NCBI GenBank assembly: GCA_001244265.2
Contig: CDLV01000012.1
Span: 1 to 64,000 of the forward strand
DNA: 64,000 nt
Reading direction: 5' to 3'
Origin: Microbotryum violaceum
Taxonomy: Eukaryota
Numbering within the stretch: position 1 is the first letter of the stretch; the number at the start of each line of letters is the position of its first letter. Under the pieces are notes generated by a model that did no database searches, had not been told where the DNA came from, and was given only the letters and a program-made list of their open reading frames with translations. The position numbers and the translations under genes are program-made. Of the stretch, positions 1-64,000 are shown piece after piece.

Positions 1-19
1 GCGCGCGACGAGCGCCGGC

Positions 20-82
20 GCGTCGACAGGGCCAATGCGCAGGAGCGCGCGCGTCGACAGGGCCAATGCGCAGGAGCGCGCG
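20..82. repeat. Tandem duplication, 31-bp unit x2
   Basis: GCGTCGACAGGGCCAATGCGCAGGAGCGCGC at 20 and again at 51. Confidence 0.9.
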
Positions 83-115
83 CATCGCTGAAAGGAACGC
101 GAAGCCCGTGGCACA

Positions 116-736
116 CGCCGTCGACTCGCCCGCTTAGGCTCTTGCCTCGCCCTCGCCCTCGCCCTCTCGAGGGCCGCACAATGTTTTTGGTCCATCTGGA
201 CCGCTTCGGAGATCCTCTCGGCTCTGTCGGATGCTCGATCGTGCGAGGCCGCCTCCCGGCGCGATCGTAATGGGGTCGATTGAGTCGACGATACCAAGGG
301 AGAGACCGCGTCCCTCAGTTCGGCGAGGTCGTACGCGTTGGCGGTTGCGCTTGAGGCCGGGGCCGAGTTTGCAGCCGCTGAAATTGAGGTCGAGGGCGAG
401 GGCGAGGTCGTTGGGGCGTGGGCCAGTGGCGTCAGTCATACGAGTCAAAACAAGGCGCCGTCGACTCGCCCGCTCAGGCTCTTGCCTCGCCCTCGCCCTC
501 GCCCTCGCCCTCGCCCTCGATTTCAGCGGCTGCAAACTCGGCCCGACCTCAAGCGCAACCGCCAACGCGTACGACCTCGCCGAACTGAGGGACGCGGTCT
601 CTCCTTGGTATCGTCGACTCAATCGACCCCATTACGATCGCCCCGGGAGGCGGCCTCGCACGATCGAGCATCCGACAGAGCCGAGAGGATCTCCGAAGCG
701 GTCCAGATGGACCAAAAACATTGTGCGGCCCTCGAG
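116..736. repeat. Complex duplication: ~240-bp inverted repeat (166-407 / ~497-736) plus ~50-bp direct repeat (116-166 / 456-505)
   Basis: CTCGAGGGCCGCACAATGTTTTTGGTCCATCTGG... at 166 is the reverse complement of ...CCAGATGGACCAAAAACATTGTGCGGCCCTCGAG ending at 736. CGCCGTCGACTCGCCCGCT(T/C)AGGCTCTTGCCTCGCCC occurs at both 116 and 456. Confidence 0.92.
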
Positions 737-2826
737 GCCTACTTCTTCGGCCATCCGACCGCTGACGAGCTCGCTAACAAGATCTGGCCCAAGGAGTTCA
801 AGATGGGCACCGAAGAAGCGCTGGGCGAGGTCATAGCAGGTGTCATCAACACGGTGAGTCGACGCCTGGATCGCTTGACATCGAGGGTGTATGTTCCTTC
901 GAGAGCTGACTCGCCTTCTCACTGCCGTTTGTCTCACTGTTGGACCTCTAGACTGGAGACCGGCGACTGGTCGCCTGCCAGAACTCGCCCCAGTACATCA
1001 GCGTCGCACCTGACCGTGTGGAGACGACCGAGAAGACGGCCGACGTCGTGCTCTTGACCCACGCTGCGGTCGCGCACGACCCAACCCTCCCGAATGTATG
1101 GGCCCTTCCCAGTCACGCCGATCCGGCCAAGAAACTCGACGCCGATGCGGGCCCCGCCACCAACGTGAACTCCAACGCGAACGAAAACGGCAAGGGCCAG
1201 CCTCACGACGAGGACAACAACGCAGAAGAAGACAGCACGAACACGGCCAAGGTCAAGGACAAGGACAAGGTGGGCCTGAACCAGGCCAAACGCTCCTGTA
1301 CGCAAGTGGCCGCCGTCGGCGAGACCAAAGCCGGCACCTCCAACGCCGAGCGCCAGTTGTTCCGACGGTTGTCGGCACTCCTCGCAACGCCGATTCGCGA
1401 ACATGCGATCGGGTTCACCCTTCGCGGCGAACGTCTCAAGGTCTACGTGATGTCTGCTTGCGGGTGTTCTCTACCAAATCTAGAACAGTCACCGAAGAGA
1501 ATGGAGAGCTGTCGACGTTCTTGTACCGTCTCGTCCAACACAGCGATCGGCTTAACGGCATTCTAGCGACCACAACCTCGCTCGACGACCGCTACGGCCC
1601 GTTCACGCTCTGCCCCGACTTCTTCCCGCCGGCGGCCTCCGAGTTCAGCGGGGGAGCAACGACGATGTCCAACGTCAAGATCAAGGAGCTCATCTTTCGT
1701 CGACAAAGAGAGTGCGGCCGCGCAACGTCGACATACGAGGTCACACTTGCTGAAGGCGCCAACATCAGGACCTTCGCAATGACGATCATCTGGGTCGAGG
1801 AGTCGCGCAACTCGGACTTGGCCGAGATCCGCAACGTGATCCAAGAAAAGAGACCTCGCGGGCTCGCTCCACTGGTCGGCGTCTTTCGCACCGAATATAG
1901 GACCCTCCCCGTGTTCCTACCCGGCAACGAATCCCTCGCCGGTTGCACCCCACGGGCCAGGGAGGTCGTCGTTCACGAAGAACGTTATTACCCACTCGCC
2001 ACACTCGAAAACGCGAAGCAGCTCGCGCGCGCTCTCGAGGGTGCGATTGAGGGTGAGTGCACAGAGCAGAGCGGGACAGCGCGCTGAAGGGTGTGCCAAC
2101 ACTGACGACCCTTTGCCTTGCGTGACAGGGCATCGCCAGCTTTGGAATTACGGCTTCATCCACCGGGACGTGTCCTATGGCAACGTCATGGTGGACCGTA
2201 AAGGCGATGGAGTGTTGATTGATTACAATCTGGCTGTGAAGAAGGCCCGAACGGCGGAAGAAGAGTGTCGCCTCAGCCGCTCGGTACGTTCTTCTCGTGT
2301 CCTTGCTAGCCCTTCACACGTTCTTGGTCTCACCTAACTCCTTTCTATCCTTCCCCTGTACAATGATCAACCACAGGGCACGCTACCCTACATCTCTCGA
2401 TTCCTGCTCAGCCCCGCAACCGAGGGTGTGGTGCACGAGCGCTGGCATGATGTAGAATCATTCTTTTATGTGGCGTGCCGTACGGCTTTCCAACCTGAAT
2501 CTGAATCTGCCGACGCGCGACTTTTCGAGAAGCCGGACGCCGCGCGTATCTGGAACGCGTGGAATGCCAAGGATCTCAGAGATGCAGCAATCAGGAAAAA
2601 TGGGCTGCTGGTGGAGGACGGTTTTGATGAACTTCTGGACGCATGCGCACCTCGTTGGTCTGGCATGGAAAAGGTTCTGAGTGTCCTGCAGCAAAATTGC
2701 TCGCTGGATTGGTCTTTCGCAAGGCTGAAACGCATCAAGGCAGAACCAGAACTTGCGTCGCGTTGGAACTCCGGTCAGATGTCGTATGAACGCATCCAGA
2801 CGGCTTTCACAGCCCTTTGCGAGTAG
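456..2826 (+). pseudogene. Fungal-type protein kinase (FunK1 / Pkinase_fungal-like), spliced, with one frameshift; 5' end uncertain
   Basis: Motifs HRDVSYGNVM, VLIDYNLA, GTLPY and HERWHDVESFFYV. GT-AG introns at 854-951, 2053-2128 and 2284-2376 keep the frame. The frame switches at ~1462 (…MSACG / VFSTKSR…). Stop TAG ends at 2826. Confidence 0.8.
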
Positions 2827-5800
2827 AACCCGTGCTCGACATCTGCGTTCGTCTGTCGCATTTTTTATGGACAAACCTGAATGTAATACTAGACTTCGTA
2901 CTGCGCGTTATGATCAAACTCCTAGATCCTGCATGCGCAGACCAATCGACATCATCCTGCCGAACCCGATGCGATCGACGACAGGAGTGGGCGAGCTTAG
3001 GTGGGATTGCGGCGAGGCGATAACGAAAGCAAGCCTCCATTGACCAGACAGGAGCACCGAAGCTTCAGTAGTGTTTTTCGTCCTGTTTATATGGGCACTT
3101 TTCAAACACCAAATCCCAAATCCCCCGCCAGCTGCCCGCCAGCTCTGCGCGCGCTGTCCAACGCAATCCTTGCAAAGATGATCGGACGAGCACCATCTGG
3201 TATTTGAGAGGGCGGCGGCCCCCACTGCCTTCGGCCACTGAGAGCTCTCGCGATCTCTGAAATGGAAAATAATCGAATGCGGTTCATCACGACACATCAT
3301 ACATCCATCATCGGAGCGGTAATTCGCCCTGGCGGAGCAATGAACCGCCCACACAATCACGTGTTCGAGCGCTCACCCGGAGATGACGGTCAGCGATCAT
3401 GGAAGCTGGGCTCTACATGATCATGCGACAATGCGGGTTGGGGTTCACACAATGATGTGACGATTCGATTCATGTTGGGGTTCACGTGTATTACATCACA
3501 AAGCGTCTCTTCCATGTACCCATGCCCTCCTACATCATGTTCCAACACCGTCCACGGACAGCACCATCACAGTTTCATATCGATCATGTCAGCGGTTAGC
3601 GCCACGCGGTCGGAGTCGAATCGGTCGAATTGAAATGTATCGACTGGCGTATCGAGTCGCGTTCAAACACGGTGTCAGAGAGATAGGATCGTCGACGTTA
3701 TAAGTATCGTCGAGTTGAAGCTCGAGTTGACCGGACAAGTTGAAGTGGCGATTTGGGCAAGGTGGGCACATCGAGGAGGACACATGTCAGTTGGGGCTCG
3801 CTCGTCCATCGAGTATGGCCGAAGCAAGTTGCCTGGGAGATGGACGGGTCCAGCTGATCATCGATCGTCCGAGTGCCGAACGGTCCGAGTCGAGACGACG
3901 CTGCTCGATGAAGTGGCTCGAGTGCCGAGCCAGCCGAAAACAGCGCAGAAGAGTCAAGCTGATCGCAAGGAAATGACGGACTTCGGGTCGGGAGAAGCCG
4001 TATTGGTGTGAGCGATGATTGGGCAGATCGGTGGGAAGCTGACGATGGGTGACCTGCAAGTTGGATCTTGCGCACCAGGGATGTCGGGCAATGCTGTGGA
4101 ACACAGATGACATCTCGAATGAAGTAAGGCCAGGATTGACGGGACTTGAGCGCATAGAGACCCAGGTTGAAGATGACAGCCTACCGAACTGGGGACCTGG
4201 CTGATTGAGCTGATGATGTGGATGCGAAGATCACGGGGGAGTGCCGAGCTGAGTGCGCCGACACAGATCAAGGCGAGGTGAGGTGAAGCGTGTCGATAGG
4301 AGAACTTGGCAGATGGGTCGAGAATGAGTCGATAGTGGGGTTGGCATTCATGGTGAATAGGTCGGATGGTGACAGTGAGTCCAAGGCAACCGAGCACGAG
4401 TGCGGAGGAAGGTTGGCGGTCGAGGCGGTCGAGGCGGCCATTGCGAGGGTCGAGCGGATGGTCACTTTGCGCGTCGTGGTGATGGGAGGGGTACGGATAG
4501 GGAGAGATCGAGCTGTAGAGGTTTGTCGGTTCGGTCGGTCGACCGATGGATCGGACCAAAGGTCGATGGTGCGGATGGGCGTCGATTGAATGTTCGCCGA
4601 GTCGAGCAACAGTTTCCGACAGACTCCGAGTTTTCCGCGTCGATGAGAGTCGTCGATGAGACCCGTCGGTTTGATCAAGAGAGATGCGAGCGGTCGCTCG
4701 ACGACGCGAGTGAACGATGTGGGGGAGGCGGAGGTGATCCTCGGAGTGAAGCGACAAAGATCGAGTGAGGTGTGCATCGATGCCAGACCACAGGAAAGTT
4801 GCGCATCTTTTTGGCGGTGCTGATGTGGGTTGCGCACTGTGATCGCAGAGTAGGGTCGAACAAGTCACAGAGCGGTTCGGTGCGAAGCTCGGATGCCAGC
4901 GAGTCGGCCAACGCGCGATCTGAACTAGAGTGATAAGTAGCAAAGACAGACATGAGGTGAGCGAAGAAGGTGAGAGCTTGGTACGATCTGAATGAAGAGC
5001 TCACCACATTCATCGGTCGAGCAGCGAGAGGGCGACCGGGGTGAACGAGGCGATGCGCTGACCGGGCACGTGTACGACCGAGAACGCTCGAGCGAAGCAT
5101 CGACGTGTGCTTGGACGCTGCTGAAAGTGACCACGCCCTCTCAGGGTGCAGTTTCAGTTGTACGGTGTTGATGATGGCAATGTTGGACATGTCATTAACC
5201 GTGTTGTGCGACGTCGCACCGTGCGCGCATCAGAGTCGGGTCGAGGTGACACGTCGAGCTGCAGTTGGGAGAGATCGAGTTGCATCTCGCAGATTGCATG
5301 GCGCATGTGAACGATGTGAAAGCATGTGACGTGGACATCCGAGGTAGTCATCGCAGTCAGAGACGTAACCGGTCGAGGCGTCTGAAGGCGAACGCGAGCA
5401 CAAGTAGAGGTCCGGGCGCGGGTCAGGATCCGAGTTCGGTTCCGGGCCAAGTAAATGTCACCGTCATCGTCATTGTTCGTGATGGCTAGGCCGTCTATGT
5501 TTTCCCCCACGACGACATCAAGGCTGGGAACGTGGGCCTGGAACATGGACCTGAAACGTGGGCCAACTTCACAGACCCTCACCACGTCGCTTTCGAGCCA
5601 TTCTTGGGTGCTGAACATGTTGTTTGTGTACTCAAGTATATGGTTCTCTTGGTGATGACCAAATGTGCGTGGTGAGCTTGTGAGATGCGATTGAAGACAC
5701 GATTCCTCGTGGTTTTGACGGGGTATCCCGTCAAAACTTTGGCTGGTGAGCTTGGACCCATTACCGAAACACATTGTCAATTAGTGGAATGTAAGGTCTA

Positions 5801-6424
5801 AGCCAGTGAAAGAGCTAATGTAATGTAATTACCCGCTCGCGCTCCAAAAACCATGCGCCGTGGTCTCGCGCGTCTTTCCCACACTCACGCCAGTGGTCGC
5901 GCGACCGCGGCGTTGTTGGCGGCAACCTCACTCATTGTCCGTCCCGCAGACCGCCGTGTCCGCACCCGCGACCGACAAGTGGACGGACATGGGGTTGCGG
6001 TACGCACATGACAATTTCGAAGCTCAAGAGTACTAAAATACCCATGCTATCATGTCCTCCTTGCAGATTCAAAGTGGGTCTACTCATACAATTGTTCAAC
6101 TTGTGTACCTAAAATCAAGTGGACGGACATGTCCGTACCTTTGTTCTGGGCCGAGGACAAGAAGCAGTGGACCGCGCGGGCGCTCCAAAGTCGTCAAGGC
6201 CACAACGACTAGTGTAATTGAGTATACTGAAAAAACAACGCAGAATAGCACAAATCACGCGTATACAAGCCAGCTGTGATCGTGACAGAGTTGCGATAAA
6301 CTTATCAACGTCTACAAGTCCTCAAGTCTGCCGTGTCTCAGCTCTAGCGCCACGCCGAAGCCCGAAATGGGTTTCCCATTTCGGATCCGATCCCGGTTCA
6401 GCGCTCTGGGCTCAGGCTTACTCG

Positions 6425-6715
6425 GTGCACAAAGTTTCACGCTGCACTGCCATCTCGCAATGCCCGAGGAATTCCCTGTGCACCTCGATTTGACGGTTTT
6501 CGCCTTGTTGGGGCCTTCAGAGTCGAAAAAGTGGATTTCAGCAGTGCACGAGGAATTCCCTGTGCACCTCGATTTGACGGTTTTCGACCTGTTCCGCCCT
6601 TCAGAGTCGAAAAAGTGGATTTCAGCAGTGCACGGGGAATTTCCCGTGCACCTCGATTTGACGGTTTTGCCAAATAAGTGGATTTCATCAGTGCACGAGC
6701 AATTGACCGTGCACT
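6425..6715. repeat. Minisatellite (units 84, 84, 63 bp) carrying palindromic GTGCAC-N12-GTGCAC motifs
   Basis: Units start at 6466, 6550, 6634 and 6697. Junction motifs are GTGCACGAGGAATTCCCTGTGCAC, GTGCACGGGGAATTTCCCGTGCAC and GTGCACGAGCAATTGACCGTGCAC. Confidence 0.9.
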
Positions 6716-6802
6716 ATCAACTTCATTTTCACTGGAAATTTGGGGTTCTGTTCCAAAACGTATCCCGGAATTGGGCTCTACCCCACCTATGATACCGATA
6801 TA

Positions 6803-7532
6803 CTGTTGCTGAGTGAACTGCACTCGGCCGAGGTGACGGATCCGACAGACACGGCTACAACCCAGCCGATCCTCGCCATCGCCACGGCGCTCATGATGTC
6901 ATCGTTCGAAGGCTTTAAGATAGACGACCCTGACGTGGCAACCCTGACCAATGTTCGACGTAAGGCCGCCACTGCGCTGGCGCCCGGTGGTACGGGCCTA
7001 CCTCGTCCGAGTCCCCCGTGAGAATGCGATCGATGGACTCGGCAGTTCCGTCTCCGTCTCCATCACTCGAATTGGATTTCCCGAATATGCCTCCTGCGAC
7101 CACGCCGTATTCGCCCCAACGTTTGTCTCTGGCGCCTTGGATGTCTGGGAACTCCCACTGCAGAGGGTATCGACACCGTAGAAGTGCCATTGTTTCATCG
7201 TGCACAAGCGTTGGGGTGAATACGGCGTGCTGGTAGCAAGCCTATCCGGAGAAACCCAATTCGAGACGGAGACGGAGACGGAGACAGAAATGCCGAGTCC
7301 ATCGATCGCATTCTCACGGGGGACTCGGACGAGGTAGGCCCGTACCACCGAGCGCCAGCGCAGTGGCGGCTTTACGTCGAACATTGGTCAGGGTTGCCAC
7401 GTCAGGGTCGTCTATCTTAAAGCCTTCGAACGATGACATCATGAGCGCCGTGGCGATGGCGAGGATCGGCTGGGTTGTAGCCGTGTCTGTCGGATCTGTC
7501 ACCTCGGCCGAGTGCAGTTCACTCAGCAACAG
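6803..7532. repeat. Long inverted repeat, arms ~325 bp (6803-7126 / 7204-7532), loop ~77 bp
   Basis: CTGTTGCTGAGTGAACTGCACTCGGCCGAGG... pairs with ...CCTCGGCCGAGTGCAGTTCACTCAGCAACAG. The ORF track gives the same peptide (LLLSELHSAEVTDPTD...LPRPSPP) on both strands. Confidence 0.95.
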
Positions 7533-8175
7533 ATACTTGTAGCCCCTATAATTGACTGTGAAGCCAGCGGATGCGATCGCCCTCAGCAGCAGCTCGTCCT
7601 CAAAGCTATTGGCTTCCAACGTCTGACATACCCAACTCGGCTATCACGAAGTATGGTCCTGCCCAAAAAATACCGAATCGCTTGCCTTTCGTGCTATCGA
7701 TCGAAAGCGCCATCTGTATATGGAAAGAAAGCTGGGCTACTGGGTTAGTCGTCTTTGCTTCGAGCACGATCGTCGCCACCACCTCCTTCTCCTGTTCGCT
7801 CGCTCCTGCCCTCGGCCCCGTCCACACCTCAAAGACGCCATCGCCTTGTTGGCCCAACCTTTGTTCGAGCCCCCTGAGAGTTACCCCAATGTATGGCCCC
7901 ACACCCCCCACACCGCGTGTGAGATGCCTGACGATTTCGATGGCCACTTGTGTAACGAGCTCCTGGCAGACGGAGCTGGCAAGAGTCTCGTTGTCCAGCA
8001 TAGCCTGTTCCTTAAAGGCTTTCAACATCTCCGCTGAAACTTCGGGGGGGAGGGCCGCATCGTAATCGAGACCTTGATGAGCCACACCTCGGTCGAATCC
8101 GCCGAGGGCGAGAGGGAGTCGGGTCAGGAGTCGACCGTTGACGCTCGGATGTCCGGGTCGGGGTGAAATGGCCAA
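7314..8175 (-). pseudogene. Uncharacterised protein with a PD-(D/E)xK-like motif; apparent frameshift near 7615
   Basis: The 189-aa ORF (QGDGVFEV...TIVLEAKT...QLSFHIQMAL...RFGIFWAGPYF) continues in another frame as a 101-aa ORF. Both look globular. The fold call rests on motif pattern only. Confidence 0.45.
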
Positions 8176-8636
8176 TGGCGACGATTGGCCCGCTCCCTCC
8201 GAGGGTTGCTATGATGGTGAGGAGTCACGTGACGGCACAGTCGGCCCCATCCGGAGCGCTTCCGCTGGGACCCTCTTCACCTCCAGCCGTCGTCCACTTG
8301 GGGCCTCATCACCTCCAGCGTCTCTGTATGACTTCTTCCAACGATGCGACGCCAGGTGTTTCGACCAACTCTCGACCACCAACGCTCACCCAACTCCTCG
8401 CTACTTGTGCTCCATCCAGCTGGTTTGTCACGCCGCCGGACCACGATGGAGCGTGTCACTCAACTACTACGCGCGGTCAAGCCGATGCTGGGACGACCAC
8501 CTACGAATGCGTCGCACGGCTGGGAGGACTGAAATGGGACTCACCCGCCTCACCTGGCGTCAGGGTTCTCAGCTCTTTCTTCGATATGCTCGAGCAACAC
8601 CCCTCATTGCTGGACCTGTTCCGCGAGGAGCTGGGG

Positions 8637-8651
8637 TAACCCTAACCCTAA
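8637..8651 (-). repeat. Interstitial telomere-like repeat, (TTAGGG)2TTA on the minus strand
   Basis: TAACCCTAACCCTAA lies 2 bp after the end of the left inverted-repeat arm. Confidence 0.7.
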
Positions 8652-9382
8652 AGCAGCACTGGGTCCTCGTGATCGAGTATGGGAATATGCGAGAGGGCGC
8701 CCTCCTGGCGTACCTTGGCCAAGCTATAATGTACGTTGTCCCGCTGGTATGCAATCGAGATACTTGAAACGACGTCGCCAGCCTCAAGTTCAATGCAGAC
8801 AACAGCATCGCCCTGCGTGCGAAGAGCACGTTCAGGTTCACCCAGTTGAACCGAATAGCGGGGTCTCGTGGCGGAGGTCGAGGCGGAAGCGGAAGAAGCT
8901 CCGACGGCCTCGGTGATCGCGGCATAATGGTTGAGCAGCGCTGCCGTTGCAGATCGTAGACCGCTAGCGAAGAGGCAAACGAACGAGATTTCGACGGCGT
9001 GCTCGCTCTTCCGACTCAACCTGCTGTAAGGAGCATTGCTGATGGCGTCCAGCTCGCGGAACAGGTCCAGCAATGAGGGTTGTTGCTCGAGCATATCGAA
9101 GAAAGAGCTGAGAACCCTGACGCCAGGTGACGCGGGTGAGTCCCATTTCAGTCCTCCCAGCCGTGCGACGCATTCGTAGGTGGTCGTCCCAGCATCGGCT
9201 TGACCGCGCGTAGTAGTTGAGTGACACGCTCCATCGTGGTCCGGCGGCGTGACAAACCAGCTGGATGGAGCACAAGTAGCGAGGAGTTGGGTGAGCGTTG
9301 GTGGTCGAGAGTTGGTCGAAACACCTGGCGTCGCATCGTTGGAAGAAGTCATACAGAGACGCTGGAGGTGATGAGGCCCCAA
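8648..9382 (-). CDS. Hypothetical protein (244-aa ORF), possibly truncated
   Basis: Long ORF with globular-looking composition. Its TAG stop lies inside the telomere-like repeat. Confidence 0.4.
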   Translation of the reverse strand: MGPHHLQRLCMTSSNDATPGVSTNSRPPTLTQLLATCAPSSWFVTPPDHDGACHSTTTRGQADAGTTTYECVARLGGLKWDSPASPGVRVLSSFFDMLEQQPSLLDLFRELDAISNAPYSRLSRKSEHAVEISFVCLFASGLRSATAALLNHYAAITEAVGASSASASTSATRPRYSVQLGEPERALRTQGDAVVCIELEAGDVVSSISIAYQRDNVHYSLAKVRQEGALSHIPILDHEDPVLL

Positions 9383-10067
9383 GTGGACTGCAGCAGGTGA
9401 CGAAGACCCCGGCGGGCGCAGCGCGTAGCGAGTGCAGCCTGCCAGCGGCAGGCGACTGGCAGGCGAGTGCCGCGCGACTGCCGCGCGCTACCTCGCGCTA
9501 CCTCGCGCTACCAGAAGTGGGCGCTCGGTCGCTGAGTCGAGCGTCTCGTGTCGGCCAAGTAATACGACGAGCAGTCTCCGACTGAACGACATTCATGCCG
9601 GTCTCTGTTGATGGATATGAATAATGATTATATGATAAATTGTTGGTTTGGGCTTGGGGGCGAATGTCACCACGGGTCCACGACACGGCCCCGCGAAGAA
9701 ACGGCGGGGCAGCGCAAGGCGTCGCAAGCAAGGGGAGGCAAACCGGGGAGGCGGGTGGGAAAGTAAAAAAAATCTGAAGTTTCGAGCGAGCAATAGGCGA
9801 TGTTGCGAGCGAGAATATTTGGTTCTAGCAAGAGGGACTGATTCACACCGCACTCGCCTTTCGACTCGCTCGGCGCTCCCGTTGGTCGCCTTTGGCCTCC
9901 TTTGGCAACCGGCCTCGCAAGGCCGCAGGGCCTCGCCAGGCCTCGCTTTGGCACTGCTTTGGCCTTGTTCGCGCTCGCTCGCCTCCGCCAACGCGCGTTC
10001 TCGTGTTCTTGTCTTTCCCGCCCAAACCCCTTTGCCTTCCGCCCGTCACCGCGTCACCTTTCGCAGG

Positions 10068-10122
10068 CGTTCACGCGTCAACCGTTCAAGCGTCAACCGT
10101 TCACGCGTCAACCGTTCACGCT
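10068..10122. repeat. 15-bp tandem repeat (GCGTCAACCGTTCAC), ~3.5 copies
   Basis: GCGTTCACGCGTCAACCGTTCAAGCGTCAACCGTTCACGCGTCAACCGTTCACGC. Confidence 0.85.
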
Positions 10123-10516
10123 GCCTTTCTGCTCACTGCACGATGTCCGATTCCCGCGAAGGAGAACACGACTCGCTCCCGCGCGCGTCGCTTGTTCTCT
10201 TGCCAACGCAAACGCCACGCCTTGTGCGCGGCCCCTCCACCCGAGGACGATCCGGCTGAGCGTTCGTGCACTCCAACCAATCCCTACGTCGCCCTTGTTA
10301 ATTCGGAACGTCTCCAAGGCGTTACGGCCACAGGTCGCCTTGGGGTAACGCGTTGGAGACCTTCCGCATCAACAGTGGCGACGTAAGGACCCGTTGAGTG
10401 CACAAAGTCGCTCAAACCGGCACGCGGCCTTCCCAACCGCATCCGTAAGGCGCTCACCACCACTTTTGACCCCTATCGGGTCACGCATCACAGGCCCGGT
10501 CGAGCTTGCGAAACTT

Positions 10517-10859
10517 CGTGTCTTTCCTCTGAACACTCGCGACGCATCTAACAAAAATGACCACATGCAATGCGCTAGGCAGTGGCGTTGTTGACTTCGT
10601 TTGCGATGTTCTGGCCACATGTTATTCAGCGTCCACAGCCTAACGATCTTGGACCCCTCGTCGCTTTCGTGGGGCTGTACACGCACAATGATGTGTGGCC
10701 AGAACATCGAGATGCGAGCTTTGAGGTTTTAGGGACCACTTCGGGTCGTTGCCCCTAGGCACGACCCGCGAACGAAGTCGACAGCGCCACTGACTTGCGC
10801 TTTGCATGTGATCGCTGGCTTTGTCAGATGCGTCCCGGGTGTTCAGAGGACAGACACGA
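10517..10859. repeat. Nested imperfect inverted repeats forming a branched fold-back
   Basis: Outer stem 10517-10604 / 10769-10859. Inner hairpins at ~10604-10710 (CGATGTTCTGGCCACA / TGTGGCCAGAACATCG) and ~10742-10768 (CGGGTCGTTGCC / GGCACGACCCG). Confidence 0.85.
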
Positions 10860-10908
10860 GGCATCGTACCGACTCCCGAAGCCGATGCGGAAGATGGTAG
10901 CACGCCGT

Positions 10909-12150
10909 TCAAAGGACAATCCCACCGTCAGCCCAGACCTGGCGAGAACAGAGTAAAATAAGATCACAAAGGAGCTGCTGACGACTCCAAGAAGCCCACA
11001 AGCTGGACTTGTCTTTACCGAGGCCTCGTTTGAATATCATCTCATAACTATTCCGGCGAATATCATCCCCTAAATATTCCGGCTCGAAAAAGTGCTGCAT
11101 TGCATTCATTCCACTTGTGTCGCTCTACAGCAGATCATCCTTGATTGTCTCCCCATTCGCCAGCATCAATCGAGTGATCGTGTCGCACGCTTCGCCCCTC
11201 GTCAAATCCTCAATGATGAGCTAGCCCCCCACTTCCTCGCGCCCAGGGACCCAGAAACTGTCAATCACCTTTTTTCTACTTCCTTGCTTCTGTTCTTGAA
11301 GCAAGTTACGGATCAAATCGTGCTCAGAGCTTGAGTCTTTGGTTCGCCAGCGAGTATTGCCCACATGCTTTACATAGAGCGATGTGATTGTGTCAACCCT
11401 CTCGATCAACGCGGCAAGGTCATCAGATTCGTGTAGCATTATCTTCGAGTGGTTTTTCTTCGTGTGGCCAAATGCGCGCCATCGTGGATGATCGACTCCG
11501 GCCATTGCGGGGGGTTTCGAAACGATAATATATGAGGGGCCGACAGATATGGCGAATTTGTCTCGGCCGACAATGATCCAAGGATTGTCACTGAGCCGGC
11601 GAAGCAACGCCCGCGTTGGAGATTTAATGAACGACAACTTTTCGTGAGACGAAGATCTTGACACCGATGTCGAAGTCAAGGGTGAAAGATCGGAAACGAT
11701 TATCAAGTTGTTCCCAAGATCTGCTCAAGCCGCCATCAACATCTCCGTCCTCAATGAGCATCTTCACCCAGCATCGGGTTCACTTTTCTCGATATAAAGC
11801 AGGTGGTGCGACTAACCCATGTATAAGAGAGGGATTGAAGATCCGGATACTCCAGTAGGGTCATTTTTGTATTGCTCAGAGATCCACAAGTCCCATAAAT
11901 GTTCTTCGAGAGGTTTTGGCTTCGAAGCAGATGGCGTACATAGAGGGCGAAACTGGCTGAAGAGCCGAGCCAGAAAGCTCAATCCAACATTAGGAGACTG
12001 CATTTGCAGAACGGAGTAACGTCATGGTAAGTCTTTGGCCAGCTTCCTCCTTTGAAATAGTAGCTCGCAAACCTTGTCAACAATCATTGCTTTCAGATTC
12101 GCTCGATCGATTTTTTCCAACTTTGAGCCGCGTCCGTGCCTCAAAATCTG
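10909..12150 (-). pseudogene. Decayed coding sequence of unknown family
   Basis: Co-oriented ORF fragments (63, 161 and 66 aa) with protein-like composition, separated by single stops or frame switches. A possible CAG acceptor lies near 12148. Confidence 0.35.
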
Positions 12151-12950
12151 CAATCAATTGTTACCACTCAGTGGAGAAAGAAAACGAAAGAAACATCTAA
12201 TAAATTCAGAGTGCACTCACAGAGGGGGTACCAATAATCGCTTAATCCTCGAGTTCTGGTGTCTTGTGTTTCTCCAACACTTCTGGGAACTGCCCGTTCA
12301 CAAAAAAAAAAGGTGGGGTGGAGCTCAGTCGCTCTACTTTGGCCGACTTGCCTCGCCAAAAGCACTCACAAGCTTGTGTTGTAATGCAATTCGGACCGCA
12401 CACGAAACATGTTCTTCTGATCCCACCACAATGCGTACCTGCCCCTTGACCTCGCTGAGATCGAAATAGTTCGACTTTGACAGGTCTGAAACCGCGTCTC
12501 CCGAAGCTCCTGAGCGAGGTGTACTGTCGGCCGAGCCGCCAATCGCAGCGAGCAAATCGGAAGCGCATCCAGTGGATCCAGGGGGAGTCATGAGACCGCT
12601 TTTTGGTTCTTGTTCATCCATTTTTCGTTCCTGACCCCATGAGAATAGAGTACGGATTTGTATAAGAGTGCGAGGCATAAGTCGGACGTGTGGGCCCACG
12701 AAAGCTGAAACGCAACGATCGCGCAACGCAAGACCGACGCCAACGCTACGAGTGCCGATGGCTCGGTGCGACTGATACATCGAGCGAACTTGAAAACGTG
12801 CTGACGGCACCAACATCGAGCGTAGACCAACAAGACTCATCACGCCAAGTGTTGGAATCATGATGCCCAACGGTGTGGTCAAAAGGGGACAGAGTGCGAA
12901 GCTTGCAAACTGCCCGTTGAGTTCGGTGCTGCGAAGCGGCGCAACCTGAA

Positions 12951-13100
12951 TAGCAAAAAAACACCCCTGAAATGAAATGATCCCGGGATCGGGCCCCCAA
13001 TTTCAAATGCATTTGGGATCGCTACGCCGATACCAAATCGCTGCACCGATTTCAAATTGGGGGCCCGATCCCGGGATCATGCCATTTCAGGTTTTTGCTA
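12951..13100. mobile_element. MITE-like element, ~150 bp with ~50-bp terminal inverted repeats
   Basis: TAGCAAAAA...CCTGAAATG..ATGATCCCGGGATCGGGCCCCCAATTT pairs with AAATTGGGGGCCCGATCCCGGGATCAT..CATTTCAGG.TTTTTGCTA. TA is present at both ends and there is no ORF. Confidence 0.6.
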
Positions 13101-14038
13101 TCTGGCGCGCCTGCAAGCGTCGCGCGGCTTTTGGTAGCGAATAAGTTGCGCGATGACATGCTGCAGCATCCGCTCACTCCGAGATGAGAGGGCGACCCAA
13201 ACCCTTGTGCAGGAGCTACAAGTGAACACGTTCCAGTAAGCAATAGTAGATTGACATCTTGTCTCAAAGCACGAAGGGCAGAGAACTGGCTGGCATGCGA
13301 TCGCAAAACCGAGCCCAGCTCACCCCCACCCCCACATTCCCTACCTCCATCCACCCGAGCCCTCGTGCGACCGGAAGGAACGTCCGGCAAATGAATTGAC
13401 AACAACAAAAGAGAGAATTTTTCTTGCGGATTTATCACAACTTGGAAACCCCGCCTTCCGCCCGCTCTTTGTCCAAAGGGTCCTCAAGGCTCCTCTCAAT
13501 CGATCGTGCTTGCCGGGCTCCTCCTCGCCGCTGACGCGTCCACGGTCGAAGAGGCGATCGAGGCTCGGCGGTTCTAAATTTCCTCAATTGATCAAGTCTA
13601 TTGTTCAGTGGTGGCTCGCAATGTTTGATGGGTGTGTGTGCCTCGGTAGCAGGTGAAACTAATTATGATGGAGAAGCTCCTTGTCCTTCCATGTAGGCAC
13701 GATTTACGATGCTTTGAAAAAAGGTCGAAACAGCCAACGATGAGATTCTTCGCGGCTAAGGCCCTTCAGCTTTGACGGGAATGGACAGGGAAGAGAAGTG
13801 TGCAAAAGAGCGAATTTCGTTTGTTTTACACAGTGGTACGTAAATGGGTACGGGCAGATCTCATGGTCCATGATGAAGAACAAGTAAAGAAGAGAGAGCG
13901 GAAGATGAGGCGAAGGGGAATTAATTCGTGACCGGGGCGCGTATGTAGTGAGCGAAGGCGTGAAAAGCCTTCACCCACAAGCATTAAACATTTTCTGAAG
14001 AATACAAAGCGACCCCACCCAAAAAGCAAACACCAGGC

Positions 14039-16990
14039 TCAAACCAGTGCTTCGATGATCGTGTTTCCTCGCTCGTCAATCGCGGCCTGCTTGTTCGCCT
14101 TGGACGCTCGAACAGGATGCGGCGCCGAGAAGATCGTTTCAAGTTCTTCGAGCGTGCGTCCTTGTGTTTCGACTCCGAGAAAAGACCACACGACTGCTTC
14201 GATACAACTGCAAAAAAGGGAGGGATGAGGAGGTGTCAGCCGAGAAACAAATATCGTCACCGCATTATGTCGCTGCTACGCTGATCGAGCGAGACGGGCT
14301 CGCCAAAGCACCGAGTACAAGACGCATGTCGAATCACTCACTCCCACCCTGTCCATATAGCAAAACATAGAAACGATTAGCACGAGGTATGAAATCATTG
14401 AACGAGCGATCGAGACAAAACCCCGGCTCAGCGGGCTAACTAGGTTATCAAGCCCCTGTGTCTGCGTGCCGCTCGAATCCCGAGCTTCGCAGCGAGGTTC
14501 TCAACCACTGTTCGGAATCGTATCTCAGCCCGTCATATCGAGAAGTACTTACCAACGAAGAACCAGATCAAGTTGTACTCGATGTTCTCAAGCGCGATCG
14601 GGATCGCGTAAGTGTTGATGAAACTGACGCAGGAGACGAAGAAGGCGTAAGCAGCCCTGGTTGAAAGAGTCCAAATAACAAACCAAGTCAGTGCGATCAA
14701 CAGTCAAGTTCGTTTGTACAAGGCTTGTTCAGCTATCCGCGTATTGACGGAGACGCGGCAAATGAAGCGCGCATCCGAACGGCCCGAGTGCAAGCCGTGC
14801 TCGCCGCCCACGAATGCCTCCGAAGCTCGGCGAGCGAAGCAACGTCGCATCGAAGAAACTCTGCAAACGCCAGCACTCACATTCCCTTCGCCCTCGTGTT
14901 CGTCTGCAGACACTCGACGGGATACAGAGCTTGAAGTGGCGAGTAAGTGAACGAGTAGACGATGTTGAAGAGGAAAAAAGACGCGATCGCGAAGCGGCCG
15001 ATGTTGAGGTTGTGTGCGGTTGGGTCTTCGATCGCCCACTGTGGGACATTCGTCATGTTATAACATCAGCATCTTCAAACCCAGGGGACGTCAGAGCGGA
15101 CCGGAATAGTTGGTGACCCACCAGATGTGTCGCCATGCCATTCATAGCGAGCCAGAACGCGCACGCCAAAGTTCCCCATACCAAAATCGGTCGTCGCCGA
15201 ACCGAGTCCGCAAGCGAGACGCCGATCACCGCTCCAATCGCCGACGTGATGGTGTTGACGAGGTTGAGGACGAACTGCATGATGTTCGAGTAGCCAACGT
15301 AGGAGTAGATCTGGAAATTGAAGTACCCGAGACCGTTTCCCGAAAATTGACCGGCGATGCTCATCAAGCCGACCATCAACGAACGCCACCTCGCATTCTT
15401 GGTCCGGAAGAGTTCGGAAAAGTCCCACCATCGTTTGTCCGACGCGTCGGTTCGGATGTCCTCAACCATCTCGGACCACTCAAGCTCGACGATCGCCGAA
15501 GTTGGATCACCGTTGCCGTGGTATTTGACGAGAAACGCGCGTGCTTCTTCGCCTCGACCTTGAGCGATCAACCAACGAGGCGACTCGGGGAGGAACATGA
15601 CGGCGGCGATGACGACGCAGGCGGGGAAGCATTGCGCGAGAACTGGAATGCGCCAAGCCCAGTTCGAGTGAATGTACGACGTGCCGAGCGTTATGCCCGC
15701 GGCCGGTATGCTGCCCGCGAACCACCCACAGTTGTACGCTCCTGTCGCTCGTCCTCGCCACGAAGGGGGTGCAATCTCTACGCAGTAACTTGGCGAAGCG
15801 GTCGTGGTGATTGCAATTCCGAAACCGAGAATGAACCGGCCGGCGATGAACTGCCCCTTGGCGTGCGAAGTCGTCGCGACGATCGACCCGAGCACGATGG
15901 CGACGCAGCCAACTTGCATCCCGACGCGTCGTCCAAAGTGATCCGCTATCGGTGCCGAGACCATCGATCCGAACATCTGTCCGATGGTGTAGATGGCGAA
16001 AATGATGCCCGTCGTCGACCCCACGAGGCCCGAGTTGAACTGGCGCTGGTATGCCGCCATGTTGTTGATGCTCGCCATGAGCGAGCCATCGAAGCCGTTC
16101 GCGGTGCTGCAAAGGAAGGCGACGAAGCTGAAGGCGGCGGTGACGCAAGTCGAGCAAAGCGCAGAATGTTGGAGATGAAGGGTGAGATATGATGTGCGTC
16201 CGTTCACAAGGTGGTCATCGAGTCGTGAAAGGGGGCGATCAAAAAAAAAGAGTGCGTCGACAGGGCCAGAACCGACCGCGGAAATTCAAATTCAAGAGTT
16301 AAAAAAGCGACCAAAGCGTGCCCCAGATCAGCAACGCGCTCCTTTCCGGCTGGGCTCTCTTGGCAACTGTTAATTACCTAGCTCGAGCGGAATTGACTCA
16401 CATTGCTGCAAATAGCGTCAACGAGGCTGTGGGATCAGGAAAAAAATCGATACTAATTTAACACAAGCACGACCACGCATGCAAGAACGTCCTGTTTCTT
16501 TCATCTCCGTCGACGTCCTTGATGCGATATGGTCCCTCTCCTCGAGCTCCTCGGGCGGCCCTTGAAGACAGGGGGGCATCTCCACCCCCCACGGTTTGGT
16601 GGCCGATCTACGACTCGTCGACGGGAAGAGGAGAGGTGTCGTCGCACGTATTGCGCGCTTTCTCTTCCGAAAGAATGAAACCAAAGCTCGAGCAAAGAGA
16701 ACCTCCCACAAACATATTCTAAACTCACCTCTGGACCTGATGTCCATCTTGCCAGAAGCGTGCACCGCCGCGGTTAACGCGGCCGAGCGCACCTCCTGGA
16801 CGGGCGCGGCGCTGGCATTGTCGAGCTTGATGCTTTCAGTGCGACGCTGGCGCAACGGGTTGAGATGCGCTTGCGACGACGACGACTCGCTGCCATGCGT
16901 CGCCTGTTTCTCGAGATCGGCTTTGGTCGAGATCGTTTGGGTGCTCGTCTGGTCCGGGTCGATCGCATCGAGAGTGGTGGGGTCGGACAT
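14039..16990 (-). CDS. MFS sugar-porter family transporter (lactose permease / cellodextrin transporter-like), multi-exon
   Basis: Motifs ANGFDGSLM, DHFGRR, YCVEIAPPSWRG, WAWRIP, PESPRWL, GQFSGN, YPVECL and VETQGRTLEE. ATG at 16990 and TGA at 14039-14041. Small exons at 16402-16426 and 14342-14348. Confidence 0.93.
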
Positions 16991-17683
16991 GGTGGTCGAG
17001 CGGAGTGGTCGTTGTTGTGGGTCGTTTAGTCGCACGCGTCGACTCGACTCGGTTCGGCGTTCGGAGCAACCAGAAAAAATCGAGGATGACCTGCTTGCTG
17101 GATGAGAGACGTTCGAGGTGCGAGAGGGTAGAAAGCGAGCGACTGATGTTCGGAGATGATACAGAGAGAAAGCGAGTCCGAAATGCGTGAAAGGAAAGTG
17201 AAAGAGCGAAACTACAAGTGCGATTGAGGTTGAAGAATAGAGTGGACGACGCTCCACAAGCCAAAGCACTAGACGACTCTAAGCCCGCCGCTGGCCGATG
17301 TGCGCTGGCCGACGTCGCCGGGCTGAGTCGGAAGCTCCCTTCGCTCCCTCCTACCCGATCGAGGCGCTCCTAACGGCGATGACGCCGAACTTAACTCAGG
17401 AGCCCAGAGCACTTTCTCTCACGGACGCTCATCACCGAAACCGATGAACGCGACATGCCTAATAACTTGACCGGTCGCCGATCCTCGCTTCACGTGTCTT
17501 CCAATGAAAATGGCCGGTGTTACTACCTTCTTCGAAGAGATCGGGAGTCGGGGACAAAATGTGCCGAGCCCGGCGAACCCGGGCGACTCGGATCCCGTAC
17601 CGGGTCCGGCTGAAGAAGATGCTAGAGTATGATTTAATTCAGTCTAGGTACTGCAATGCTGTTAACACCAACTATTCCTCCCT

Positions 17684-20600
17684 CTACACCTTCTTCCCCG
17701 CAGCCGCATCCTGCTTGAGCGGCGCAATCAAATTCAACACCAACTCGTCCTCCCCCTCCGTCGCACCGTCCCCGCCCTTCTTCAACCTCGAGTCCGAATC
17801 CAACGCGAAATACGCGACCCTCATCCCCTGGAACCTCACCACTTCCAACCCTTCGACCTGAGGCGGCGCATCAGTGCCATTCTTCTCCGCCTCCTTCTTC
17901 CTCTCCTCGACGATCTCCTTGGCCCTCTTCATCGACTGATCAATGACCTCCCATATGCCCGTCTCAATCATCGCTCCATCGACGATCGTCAAAGAGTTGG
18001 GATCGATATCTTCAATGTACTTGTCCCCCAACGAAGCCGGATCGTCGGACTTGAACAGCCGCTTGAAAATCTTCGCTTGCTTGATCTTCACGGGCGAGCA
18101 CGACGGCCCATGTTCAGCGACCCACTGGATCCACGCCTTGGGTTTGATCGTCTTGCCCACTTCGTACCGACATCTAACCTCCTTGACTCCACCCTTCTGA
18201 TCAACCTCATGCGACAAATACGTAATCGCATGAGGCACCTGCAACAACCCGACCGTCGCACCGGGACAAAGTCGAAAGAAATCCTTCGAGTTACCATCCG
18301 CTCTAAAATCGTCAATGTCGATGTAGAACGTCTTGGTGAACGGAATCTTGTTCGATCCCATCTCGGGGAGTTTGGGATGCAACGATTTTTCAATCTCGAG
18401 GTAAAAGTCGTCGTCAACGTTTTCAAGCACGACTTTGATCGGTTTGAGCACCATCATTAGCCGCGGCGTCGACATTTCGAGGTGCTGGCGCACGGTCTGC
18501 TCAAAGCGAGCGAGCGAGACGAGTGACGAGTTGGGTGAGACGCCGAGGTGTGAAACGAAAGCGATGATGGCCGCTGGGGGTACACCTCGTCGCTTGAGGG
18601 CAATGAGGGTGTGCAGTCGAGGATCGTCCCATCCCGAGACGTGGCCCTCCTTGACGAGTCGCAGTAGCTTCCGCTTTGAGGTGATCGCGCCTTCGAGTGA
18701 CAGTCGGCCGTACTCGGATTGACGAGGCTTGTACACCTTGAGCGCGTCGCACAGCCACTCGTAGGCTGTTCGAGCCCCGATGAACTCGGTCGTACACAAC
18801 GAGTGGCTGTGACAGATGGCGAGAAAGAACGAGTCAGCCTCGCAAGACACGTGACCTCGATCGAACTCGACAACTTACGAGATGTTCTCGAACGAATCAC
18901 ACAGGCAATGGGTGAAATCGTACGTCGGATAAATGCACCAGTCGGTGCCCGTCCGATGATGCGGTGTCAGCAATACGCGATAAGCGATGATGTCCCACAT
19001 GGTCGGGTTCGGGCTCGACATGTCCTGCTTCATCCTCAGGGTCATCTCCCCGGGTTTGTATTTCCCATTCTTCATGTCCTCGAACTCTTTCAACGATTGT
19101 TCGATCGGCTTGGTGCGGTCCTTGGAATCGTGGCGCGGGCCATGTTCTTTGCCTCCTCGTTGTGCGGCGATGTCCTCGGCTGCGAAGGGTCAAGTCGCAG
19201 AGGTCAGTCTCTGATCATCACACCTCTCCCAAGTCGAGCTCTTTCACTGACCCGTATCATCCGACGTATAAGCCAATCCTGCCTTGATCAACTCGTTGGC
19301 CAAATCATACAACTTTTGAAAGTGGTCGCTCGAATGGGTGATCTTGTACGGTTCGTAGCCGAGCCAGCGCACGGCCTCGAGGATCTTGTCAAAGTAGATC
19401 TGTTCCTCGGCCTCGGGGTTGGTATCGTCGTAGCGCAGGTAGCAGTGACCTTTGTTGTATTTTGCGTAGCCAAAGTTGACGGCGATGGCTTTCGAATGAC
19501 CGATCTGGGAATAGCGCGGTGTGAAGGCAAAGTCAATCGACTGCACCTCCCCCACATCGCCTCCCTGCGACGAGCCGAACGCGCCAACTGACATGCAAGA
19601 ACCCATTCGGTTCCGGTGGGAATCGGGTAAACACCTTGCCTCCCGTCGCTTTGAGATGCTCCTCCATTCGCTCAGGGTAGACCTGCTCGTTCCCTCCCGG
19701 TTTGTGCAATCGCGCGAGCCATCCTGTGCCAAACATGTCTTCGGGTTTATCGTCAGAGACGACCGACGAAGGGGCCGCAGCCGCAGGTATTGTCGATACC
19801 TTCTTGGTCAGAAAGGAAGAGTCAGAATGCCTGCGTAGGCTATCGCAATTGTCTTCATCCGCCGACTGACCTTGTCCCCAGCTTTGCCCCCCTTGCCCGC
19901 TACAGCAGCAGCCGCCGCCTTCGGATCTGGTTTCTGGCCCAAAAGCTCGACATAGACAGCGTTCAACGCATCGCGGAGTTGAAGCATGTTGACCCATCGC
20001 AAAAAGTCGTCGTTGGACTTGAGTTGGGCCGAAATCTTGTTGATACCCGGCCAACCGAGTTTGGTGATCTCGTCCTTGTGCGCGTTGACGTAAGCCCGCA
20101 CGGCGAAGAGCACTTGTTCTGGTGTGGCCGAGAAGCCTGCGTAAGTTGCAAGTGGTGGCGAGGGGGGAGGGTATGGAGTAGGCGAAGTCAGTCCAGTCAG
20201 CGCGACCGGGCCCAAAAGAGCTGTACAGTCTCAAGCTGAATTGCCAAGACCGATCACGTACCAACACCACACGCCTTGTTGAACTCTGCTTCATCAACCT
20301 CTGGGCCCGGATGACTAGACAAGTACTTGACAGCAGCTGGTGAAAGTGAACGTAGCCCCGTATGAGCCACGCTCCTTCCATGCCTCCCCCTCCTCTCTCT
20401 CTCGCCAACTCCCGCAACTCACCAGTCACCTGTTCCGCTCTCTCCAAAGCACCATCCTGAACTCTCCCAACCAAATAAGCCTGTCCCCCCTGCCCAACTT
20501 TCCCAGCCTCTTTAACGAGCTGCAACATCAATAAAGCCTGCTTATCGCTCAAACTTTTCCTCTCGAGCTCATGTTTCCTGAAAAAGCTTTCGACCGTCAA

Positions 20601-20708
20601 ACTCGTTTTAGATCGTACCGTTTCGGTAGAACGAACTTCGGATAGACCGCATCGTTGAAAGTAGTGACAGAGGTCTTCTTGGGCTCTGTCGAGGGGTGGG
20701 AGCGCCAT
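17684..20708 (-). CDS. GLN4: Glutaminyl-tRNA synthetase, multi-exon
   Basis: [18 protein letters not shown] (HIGH motif split by an intron), [42 protein letters not shown] and GWDDPRL. Confidence 0.96.
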
Positions 20709-21156
20709 CGTGGAGGAGGGGAGAACGTGCGAGCGAGTGCGAGTACAGCGAGTACGGGCTGCGTAGCAGAGGGTGTGGCTACAGGTCGATAAAGGGGAGA
20801 TTTCCTTTTGTGAATAGAATACCGAGTTGTCGTGTTGCTGGACAGAGGAGGAGAAGCGAACAGCCACGCCAAGCGCCGCTCTCAGCTCGAGGTGACGTGC
20901 GCCCGACTTCGCAGGACTTTGACCGAGACTTCTCGACGCGCGGAACTCGGCCGAGACTTGGCTAAATCCTCGCAACTTCTTCCAATGCCCAAACGGAGCC
21001 AGATGAAAAAGATCAACCAACACAAAATATGTGGTATTGCACGATAAGCATATAAGAAAAGAAAAAGAAGCCCAACAGACAAACGAGCGATCACTAATAA
21101 GAAATACGCATAAAAACACCGGAAGTCCATCCTCATCGGAACTAAGAACATCTTCT

Positions 21157-24100
21157 CTACTCTTCCGACTCGAAACTACTCGGCCAACTCACCGCCAACC
21201 TCGGCACCGCGTCGACGAAACCCTTATTGAATTTTTTCCCCTCGTCCTCTTCCTGCTGCAAGCGCGCGACCCAATCGGTCCATTCGTCCAACGCGTCCTC
21301 GTACTCCCTCAAACTACGCACCGCGTATTGATGCAAAGTTTGATCATAGACCTCGGCGCGAAACCGTTCGGGAATGGCGGGGACGGGTGCACCCGATTCA
21401 CGAAACATGTCCAATGCGGCTGGGGGGAGAATCGAGATTCGTTTCGAGAAACGCAACGAGACGCGCGGTGAGACCAGTCCGTTCGTCGCACCACCGCTTC
21501 CATTCGCACCGGCAGCGCCATGAAGCAACATCGATCGTCGTCGAGGTTGTTGAGGGAACACGCTATCACCCGAAACAATCGATAACCCGCTGATTGAAGG
21601 AGCTCCACCGGATTGAGGCATCGAGTCACCGACGATAGGTGGCGTCTCGGCCGCGGCGGGAGCAACAGCAGCACCTTCGAATTCGAACGCAAAAAACGCC
21701 GGCGACGAAGGTCTCGGATCCAAAGGCATCGGAATATCTACCGCTTCCCCAAGCTCAGGCGTCGAAGGCACCGTCGCCCAAGCCGGATCGCTCTGCTCGG
21801 GACTCGATCGCGCCGCCGAATCGGCCGAGTCGACCGACGAGAGGCTTCTAACCGACGACGCCGACGATCCAGTGCCGTTCGGTTGCCGAGGGTTGCGAAG
21901 CATATTCTTGGCACTCGCAACGCTATCCAGGATGAAAGGGTTGATGCGAGAATTTGACCTCAGCTCCTCCATGCTCGAGATGCTCGACTGCTTGCCGGAC
22001 GCATGCTGTTTCTTGCCGAGACCACCCTTGAGCCACGACACCACGCGAGCGACGGAAGGGACGCCCTTCTTCCCGCCCGAGCCGTTCGCCGAACCGGGGG
22101 GCGTCAACGACCCATCACCGGGTAAATGAAGGAACGACGACGAGGACGACGTCAACGCGGGCGACGATCTGACCATCTCCTGCTTGACCTCGTCGTCGTC
22201 ACTGCCCGAATCCTCCGAGTCCTCCGGCAATGGGCCGACGAGCTCGTCGACGGTGAAAGGTGCCTCCTTGACGCCGCGCGTTGAGCATATCGTCGATCGT
22301 TTCGGCTTGAACATGTCATCGTCGGTCAAAGTATCAAGAGGTTCGAGCTCGTCGTGTCGGCGGCGAATGGCTTCGAGTCGCACGTTCATGAGTCCGAACA
22401 GCGCAAGAATGGCCGGATCACGAGGTGCATCAGGATGTTGCTCCGCATCGACGACGCCGAGACGAGCGAGACGCCAGACGAGCAGTCGGATGAAGTAGCC
22501 TCGGACGCCGGCGTTCCAGTGCAAGTAGAGACGAGGGAACAGCACCTTGTCCAAGATGATGTTCTCGCACAGCTCCTTGCGATCCGAAGGTCGCAGAGTG
22601 AAGCTGGGAAGAACGGTAATAGCAAAAGGGTCAGCACACCCGCAAATCAAGAGCAAGATCACGCGAACAAGAGCGCCGACTCACATCTCAAAATGAGCAT
22701 AAATGAACGCGATTGTACGCATCACCGTAACCGTATTATCCGCCTCAGCCAGGATGATCCGAATGAACGAAAAGATGAAGGGGATATCAAACATTTCGAG
22801 GCACGACTCCGCCGGCCGCGGAACGATATGTTCGTCGTCCATGTTCTTGGACGCCGAAGGAGGCGGGTAAGAAAGTGTGTAGATCATCCCTTCGAGCAAA
22901 TCAAGAAGAATGAACACCGATCGCGTATCCCAAAGCGACGTCTTCTTGACACAAGCTCGGATCCAAAGCTGCAGCATCTTGCCAAACACCCGTCGACGCG
23001 TCTCCGCGTCCGAATTCGCAAGCGTCGAGGTCGTATCCCCCGGCGGTGCAGGCGACCCTCCGACGATGTCGAGCAAAGTCGCGACGACGCGTCGGTTCGC
23101 CAACTCGAGAATCTTGGGTTTCTGACCAAAGCTGAGATTCGCCGAGTCGTTGGTGTTGAAGTTGCTATTGTTCGGCGTGATGGACGTCACGGACCGAAGG
23201 TTGCGATGGATCAGTGCGTCGGTCTTTTCAAGGATCGACGCGGCGAGGAATAAGCATCCGGGAGCCATGATGACGGCGGAGGGATCGACAGGAGGCAGCG
23301 AGTTGAACTCTTCGCGTGCTTCAATGGGGACGAGTTGAGCGGCGAGTTGACGATGGTACGCGCGGTAGAACGCAAAGGGCAAGTCCGAGTCGGAAGCGGT
23401 CCATCGAATGAGCCTGTACATCGTATCACTCGCTTTCAGTCAGCGTCTGATATTCACACCCAAAGTAGCTCCCACACGCACCAATTGCCCGACATGTCAA
23501 TCACTACCTCGCCATCTGAGACCAGCACGCTAGCGTCCTCCGTCGTCGGCTTCGCCACAGTCGGAAGAAGCAGATTCGTATACGAGCGCATGTCGCGCAG
23601 ACACAGATCCCAAAGGTGGGGAGGGAAGACGTCAAGATCGATCGCAGGGAGATTGTATTCGTCGACGCCGACTTCTTCGAGGATGCGTCGAAGGTACGCC
23701 TTTTTGATCGGCGGCAAGGCCTTGAGCAATTTGAGTGCGACACCTTCGATGCGAAAGAACGACAAAGCGAGGATTCGACCGGAGAAAACGAGCGTGTTGG
23801 CATACACGGCTTTGTCGTTGAGTTTCTCGATCGCGAACGACAGGACTTTGACGACCGCCGATCGGTACTGCGCTTGCGATGCCTCGTCGTCCTGGAGCTC
23901 GAGCGTCGACGTAAAGTGGCACTCGAGGATCGCCGCCACGGCCTCGAGACAGATCCCTCGGTGCGTCGGCTGCATCTCACGCAGTTCGGTCGTCAAGACG
24001 TCCAACCACCCAAACAACACCTGCCGTTGTTGTGTTGCAAGTGAAGGCGTGACGCGAGGTGAAGGTGCGTCCTCTTCAGTCCTAAGGAAAGCGAGGATCG

Positions 24101-27100
24101 TGCCACTGACGAGCGGGCCGCGATCGCCGCGATTCTCGCGCAACGCCGCTTTGTACCTGGTTAAGAGTGCCGAACCCAGCTGTCAGCTTCAAAACGGCAT
24201 ACGCCTAGCTACTCAGACGTCATTCACTCACGTAACCAGTGCATCCTCCATCTTGAGCCAAGTCTTTGAAAACGTTGACTCGGCGCCAGAGGCAGGGGAT
24301 ACACCTCTGACGCGTTTCCGCCATTTGATCGGGTGCAAGGTCAAAGGCGACTGCAAGCTCTTGCCGTTCACGAGCGATGCAGATGGCGACGCACGTTCCG
24401 CCGGAGTTGATTCTGCCGAGAGGTCGGGAGGCATAGCAGGAGTCGGTGATGTGGTCCGATAGCCACTCGAAGTCGGGCTCGCCGACCTCGTCGGTGCCAC
24501 CATCGTCGAGTTCGCCGACCCTGTCGGTGCCAATATCGTCGAGCTCGTCGGAATCAGATGAGCGGCCGCGCGCGTCGCTCTGACGGATTCCATTGACCGC
24601 GACGGCATCCTCGAAGATAAGGTCTGATGAACGAGCTGCGCGCGTTCGACGTGACCTGTCTCCGAGAGCGACGAGCTCGATCCGTTCGAAATGGACGGTA
24701 ACGAATCGCTCGACATGGCGGACGAGTAGCTTTGCTTGTTGTGAAGGATGGGAGGGGTTTGAATCGTCGGTCCATTCTGCGCGCGATCGAAGGGAAGAGT
24801 AAGCATCACGCTCACAGCGCAGCGAGCGCATACAACCACCTCCGCGACTCACCGACAAGGCATCCATACTCGGTCTCCTATTCCCCTCCGTCGGCCGACT
24901 CAGCACATCAAACGACGTCCGACTGGCCCCTGTCTCACCACCACCAACCTCCCCACTCTGCGCCTTCTTCTTCGCACCCGCACTGAACCTCCCCAACAAT
25001 TCCTCACTCTTCCTCGCCGCGGATAGAGACATACCCAACAAAGCCTGCGCAGGTTTCTTATCCCCGATCCCTCCGAGCAAGTTGGAGAAACTCTTCCGAC
25101 GGCCCAAAGGCTCCGAAGGGATCGCAGATTGGTTGAGACTTTGTTCCTCGCCCGGAAAAGTTGAAACATCGAATTGGCTCGCCTTCCTCTCGTGCGAAAT
25201 CGAATTCGGTTTGATGCCGCCGCCTCCGAGCACGCCGACGATCCGTTTACCGAGCGTGGAGGACGAGGTTGAACGAGAACCGGATGGGATCGGTGGAGGT
25301 AGTGGACCACTAGGATACAACGGCGGGTCGTTGTCGAGCACGGTATTGGAGCTCAAAGAAGGTCGTCGTTTCGAAGTCGTTGCCGAAATGACCTGAAAGA
25401 CCGATCCAGTCGTTGAGCTCTTCCCTTTTGGAAGAAAAGATCGACCCGATCCACTCGCCACATCCCCCTTCCCCGCTGCCGGAGGCTCACCATCGACTTG
25501 CGGTCTCGGCGAATTCGAAAACGGTGAAATCGTCGGCGTAGGTGGCAAAGACTTGTCGACCGCCGAGTCCTGAATGCCCCTGAGGGCGATCGGTCCCAAA
25601 GCAGGAGGCTGGCCGTTCGTTGACGTTGAAGGACCCGACAAAGATTTCGCAGACGTCGACGTCGATATCGAAGGTTCGGGCGTTGTCGATCGAGAGAAGT
25701 TGATGGGGCCACTGATCGAGTTCAACCTGTCCTTTGAAGGAGTGAGATTCAAGATCGATCCGAACGAGCGTCTTCGTTTCGTCTGCGGTTGTGACGGTGC
25801 GACAGCGAGCGACGCATCGCCAAAATTGACCGGCTCCTGGTGAGGCAGAATGCCGGATCCCGGCGACCTAGCTGGTGACAGCGGCGATAAAAGGGGAAGT
25901 GTTGGAACGGAAGCCGACGCGAACGGTTTAGGATCCGTCGAACCGGGAAGGATCTCGTTCGAGCTCGCCATTGCGCGTTCCATCTCCAGCTCCATCTCGA
26001 GCTTGAGATCGACCTTTGGCGGCTCCTTCCGATTGGTGTACGACGTAGTCCTTGAAGCCGAAGGTGAAGTCGAAGGTGAGGACTCGTTCGTAACGGGTCG
26101 GAAAGGCACTTGCGGCTGCAAAGTCGGGGTCGTCATGTCCTCGACTTCGGGAGAGTTGGCTTCGACGATCGGTTCCGTCGCTTTGGGTGTGATCTGCGAC
26201 TGCGATTCGGGCGCCAGTGTTGCTCGAGGTGTGACCGGCAGCCGATGATCGAAAGAAGGCTGCAAATTGCTCGGAGTCGGCGGCCCGACCCTTTCCTTCT
26301 CTTCACTCCTTTCCTTCTCGCTCCCTACGCCAAACACCCCCTCCTGCGTGGCTTTCAACAAGCTCGCAATATCAAACATCGTATCACTACCTCCGAGATC
26401 CAAATCGAGAATCAACGTCGGTGCCGGTCCTTTACCTGAATAACTCGGTCGATCGCTCGCCGAACTTTCACCCGAGTAGCGATAACCCGAATCCGACAAA
26501 GCACCGGGTGATGACCTATGATCCGATTCGAACGAAGCTCGGCTCTTGTTCAATTTGCGCGGTGGGGTGCCGAATGACATGCGAGCGAGCATGCGACTCG
26601 CGCTCGCGAAGGATCCGATCGACGAGACGCTACCCGACGCTTTGCGATGTCGACTGCTCTTGGCGGGCGAAGGGGTCGCCGCAAAGGACGAATCCAGCGT
26701 TCTGGTCGACGAGAGTGAAGTCGTCGATGCCGAGCGAACTGGGTGGTACAACATGGGAGCCATGGGTGTGATCGACGTGATTGTTGTATCGAGTCCCGAA
26801 GCCCAATCACCGTTCTCGGCCGTGCCACTCGTCGACGCGAAAGGCCTATTCGAACTCGAAGAGGTCGACGATGCAAGCCTCTGCGCCCTCATCTCCGCCG
26901 CGGTCAGCGTCAGCGCCCCCGAGACGTTCGGATCCGGCGCTCTCTGCCGCGGGCGATCGACGACGGAAGGTGGAGCCGACACCGTCCGATCCCGATCGCT
27001 ATCCGTAGACGACGAGCTCCTACGCCTCTGCCGAGCAGGCGTCCGATGTGCGCGCTCAATTTCCAAGGTCGCCGTCGAAGCCGAGCTGGAGACCGTCGCT

Positions 27101-27996
27101 ACCGAGTCGGCTTCGCCCAGGGACGAGGTCGAAGCGTTCAAAGTCGGTGAGGCAAAGGGTAAAGTCGATTGCTCCGTGGCTCCCAACCACGCCTTGACCG
27201 AGGACGGATCCGACTCGGCCCTCTGCACCGATGACGAAGAAGAAGAAGAAACATTTCTCGGCAGCGGTGGTACACTCGATCCGTGGCTGCTCGATCCCGA
27301 TCCGTGAGGCGCTTCTGGGCGTCGCCACGCACTCTCGTCGACGACACTGGCGGTGCGAACCGAACCCGACGTCGACTTTGTTTTCGGTAGGGTTTGCGGT
27401 CTCGAGGTGGTGAGTGCGACGCGCTGGGTGACGCCGAATGCGGATGGGAACGCTCTCGTTGGAGCGGCTGCTGGGACGGGCGAGGTTACAACAGGAGCGG
27501 ATCCGTTGGTCGCAGCGAGCGAGGTGGGGAGCGAGGCGGATGGTATGGACTCCCGCGGATAGGCCTGATGGCCGCGTGAGGTGCGTCCGATCTGGTTGGG
27601 TGAGGCCGAAAAGATTGATGCGGGGAGGTGAGAGGCGGTGACGAGCGGGGTCGAGTTGGCCGACGGGGTCGTCCTGAGTGGTGACCAAGTTCCGTTGGAT
27701 TCGGAAGATTGAGAGCTGTGTTGATAGTGACGTGGGCGCTGGGGTAGATGCTGCTGCTGTTGCTGCTGTTGCTGCTGTATCGGCGAAGGACGTGACCAGC
27801 TCGGCGCGACAAAGGAAAGCGCATCGTTCCTCATCAACGGTGAGCTCGACTTGCGGAACGAGGCCGTCGTAGATCTTGCGGAATCACGAAGAGAGCCTGT
27901 CGAGCCTGTTACGGTGGCACTGTCATCCGAGTACGAGGTAGATGAGGTGGGGATCGAGTGGGTCGACCATCCGGATCCGGCGCGATGATGTGACAT
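21157..27996 (-). CDS. Large protein with a Ser/Pro-rich disordered N-terminus and a DUF1765 (UPF0592-like) C-terminal region, multi-exon
   Basis: A 1260-codon ORF followed by co-oriented exons with GRILALSFFRIEGVA, FDIPFIFSF and LYLHWNAGVRGYFIRLLVWRLAR, which resemble DUF1765. First ATG at 27996. Confidence 0.8.
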
Positions 27997-28295
27997 GGCC
28001 ACCTAGTCAGAGCTACGGGGTGGTGGCAGGCAAAAGTGAGAGGTCAGTCAGGAACTGTCTGGATAACCGAATGCGAGCGCGATGGCGGTCCGCAAAGGTC
28101 GACGGGCGCTGATGCGGGCGATGAGGAACGAGCGGTGCTGTTGAGCGGTACAAGATCCAACCAAGCGACACGCCCGCATCCTACTGGCCAGGCACGGCAT
28201 TTCGTGCGAGGTCAACTAGATGGTCGCACGGGACCGAATCCTGTACCGCTAACCCATGGAACCCATGGCCGTCGTCTCTGTACAATTTCGTTTCG

Positions 28296-28368
28296 GCTCT
28301 GGCTTCGGCTCGGCTTCGGCCTCGGGCGTCGGCTTCGGCAACTGGCGACTGGCGACTGGCGACTGGCA
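28296..28368. repeat. Short tandem repeats (GGCTTC/GGCTC)n and (ACTGGCG)n
   Basis: GGCTTCGGCTCGGCTTCGGC and ACTGGCGACTGGCGACTGGCGACTGGC. Confidence 0.7.
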
Positions 28369-29784
28369 ACTCGGCTCGCAGTACACGTAATAGGCCAACT
28401 GCCTACCGCCGCACCGCACACGATCTCAGCCTCGTCCACAGGAATCGAGTCGCAATGCTGCACCGCTGCCAGCCCATGATTGAAGCGCGCGGGATGCGAT
28501 CAATATCGAGACGAATTTGGCGTAGACGTGGACCTCGAGCAGGCAGGCAGGCACAGGCAGGCGGCCCACGAGGCGCTCAAGCAACTCAGCCTTCATTCAC
28601 TCACCCAGTAGTTCACAGCACCCCGCGCACGACCACACACACACACACAAGCACACACCCGAGATCTTTCGGATGAGATCAAAGTCGATCCAATCCACCA
28701 CACACCAGACCAGACACGGAGACGAGACGAAACGAAGGGCGAGACGGGGGCGATCGCACACACTGCCAATGAGAGAGGCTGAGCGTCGTGCACGTCTCGC
28801 GTGTCAAGCTCCCAAGTCGGCCGGCCTGTTAGCGGCCTGTTTGTAACTGACTAATAGTTGTGACACACTGTTGCGACTCTGCGCTACTCTTGCGCCCCTC
28901 AGTCTCACTTCTCGCGCGCGCGCCCTCTCTCAATCAGCGCCCGTAGCGGGAGAATGAAATTCAAGGATATTCGAACATGTCTACAGGATTTCAGCGCAGA
29001 GGTTAACAAAACATCATACAAAGTACAGCAAAGAAACAAAAATCCATTCATTCTCAACAGTGTGCTGGTACATTCACCACTGGCGGGCCTCCGGGCCGCA
29101 GCATAGCTAAAAACACCGATTTTAGGTACATTTCTTAACTCAGCATCATTTCTGGTAGAATCAAACCAACTGCTCCGAGGTATGGTGGTGTTCGATCGAA
29201 CAAGACCGATCGAATGAATCCCTCTTCAAGATGCTATATCAAGATCGCATCTTTGGACATGCCACCGGCGCCGTCGCCGGACCTGCACGAGTCGACCTGT
29301 ACAAGAAGCTTGCGGCCTCCAATGAAACTGTCAGAGGACAAAAAAAACCTGCTGGTGAGCGGCTCATCAAGACTGTTCCCGAAGTTGTCCCACTGCACTG
29401 CTTCCACTGACCCTCATGTGTGATCGGTACTAGGACCCTTCACAAATTCGGTCTTCGTCAAAATCGACAGAAGTCGCATTACGAAATCCATTTGCAGCTT
29501 GTCTGCATCATGGCCCAACTCGAATGATCGAACCTTCAAATTCACACACGAGTCCGGACGGGTCATCAGGTGACTTGTACGACGTGACGTCCAGACTGTC
29601 GTCCTATGACGGAGGGAGAAGGGTGGTCAGCGTTTTTTTTTTTTTTTTGATAGACTTCATTAACAGCATAATTATATTAATACCTAGAAATCTTCGGAAA
29701 AGTCGGAGGGAATGCTGTTACGCACACTGGCAGAAGCCAGTAGTGTAGGACTCATTGACCCTGAACCAGGATCAACCATACCCA

Positions 29785-32714
29785 CTAAAACCCCCTTTGG
29801 TGTCTTACAGAGACTAGGCGACCCTTGGACTCCTGGATAGAGGCTCGAAGCCCCTCGAACTCCGTTTCGGTGATCGGTTCCAAAAGATCCGACGAGAATC
29901 GACGACGGCGACAGAGCTTCCAGATCGAGTGAAAGAAGAGGACTCGTAGTTCGACAAGTCGACGTTCCGAGCGAGACACGACCGGGCATACAAAGTCCAC
30001 AAAGACTGGGTGGGGGGTCGGGGACAGAGCAGACCAGAGGCGCCGGGCAAATGGGCAGCCGACCGCGAGGTGAGCCAGGCACTCGGGTGCTTCCGAGAGG
30101 CACATCACACAGAAGGTAGATCGATTGTTGGGATGTGGGCTGGTTGGGGAGGCGACTTGGCTTCCCGGATGGAGGGACCCCAGGGAGAGAAGGTGGCCGG
30201 TATCCTCGGCGTCCGAGTGAACCCGACGAACCTTGCGCAAAGCCTTCCACCAAGCGTTCCAGCGTTGCTCAGGCAGATCGAATACCTTCTGGTGTCCCTT
30301 GGGGAAGATAGGGGGAAAGATGAAGACTTGGTGGCGTTTGGACGCGTTCACAAACGAAGACGGGGTCATCACCTCGCCATCGGGCCCTCGAAAAAGCGTC
30401 GGGTTTACCGAGAGTTGTATTCCGTGGCCCGCTGGGAAATAGAGTACGTGCGTCGCCCATTGCTCGAGGTTCTGGCTCTTGGAGAGTTCCGGGGGATTGA
30501 GCGTGGTCACCAACGCCCAGGCTTCGAAGTATCGGACCCAACGAGCAGGAAGAAGTTTTGTCGTTTTTCTCACCGCATGGTCCCACTTTGGGGGAGGATG
30601 GCAAAAGTAAGCCCACCAGATCCAAATCCAAGGGCAACGATGCTGGTTGGGGGCCGGTCTGGACAAGGTGAAAGGGGTTGGTTCGTTTGGTGCCTGGAGG
30701 CGGATGCGGATGTCGAAGAGGTGGCGTGTGAAGCAGCCGTCCGGGGCCCGGAGCTGGAAGACCCACTTCGCGTGATCGATTGCTAGACGCCGAGGCAGAT
30801 CAATCAAACCGAAGCCGCCGTGATCAAGAGGGGTGCAGAGGCGCGACCGGGAGACCTTCGGACGTCGCTGAGTACCATCCGAAGCTCGACCGTGAATGGC
30901 GAGCATGGCGGCCTCCTCGATCTCCTTGACAACGCTCTTGGGGGCGGGAAGGAATCGGCTGTAGTACAAGATCTTTGTGTAGCAGTAGATGTTGATGATC
31001 GAACACTTGGCTGTATATGGGAGATCGTACATCGGAACTGAGCGTATCCGAGCGATGGTCGAGGCCTTGACATCTTCCCAGCCCGCATCCTCGGCGATCT
31101 CCACCCCGACCTGAATACCAAGGTAGCGAAACTGCGAATCGCTGAGACGCCAGGTCCCGAGATCTGGGGCGATCGACCGATCCCGAAAAGCTCCAAGAGG
31201 GTAGAGGAAAGATTTGACGTTGCTGAGCTTGCTGGCACTTGCCCGTTCGTAAAGCTCAATCGCCCGATTGAGGTGGTCGAGGTCCGAGAGGTTGTGGAGT
31301 GCGCAGCAAGCGTCGTCGGCAAAAAGGAGTTCGCGAGCGTTTTGGAGGCCCGCAATATCGATGCCCTTGACTCTCAATCGAATCTGACAGGCAAAACCTT
31401 CGATCGCCAGGACAAAGAGAGACGGAGCCAAAGGATCACCTTGCCGAACGCCCGACAGGATGTCGAAAGTGGCAGAGAGCCAACCGTTGAGGAAGATCGA
31501 GGCAGATTGGTTGGTGTAGGTCGCTCGGTACCATTGGCGGGCTTTGGGGCCGAGGCCAACTGCGCAGAGAAACGCCTCTTGAGCCTTTGTCATCTCCTCC
31601 AAAGGGTACGCTTCCTCGAGCTTGAGTGAGTCCGCGGGGGAGAGGCGAGTTGAAGCGAGGCCGTCGATGATCGCCTTCAGGGCCGCGTCATCGATGGGGC
31701 GGTCCTCATAGACCCGCCACGACGGAACCGAGCGAACGTCCGGGCCAGAGCCTGCAGCTCGGGCAGCAGGCGGTGTTTGGTGGACGTCCAAGCTGCTGGT
31801 GGATCGTTGGGCGTCTGGAGGAGGGCTTTGTTGTAAAGGGTGCGGACAATGGAGGTGAGGTACTCGCAGGTCGCGTCGCCCTCAATCACGTGCAAACCCA
31901 GCTTGAATTTGCCCGGACCGATGTCGATTGCGCCCGGCACTTGGAACCGTGCCACAACCATTGAGTGCGTCGATTTGAGGACAGGAGCCCAAATTTTGTG
32001 ATCATGGAAGAGGTCGACCCAATCAAGGGAGACATAGATGCGGTCAAGGCGACGGCACGTGCCGGGCGCTGAGCGATTCGTCGTGGCTCGTCCTTTGGGA
32101 TGATGGAGCCGATAGGCGTCGAAAAGATTGTTGGCCGTGGCAAGGTCGCGCATCTCCTGACCCCCATAATTCGTTCCGTTTTGGTTCTCCGAATCGAGGG
32201 GCTGGGACTCAACACAATTCCAGTCCCCCCCGACTAGGAGCGCAGGCGGCGAGGGTTCGTCACGTACAACTTGTCGGAGGGCGGTGCTGAGGTGTGAGAA
32301 GAAGCGTTTTTTGTCTGGCTTGTCGGAGGAAGGCGCGTATATTGATACAACCCGGACTTTTGAACCACCCACACAAAAGGTGGCGTCGGTGACTCGGTCC
32401 GGGAAAGAGAAAGAGGCACGAAGAGTGTTTGGAGGCGACTCGGGATCAAAAGTAATGACCACGGAGTCGCTCTTCCAAAGTATGGCAGTGTTGTTGAAAG
32501 GAGTGAAAAGAGCGGAGAGCTTTAAGTCTTGGCACTCCTGAGTCCACTGGGCCACCCTTTCGGGGGAAGGTCGGCCAGTTTCGCTCAGGAGAAAGACGTC
32601 GGCGTTATGGGAGCGAAGATTGGAGAAAAGAGAGGCACGCTTACGGTCTTCATTGATTGACTGCACGTTGGCAGCAACAAAAGACACGTTTGGGATTTTG
32701 GTTGTGCTCATCAT
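29785..32714 (-). pseudogene. LINE ORF2 (AP endonuclease + truncated reverse transcriptase + zinc finger), disrupted
   Basis: APE motifs NVQS, LSET, SIYAP, GGDWN and RRLDRIY. RT motifs GVRQGDPLAPSLF, LFADD and FRYLG. C-terminal CVMC...HLAVGC. The frame breaks near 31710 and the N-terminal RT motifs are absent. Confidence 0.88.
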
Positions 32715-34134
32715 CTTGGTCCATAGCGTCTTCCACGTCCTTAGGAGGTGCTTCTTGGTCTTCGGCTTCTTCGTCGGCCTCGTCGTCGGTGTCGGCGTCA
32801 TCGGGTCGGGCTTTGGGCGCGGCTGAGGGCAACGGCGTGGGCGAAGACAGCTCAGGGATCGGCTCGGAGGCTTCGAGGGCAGGCGCAGTGGGAGGGGCTT
32901 CACGAGTGGCTGGCTTGGAGAGGGCGGCAATTGACTTGGATCGAGTTATGATCGACTTTGGCGTGGCCGGAGGAGGGCTTGGGGATGGAGAGGTGGTCTC
33001 TGAGCTGGGGGGCTCGGAGGATTTTTCAACGAGGGAGTAGGCAATTCCCTGATTGGAGGCAGGCTGGGGGGCAGGAGGAGTGGCAGTTTTGCAAGGGAAA
33101 TTGAAGGAGAACTCAGGGCGGGCATTCTTCGACAGAGAATCGGGCTGAGCTCTGTTGGACAGATCTTCAGTCTGGGCAGCCAGATCCTGTTCCACTCGAC
33201 GTTTTTTGGTCGTGCGGTCGTGGGCGGAGGCCGGGGAGATCGACTTGGACACGGCGGCGGGGGCGGCGGTGGTAACGGTGGAGGCTTGCGGGGCACGTGA
33301 CGTGGGGGGTCCCTGGGGGCTCGACGCATGACGGGCCGGGCAGTGCTGGGTGGCGTGCGAGGTGCTCGCGCAGGACTTGCACGCCGGGGCGACGGGGCAA
33401 TCCTTACGGACGTGAGCCGCGGAACGGCAGAAGACGCAGTGGCGCATGCCACCGGTGATCCTCAGTGGGATTCGCTCAGTGACACCGTCACGAGCAATAG
33501 AAAGTGAGGCAGGGGGCAAAACATCTACATCCTTAAGGGCAAGGATAAAGTCGTACACCCCAGAGATGTGTTTCGTCTTTCCAATGTATTGGATGCGACG
33601 ACGGAGGACCGTGCCATAGGCAGCGATCTGCTCATCGAATAGGCAGAGGCCCTCGGGGTCGGAGAAAAAGCCCGTAAGGGTGCATTGTACAACACCTCCT
33701 CTAGTAGAGCTGTACAGCTTCTCGAGTTTGCACAGAGTCTTGCCAACAGTGAGGCCGTTGGCCACCAGGGTGTCGAGATCGGCGGCCTTGGGAAAGCGGA
33801 GGCTGCGCTGACCCTTGATGACGCATGGCATTGCGCCGGTAAGGCCAGGGTAGCATTTGTGAAGCGCGAGGAGGACTTGCTCGACCGAGGTTGAGGGTGG
33901 GGTGTTGATGATGACACAATTCTCGATGTTGTGGATCAGTGGATGGGCGGCGACGGCAGTCGAGGCGTTGGCGGTGGCGTTTCCGTGCTTCGTAGCGGAG
34001 CGGGCGCCGACCGCGGCGGAGTATGATTTGGTGGTGGTGGCGGGGGCTTGGCCGGGAGGATCGGGAGGGTCAGGGCGAAGAGGTGGTATAGCAGCATGGC
34101 TGGCGTTGTTGGTGTTGTTGTTGTTGTTGTCCAT
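32650..34134 (-). CDS. LINE ORF1 (gag-like nucleic-acid-binding protein)
   Basis: CVFCRSAAHVRKDC and CKSCASTSHATQHC (CX2CX4HX4C), with a Pro/Ser-rich then acidic tail. The ORF is open, but the ATG at 34134 is uncertain by one codon. Confidence 0.88.
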   Translation of the reverse strand: MDNNNNNTNNASHAAIPPLRPDPPDPPGQAPATTTKSYSAAVGARSATKHGNATANASTAVAAHPLIHNIENCVIINTPPSTSVEQVLLALHKCYPGLTGAMPCVIKGQRSLRFPKAADLDTLVANGLTVGKTLCKLEKLYSSTRGGVVQCTLTGFFSDPEGLCLFDEQIAAYGTVLRRRIQYIGKTKHISGVYDFILALKDVDVLPPASLSIARDGVTERIPLRITGGMRHCVFCRSAAHVRKDCPVAPACKSCASTSHATQHCPARHASSPQGPPTSRAPQASTVTTAAPAAVSKSISPASAHDRTTKKRRVEQDLAAQTEDLSNRAQPDSLSKNARPEFSFNFPCKTATPPAPQPASNQGIAYSLVEKSSEPPSSETTSPSPSPPPATPKSIITRSKSIAALSKPATREAPPTAPALEASEPIPELSSPTPLPSAAPKARPDDADTDDEADEEAEDQEAPPKDVEDAMDQDDEHNQNPKRVFCCCQRAVNQ

Positions 34135-34774
34135 CCAACAAGAGTTTCCTTTTTCAAGTCGGCGACGACGCTTCGAGGAGAATAGTGGCCTGTAACCGTT
34201 AGAACCCTTATTGAAAAAAATTAAGTCACCCCGAAGAGGGGGAGAGGGAAAGGAGAAAGATTTGGACTAAGAGCGTTGGCGTGCATCAACATAAAGCAGA
34301 TCATTCCATAACGCGCATTCAGTATGCTTACAATAAGTCTAAAACCGCTTTGACACTCGTGGTTGAATTTGAACGTTCGATCGTTCCAGTTGGGCCATGA
34401 TGCAGACAAGCTGCAAAAGGATATCGTAATGCGACTTTTGTCGATTTTGACGAAGACCGAATTTGTGAAGGGCCCTAGTACCGATCACACATGAAGGTCA
34501 GTGGAAGCAGTGGGACAAGTTCGGGAATAGTCCTGATGAGCCGCGAGACAGCAGTTTTTTGTTTTGTCCTCTGAGAGTTTCATCAGTTGAAAGCCGCAAG
34601 CTTCTTGTACAGGTCCGACTGCGCCGGTGGCATGTTCAAAGATGCGATCTTGATATAATATCTTGAAGAGGGATCCGTTCGATCGGTCTTGTTCGATCGA
34701 AACGCCACCATACCTCGGAGTAGCTGGTTTGATTCTACCAGGGACTGGCTCCGACTCAACTCAACCATGACTCT

Positions 34775-34866
34775 TTTCGAGCAAAGTTCTTTCAGTTCTG
34801 TGGCACAACTCGTCGTTGCTTTCAACGACGAGTTGTGCCACAGAACTGAAAGAACTTTGCTCGAAA
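34775..34866. repeat. Perfect 44-bp-arm hairpin with a 4-nt loop
   Basis: TTTCGAGCAAAGTTCTTTCAGTTCTGTGGCACAACTCGTCGTTG-CTTT-CAACGACGAGTTGTGCCACAGAACTGAAAGAACTTTGCTCGAAA. Confidence 0.97.
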
Positions 34867-35358
34867 GGAGGTCGAAAAGCGCTTGAGCGTACGTCAAGCC
34901 CTGGCCATGACGTCTTTGAAGATCCCAGCCAGATCAGGGTCGACCCATTCCATCAAGTCGTCGAATGCGAACGATTCACGGCTTCAACGTGGTACCTCGT
35001 CATACGCGCCGTCGAGAAGCATCCTGTTGATGGGCAAGAACGAGCGGCGAGTCAGCCCGGGAAGATCAGTAAGAAATATCAGGGAGGATGCGGTGTAGGA
35101 CTTACAAGACCATATGCGGAGCGGCCCGAAAGCCAAAAGGCGAAAGACGTCCGCAAAAAAAGTTGCCGACGTCATGGGCCGCCCATTTTTCCTCGGGCAA
35201 CTGGTTGTTGAACACATAGTAGAAATTGTTGCTTGGCACCGCCGCGTGCGAACGGGAGGCGACGGCGCTTCAACTTCATCACGATGTTGCGACGTGCAAG
35301 ATGCCGCAGTCGAAGTTTGCGTTCGATCAGCCACTGGATGTAGCAGTCGAGGTGATTT

Positions 35359-35403
35359 TCATCATCGTCATTGTCATCGTCACCGTCATCGTCATCGTCA
35401 TCG
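35359..35403. repeat. (CATCGT)n microsatellite (poly-Asp on the minus strand)
   Basis: TCATCATCGTCATTGTCATCGTCACCGTCATCGTCATCGTCATCG. Confidence 0.75.
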
Positions 35404-35796
35404 GACTTTGTGAACATTAAATAAGGTCGATGTGTCAGTATGGAATAGGCTGGCACCCCTTGAGTGAGGCTGCATCGTCACAGCTGACGCACCGGTATCA
35501 TCTTTCAGTTTCGCAAAGGAGTAACCGTCGCTCAAATCTAGGTCGGGATTGACAAGGTCTGAGAATAAATGATGATGGTCAGATCTTCAAGACGAACAAC
35601 CGCAACAAGTGATTTCTTAGGTCTTACCCAAACCCATCACACCGTGAAGTTTGGTCCCGGGCGTTCCAAACACGATACCGCTTAGCGCAGACAGAGTCGG
35701 GTGGAGCGCATCCGAGTGAGGGAAAGAAAGGCAATCTTCGAAGTCGCCGAGTCACCGAGCACCTTGTTAAAAGCACAAGAATGGCATCTTGCCTCG

Positions 35797-35961
35797 GTAG
35801 AGTATATCATACTTTGTGCTTGTGCAGACAAAGTGGTCAAATCGCTGAGAGCTTATGGCCAGGTTGAAACCGGCACGTTCGAGGTGTGCGCCAGTCCTGT
35901 CCTGGACTCTCAGCGATTTGACCACTTTGTCTGCGCAAGCAAAAAGTCTGATATACTCTAC
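35797..35961. repeat. Inverted repeat, ~55-bp arms and ~55-bp loop (MITE- or hairpin-like)
   Basis: GTAGAGTATATCA...GCAGACAAAGTGGTCAAATCGCTGAGAG pairs with CTCTCAGCGATTTGACCACTTTGTCTGC...TGATATACTCTAC. Confidence 0.92.
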
Positions 35962-36260
35962 AGACTGGCGCATTCGTGAGGGTTGGACGATGGGTGGAGC
36001 CATGAGATTGCCGACGTACTCCGAATGCGAGTAACGCAACAATCAATTTGGTAACGACCACCATAAACTCCTCCTCGGTGCGTCAGTGCTTGGGTAAATC
36101 GTTCGGCGCCTCCGGTCCGCACTGATATTGCGTCTCGATCTCGCTCCACTGCAGCCTTCAAGTTGCGAGTGGAAGACGGCGAGAGCATTGTGGTGCTAGA
36201 CGTTGTCGGACTGAGGTGATACGGTCACGGAAGATCAGTTAACAGCTTCTTCGAGCTGGC

Positions 36261-36791
36261 CTCGGCGATCAAGCGGCTCCAGCTCCGTTCACCGCGACAA
36301 CGACCGCACTACCTCGCAACTCGGCGGCTTGAAAGCCCATCGTTTTCAAGCCTGTCAGGCGCTGAGAGTCCCCGAACAAGCCAAGCTTCTTCTGGACGAA
36401 AAAGTCAACACGTGATTCCGATCGTTGGGCGACCCAAGAGTTATCAATGGACTTGCCTTATAGAGGAGCACAGGTGTAATCTTGCAGTACTCGGCACCCC
36501 TCGGGTTAGCGCTATGGTCGATTCAAGCCCCAATGCCCAGCCCAAGCCCCAACCCGGAGTGAGGGGTGCAGAGTACTTCAAGATTACACCTGTGCTCCTC
36601 TATAATTAATCCTCTCGGGTCGCCCAACGATCGGAATCACGTGTTGACTTTTTCGTCCAGAAGAAGCTTGGCTTGTTCGGGGACTCTCAGCGCCTGACAG
36701 GCTTGACTACAATGGGCTTTCAAGCCGCCGGATTGCGAGGTAGTGCGGTCGTTGTCGCGGTGAACGGAGTCGGAGCCGCTTGATCGCCGAG
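36261..36791. repeat. Long inverted repeat, ~240-bp arms with an internal asymmetric bulge and ~45-bp loop
   Basis: CTCGGCGATCAAGCGGCTCC... pairs with ...GGAGCCGCTTGATCGCCGAG. The inner stem TTATAGAGGAGCACAGGTGTAATCTTG pairs with CAAGATTACACCTGTGCTCCTCTATAA. Confidence 0.95.
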
Positions 36792-38229
36792 TGGCCGCCG
36801 ATGTTCGAGAGGGAACCCTCGAAGGCGCGCGGAACCGAACAGCGAGATCCCCGAAGTGACTTTGTATGCTGCTGATTGGCGATGGAGGCAAGTAGGAGCT
36901 GCTGATGTTCAGAATTGTGTACGGGTCGGATGGCAGTGACCGGCGGGTCGGTTGGGAAGCGGGTGGTCGACGTAGACGTAGAGGTTGGCGCAGAGGTGGT
37001 GGCGTGAGGAGTAAGCGCAGCAGTAAGCAGGGCACCGTCCTGGCCAGGAATCACCAATGCACGAGCTTGAACTTGCGGAGGCGCACCGACGGTGACCGGG
37101 TTTGCCGATGGAACCTCCCGAAGTAGTCACAGCAGCGGAAGACTGGGTTGCCGGAGGGTAGCCATACGGTTAAAAAATCATCGGGTTTGACATGGCGGGT
37201 GACGTAAAAGCGCCGGTCGAGTCTCTGGGGTGTTCAGAGTATTGCAAAAGACCCGTGGATGGCTGAACAGGGAGCGGAAAAGCCAGTCCGCCAGGCACAA
37301 AAGGGGGCTGGATCGGTGCGAACGAAGCGGATAAACACGTGTGGCTGTTGGCAGGATGGGACGGCGAGTGGTGAGACATGGGCTGGTAGTGCGACATCAA
37401 TTGAGAAGGCGGGAACGCCTGGGGGGGGGCCTTGGGTTAAGGTGCGCTTGGGTGGGAATAGTGATACGCGACAGTCTGATTGGCGTATGCGTTGTACGGG
37501 TGGTGCGCGATGACCGGACCAGTGACCGTTGCCGGATGCAGAACCTTGGGACTGCTTTGGCCTGACAAACGCACAAGACGTGGCCATGAGCGAAATGTCA
37601 AACGCAGGGACACTGGCTAGACAAAGAACAGCAGCGGCGAACTTACAAGGCTTGGCCGACGATGACACATGGGAAGGACCTTGCGAGACCGGCAGACCTG
37701 AGTGAGACTGATTCACGATGGCGGAGGAGGCGGTTGGGGTATTGGCGACGTTGCTGGTGATGGGCGGGGAAACGAGGTGCAGGGGGGGATGATGCGAGTG
37801 GGGAACTTTGGGGTTTTTTCTTCTTTGTCCGCCACCTTTGCGAAGACTGGTGTGATTTCCGGCCGTTGTGTCGCAACAAAAGAGCGGATGAACCAGCCCG
37901 AGCGGCTCTCCTAAACGAAATACGTCGGCGTGGGAGGGCGTGTGCACCGGGAAAGCTCAGCTCAATGTGCGTGTACTTTGCGGGCCCATTTATGCCCTGT
38001 GATATGCTACAAGACGCAACTTTTGATGGTAGAGTAACCTTTTCAACACAACCCGGTAATTTGGACTTACATCATACACCCCTTGGATAGGGATATTCGG
38101 TGTCCAAATCGACCTGAAAACGGGTTTTTTCGAGACGCACCATTCGGCTGGCTTTCACCGGCACCGTGGAAGTTCCTGAGCTGGCAGCAGGTGCAGCGAA
38201 TGTATGATGCTGCAAGTACGAACCAAAAC

Positions 38230-38272
38230 AGTAGCATGTCTAGTAGCATATCTAGTAGCATGTCTAGTAGCA
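38230..38272. repeat. 12-bp tandem repeat (AGTAGCATGTCT), ~3.5 copies
   Basis: AGTAGCATGTCTAGTAGCATATCTAGTAGCATGTCTAGTAGCA. Confidence 0.85.
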
Positions 38273-38778
38273 AGCCCCCATCCATGCCTTTCTCCGCTGC
38301 CGGCGGCTCATCTACTAGAGTTGGGGACTTGCAAGGTTTCAGTCGCGCCCGGCAAACGATCAATTTTTATTCAATATTTTCGGTTAGTCCCGTTCTGGTA
38401 CGCGCAACACTCAATTCTCCAGAAGTCAAATCATGTTGCAATTGCCCCTCCGCGCGTCGATATCCGAGCCTTAGCAAGTTATGCTACTGCGCAGTTTCGT
38501 GGTCCCCCTCGTCTCAGCCCTCGCTAAAAATGCTCGACTTTCTACAGAAAAATAATGATTCTGGAACACCTTCGTCCCGAGCAATGATCTGGTTAGTTTC
38601 GGACCGGTTGGCCAAGTGAAACGAGTGCAAAACGGGTCTTACACTCTCTTACGTTCACCAGCGTTTACGAGAACGGCAGTTCGAAGCGCCTGTCTGCTTC
38701 CCGACTGACCACCCGCACCCGCGCCCCGACCACCTCCTCTCCCCCCCACCACCACCAACCCCCACACCCAACCCCGAA

Positions 38779-39722
38779 ATGACGGAGCAACTCGAACTAC
38801 TCGGTGCCGTGGTGCGTTCGATCCCTGGCCCCCTAGCGACCCTCCCAGGGCACGCCCACACGACCTTCTCCCAAATCACGACGAACCCATTGAACCTCTC
38901 CCTGCTGCTGCTCGTCCTATTCCTCATCTTCACCCTCTTCCCAACTCAACCCACCATCCCCGACCCTAAATCGCTCGCTACCCGTCCAACTTCATACAAC
39001 TGGCGACCCCCTACGCACGTATCGGCGAACGCGATCGTATGGAGGGAATGGACGCCGAAAGAATTGGCTCCGTTCGATGGTACGAATCCAAACTTGCAGG
39101 ATGGGCGAATCTTGTTCGCTATCAGAAGGAAGGTGTATGATGTTTCCGGATCGGGGGGCAAGACGTTTTATGGACCCGGTCAGTTGGGAGCACCGCTCGT
39201 CGTGGGAAACAAACCCGCTTCTCTCATCGCATTCTAAGCTCCACTTTGCACCGCTAACACCTACCCACTTGGATATGTTCTCTCCCAGGTGGTGCCTACT
39301 CGACCTTTGCAGGCCGCGACGCCTCGCGAGGTCTAGCAAAACAATCTTTCGACGAAGACATGCTCACCTCGCTCGACGAACCAATCGACCCATTGGACGA
39401 TCTAACCAAAACCGAATGGGATAATCTAAGGGATTGGGAAGGTCAGTCGGGATGGACCGTAATCGGCTTTGAACTTTTGTGCATGCTTTCAAGGAGAGAC
39501 AACTACCTCCCCGTCCCCGGTGTGATCCTGTACGTGGATCTTGGCCGAGCGACAAACTGATATGGGGGCCTCCCCCTCTCTTCACCGCGTAGGCCATTTT
39601 CAGAACAAGTACATCATGTGCGGGTAAGTTATCTTCCTTCCCGCGGTACGGTGATCACGTCTTGTACCGTATACTGACTATTGGGTACGTGCATTCACAG
39701 CGATTACGTCGAACCGAAATGA
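38779..39722 (+). CDS. DAP1: Cytochrome b5-like heme/steroid-binding protein (MAPR / Dap1 / PGRMC1 family), 4 exons
   Basis: N-terminal TM segment, then WTPKELAPFDG, KVYDVS, FYGPG|GAYSTFAGRDASRGLAKQSF and LRDWEG|HFQNKY. Stop TGA at 39720-39722. Confidence 0.93.
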
Positions 39723-39864
39723 ATGACGCCCGAGTGTATAGATTCACGCAGTTGACATAGTGAAAATGTGCAATTCAGCCCCTTTTTTACACTCTCACCA
39801 AAAAACCCATCAAACTACACCCCCAATCACACAAATAAAAAAGCTCCTCCCCCCGACTCACCCC

Positions 39865-42202
39865 TCACTCATCATCCGCATGCACCTCGTCCAAGAAATC
39901 CTTGTAAACGGGGTTATCCGTCTCCTCGACGTAAGGGTACCTCAACCCATGTAACCATTCTTGAAATTGGGGTTCGTCCTGCTGTGCGACTTGAATCCCC
40001 GCGAGAATCTTGCCGACGTCTAGTAGTGGAAGAAGAAGAAGAAAAAAGGAAGGAAGATGGGGGGTTCAACTTTAAGCCCGCAACGAGAAAAGCTACGAAC
40101 GCCGCCGCCGCCACGGCGGGGGCTCCTGAAACTAACCTCCTCCATGATTCCTATAATGAAACAAACTAATATTAAACCCCGTTCCCATCGTTTCCAAGAA
40201 CTTTCTCAAAGCTCCCGGTCTCTCCGGAAATTCGAACCTAAACACCCTTTCATCCTTAACCTTACTCCTCCCTCCCACTAAATACCTCGCATGATTTTTA
40301 GCCATTTCGTTATCCGAAATATCGAGCGCGTTCATTTGGTGCGTTTTGAACGTCGCGATTAGACCCTGTAGTTCTTGATCCCTTCTCTCGGCGAGTGTGA
40401 GGGGTCGAGAAGTCGAGGTACCGTTGATGGAAGGTACGGGTTGGGTGGTATTGTTGGACGAGGAAGAGGCGGAGGAAAGATAAAAGGAGAGAAAGATGAA
40501 AGCTCTTGTGGGGGAGGAGTAACGGTACACGAATTCCGTCACCGCTCGGGGATGAATGACGCTATGCAATTGAAGGAAGCTGTGCGACCGGAACAAAATC
40601 CAGTAACGCGTCAGCAACAAAAGTAGCGCTCTCCTCAAGCCTAATTCCTCTACTCACGCCCCAGGTGTCTCTGGAATGATGACCCTCATCATCGCCTCCT
40701 TGCCCTCTCCCAATTCAGCCCTATCGGCAATAAATCTTAACCTCGAGAAATTGAGATTCGCACCCGAAACGATGGGAACGAAGCGCTTGTCCTGATCGAG
40801 AAGGTTGTTCTGCAAAATGTACTTTTTCATCCCTGCGACGCCTAGCGCTCCCGAAGGTTCAGGCGCCGATCTCGTATCTAGAACGCCAACCGTTCATGGT
40901 ACCAAACCACATTAGTTAAGTAATCTTCAAAGATGATTACTTGTTTCTCCAAAAGACTGACCTTCGAAAATGTCCTTGATGGCCGCACACAACTCGTCAT
41001 TAGAAACGAGGATGATCTCATCGACCAAAGCCGCGCAAACCCTGACGCTCTCTTCGCCCATCTGTCTCACCGCCGTACCATCAGCGAACAAGCCTACCTC
41101 ATTGAGCATCAACCTCTGACCCGCTTTCAACGTTTGGGCGAGACAGTCGGCGTCGTAAGTCTCTACGCCGATGACTTTGACGTGCGGTGGTGCGACGGCC
41201 TTGATGTAACTCGCGATACCCGCTAGGAACCCACCCCCTCCAACGGGTACGAACACCGCATCGAGTTGATTCACATCCGTCTGCCTCAGAATCTCAACCG
41301 CGGCTGTAGCTTGCCCAGCTATGATATAAGGATCGTCGAAGGGCGGGATGATGGTCAAACCGTGGACCTTAGCCAATCGATCGCATTCCTTCTTCGCTTC
41401 ATCAAAGTCCGCTCCATGCAGCACGACCTTAGCTCCTAATCGATCAACATTCGTATACTTGATCGAAGGCGTATTAAGAGGCATGACGATCGTGCACGCG
41501 ATACCCAATTCCCTACCCGATAAAGCAACCCCTTGCGCATGATTACCCGCCGAACAAGCGACGACGCCTCGCCACCGTTCTTCGGACGAGAGTTGCTTCA
41601 TGAGGTTGTACGCACCGCGCAACTTGAAGGAGAAGACGGGGGTAAGGTCTTCGCGCTTGAAGAGGACTTGGTTACCTAGTCGGGCCGAGAGCTGGAAGAA
41701 GATCGAGAATCAGAGTCAGGGCTCGATGGCGGAGGACCGACCGACCGACCGACGAGGGCATTCGATCATCAACTCACCGCGGGGGCGACGGTCAAGGGTG
41801 TGCCACTTGGGGGAAGGATTGAGTAGACGTTCGAGGTGAGGCACAGGGGAAGGTAGTTGGGAGTACCATCAGGTAGCAACAGATGGGCTACGAAGTGAAT
41901 CGACCCCCAATCACGACCGATTAGCACGGTACATACAGTCTACACGATCCCCACCTGGACCTACGAGGTACCCTCTTGTACAAGGACTTGTTGGGTTCAA
42001 ACACCGGTCTCGTCACGGTAACTCCGCCCGGCAACCTGATCGTCTTTTTCGGGTCGACCGCCGCGGCCGAGTCGAGCGATCCCGAACTGCGTCTCCGAGC
42101 CGGTGTACGAGCATGCCCATTTGACAAGGGAGGCACCGTGCCTTCCGTTTCGGCGATCAAGCCCGAGACCGTGGGCGACGGGAATGTGGCTTGACGTGAC
42201 AT
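39865..42202 (-). CDS. ILV1: Biosynthetic threonine dehydratase (PLP-dependent, with C-terminal regulatory domains), multi-exon
   Basis: [51 protein letters not shown] and SLFHYRNHG. The start codon is uncertain. Confidence 0.95.
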
Positions 42203-43113
42203 GGCTTTGCTGGGAGCGCGGAGCCGTAAAAAGGTGCTCCGAGCTGGCGGGGTCACCGACAGAGACGACGAGTCAAGGCGATCCAACGCGGAGTAATTTC
42301 AGAGCAGTTCCTCGTATGAGCATTTTCTAGCATCGACTAACCTCAGATGGCTTCGTGTATGTACAGAATCAAACACATTACAGTAATCTGATACAATCCC
42401 AGAAGGAGCTCCAGAACAAGGCCAGAGCTACATCTCATCACGCCACAAAGGCTGAAATCTATCATGTCTCGCGGCGGGTGAGTCCTCGCTTGATTCTCCC
42501 TGTCGAGTTGTCCGAGGAGAGTGGCGTTCGGAATGGCTCTTGACTGGCAGTGATGAGCGCTGACTCGATGGGCAAGAGTAGAGAGAAGTGGATCCACGAC
42601 AGCAATGCTTTTCTTCATTTCCAGTTGTGCATTGTTTGAACTGGAATAAAATCCGATATGTTCCCCCGAACAGCTGCAATCGCTTCCGACTCAGTAAGTA
42701 ACTCTGCTGCCAGGCTCCGAGGTATTTTCGTCATCATCCACCAGGTACTACTGTAGTACACTCCATTTAGCTCAAACCGAGCTGAGGATTCCTGTACATT
42801 CATCATAGTGTGTATAGGTCCCAGGCACCAGGTCGTTTCAGTGGGATGACTCGACTCGTCGGTCCGGGTCGACGGAGATTCCGACCGGCCGGCGGCGACG
42901 GGCAAGTACGTAGTGAATATCGGGAAAGAGGCCGATCGAAGACTCGGAGGGGCGCCGCCGGTCGTCGATGCCGTATTAACGGCAAGCGTCATGTCCGTGC
43001 TTCATTGTTATTCCCGTCGGGACAGGGTCGGAAAATTACGATCGTCAATTTATCGCGGCTCGCGAAACAAGTGAGGTAAGCGAAGAGCCCACCTCTAGAG
43101 ATGCCCGTCCCCA

Positions 43114-43181
43114 CTGCACGGGCATGACTCGATTCGACCTTGTGAGACTGCACGGGCATGACTCGATTCGACCTTGTGAGA
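43114..43181. repeat. Perfect 34-bp tandem duplication
   Basis: CTGCACGGGCATGACTCGATTCGACCTTGTGAGA x2. Confidence 0.9.
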
Positions 43182-45137
43182 CCTGCTAGTGCACGGGCCG
43201 GCGCCCTGCGCCCAACTACTACACGCTTGCGCACGTTCGATGACGAAGTTGGTTCCGAGATCTGAGATTCTGGTTAAGATGCGAGTCATTTAATAAAAGT
43301 CCGAAGAGATCGGGGACCTTTTTTTTTTCTGGACAATCTTTACTTCGGTTTCGGTGAATTGTCCAACTTTATAGATCAAAACAGCGCTGCTCCCCGTGGT
43401 TCTTCTTCCTCTCTTCTTCTTCTTCCTGTCCCCCGTGCCGACTCGACAGCTCGGAGACTTTTCTCTTCGAATCGGCCGCGGGTTGATGAGCACTACACTA
43501 CTTGTTAACCCAAATCCACGCTGTGGTTCACGCCGTGGGTTTGAAAGAAAACGAGATGTGGATTGCACGTCAACCCGAGGCCGATTCGAGGTCAAGTCAC
43601 GAGCTTCGCGAACTCAGTGGCTGGATCGGTTGATCTGATCGATCTGATCTCTGAGGATCAAGCGAGGGGAGCGGACACAAAATCAAGCGCCAAGTCCTCG
43701 AAGAAGGTACTATAGGCTGAAGCCTTACCCACGAAACACGACGGAGGGGTGTGAGATGGGTTGAGTTGGATCGGTCGATGATGTGAGCCACTTCCTGGTA
43801 CGAGACGCTCGGCCAGCTGCTGCGAAGACGATCGTGGTTCGAATCGGTGGTGCGGCCCGGTGGGGTTAAGTTCCTCAGAGGCTGTTGCTGAAAACTAGCG
43901 CGTATACGTACTAAACTGACTCGACTCCTTGCTCCGCTGGTCACCACGAAGTGACAACTACTCAGAAGCATATACAAACTACCAAAAAAAGGTGCTGTAT
44001 CTCTGAACTGAATAGACGGAGGGCGATGAACCCACCATCTCGGAACACAGGACCTTTCCCATCAACTCGAAAATGTGACGAACGATCTAGCCCCTTTTTT
44101 TCGTCTCGCGCTTGTGCGCCGAGTGTACTAGTAGAGCGGCCACTGCACGCTCGGCCGCGAATCGAGTCATATGAAGCGGACCAATCGGGTGCCGAGGAAA
44201 AAGTCTGCTCAAAGTTTCGTATCAGAGTTGGCGCTGTCTCGGTATGAGTGCAAGCATCGGTGTCTGGCGTCCCAGCAAGACGTGCGTACACTGAACCTCG
44301 TTCTGAAGCCGATGCTCATCACGGTCCACCGAGATGCACGGCAATTCGTCCAGTTGTATCACTTCGATCAGAGCCTTCCGAATTCAGCGTCCTTAATCCA
44401 ACCTCGTATCTAGCATTATACCTCCTCCAATTCCAACACTTCGCCTTCTTGCCCGAGACTTCCTCACTGCAGCTGCCCGGCCCATCCCACGCCCATCGTG
44501 AGCGGGCCGGCGCGACGAAATGCAACTTGAAATATTTGCGCCTGAAAACCGAGGTGGCTTGACTCCCGTCCGGTGCGTTCAAGTATACCGCCCGACATTC
44601 GAATATGACTTTCATTTCTTCGTCACTTTGCAATCGATTCCGATATAAACGGTTCTCCCTTTGAGATAATCTTCGAAGGCGATTTGGAAAATGGCTTTGG
44701 CAGGCGAGCTTCGGCAAAAGGCCGACGAGTCATGGAAGCAAGGTCCGACCACTGACCATAGCTATCAGATCGGAAACAAGCGAACAAGTCTGACCAGTCA
44801 AAACACTTTAATGTCTGCCAATTCACATTGCAATGAATCTTCTGCGAGAGGGAGAGGCAATCGTAGGGCGGGGCGACTCTGGGGACGCCGGGTGTTTTTG
44901 CTCGTTTTCTTAGACAGATCATGGCACTCAATCACGTCAAACGATTGGTGGTGGTAAAAACTTCACGGTTCACTTTTGGGAGTACAGGTGTGTGTGTCAC
45001 AAGTTTCCGTGCTTCGCCGAGGCGCGCGCCTCGAGTAGCGCCGCGGTCGGTCGGATGCATCCGGCTCAGCCTACCAACACCCAGCCGCAGCATCGACCCA
45101 CACACCACCGAAGCTCCTCAGGGCTTTCTTTGGGGCG

Positions 45138-46892
45138 ATGGTGTCGACCGCTTCTGCCCCACCGCCAGCCAAGAAGCCACGCACGACGATGGAACCCTCA
45201 GCTCAACTCGGTCAGTCGTCAACTCGGGCTTGTTTCCCTCGTGCGGCGTCGCTGCTGCTCGCCCATGTCCAACTGCTTAAGCCAACTTTCCTCCCCTCCA
45301 CCACAGATATACCAACTCTCACCTCGACCCTACGCACACGCCTGAAAGCGTACGCGCAACTGGCGTCCAAGCTGGACACGACCTTGAAGGACGTGAACCA
45401 GGTCCACTCGGAGCTCGATACCGACAACAAGCCGATCAACCTCGTCAAGGGGAGGTTGGACAGGTTGTATGATCTGGTGGGCGAGGATACGAATGCTGAG
45501 CTAAAGTGGGTCATCGTCCCTCTCATGGCGTGCGGAGTGGGTCGCGTGTGGGGGAGTATCCGACCGAGAAGATGATGAATGACTGACACGCATCTTACAC
45601 GGGTGCAGACGACTGGATCAAGCGATCGAGACTCTAGATGTGCTCGTCGTCCTAGCCAAAGAACCACCACCACCGCCGATACGAGCTCTCGCCTTTACGG
45701 CCCTCGCAGGCACCTCCAACGCCGCAGCGACCGCATCATCATCATCCTCGTCTGTGACGGCGCCGACCTCCTCAGTCTCGACCCCGGTTTCGGCCGCCAA
45801 TTCTCCAGCTTCGAGTGTAGCAAGTGGGTCCTCAACACAGCGAAAGTACCGTCCGATATGTTCCTTTCTAACGCTTTTTTCTCGGACTCACAGGCAAGAA
45901 AAGAGGGCCCTACAAGAAGAAGGAGAAGGGCGACGGGGGATCGCGAGCCGTATCACCCACGAATTCCGTCCCTGCTTCCCCTCTCCCCGCCTATTCGACA
46001 ACCACGTCTCCGCCCCTCTCACGTCACCCTTCGATTGCTGGAAAGACCTCGGGTAAAACCTCGGGCAAGACCGCCGGCAAGACGGGGGGAAAGATCTCCG
46101 CCGCGATCGCCGCCTCAGCTTCGACATCGTCCATGAACGGGTCGCCCGCGATCCCTTCCCCCGCAAATACTTCGACGCCCAACACGGGTACACCGACTAT
46201 GACCAAGAAAGCGACCGCCAAATCAAAGAAAGAGACTTCGGCCACCTCGACGACCTCCTCAAACCTCGCCTTCCACGCCCAACTCCCCCTCGGCCCAGGT
46301 CGTCAAGTCGCCTTCCGCCAACCAAGCAAATCCGTCGTACTGGGGGAGGAGAAGCAGGACGAATGGATTTTGGCGAGGGTGATTGCTTCAATTGGAGGCG
46401 ACAAACATCGGTATCAGGTCGAGGACGTTGATTATGATGTGATGAATCCGACGTCGGATCAAGGGTGAGTTTCGGGGTTCGCAAACACCCGAGGCATATG
46501 GTAACTGACCCACACTTCCGTGTCGATTTTAGCAAATTCAATACGACGACGAAATCGATCATTCCTCTTCCCGATCGAATGGACAACAAAACCTACCCCG
46601 ATCACGACTACACACCCGGCCAGGCCGTCCTGGCTCTCTACCCCGAAACCACATCATTCTATCGCGCGATCGTGCAGAGTGGGCCGGTCCCTGCACCAGG
46701 GTCAACAGGGAAGGTGAGGATCGAATCGGAACCAGATGCCTGCGCCAATATGGGATCATTCTGATACTCTACCACGTTTTTTGATCACAGAAAAAGGACA
46801 AGGAAAAAGTTTATCGGCTCAAGTTCGAAGACGACGGCGATTCGGTGCGCGAGATCCCGATCGAGTTCGTGTTGGACATTCCGGACAAGTAG
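45138..46892 (+). CDS. SGF29: SAGA-associated factor 29 (double Tudor domain), multi-exon
   Basis: N-terminal coiled coil, then GRQVAFR, EWILARV, YQVEDVD, VLALYPETTSFYRAIV and YRLKFEDD. Stop TAG at 46890-46892. Confidence 0.9.
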
Positions 46893-47496
46893 ACCCGATG
46901 ATTGAGTGTTGTAAGACGAACTTTATGTGTTGCTTGTTCGTAATTCTGCTTTGCATCAAACAGTGAACGTTGAAAAGGATGCTGCTCTACGAAGGTCGAG
47001 GCTCTCGTACGACTTCCCCCGGCCTTGGCGGAGAACAAAGGAACCAGAAATCAGGGGCGGCGCGGGCGCACAGCGCGGGCCCCTGTTGAACAAGGGCCAA
47101 GTTGGCCCGAGCTACACAGCGCCTCTCATCTCAGCACTGACTCTTTTGCGCGGCACCATGAATTGCCAAACGGGCCATGACAAGGGCGTCACTGAACCCA
47201 CCCACTCGTTCGAGAGCGTCCCCAAGCCTCGGGTCCATCCTCGCGCCCCGCCTCTTGTCTCAGTTTTCCTCCCTCATCCCCTCTCGGCTTCCCTCTCGTC
47301 GTCTTCTTTTCGTGTCGTATTTCTGGTCCTACGAGCTGGTCTCATCGCATCTCACATATCTCGCATTCCAACCAGCTTGCTCTGCGAGCCTCGCATATTA
47401 TTCACCTCCGCTTGCATCCCGCAAGCGCAACTCGTCTCTCGCGCCGGCCGCCTTCCCGAACCCCTCTGCCTCGATCGCGATCCTCGACCATCCGCA

Positions 47497-48917
47497 ATGA
47501 CATTCTTCAAAAAGTCCTCGATCCTCTTCCTCTTCCTCAATGCAATCCGTTTCCTCTCCGTGTTGTCCATCATCATGGCCTTCGCGGGGGAGATGATTGT
47601 GCTCGTCAAGTGAGTTTTTCGTTTTTCGGCGAAGGGCCGCCTTTGTTCGATCTTGATGGCCCGTGCGAAAATGTGCTGACCCGTAATCGATGCTGCGCAA
47701 AGTGACGTGAAGGGATACCAAGTCGCTACTTCAGAAACAGTTTCCACGTCGTCCTCTTCTTCATCGAATTCCAATACCTTCGCAGGAACGACGACTTACG
47801 CCCGACTTGCTCGTCGTTCAGCACGTCCTTTCGGTTCTCCACCATTTCTAGCCGACGGCTTGACCGCTCGTGTGGCGAAACGCGACTATCTCGGTTCGCA
47901 CGGTACTAGCACCCTCTCGGACGCCAAAGAAACCTTGAGTAACCTCAGATCCCCCTCTTCTTCGAACCCCTCCGGCTCATCAAGTGGTAGCAACAGCGGC
48001 GATAAAGAGTCATCAAGTTCGACGACCTCGACGGCGTGCTCTTACGTCGGAAACACTTCGATACCGAAAGGGCCGGGGGGTATTGTGTTTGTGGCGATTT
48101 CGAGGATCTTTTGCTGTAAGTTCCCTCGAACTGTGTTTTTGCGAACTCGAAACGCTAATCTACTTCGATCCCCACAGGCATCCTCCTCCTCTTCATGCTC
48201 ATCTCTGAAATTCCGCCTCCAACAAAATGGACCCAAAAGTTATGGTCGTACGCGTTCCCACCCTTTGGCGAGAACTTTGGTGTTGGAGTACTCGGTGTGG
48301 TCCAAGTCTACTTGGGATCAGTCATCTTATCGCACAAGTAAGTCCCGTCGACCCAACCCATCTCCAATCCAAAGCTAGCTCCTAACACTCCCTCCCCCCC
48401 CCCAAAAAGGGTAACGGGTTTTCCCCTCATCGCAGCATGGTTCCTCTTCATCCTCGGTTTCGTCAATACGCTCCTAGGTCTCTCCTTCGGTTCACGCTTG
48501 AAGAAAATCCGTTCCTTTTCACCTTATCAACTCGACGATGGATTAAGACCTCTTTACTCTCACACGTCCAATTCAACGACGGATGATATCAACGGACGAC
48601 GTGATCGACCTAATCGAGCCTCTAGACTCGCTTCCGGTTTAAGGGCCTTCACACTGGGTACATCTTCCCCTTTTTCCAATTCCCATTCGCCCTCTACTCC
48701 GCACCCGGACCGCCAGGTTGAGACAAGTGAAAAGCGACGAGGTCGACCTATTCATATCTCTGCGCCGATGCAGCAAAACGTACTAGGAGACTCGACAGCT
48801 TCGGGAAGTGGTACTACTACTACTACTACTACTACTGGTCCGATGATCGTTCCGATGCCGCCACCGATTTATCATGCTCAGATGAGGAGGGTCAGTGCGG
48901 GGGAGTTTGGACAGTGA
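47497..48917 (+). CDS. Uncharacterised fungal multi-pass membrane protein, multi-exon
   Basis: Hydrophobic segments FLFLNAIRFLSVLSIIMAF, GIVFVAISRIF, FGVGVLGVVQVYLG and AWFLFILGFVNTLLG joined by GT-AG introns, with a disordered C-terminal tail. Confidence 0.75.
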
Positions 48918-50004
48918 AGGAGAGGAGTTGGAGAGCCCAGTGGCCCGGGTGGGAGGAAGCGCCGGGGCTAAGTTGTGCAGCAGTGAGAGAGGAGGCTGAG
49001 GTTAAATAGCGCCGGCTCGGTTCTTCGTTCAGCCGAGCGTACTAGCACATGTTGTGTAAAGGAGGTGATTCTATAGACACTTTTTTGATTTTTTTTGATT
49101 TTTTTTTTCCGATATAAAAATAGTAATTCTAGGCCATGCCATGCTCTTGCGCGAAAAACCGGCCCGTGCTTGATCGTGTTACGGGCCTTGTTCAAGCCAC
49201 GCCTATAATTGCCACGCACCACCGCTATGATTTACTTTTAACGGGGCCCGCGCACAGTAGTAACCGCCCACGGTTTCTCCTGCTTTCTCAGGCTTTCTGG
49301 CGCTGTACGACCACGGAGGCGCGACCCAAGCGCGCATCTCGGATCTCCCCTTCTTTGCCACCTTGTTCCTCTCCGTTTAGCTCGGCAACACACCGACTCT
49401 GAACCGCAGCAGGCGCCCACTTTACTTTCGATACCTTTCTAATCGGGGTGGAAGAGCGGGGTATATTCCATCGCGTTTATTTGATTGGGATTTTTGGCCG
49501 TGACTTGGGTGAGTCTGCGTCTGCACACGGCTTCCGGTCGCTCGTCGGCGGGCGACCAAGGCGTGAATGGCTGTTCAAGTACTTTGGTCACACCTCGGCG
49601 ACCACCATATGTCGGTGTTGGTGGGACCTGATATGGGTGGGAGCTTGTATGTGGTGCTCGCAGCTCTCTCGAGTGTGCTGGCCGTTCGAGGTGTGAGGAG
49701 GTGTGAGGGCACAGTCCCACTCGGCTTCCCTTCACCCAACACTCAAGAGTCGACACGCCTTGTTCTGGTCGACGACGACACTTTGCATCTCAAGCACAGT
49801 GCGCTCCACCTCGCCGTGCCCTGCTCCTCTCGGTCACCGTTTGTCGCCCCCTCGACGCGCCCCTCGTTTGCGCTCGTCGTCGCGCTCGCCATCGGGGAAT
49901 CGCACCACTGACCTGACCTCCACCTCTCCGTCGCGCTCTGGCACGTGACCCGTGACCTTTTCTCAGTCAGCAGAACCTCAGCTCATCCCGAGAAAGGTCA
50001 AAAG

Positions 50005-50957
50005 ATGGCTGGCCCATCCAAAGTCGACACGGACGATTTTGCCACGACCAGTCTCCACTTTGCAGCTCGGCGCAATGCCACCCCCAACTTGAACCCCACC
50101 AGTGCTCGTTCTTCCTCAACGAACAACGAGTCCCGCTCCGATGTTCCCGCCCGTAAACGATTACGTCGAGCAGGATCTATCGAAGCTCAAACTCGTAAGC
50201 GAAAATTGAGTCAAGACCCAATCACCTTGGATTCCAACATTACCAGTCCTGCCGCATCGACCGGTTCGACCGACTCGGTGGACTCGGTTCAGATTCTCAC
50301 TTCTCCTGGTGAGGTCAAATCCAGGCGGGACGATGAGGAGGAGGAGAACGTGCAGAACAAGTTGCAAGGGTTTAGGGTCGACTCGGCCGGTCCGTCATCG
50401 AGGGCAAGCTCCATGTCGAGGAACGGGTCCTTGATCGGTGGGAAATCATCGACGACACTGGCGACCAGTCAAGGTCCTTCCCGACTCGGTCAATCCGACG
50501 TCAGCATCATTCACGATTCCGACCACGACCACGACTACGAATCGGATTCAGAAATGGTCGTTGACGAGACCCAATCGTCGCAACCGGTTAGACGGATGGG
50601 TCAAAAGAGTAACAGAGAACCGGCACGAAAACCTTTCGTCACTAGCATCGGCCTCCAATCTTCTGATTCACCTTCCTCGACTCGACCTTCTTCTCCGACG
50701 ACTACCTCAACGTCGGAGGATGAACCTCCTCGACCTGGACAGAATCAGGCCTTTGATCGATTCGTCACTTCTCTTCATGCTGCTGGACCGGATTTCACGA
50801 GGTCGGTCATCTATCGAGCTTTCGTCGAGGCCAAGGGGGACTGTCAACAGGGTATTCGGATGCTCGTCGCTCAAGCGGCGAATGGGAACAAGTCGACCAA
50901 GCCTATCGTATCGGTTGCACCCGTACCTAAACCCCAGATAACCCAAATAACGGTCAC

Positions 50958-50988
<31 letters not shown>

Positions 50989-53900
50989 CAATCCTCTACC
51001 GCCCCTCGCGAGAAAACCTCCTCCATGGCGCTTCAATCGCAAGCCGAAGTTAACCGTCGTATCCAAAGCGTGATCGATCGTTTCGGTCCACCCAAACCAG
51101 TCGACCAAGAACTGCGCGACGCAGCGATATTCCTTTCCGATATCAGACACTTTGAAGCTTTTGCCCGATCATGGAAGGATGAAGCGCTCGGTGCGATTAG
51201 TGAACAAAGTGCAGCTGCGTTGAAGCAGTATCGTCAGTTCCTCAAAGCTAGATCAAAGTCACTTTCGAACCGATCGGCGCATCCTACGACTTTGTCGAAC
51301 CATAACGCGAATCGTACCGTCGGCAAGAGCGTGAATGGGGACTCTTTCTACGGCAAGTCACAAGTCTCGACCAAGACCAAAGTTCCCGCCAGTTCGCCGA
51401 AACCCAAGCTCGTTTCGACGTATCGCAAAGTCGAAACGAGTGGTTCGATTCTCGAACGTCAACTCGCCGCCGCGGCGATGCTCAACAAACCACGCAAGAA
51501 GCCCAAATCGCGACGTCGCGACGAAGTTGACGACGAAGGTTCACACGACGAGGGTGACGATGGAGCTTGGAATTCTGACGCTTCCGGTGATGCGGGTTAC
51601 GATTCGGATGGGGACGCCGCGATTGTTCGTCAAAGCGAACAGATCGCCGTTGAATGGTTCAATACGACGACGAAGGAACAATTGATGGAATTAGCGGGGT
51701 GTACGCTCGCCCAAGCGCAATTGACCATCAAGTTGCGACCTTTTGAGGACTCGGATGATTTCCGACGTAGGACGAGGAAACAAAAAGGTGTAGGGAACGG
51801 GATGTTGGAGGCTTATTTGGATGTTATCGCGGGGATGCAAGAAGTCGATCGCATCCTACGCGACTGTGAGCGCATCGGTGAAGACCTCGCTCAAACGATG
51901 AAGATCTGGACCGGCGTAGCAGGTACCAAGACCGTCGCTCCCAATTCCGAAGGAAGTGACGTCGGTTTGAACCTCGTCGCCGTCACCAACCAAGCGACCG
52001 TCACGCGTTCTTCGGACCTCAAAGTCCGCGCCGCGTTCGATCAATACGTGTGGAAACAACCGAGTGGTGTGCCAAGTACGATCACGCTCAAGGATTATCA
52101 GATGTTGGGCGTCAATTGGCTCAACTTGTTGTATCGCAAGAGGCTGAGTTGTATCTTGGCCGATGAGATGGGTCAGTTTGCTTCCCGAGGCCACCTTTGT
52201 GGCACCGCGATTGACGTACCACTGTCTCGTCTGCAGGTCTCGGAAAAACGGCCCAAGTGATCGCCCTCTTATCACATCTCAAATCAACCGGCGAAGAAGG
52301 TCCCCACCTCGTTGTCGTTCCCGCCTCAACCCTAGAAAACTGGCGCCGCGAATTCGCCACCTTCGCACCCGACCTCGTCGTCGAACTCTACTACGGTTCG
52401 CAGGACGAACGTGCCGAACAACGCTACGAATTGCGCGAGATGACTAACCTCGACGTGGTGATCACGACGTACGATCAGGCGACGAGTAAACCAGACGATC
52501 GCAAGTTTTTGAGCAAGAAGCTCAACTTCAAGATTGCGATCTTTGATGAGGGGCATATGGTGCGTTTTTTTGCGAATGAGTCAAACTGATGACTGCCGTC
52601 TCGTTCTGACGCCCTTCTCTTTCGTCCTCCGCAGCTCAAAAACTCGGAATCGAAGAAGCATAAGGAGTTGATGCAGTTGCGAGCGCAGTGGCGCCTATTG
52701 TTGACCGGAACACCCTTGCAAAACAATCTGCAAGAACTGGTCGTGAGTCTTGTTCTCATTTCTTCTCCCTGGTCTTTCTACACGCCGTGCTGAGGAGCTC
52801 TCTTCTACGTTCAAAGTCACTCCTCTCTTTCATCCTCCCCGACCAATTCCACGATTCGTCCGAATCCCTCCGCGCGATCTTCAAAGTCGCCTCCGGCCAA
52901 AGCGCATCCCTACTCTCCCGCGAACGTATCTCCCGAGCCAAAAAGATGATGACGCCCTTTGTGCTACGACGTAAGAAAGCTCAAGTGTTAAAGGATCTCC
53001 CGAAGAAGTTGGAACGAATTGAATGGTGCGAGATGACGGATCTTCAACGTGAGGTGTACGACGAAGCGATGATGCGATCTCGGAAAGCTTTGTTGGGCGC
53101 TAGCGATGCCGATCTTGAACAACTAGGAGATTTAGCTGAAGATGACACCACCACCACCACGACGACGAACAAAAAGAAAAAAGCGCTTCCTCTCACGCAT
53201 AGCAACACGGGTCGTAAGAGTGACGCTTCATCAAGTTCGCACGTGCTCATGGATTTGAGGAAAGCCGCTTCCCATCCCATGTTGTTCCGACGTTTGTACG
53301 ACGACAATCTGGTTTTTGAGATGTCCAAGGACTGTTTGAAGGAATTGGAGTTTGTCGATTCGAGAAGGGATTTGGTCGAGGAGGATTTGGGAGTGATGAC
53401 CGATTTCGAGATTCATCGCTTTTGTCTGCAGTACAAGGTGAGGTTTCGGATTAGCTTTTCAAAAAAAAAAAGGCACCAAGAGCTCGATCCTGAGCTTGTT
53501 AACCTTTCACTTTAACAGAACCTACGTAAATACGCCCTCTTGAACGACGAATGGATGTCCGCGGGCAAGATTCACTACCTTCAATCAACCCTACCCGAAC
53601 TCCGCGCCAAAGGTGACCGCGTGCTTTTGTTCAGCCAATTCGTCATGATCCTTGACATCCTCGAGGTCGTGCTCGATACGATCGGGATAAGGTACCTCAA
53701 GTTGACGGGGCAGACGACGGTGACGGAGCGTCAGGGGTTGGTCGATGCGTATAATAATGATCCGGACATTACGGTATTTTGTGAGTTTGACGTTCTCGTC
53801 CTACTCGTTCGATGGAGAAAAGAGTGCTGATCGGTTGCACCTTCTTCATTATGGTAGTGCTCTCGACTCGTGCGGGTGGTCTAGGTCTCAATCTGACGGC

Positions 53901-54564
53901 TGCCAACACGGTCATGTGAGTCGTCCTAGTTACCCGCTTCACACGAGCCTATCAGAGCGTTGAACCTGTGATGCTGATCGTCTTTACTCCCTATGCCCCT
54001 TCCAGCTTCTACGACCAAGATTACAAGTCCGCCTCCTACTTTTTTCCCACCCAATTTCATTCCCACCCCCAAAAAAAAGGCTAACCTCAATCCCTCCCTC
54101 TCCTACCCAGCCCACACAACGATAAACAAGCCGAAGACCGAGCGTACCGCATAGGTCAAACGAGGGACGTGAACATCATCAAATTAATCACTCGCGATTC
54201 ACTCGAAGAAGACATGTTACGTCTCGCTCTCAATAAACTTAAACTTGATTCGGAAGTTTCAGGTTCGAGTTCTACGACTGGAACGTCGGGAAGTTCTTCT
54301 TCTTCGATGACGACGACGACGAAGACGAAGACGACATTGGATTTACCTCCTAACGTAGGGGACGGGGATGGGGTCGACGAAGCGAGTTTAGTTGAAGGAG
54401 AGAAGAAGACCAAGACGAGTTTGTTGTCGGGTTTGAAGAAAAAGTTCGTCGCGTTGGAGCAGCAGCAACAACAACAGCAACAACAGCAGCAGCAGCAACA
54501 GGCGAGTCAGTCATCAGCTACGCGCGAAGGAGGGACTTTGTCGTCAAGTCCGACCAAGGCATAG
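50005..54564 (+). CDS. FUN30: SNF2-family chromatin remodelling ATPase, Fun30/SMARCAD1-like, multi-exon
   Basis: LKDYQMLGVNWLNLLY, ILADEMG|LGKT, VVVPASTLENW, DEGH, LTGTPLQNNL, PFVLRRKK, RKAASHP, LFSQF, LSTRAGGLGLNL and QAEDRAYRIGQ. Confidence 0.9.
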
Positions 54565-54805
54565 AAAGTTTATCATACTCAAAACCTCATTATCCGTAGT
54601 CACACATGACCCCCTCTGGGTGTGGGTTGTAATGCCATTAGACTTATCAACCGCACCTTTTGCTCATTCTCTCTCACTCAACTCTCTATTTGGGCCATGA
54701 ACGTTCTCAGGAACCCTGAACAGATGTGATTCATCAATTTTTCACAAACCCTAACCACCTCCGAAACCCTCCCCCCCCCCCAACACACAAAGAAAACACC
54801 CTTCT

Positions 54806-57172
54806 CTACTTCAGTTCAAGCGACTCAAGCAACAGTAACGGGTTCACTTCCCGGTGCGACGATTGCGGCTGTGGCAGTGGCGATGGCCTTGTCGGCGTTG
54901 GTGTTAGGCAAAGGTTTGTTGGCGGGGAAGAGGAGCACTTCCTTGATATTAGTTTGACTGCGATGTTTGGGATGAGAAAAACAAATGTCAGTAATAGTTA
55001 TAAGGGTCGGGTTTTGATGAAAACTGACTCGGTCAAGAACATGACGAGACTGCGAAGGGAAGCGAAACTCGAATCATCAGCACGAACCAACCAATCGAGA
55101 AGCTCAAAACAATCTTTTTTCCCCACAACTCAACTGACCGATCGATCCCCATCCCCCATCCACCGGTCGGCGGTAATCCATGTTCTAGCGCATCGATGAA
55201 AGTCTCATCATAACCCTGCGCCTCGTCGTCACCCTGCGCTTTTTGCTTCATCTGTTCCTCAAAGTTCTCCTTCTGCACGAACGGGTCGTTCAATTCCGTA
55301 TAGGCGTTACAAATTTCCTTTGTCGCGATAAAAGCTTCGAACCTTTCGCACAAACCAGGACGTGATCGATGACCTTTAGCTAAAGGGGACATGACTTGAG
55401 GATGACCTACGATGAAACTCGGTGAGATGCACTGATTTTCAATAAACTCGCCCACGAGTTTATCCAACAACCTAGCGTTCGTACGAGGTTCTCCGCAATC
55501 GACATTATGTTTCTCGCACACGCGCCTCAAGAACGCATTCGCTTCTTCGCCATCGAGTTCTTTACCCGTGGGGAACGTTTCACCCGTTTGTTTTTCAAGT
55601 TCTTGAATCATGTCGAAGCGTTTCCAAGGGGTGGTGAAATCGAGTTGGAGAGTTTCGCCACCGGGTCCGTTGGGGTGGTATTCGATCTTGTACCCTCCAG
55701 TCAAGTGGTGTACCAAGCCCGAGATCATGGATTCGGTCAAGTCCATAATATCATACACATCCGCGTAGGCCATATAAAACTCGCAAATTGAGAATTCGGG
55801 GTTATGAGTCAAGTCGATCCCTTCGTTACGGAAAACGCGACCGATTTCGTAAACGCGATCCAAACCACCGACGACTAATTCCTTGAGGTAGAGCTCGGGT
55901 GCTACGCGCATAAAGAGGTCCAACGAAAGTGCGTTATGGTGCGTAACGAAAGGTTTGGCCGTCGCTCCTCCGGCAATCATGTTCATCATCGGGGTTTCGA
56001 CCTCGAGGAAGCCGAGGTTATCGAGGAACTTGCGCACGTAGTTGATGATGCGCGCGCGTTTGACAAAAACCTCGCGACGTTCTTGGTTCATGATCAAGTC
56101 GAGGTAGCGCTTGCGGTGACGTTGTTCTTGGTCCTTGAAGCCGTAGTGCTCCTTGGGCAACTGGTGCAAGTTCGGCGAAAGGAGGACGGTCTTGGTCGGG
56201 ATGATGGAGAGTTCGCCCTTCTTGGTTCTCGCGGCGGTACCGACGACGCCAATGATGTCACCACGACGGATGATGTTGTGCACGCCCTCGAACGATTCGG
56301 GTGCGTCGTCGTTGTTCGCCTGGGCCATGATCTGACACCTCTGACCCTCGGAGATGAGGTCGTAGAAGCGCAACTTGGCGCCGGCCTGGCGCATGTTGTG
56401 AATCCTGCCGGCGATGGCGACGACGTCATCGTGGCGGTCACCGGGGTTGGGGACCAAGGACGCGTACTTTGCGACAAAGGCGGGGAGGGAGATCGTGACG
56501 TGGAACTTGTGCGGGTACGGGCTAGGAGTCGTCAAGGTGCGCTCGCTGTCGGGGATCGCACGCAGCCTTTGAATCGCGCGCGAACGGAGCTCGTAGTATT
56601 GCTGTAGACTTGCAAAACACCATCAGTCGGTGAACGAGACCGAGGTAGATCGCACAAGATGACCTACGTTCGGGGTGAGCTCTGCCTCGGCGTCTGCGGC
56701 GGCGGCATCAGCGTCGTCGCCGTCCTTGTCGGCCTTGACGGGAGCGGGGGGCGCCGCAGCGACCTTTTGAGAGGGATGCAGAGCGTGCACATTAGAATCG
56801 ATCAGAAACCAAAGGCTGGTGCGGTGGATGTGCACCGTACCTTGGCCGCCTTCTTGGCCGCGACTTCCCTCGCCTTGATCCGCTTCTTCAGTTCGCTGGA
56901 GGGCCCGCACGGGGTTAGAGATTGGCACGATAATTACCCTAGACCGACCGTTTTGCTCACCTCTTGGATACCATCTCTCCCGAGGCTTCATCGAGCAACA
57001 ACTTGGGTTCGGCGGTGGGAGCAGCGGCTTGGGCGGGCGCAGGGGCTGATTCGGACATGGTGAACGCGCGCTGATGCGGTGCGAAAGATCTCTCGCAAGG
57101 ACGGAGGGTCTGGTGTAGTCGAGGCGTTGTTCTGAGCAAGGTGCAAGGTCGTAGCAAGGCGCGCAACAGCAT
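54806..57172 (-). CDS. KRS1: Class II lysyl-tRNA synthetase, multi-exon, with two in-frame ATGs (57172, 57058)
   Basis: PYPHKF, an OB fold, [45 protein letters not shown] and [14 protein letters not shown]. Confidence 0.96.
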
Positions 57173-57420
57173 GCACTGGTGGACGGGGGCGAGAGCGGGC
57201 GGCGGCCACGAGCGCACTGTGGGCGCAGACAGACCCTTGTTGGGGTGTTGAGCTGCAGCACGCGCACCTCGGCTACTGGATCCCCAAGTTTGACTTACCT
57301 ACCTGGTTGGCGTCGTGTGAGGGGGGGGGTAGGAGGTTGTGTTGGGCGCAAAGACGAACCGCGCGAGTCAAAAAAAAGAAACGCCGTCGAGAGCTCGGAT
57401 TAGGCCCGGACCAATTTGCA

Positions 57421-57635
57421 CATTAGCCTTGATACTAATCGTTCACCCTCGTGAGCTCGCGCCTGTTCTGACTTCGCACCGTACAGCTCACGCGCTCACG
57501 GCCCACTGCCTCCACACTCCATCTTCCGCATTAGCATTGATACTAATCGTTCACCCTCGTGAGCTCGCGCCTGGTCTGACTTCGCACTGTACAGCTCACG
57601 CGCTCACGGCCCACTGCCTCCACACTCCATCTTCC
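57421..57635. repeat. 108-bp tandem duplication in the KRS1/TRM112 divergent promoter
   Basis: CATTAGC(C/A)TTGATACTAATCGTTCACCC...CACACTCCATCTTCC at 57421 and 57529, with 3 substitutions seen. Confidence 0.93.
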
Positions 57636-57654
57636 TCCCTCGCGCTGACCCGAC

Positions 57655-58481
57655 ATGGTCCGCCTCATCACCCACAACCTGCTCTCGTGCCCATCCAAGC
57701 TGTGCAGCTACCCGACCAACTTTCCGCTCCAGTTCCGCAACGTCTCGCGGATCGAGTTGATCGACCAGGACTTTAACGAGGACTTTGTCCGTGGCTTCCT
57801 CAGTCGATTGGAGTGGCACGCCTTGTGCACGAGTGCCCAACAGGTCAGTGTAGAATCCCGCCTGGCTCACACAAGATGGCAAGACTGTAAGGGGGGGGGG
57901 GGCCGCACGCACGAACAGCCATACATACGTCCCCGGAGAGCCGAACAACGGTCGACCCCAACAACCTTTCACTTGTTAAACTCGCTCCAAATTCATCAGT
58001 TGAAACTGATTGAAAGAAGAACTGATTCGAACCCCATGCTTTATCCCCCCCGCTGCTTCCTCTCCCCAAAGCTCGGCGACACTTCGCTCCCGACCGAACG
58101 ACCCGACTTTGACGACCCACAAGCCGTACCTCTCGACCTCATCCAGAAACTGCACCACGTATTACTCGAGGTGAGCCCCACCATCAACCCTTATGAAAAA
58201 CGTGAAAACCCAAAAACCCCAGCTCTGAAACCTCTGACCGAATACTCTTCTCTCCACTAGATCGTCGTCATGGACGGCGAAATGGTGTGCCCCTCCCCCG
58301 CCTGTGGCCACATCTTCCTCATCAAAGACTCGATCCCCAACATGGTAAGGTCATTCAGTTCCCCATCATTCATCATTCATCATTCTCCCTCGCGCTGATC
58401 ATGCCTGTGGAAACACGTGTTGCCTATCACCGAAAAAAAAAAAAAAAAAAGCTCCTCGCCGAACATGAGATTAGGAAATGA
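57655..58481 (+). CDS. TRM112: Methyltransferase activator Trm112, 4 exons
   Basis: MVRLITHNLLSC...FPL...LHHVLLE|IVVMDGEMVCP..CGHIFLIKDSIPNM|LLAEHEIRK. Confidence 0.93.
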
Positions 58482-58821
58482 TCGATTGCTCGTCCCTCTC
58501 ATTTTGTCTCATTTTTTTCCCCAATGTTGTATTCGAATCCATAAATAATCCCCAGCGAACCCTCTTGGACCAAAGATAGCTGGGTAGGGGTGATTCAGCT
58601 TTATACGCAAAAAGAAGCGTGTTGGAGAAATAGGCTCTCTCCCAAGACACCGAAGATTGGCAAAGTGCCGGAGACATATAGGGAGGGACGCCGGTGCAAT
58701 AAGAACCCACGTACAACTACTGCATCAGCTACGTGAGCGCCTACATCCCTAAGCAGCAACCCAGAAAAGAAAAAGAGGCTATATCCACGAGGAGGGGACC
58801 CCAAAGAAGGAAAAAGATGAA

Positions 58822-58893
58822 TGACCCCTGCGTGAATCGAACACGCGTTATTCGCGCCACAAGCGAGCGTAATAACCACTATACGAAGGAGTC
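58822..58893 (-). tRNA. tRNA-His (GUG), intronless
   Basis: Minus strand reads GACTCCT TC GTATAGTGGTTATTAC G CTCGC TTGTGGC GCGAA TAAC GCGTG TTCGATT CACGC AGGGGTC A. It folds as a cloverleaf with A and B boxes and a downstream T5 terminator. Confidence 0.92.
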
Positions 58894-59858
58894 TCATATT
58901 TGATGTTCGAATTGCACACAATGTCAATTATCAATACAAAAACACAAATTTTGGAAGTAGTCTTCCATCTAGTTTTTCCGTAGGCCAAAACAGGGGGAAC
59001 AGGAACTGGGGGCAATATGATGAACGTTTTCTACAAAAAAAAAAAAAAAAAATCATTCCGTCCAACAGGGTGTACAGAGTTTGAGGGTATCATGATAAAC
59101 CGTTCCTACCATAAAACTAAATACAGTGTTCCGGGTCAACTCGAAGGTGTGCAGGTCATGGGTCCTAAGGCGGAGACGGCACGACTTAAGTACTTATTAC
59201 GACTTTGTTTGGGGTCACGGGAGCAGGACGATGGAACACCGACGCACCGTTGCTCCGAGTCGCGACTCACTTCAACCGTGTTTCAGCTTCAGGACGACGG
59301 TGGGTTGGGGCTTGATTTTGATCGTTTATAGTGTTCTTTCACTGGCGCTTCGAAGCTTGAGATGCTGTGAATGGCGAGCTCAGACGAGGTGATCGCGATC
59401 TGGGGATTCCGGGCGCCCGTGAGAGCTTGAGATCTGGGCCGTCGGCGCTTCAGAGTCAGCACCCGGCCTACCCACTGGTCCGTGCGAGCGCGAGACCTCA
59501 CGCTTCGGCTCGGCGCGCAGGCGTTCTGGATTGCGAGCCATAAAATTCATCACGAAAGGCGGCTTACCAATGGGCCGCATGTGAATAGTAAGCTATTTGA
59601 AGCATCGAATTGAAGGACGCGTCTCCTACTCCATCCAAGCCGGGCCCTCACCTCCTACAACACCAGGTTAACATCGTGATCAAAGCAGTCTGGATTTTGA
59701 TCGAGTGGGATCACTCTGCCCAATCATCTCTGTCGGCTTTGTTTTTGACCGACCTCTGCTGGGGACGCGTCGCGAGTGTGATCACTCAACCCCTCTTCTT
59801 CCCCCCAGCGCTCGCTGCCTCCGCGAATTCCCACCCAAACAAGCACGCACCCAACGCG

Positions 59859-62453
59859 ATGGACGCCCGTCGTCGAACCCTCGCCACATCAGGCACGAAC
59901 CCGACCTACCCAGGCCAGCCACCACAACAGCAGGGTCAATCGATGATCCCAACTTCGACGCGTAAACCTACGCACGCCAATCTGCGTCAGTCGATGCTCC
60001 CCAGCGCGACAACTTCCACCGCCGCAGGAACGACGACGACGGTTGGAGGACCACGAGCTTCGATTGCGCCTTCCCGATCCAACTCGAACCTCGCCATGAC
60101 AGCGCGTCAATCGATGCTCCCTGGTAACAGCAGTGCGAACGCGAACAACAACAACAACGACCTCGGCGCCGTTTCGAGCCAAACTTCGTCCTGGGGTGGA
60201 GCAAGTCAGGTATTTTCCCAAGGACACGGTGGTCCATCCGCACCTACGGTACCCATGACCGCGACCAGACCGGGGGCGTATCATGTAAACCCTTCGTTGG
60301 GGTCGATGAGCGTCGGTCGACCCACTGGGGGGGGTATGAGGGGTAGCTCCATCTTGGCGAATCAACATCCCGCACTGATGGCACCCAACAGGTATGTCAA
60401 CACACGCCTTCGTCCCTTCCTTCTACACCCAACTCTAACTGGAACTGATGACACTTCCAATCCCCGTCGTCCCGATCACAGTGCGCGTCGTTCATCCTCA
60501 TTCCGTCGATCAACCATCGGCAACAACCCGGGCGGGAACCCAACCTCACTCTCGACTCCCGGAGGTCTCAAATCCGCCATGACGATAATGAAGCCTAAAA
60601 TCGACCCACGCGAAGCCAAGAAGAAATCTTCTGAAACGCGCAAGCAATGGGCTCTCGAGATTGTCGATTTCCTCCTCGAGTGTCAATTCGCCGCGGATGA
60701 GAAAATGTTACTCGCTCCGACGGGAGCACAATGGCAAGCTATTTTCAAAACCTTGGTCTTTGAATTCGATCCCACCATCACTTGGGAGGGAAAATCCTTC
60801 AATGATCAAGTTCCTATCGTATTGAATGAGATCGGGTACCCTTTCCCGGCTAGCATCACCAAAAGTCATTTGCAAAGCGCGGGTAGTTCTCAAAGTTGGC
60901 CTGGTATGTTGGCGATGATGCATTGGATCGTTACGACAATCAAAGAATCCGAAACGGCTTTCAACGAATCAACCGAAATCAAGATGCCCGATTTCGATGC
61001 CGTATTGGCTAGAGGAACGACCGATGAGGATCATTTAGTCCAACATGCTTGGTTCGATTACGTCGCTTCGGCCTACCCCAAATTTTTAGTCTCGGACGAA
61101 TTCGAAGCCGATGAGGAGAAGGATTTATTTTGGAAACGAATGGATCCTGTAAGAAGAGTGCAACGCGATCGATTGGACCAGTTGACGATCGAGTATGAAG
61201 AATTGGAGAGGGAATGGAAGGAATTACAGCTCCATCCTGTGAGTACTACCAGTGTTGCACTTTCGTCTTCTTTTGACGGGTTCACCTGAGGCTATTCTGA
61301 TCCCTCATTTGGCTTTTATAGGACCCCTTGATTGAACTATCCGCCCAAGTCGAAGGTTTCAAGCGTGACGAATTAACATGCCGTAAATGGACCGACGAGT
61401 TGACCGAAAAGTTAACGCGTTACACCTCCGAACACGAGCGAGTGAGCCAAGTGATTCAACAAACCGTCAACGCGAATTCAAACTCTTTGAATGAAATCGG
61501 TTCGTTGGAAGATCAAGTCAAGAATCAGGATATGTCGCAGGCCGAAATTGCAGAGACGAATTCCGAATGTAAGAGATTGGATAGTACGACGAGGGAGACG
61601 CGTAACAAGATCGTTACTACGTTGAAGAGGGTTTTGGAGCAAGAGATTGAGGTTGAGCGTCACTTGGCTTTGGCCAAGAGGTTGGCGGAGGAATACTCTA
61701 ATATCGTGGGACCTTTGGGGTTGTTGAGGAACGATTTGACGACCAATGTCGCGTTGGCGGGTTTGTTGAACGGACACGAGCACGTCGATTTCAACCAAGA
61801 GATTTCACCTGCTTCCGATAACCCGGCACCGGATTGTACGACCTACATCAAGCCGGCCCTGTCGGAGATGAAGGTCAAGACCAAAGCCGAGTTGAGAAAG
61901 TTGCAGGCGGATGAAGTGACCAAAGAGGCCGAGGTGAAGATCAAGCAGGTCGAAGAGTCGGATCAGGAGGAGATTTCAAAGCATTTGGTCGATGAGGAAA
62001 AGAGGTTGATGAGGGAAATGCAGGCGTTGGAGGAGGTGAGTTTACAAAATAGGCGCCGAGAGCTGACTGACACAACGGACCCTGATTTTTTTTTTCGGTT
62101 GAGAATCGCAGTCGGCCGCAAACGAATTCGGCACGCTCAACGCTTCGATTGCGGCTCTGCAATCGGCCGTCGATGAGCTCTCTTCGACGATGGCGCAACC
62201 TTTCGCGCAAGCCGAATACCGTCTCGAACAACGTACGCTCGAGCTCTCGCGTGTGACGAAGGAAGCTTCTTCGCGCTTGCAGGAGAACTCGACCAAGTTC
62301 GAGCAAGCGCTTAGTCGCGCGTTGGGACACAAGGAACACACTGTGGCATGTATTTCAAAGGGTTTGGAGATGGTCGAGGAGGCTAAAAGGACGTGGATCG
62401 CACCGCCGGTGATCAAGTTGGAGATGCGAGGCGCGAGTGCTTTGGAAGTGTAG
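59859..62453 (+). CDS. NDC80: Kinetochore protein Ndc80/Hec1, multi-exon
   Basis: Basic disordered N-terminal tail, a CH-domain signature (DPR...IFKTL...GYPF..SITKSHL.SAGS.QSWPGMLAMMHWIV), then a long coiled coil. Confidence 0.9.
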
Positions 62454-62821
62454 GAGGGATGAGCGAGGTAATTTTTGGTTCTTGTATATTTGATGTTCTC
62501 TTTTCCTCGTGGCTTGATTTATTTTGTTGGTGTTGTTGAGTTTGTGAGCTGGTGGTGATAGTTGGAAAAAGATCGAGTACCTACTAGAACAAGTGCTGAA
62601 TGGTTTTCCCAACTCGAGACAGTCGCGCGCCCCGCCGATTGGACGCGTCGAGCCCGAGATAGAGTTGGGCGCGGGCCAATCTCCCCTTGCCTGTGTGCCT
62701 GTGCGCCTGTGCGCTCGTGCTGGCTGGCTGGCTCTCGCTCACTCCGAACCCCACCAGCTGAAATCTGCAGCACTGAGCTCGGCTCGACCTCGATCTCGAC
62801 CTCGGCTCACCGCGTGCCCAG

Positions 62822-64000
62822 ATGAGCCATTCGACCGTCGAGACCGGTGCGACGAATGCCACGACCTCCACGAGTTCTGGAACGAGTGCGCCGGGCGTCG
62901 ATACGCGCCTGTTCTCGGGCGTGCGCTTTCGGCTAAACTCGAGTCTCAGGAAGGAGGTTAGGAAACAAGTTGAGTATTGCGTTGTTCCTAGAGATCGGTC
63001 GTGGGTGTGCATGGACTGCGAGTAGTCTCTGTCACTGGGCTGGTGGGTGGCAAAGGTCAAAGGCGAACCCCACCCGTCGCCCCCCGTCAGTTCACAAGAG
63101 AGATATGGTACTCAACTCGGTTACGTATCTCTCTCTCACACACACACAGCTGAGCCAACTTCTCGTCTCGAACGGTGCGACTGAAGTACCTGCCGAGAAC
63201 GAGCTACAAGATCCGACTTTGGACTCGGACTCGCGCGAGCAAGCCGTCGATCATTCCCTTACTCACTGGATCACCGACACCTTGGACTTTGCTGAATACG
63301 CTCAATTGCGACCTCATGAAGACTCATCGAATGCGCTCGCTCTTCCTGCGCCACGCGCCGCTGCAGTCGTGAATAACGCTTCGGGCGGGACGGGCAAGAT
63401 GAAGAATCAAGTCGATGAGCAAGTCAAGATTGTCACGGTCAGTTGGGGGGGGGGTCACATTTTTTTGTATCTACGATCAAGGTCTGAATTGGACTTCCTG
63501 CTAATCGACCTGAATCCTGCAGCCTTATTGGGTGACGAGGTCGTACGACCTGCAACAGCTGCAGCAGTTAGTCCTCACCGAACGAGAAAGCTGATTCCGG
63601 CATAAAAAACTTGTCTGACCATTGCCCACTTTTTCGCCCATTGCAGACCGCGACACTATTCAGCCGATCTTTTGCTCATCTTTTCCGGACTTTGTGTATG
63701 CTGCGATGGGGTGCGTACTGTTCCATTTCTCATGGAGTCTCCTCCAATCTCGTGGGGATCTGGACTGACCCGATTCTTCCGCGCCCCCCTACAGTTGCCC
63801 GAGACGGACGCGCAATCGATCGCTGCGGGCGTGCAGTCACTCGGAGGACAGTCCAGACGCGAGTTGACCAGAGAGGTCACGCATTTGCTCTTGATGAGCC
63901 CAGAAGGGGTCAGTGATGGGCGAATCAGTTGCCCCATTCGATTCACTCTGGACTGACGCAACGCACCGATAGGTGAAATACGAAGCCTGGCTCAAGCATG
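62822..64000 (+). CDS. Multi-BRCT DNA-damage scaffold (Brc1/Rtt107-like), 5' part only; runs off the window
   Basis: BRCT1: LFSGVRF...LLVSNGA...THWIT...IVT|PYWVTRS. BRCT2: IFSGLCVC...VQSLGG...LTREVTHLL. Confidence 0.8.

Follow-up and report, generated by a model that had tools for sequence, protein, structure and literature searches.

Genes and inverted duplicates at the chromosome tip

The stretch of DNA analysed here (the window) comprises bases 1-64,000 of contig C10 of Microbotryum violaceum and is a chromosome tip. The preliminary description had placed near-identical inverted self-copies at three coding loci, and arm alignment and blastn confirmed all three at those places. The arms were 245-366 bp long and 95-98% identical, the 2-5% divergence within hairpins 1-3 included transversions, and the matches of arm against arm were far above chance (blastn E-values of 0 to 1e-171). 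The source copied by each arm was the adjacent coding gene. The longest perfect stems measured 94 bp in hairpin 1, 125 bp in hairpin 2 and 257 bp in hairpin 3. The features are listed in order along the window, followed by the arm pairs.

37..166, plus strand: gene 1, first copy of its 5' coding part; window and contig start inside this gene
166..456, minus strand: inverted insert of hairpin 1; 166-410 is a copy of exon-1 sequence 494-736, and 411-456 a copy of the start-codon region
456..2826, plus strand: body of gene 1, FunK1/Pkinase_fungal; introns 854-951, 2053-2128 and 2284-2376
Motifs of gene 1: N-terminal D..ExK, codons ~1039-1330; kinase HRD near 2160
6399..6805, no strand: telomere-associated element, with 84-bp repeats at 6457-6714
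6803..7126, plus strand: inverted arm of hairpin 2, copied from the last exon of gene 2 and its 3' flank; adjoins the telomere-associated element
7204..7532, minus strand: gene-side arm of hairpin 2, in the last exon of gene 2 and its 3' flank
7314..8250, minus strand: gene 2, intact PD-(D/E)xK-like protein (QGDGVF..LEAK); intron 7556-7631 seen spliced
8262..8634, plus strand: inverted arm of hairpin 3, copied from the 5' part of gene 3
8637..8651, no strand: telomere seed of 2.5 repeats, with the TTAGGG sense facing the chromosome end
8648..9352, minus strand: gene 3, truncated, nuclease-like plus kinase family; ExK degenerate, kinase half missing
9053..9415, minus strand: gene-side arm of hairpin 3, covering the 5' flank of gene 3 and its first ~100 codons
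Hairpin 1 arms: 166-410 and 494-736, 97.6% paired, spacer ~83 nt
Hairpin 2 arms: 6803-7126 and 7204-7532, 94.8% overall (outer 262 bp 98%), spacer 77 nt
Hairpin 3 arms: 8262-8627 and 9053-9415, 97.2%, spacer 425 nt

Gene 1 is a FunK1 kinase, as judged from a Pfam match and a kinase fold with HRD and DxN/DFG-like motifs. Its exon 3 scored 32.3 bits against PF17667 (Pkinase_fungal; cut-off 24.1), the full-length homologue P0027 scored 119 bits, and residues 374-722 of a FunK1 homologue model matched kinases with Z 13.6 and rmsd 4.0 over 244 aligned positions. PD-(D/E)xK (REase) domains share the motif layout E(helix)..D..(D/E)xK. In the N-terminal domain of gene 1, E141 and D185 were invariant in nine homologues, with ExK in eight and QxK in one, in keeping with this layout. 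Residues 152-283 of the FunK1 model had pLDDT <50, and the kinase domain filled both fold-match lists, so the lack of an REase among those matches does not speak against an REase fold.

Three 1-nt deletions in gene 1 (541, 602 and 1461) all lay in homopolymer runs and were private among the 8 aligned copies. Exonic homopolymer deletions of 1 nt, each peculiar to its copy, occurred in 5/7 of the other copies, and the deletion at 1461 was absent from three of four runs, namely those covering the site. These deletions are probably long-read consensus errors. The segment 116-166 is repeated directly at 456-506, and the insert in the window is a deleted form of a complete inverted triplication found on C3, where CTCGA microhomology is present. 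Hairpin 1 recurs on two other chromosomes (C8 and C3), and hairpins 2 and 3 are mirrored in gene models of the sister species M. silenes-dioicae and are common to both species.

A frameshift in gene 2 was rejected, as the apparent shift is a spliced intron of 76 nt (GTATGT..ACAG, 7556-7631) that is skipped in run X6. The spliced frame, with one terminal stop, matched a 272-aa M. silenes-dioicae protein at 270/272 residues. A predicted first intron of 42 nt (8197-8238) was not seen spliced in the run contigs, and an alternative start lies near 8028. Gene 2 and its hairpin matched only themselves in genome G000, with no nucleotide paralogue. The Atlas model of gene 2 (pLDDT 0.49) gave TM values of 0.60-0.67 to PDDEXK_12, HSDR_N and Crinkler clusters, all below the bar for naming, and the feature score to an HSDR_N cluster was 0.92. 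The AlphaFold model, with a pLDDT of 37 too low for use, gave no match, and Pfam gave none for gene 2 or gene 3. Profiles of the gene-2 and gene-3 families matched each other over 31 columns only (E 0.0009, probability 23%), which is a lead; neither matched FunK1.

Next to hairpin 2, the telomere-associated element at 6399..6805 is a one-time chromosome end that now lies internally. A run X2 contig has telomere repeats attached to it at the site equivalent to 6399, and its inner end is sharp and was joined to 5 different sequences at the 6 other places seen.

Gene 3 is truly damaged. It is cut at the telomere seed, which sits exactly at the junction of cut gene and inverted arm and provides the premature stop, and its motif is degenerate. 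The telomere 15-mer is oriented as it would be on a left chromosome arm, and its chance expectation in the window is 8e-5. The family has about 10 subtelomeric paralogues, 81-91% identical; the motif QGD..IEYK is present in 7 of 9 paralogues, 2/9 read EYQ, and the window copy reads AYQ. A paralogue on C4 has a kinase motif in downstream frames (APH, 26.3 bits against a cut-off of 23.2); a spliced full-length protein was not seen for it. Atlas structure neighbours of the family include HSDR_N, NotI and PDDEXK_7 clusters with TM by query of 0.32-0.43 only, and a cluster in which 76% of the members have SPOK2_N gave a feature score of 0.91 (182/256 features), a lead and not an alignment. The inverted arm of hairpin 3 holds a 103-codon ORF (8328-8636), and a recorded protein has the identical sequence. 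In the database model MVLG_05092 (P0011) genes 3 and 2 are fused across arm 3, a joint absent from the contig matches listed. An earlier candidate, a telomeric Penelope-like retroelement, was dropped for gene 3, whose paralogues show nuclease-like and kinase motifs.

The preliminary description had regarded every host gene as damaged, which holds for gene 3 and fails for gene 2 with its spliced intron and for gene 1 with its probable homopolymer errors. Both D..(E)xK patterns that it reported (ADVVLL..VGETK and QGDGVF..VLEAK) are present, and its count of two was too low, the gene-3 family also having D..ExK. The hosts proved to be members of multicopy nuclease-like or nuclease-kinase families.

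Recurrence, transcription and RNA pairing

Inverted self-copies are enriched in these nuclease and nuclease-kinase families. They were found in 16/55 FunK1 loci against 0/14 copies of a neighbouring gene from the same duplicated blocks (Fisher p = 0.016), or in 12/55 when only partial copies were counted (p = 0.05), the copies not being independent. Among 17 independent inverted-repeat families, 11 overlapped nuclease/kinase coding DNA, a class that accounts for 25.8% of the 500.7 kb surveyed (p = 8e-4), and without the three window events the count was 8/14 (p = 0.013). Six families lay outside recognised nuclease/kinase coding sequence. About 11 independent events fell in the nuclease and nuclease-kinase families. 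At 6 places, members of the gene-3 family carry a further, independent hairpin at the kinase end. The gene at 36.3-38.0 kb also has a hairpin, as does its single paralogue, and the two hairpins lie at different positions. Several hairpin alleles have spread to 3-6 chromosome ends; this spread and the sharing of hairpins 2 and 3 with the sister species were also counted against a pure repair-scar reading. Many events lie away from tips, for example at C1:903 kb, C2:2.78 Mb and C17:484 and 541 kb. A literature search of sources outside subscription papers and bioRxiv supplements found no published hairpin link to these families in Microbotryum.

Two Piwi loci and one twin-RNase III frame were present, so that the expected Argonaute and Dicer-like genes were found; RNAi genes of Microbotryum are also treated in passages of PMC4469406. 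The host genes are transcribed, as spliced contigs were recovered for gene 1 (as a family) and gene 2 in run X6. This run was taken as cDNA from at least 5 canonical splice joints alone, and no RNA run was among those listed for 6750-9450. Run X8 scarcely covered the stretch, and contig depth was left out of the ranking of genes. Among the listed run contigs, which are unstranded, none contained both arms of a hairpin. One X6 contig (7871-8422) connects gene 2 with 160 nt of arm 3; being unstranded, it is not proof of a single transcript. Assignment of X6 alleles to paralogues (5/5 sites fitted the C3 copy and 0/5 the window copy) was not relied on, since the contigs are mosaics and another strain or species may be the source of the run.

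Intact paralogous targets, proposed earlier for all three hairpins, exist for hairpins 1 and 3. In arm 1, 150-171 of 225 21-mers were perfect to each of five hairpin-free close paralogues. In arm 3, 10-51 of 346 were perfect to each of nine paralogues, and 68-157 matched with one mismatch. Hairpins 1 and 3 are therefore inverted repeats homologous to a separate target family, as in hpRNA suppressors, while hairpin 2 matches its own gene only. Selection on RNA pairing was not borne out: the sense strands of 12 hairpins of these families showed no G:U bias (G:U 152 vs A:C 166, p = 0.47). Arm identities in these 12 ranged from 76 to 98%, with old hairpins at 76-85%, and together with the missing G:U excess they fit the prediction of neutral decay.

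Origin and possible role of the hairpins

The inverted copies are, with slightly better than even probability, repair scars that possibly serve as siRNA sources. They would be DNA-level fold-back or template-switch scars from the breaking and healing of a chromosome tip. Two arms adjoin healed breaks, one at the telomere seed and one at the telomere-associated element, which points to fold-back repair. The features typical of such events were found here: arms from adjacent DNA, short spacers, microhomology, and telomere addition or end capture. Judged from seed, element and microhomology, DNA repair, which the first reading had not considered, would be a sufficient origin. For hairpin 3, a break in gene 3 may have been followed by brief telomerase addition, a fold-back copy of ~370 bp and a switch to DNA upstream of gene 2. 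Hairpin 2 would have arisen from a break just beyond gene 2, a fold-back of ~325 bp and capping by the telomere-associated element. Hairpin 1 would stem from an inverted triplication of exon 1 guided by microhomology; trimming would have come later, and recombination between subtelomeres would have carried it to three chromosome ends. As many events lie away from tips, the telomere route covers only some of them.

The hosts appear to be redundant and dispensable multicopy genes of the nuclease(-kinase) conflict type, and the scars may persist for that reason. With transcribed hosts and an intact RNAi machinery, transcripts running through some of the scars would probably yield dsRNA and ~21-nt siRNAs, as in the gene-overlapping inverted repeats of stripe rust, and those of hairpins 1 and 3 could reach paralogues. 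We infer the order of the repair steps, and likewise transcription across both arms and siRNA output. The enrichment appears stronger than a purely blind process would predict and counts against a pure repair-scar reading.

A possible, though rather unlikely, alternative is that repair-born scars were kept and spread because their siRNAs restrain toxic nuclease-kinase genes with a Spok-like poison/antidote or drive action. Where the copy is disabled (hairpin 3; the types found on C12/C8/C9 and on C1/C2) the action would be in trans, and where an intact gene has its hairpin at the 3' end (gene 2; the gene-3 family with its kinase-end hairpin) it would be in cis. The enrichment and recurrence of self-copies, the perfect 21-mers of arms 1 and 3, the second hairpin of the gene-3 family and the RNAi genes argue for this explanation, as do the window gene 3 without kinase half and ExK motif, the unstranded X6 contig linking gene 2 to arm 3, and the resemblance of the gene-3 family to the SPOK2_N-rich cluster (a lead only). 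In stripe rust a FunK1 transcript is cleaved by a 21-nt sRNA, according to passages of 10.1101/2022.06.16.496483. However, the G:U excess is absent, the old hairpins have decayed, G000 contains no nucleotide paralogue of hairpin 2, and fold-backs occur in unrelated DNA too. The spliced FunK1 contigs in X6 also count against it, the FunK1 family therefore not being fully silent there. It is doubtful that Microbotryum harbours expanding Spok-like nuclease-kinase conflict families repeatedly tamed by gene-derived hairpin RNAs, with hairpins born from chromosome-end fold-back repair and spread by subtelomeric recombination. Such a system would be the fungal equivalent of the arms race between Dox genes and hpRNAs in Drosophila, with the mechanism of suppressor birth in view.

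It is quite improbable that the encoded PD-(D/E)xK nucleases, or strong transcription of their genes, raise local breaks so that fold-backs accumulate without any RNA role, much as a transposase-like enzyme might act in cis. Eukaryotic proteins seldom act in cis only, and the nuclease activity is putative. The same enrichment would nevertheless be expected without selection on pairing, and at C13:891 kb, C17:679 kb and C18:218 kb the 3' end of a gene is inverted upstream of that gene in a terminal-repeat-like manner. REase domains of this kind have been tied to mobile elements in passages of PMC5289972. Assembly chimeras from long reads folding back, suggested by homopolymer errors in these repeats and by the start of the window at a contig end, are very improbable and largely refuted by recurrence of the junctions on C8 and in fuller form on C3, by consecutive M. 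silenes-dioicae gene models corresponding to gene 3, gene 2 and an element-plus-arm ORF with an arm-specific residue, by a short-read X2 contig crossing the hairpin 2 loop with no mismatch, by X1, X2 and X6 contigs crossing the outer junction of arm 3, and by the divergence of the arms.

FunK1 kinases and fungal REase-kinase genes form large, fast-changing families without a settled function. Should siRNAs from hairpins of their own members control them, the targeting of a FunK1 transcript by an siRNA in rust fungi would be explained, and the genes would have to be seen as selfish or toxic and not as signalling kinases. The locus is a letter-by-letter record of the possible birth of hairpin genes from telomere-seeded fold-back repair. 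If the hairpins are inert, it is a tidy natural record of subtelomeric repair, of modest interest.

Comparison with known systems

In yeast, hairpin-initiated inverted duplication is followed by capture of a chromosome end, as described in PMC3974649. Short spacers, an arm from adjacent DNA and telomere addition or end capture are common to yeast fold-back repair (PMC3974649; see also PMC7467729 and PMC3907307) and to the present locus. Unlike the yeast fold-backs, the Microbotryum arms are only 0.25-0.4 kb long, fixed in a natural genome, in two cases common to sister species, and concentrated in few gene families.

In Puccinia striiformis, siRNAs arise from long inverted repeats overlapping genes (passages of PMC4578785 and 10.1101/2022.06.16.496483). 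The siRNAs were sequenced there, whereas the Microbotryum hairpins are known from DNA. In these passages the repeats are not traced to FunK1 or nuclease genes. The Microbotryum hosts are nuclease(-kinase) genes, and telomere healing at a junction is a feature of Microbotryum.

CR (Crinkler-RHS-type) effectors resemble the Microbotryum families in their REase plus kinase module and multicopy nature (parts of PMC5289972). The LxLFLAK and HVLV motifs that mark the N-terminal Ubl header of Crinkler (CRN) effectors were absent from the sequences of 4/4 proteins searched, as was a hydrophobic leader from the proteins tested, and none of 10 database proteins scanned had a Crinkler Pfam match. Phytophthora CRN genes are major sources of 21-nt RNAs, which passages of PMC3804510 judge to be probably RdRP-dependent and not hairpin-born.

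The Podospora Spok proteins combine a PD-(D/E)xK nuclease domain and a following kinase domain in one protein (passages of PMC6660238). The same architecture, with a nuclease-like domain, was found in the FunK1 homologues, and the C4 paralogue of gene 3 has its kinase motif in downstream frames. Loss of the catalytic lysine abolishes Spok killing (same passages), which may parallel the degenerate ExK of the window gene 3. The link of the Microbotryum genes to Spok consists of one Atlas feature lead, and drive is a feature of Spok.

For the Nmy/Tmy hpRNAs of Drosophila, directed at the Dox family, siRNAs, derepression and phenotypes have been proven, and the targets are protamine-derived and not nucleases (PMC10292708). 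Common to both systems are young hairpins set against a multicopy, possibly selfish family, and their recurrent origin.

Anatomy of the hairpins and their host genes

The window covers the first 64,000 bases (1-64,000) of C10, a 1.61-Mb contig in an assembly of 33.2 Mb and 20 contigs, and is a chromosome tip made up of blocks that other tips share. Three genes near its end adjoin partial inverted copies of themselves, and repeat comparison confirmed these inverted repeats where the preliminary description had placed them.

456-2826, plus strand: gene 1, a FunK1 kinase gene
7314-8250, minus strand: gene 2
8648-9352, minus strand: gene 3, cut

Arms of the three hairpins, with predicted RNA folding energies
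Hairpin; arms; paired identity; longest perfect stem; predicted folding energy
1; 166-410 vs 494-736; 97.6%; 94 bp; -578 kcal/mol
2; 6803-7126 vs 7204-7532; 94.8%; 125 bp; -688 kcal/mol
3; 8262-8627 vs 9053-9415; 97.2%; 257 bp; -942 kcal/mol

Assembly chimeras were ruled out by recurrence, sister-species gene models and short-read contigs, and an artefactual origin has a negligible probability. The hairpin 1 junctions were identical on contig C8, and a fuller form was present on C3. Gene model C010g06216 of M. silenes-dioicae has its first 183 residues as in gene 3, model 06218 is gene 2, and model 06219 is the telomere-associated repeat run into arm 2, including an arm-specific residue. An ORF in arm 3 was identical to a 103-aa protein on record. 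A short-read contig of sequencing run X2 (7015-7320) crossed the hairpin 2 loop with 0 mismatches, and contigs of runs X1, X2 and X6 crossed arm 3 at its outer junction.

All named homologues of the three host proteins came from Microbotryum (anther-smut fungi). The N-terminal E..D..ExK pattern of gene 1 was conserved across nine homologues, and at motif level this domain appears PD-(D/E)xK-like. Gene 2 gave TM values of 0.60-0.67 with PD-(D/E)xK proteins of the cluster resource Atlas, under the naming bar, and several of its distant Microbotryum relatives had a C-terminal kinase-like domain. Gene 3 paralogues showed QGD..IEYK, then frames with a kinase motif; Atlas led from this family to clusters rich in SPOK2_N, a possible likeness to Spok rather than an established membership. 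By these features the host genes resemble REase(+kinase) conflict genes. Crinkler membership was not supported, as the Crinkler header and hydrophobic leader were absent in all four proteins tested. At window ~1775-1790, where kinases usually have the ATP-binding lysine, and in all nine aligned FunK1 homologues, threonine or serine was present (AMT/AMS..W); because of this replacement these proteins may be atypical kinases or pseudokinases.

The claim that each host gene is damaged held for gene 3, which ends at a telomere repeat without its kinase half and reads AYQ where seven of nine paralogues have EYK. It failed for gene 2: what had been taken for a frameshift is an intron of 76 nt that run X6 (judged to be cDNA by its splice joints) skips; the spliced frame equals the 272-aa M. 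silenes-dioicae protein P0001 at 270 residues. The three frameshifts of gene 1 are 1-nt deletions within C or G runs, private to the window copy among 8 aligned. Exonic deletions of this kind occurred at other sites in five of the seven remaining copies and in neither the C6 nor the C18 copy, and the deletion at 1461 was absent from the three runs covering it. The inversion cuts gene 1 off from upstream start codons, but an in-frame ATG at 707 precedes the folded domains, which remain downstream.

Junctions and proposed repair

The hairpin junctions read as DNA repair. In hairpin 3, the cut gene and the arm meet precisely at 2.5 telomere repeats in left-arm telomere orientation, and no other such repeat occurs in the window (8e-5 expected). 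The hairpin 2 arm starts directly at the sharp inner end of a discrete telomere-associated element (6399-6805; also on C3, C6, C8, C14 and C17) that contains 84-bp repeats. Elsewhere this end meets different DNA on each chromosome, five distinct sequences across six other sites, and in X2 telomere repeats are attached to the outer side; the element may be a non-autonomous mobile element that caps telomeres. For hairpin 1, C3 carries the whole inverted triplication, marked by a CTCGA microhomology, and the form on C10 and C8 derives from it by deletion. These copies probably arose by a break, then hairpin formation, copying and chromosome-end capture, a route also known from yeast genetics (PMC3974649).

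Other repeats were also present. A ~380-bp dispersed repeat adjoins gene 3 (9518-9896; at least 20 near-full-length copies genome-wide), and a 5.6-kb element at 29152-34741 with ~400-bp terminal inverted repeats (86%) is probably a DNA transposon. Six smaller palindromes were found (10257-10414, 10516-10859, 12950-13101, 34771-34870, 35794-35964 and 43467-43589), the third with further copies on C8, C9 and C12. An old head-to-head gene-3-family pair (C7:1984.7-1992.5 kb; 72-73% identical) has a short telomere repeat near its symmetry centre.

Recurrence in nuclease-kinase families

Fold-back duplications are real and recurrent in nuclease(-kinase) gene families. DNA and Pfam searches gave 70 listed rows, merged by hand into 55 FunK1 loci (counts are lower bounds); within 3 kb of 16 of them lay an inverted self-copy, a partial one at 12 loci and a whole-gene pair at 4, not counting an additional 60-bp case. 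A spliced neighbour gene (3600-5500) with 14 copies of at least 640 bp in the same blocks had no adjacent inverted piece (0/14; Fisher p = 0.016, or p = 0.05 for partial copies only, the copies not being independent). A second hairpin of the gene 3 family, at the kinase end, occurred at 6 places. In 500.7 kb of fetched neighbourhood, 25.8% of it nuclease/kinase coding DNA, 15 repeat families lay within nuclease/kinase genes and 6 outside. After split or related entries were merged by hand, 11 of 17 lay within (p = 8e-4); leaving out the three events of the window gave 8 of 14 (p = 0.013). This excess is real, although the neighbourhoods sampled were selected around such genes. Inverted repeats were found in 3 of 20 interior 10-kb stretches: nested copia elements, a fragment with a putatively Helitron-like motif, and a 115-bp pair separated by 2 kb.

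Several further arrangements were observed. FunK1 or gene-3-family 3' ends were copied inverted upstream of the gene at C13:891.6-895.1 kb, C17:679.3-683.9 kb and C18:217.9-220.6 kb, a layout that resembles a transposon between its terminal inverted repeats (97-98% for two of them). Diverged tail-to-tail FunK1 pairs ~1 kb apart on C4, C8, C5 and C20 (L067, L069, L070, L071) had no nucleotide-level inverted repeat. A young palindrome with 603-bp arms (96%) lies just upstream of a FunK1 fragment (C13:740967-742172). Inverted partial copies also accompany the gene at 36.3-38.0 kb (repeat region 36261-36791) and its single paralogue (C3:2282.0-2283.7 kb), at a different place in each; no Pfam match was obtained.

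Probable repair scars and possible silencing

We favour the view that these are scars of DNA repair, tolerated because the genes are dispensable, and that some of the scars probably leak siRNAs. A selected hairpin suppressor system is rather unlikely, although several observations suit it. Two Piwi loci are present along with a twin-RNase III frame, as the silencing proposal expected (see also PMC4469406). Candidate paralogous targets were found for two arms: arm 1 has 150-171 perfect 21-mer matches to every one of five paralogues that lack the hairpin, and for arm 3 the figure is 10-51 for each of nine paralogues. One unstranded X6 contig joins gene 2 to arm 3. In stripe rust, inverted repeats that overlap genes are a source of 21-nt siRNAs, and a FunK1 mRNA is cleaved (PMC4578785 and 10.1101/2022.06.16.496483). 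Against selection, hairpin 2 has no nucleotide paralogue, the 12 hairpins compared showed no G:U bias (152 vs 166, p = 0.47), old hairpins have decayed to 76-85% identity, spliced FunK1 contigs occur in X6, and hairpins also occur in unrelated DNA such as the 36.3-38.0 kb gene and its paralogue. That the breaks behind these junctions were self-inflicted is improbable.

In the literature searched, no account was found of hairpins that have telomere-healing junctions and are concentrated in Spok-like nuclease-kinase families; gene-derived hairpin siRNA loci as a kind are already known.
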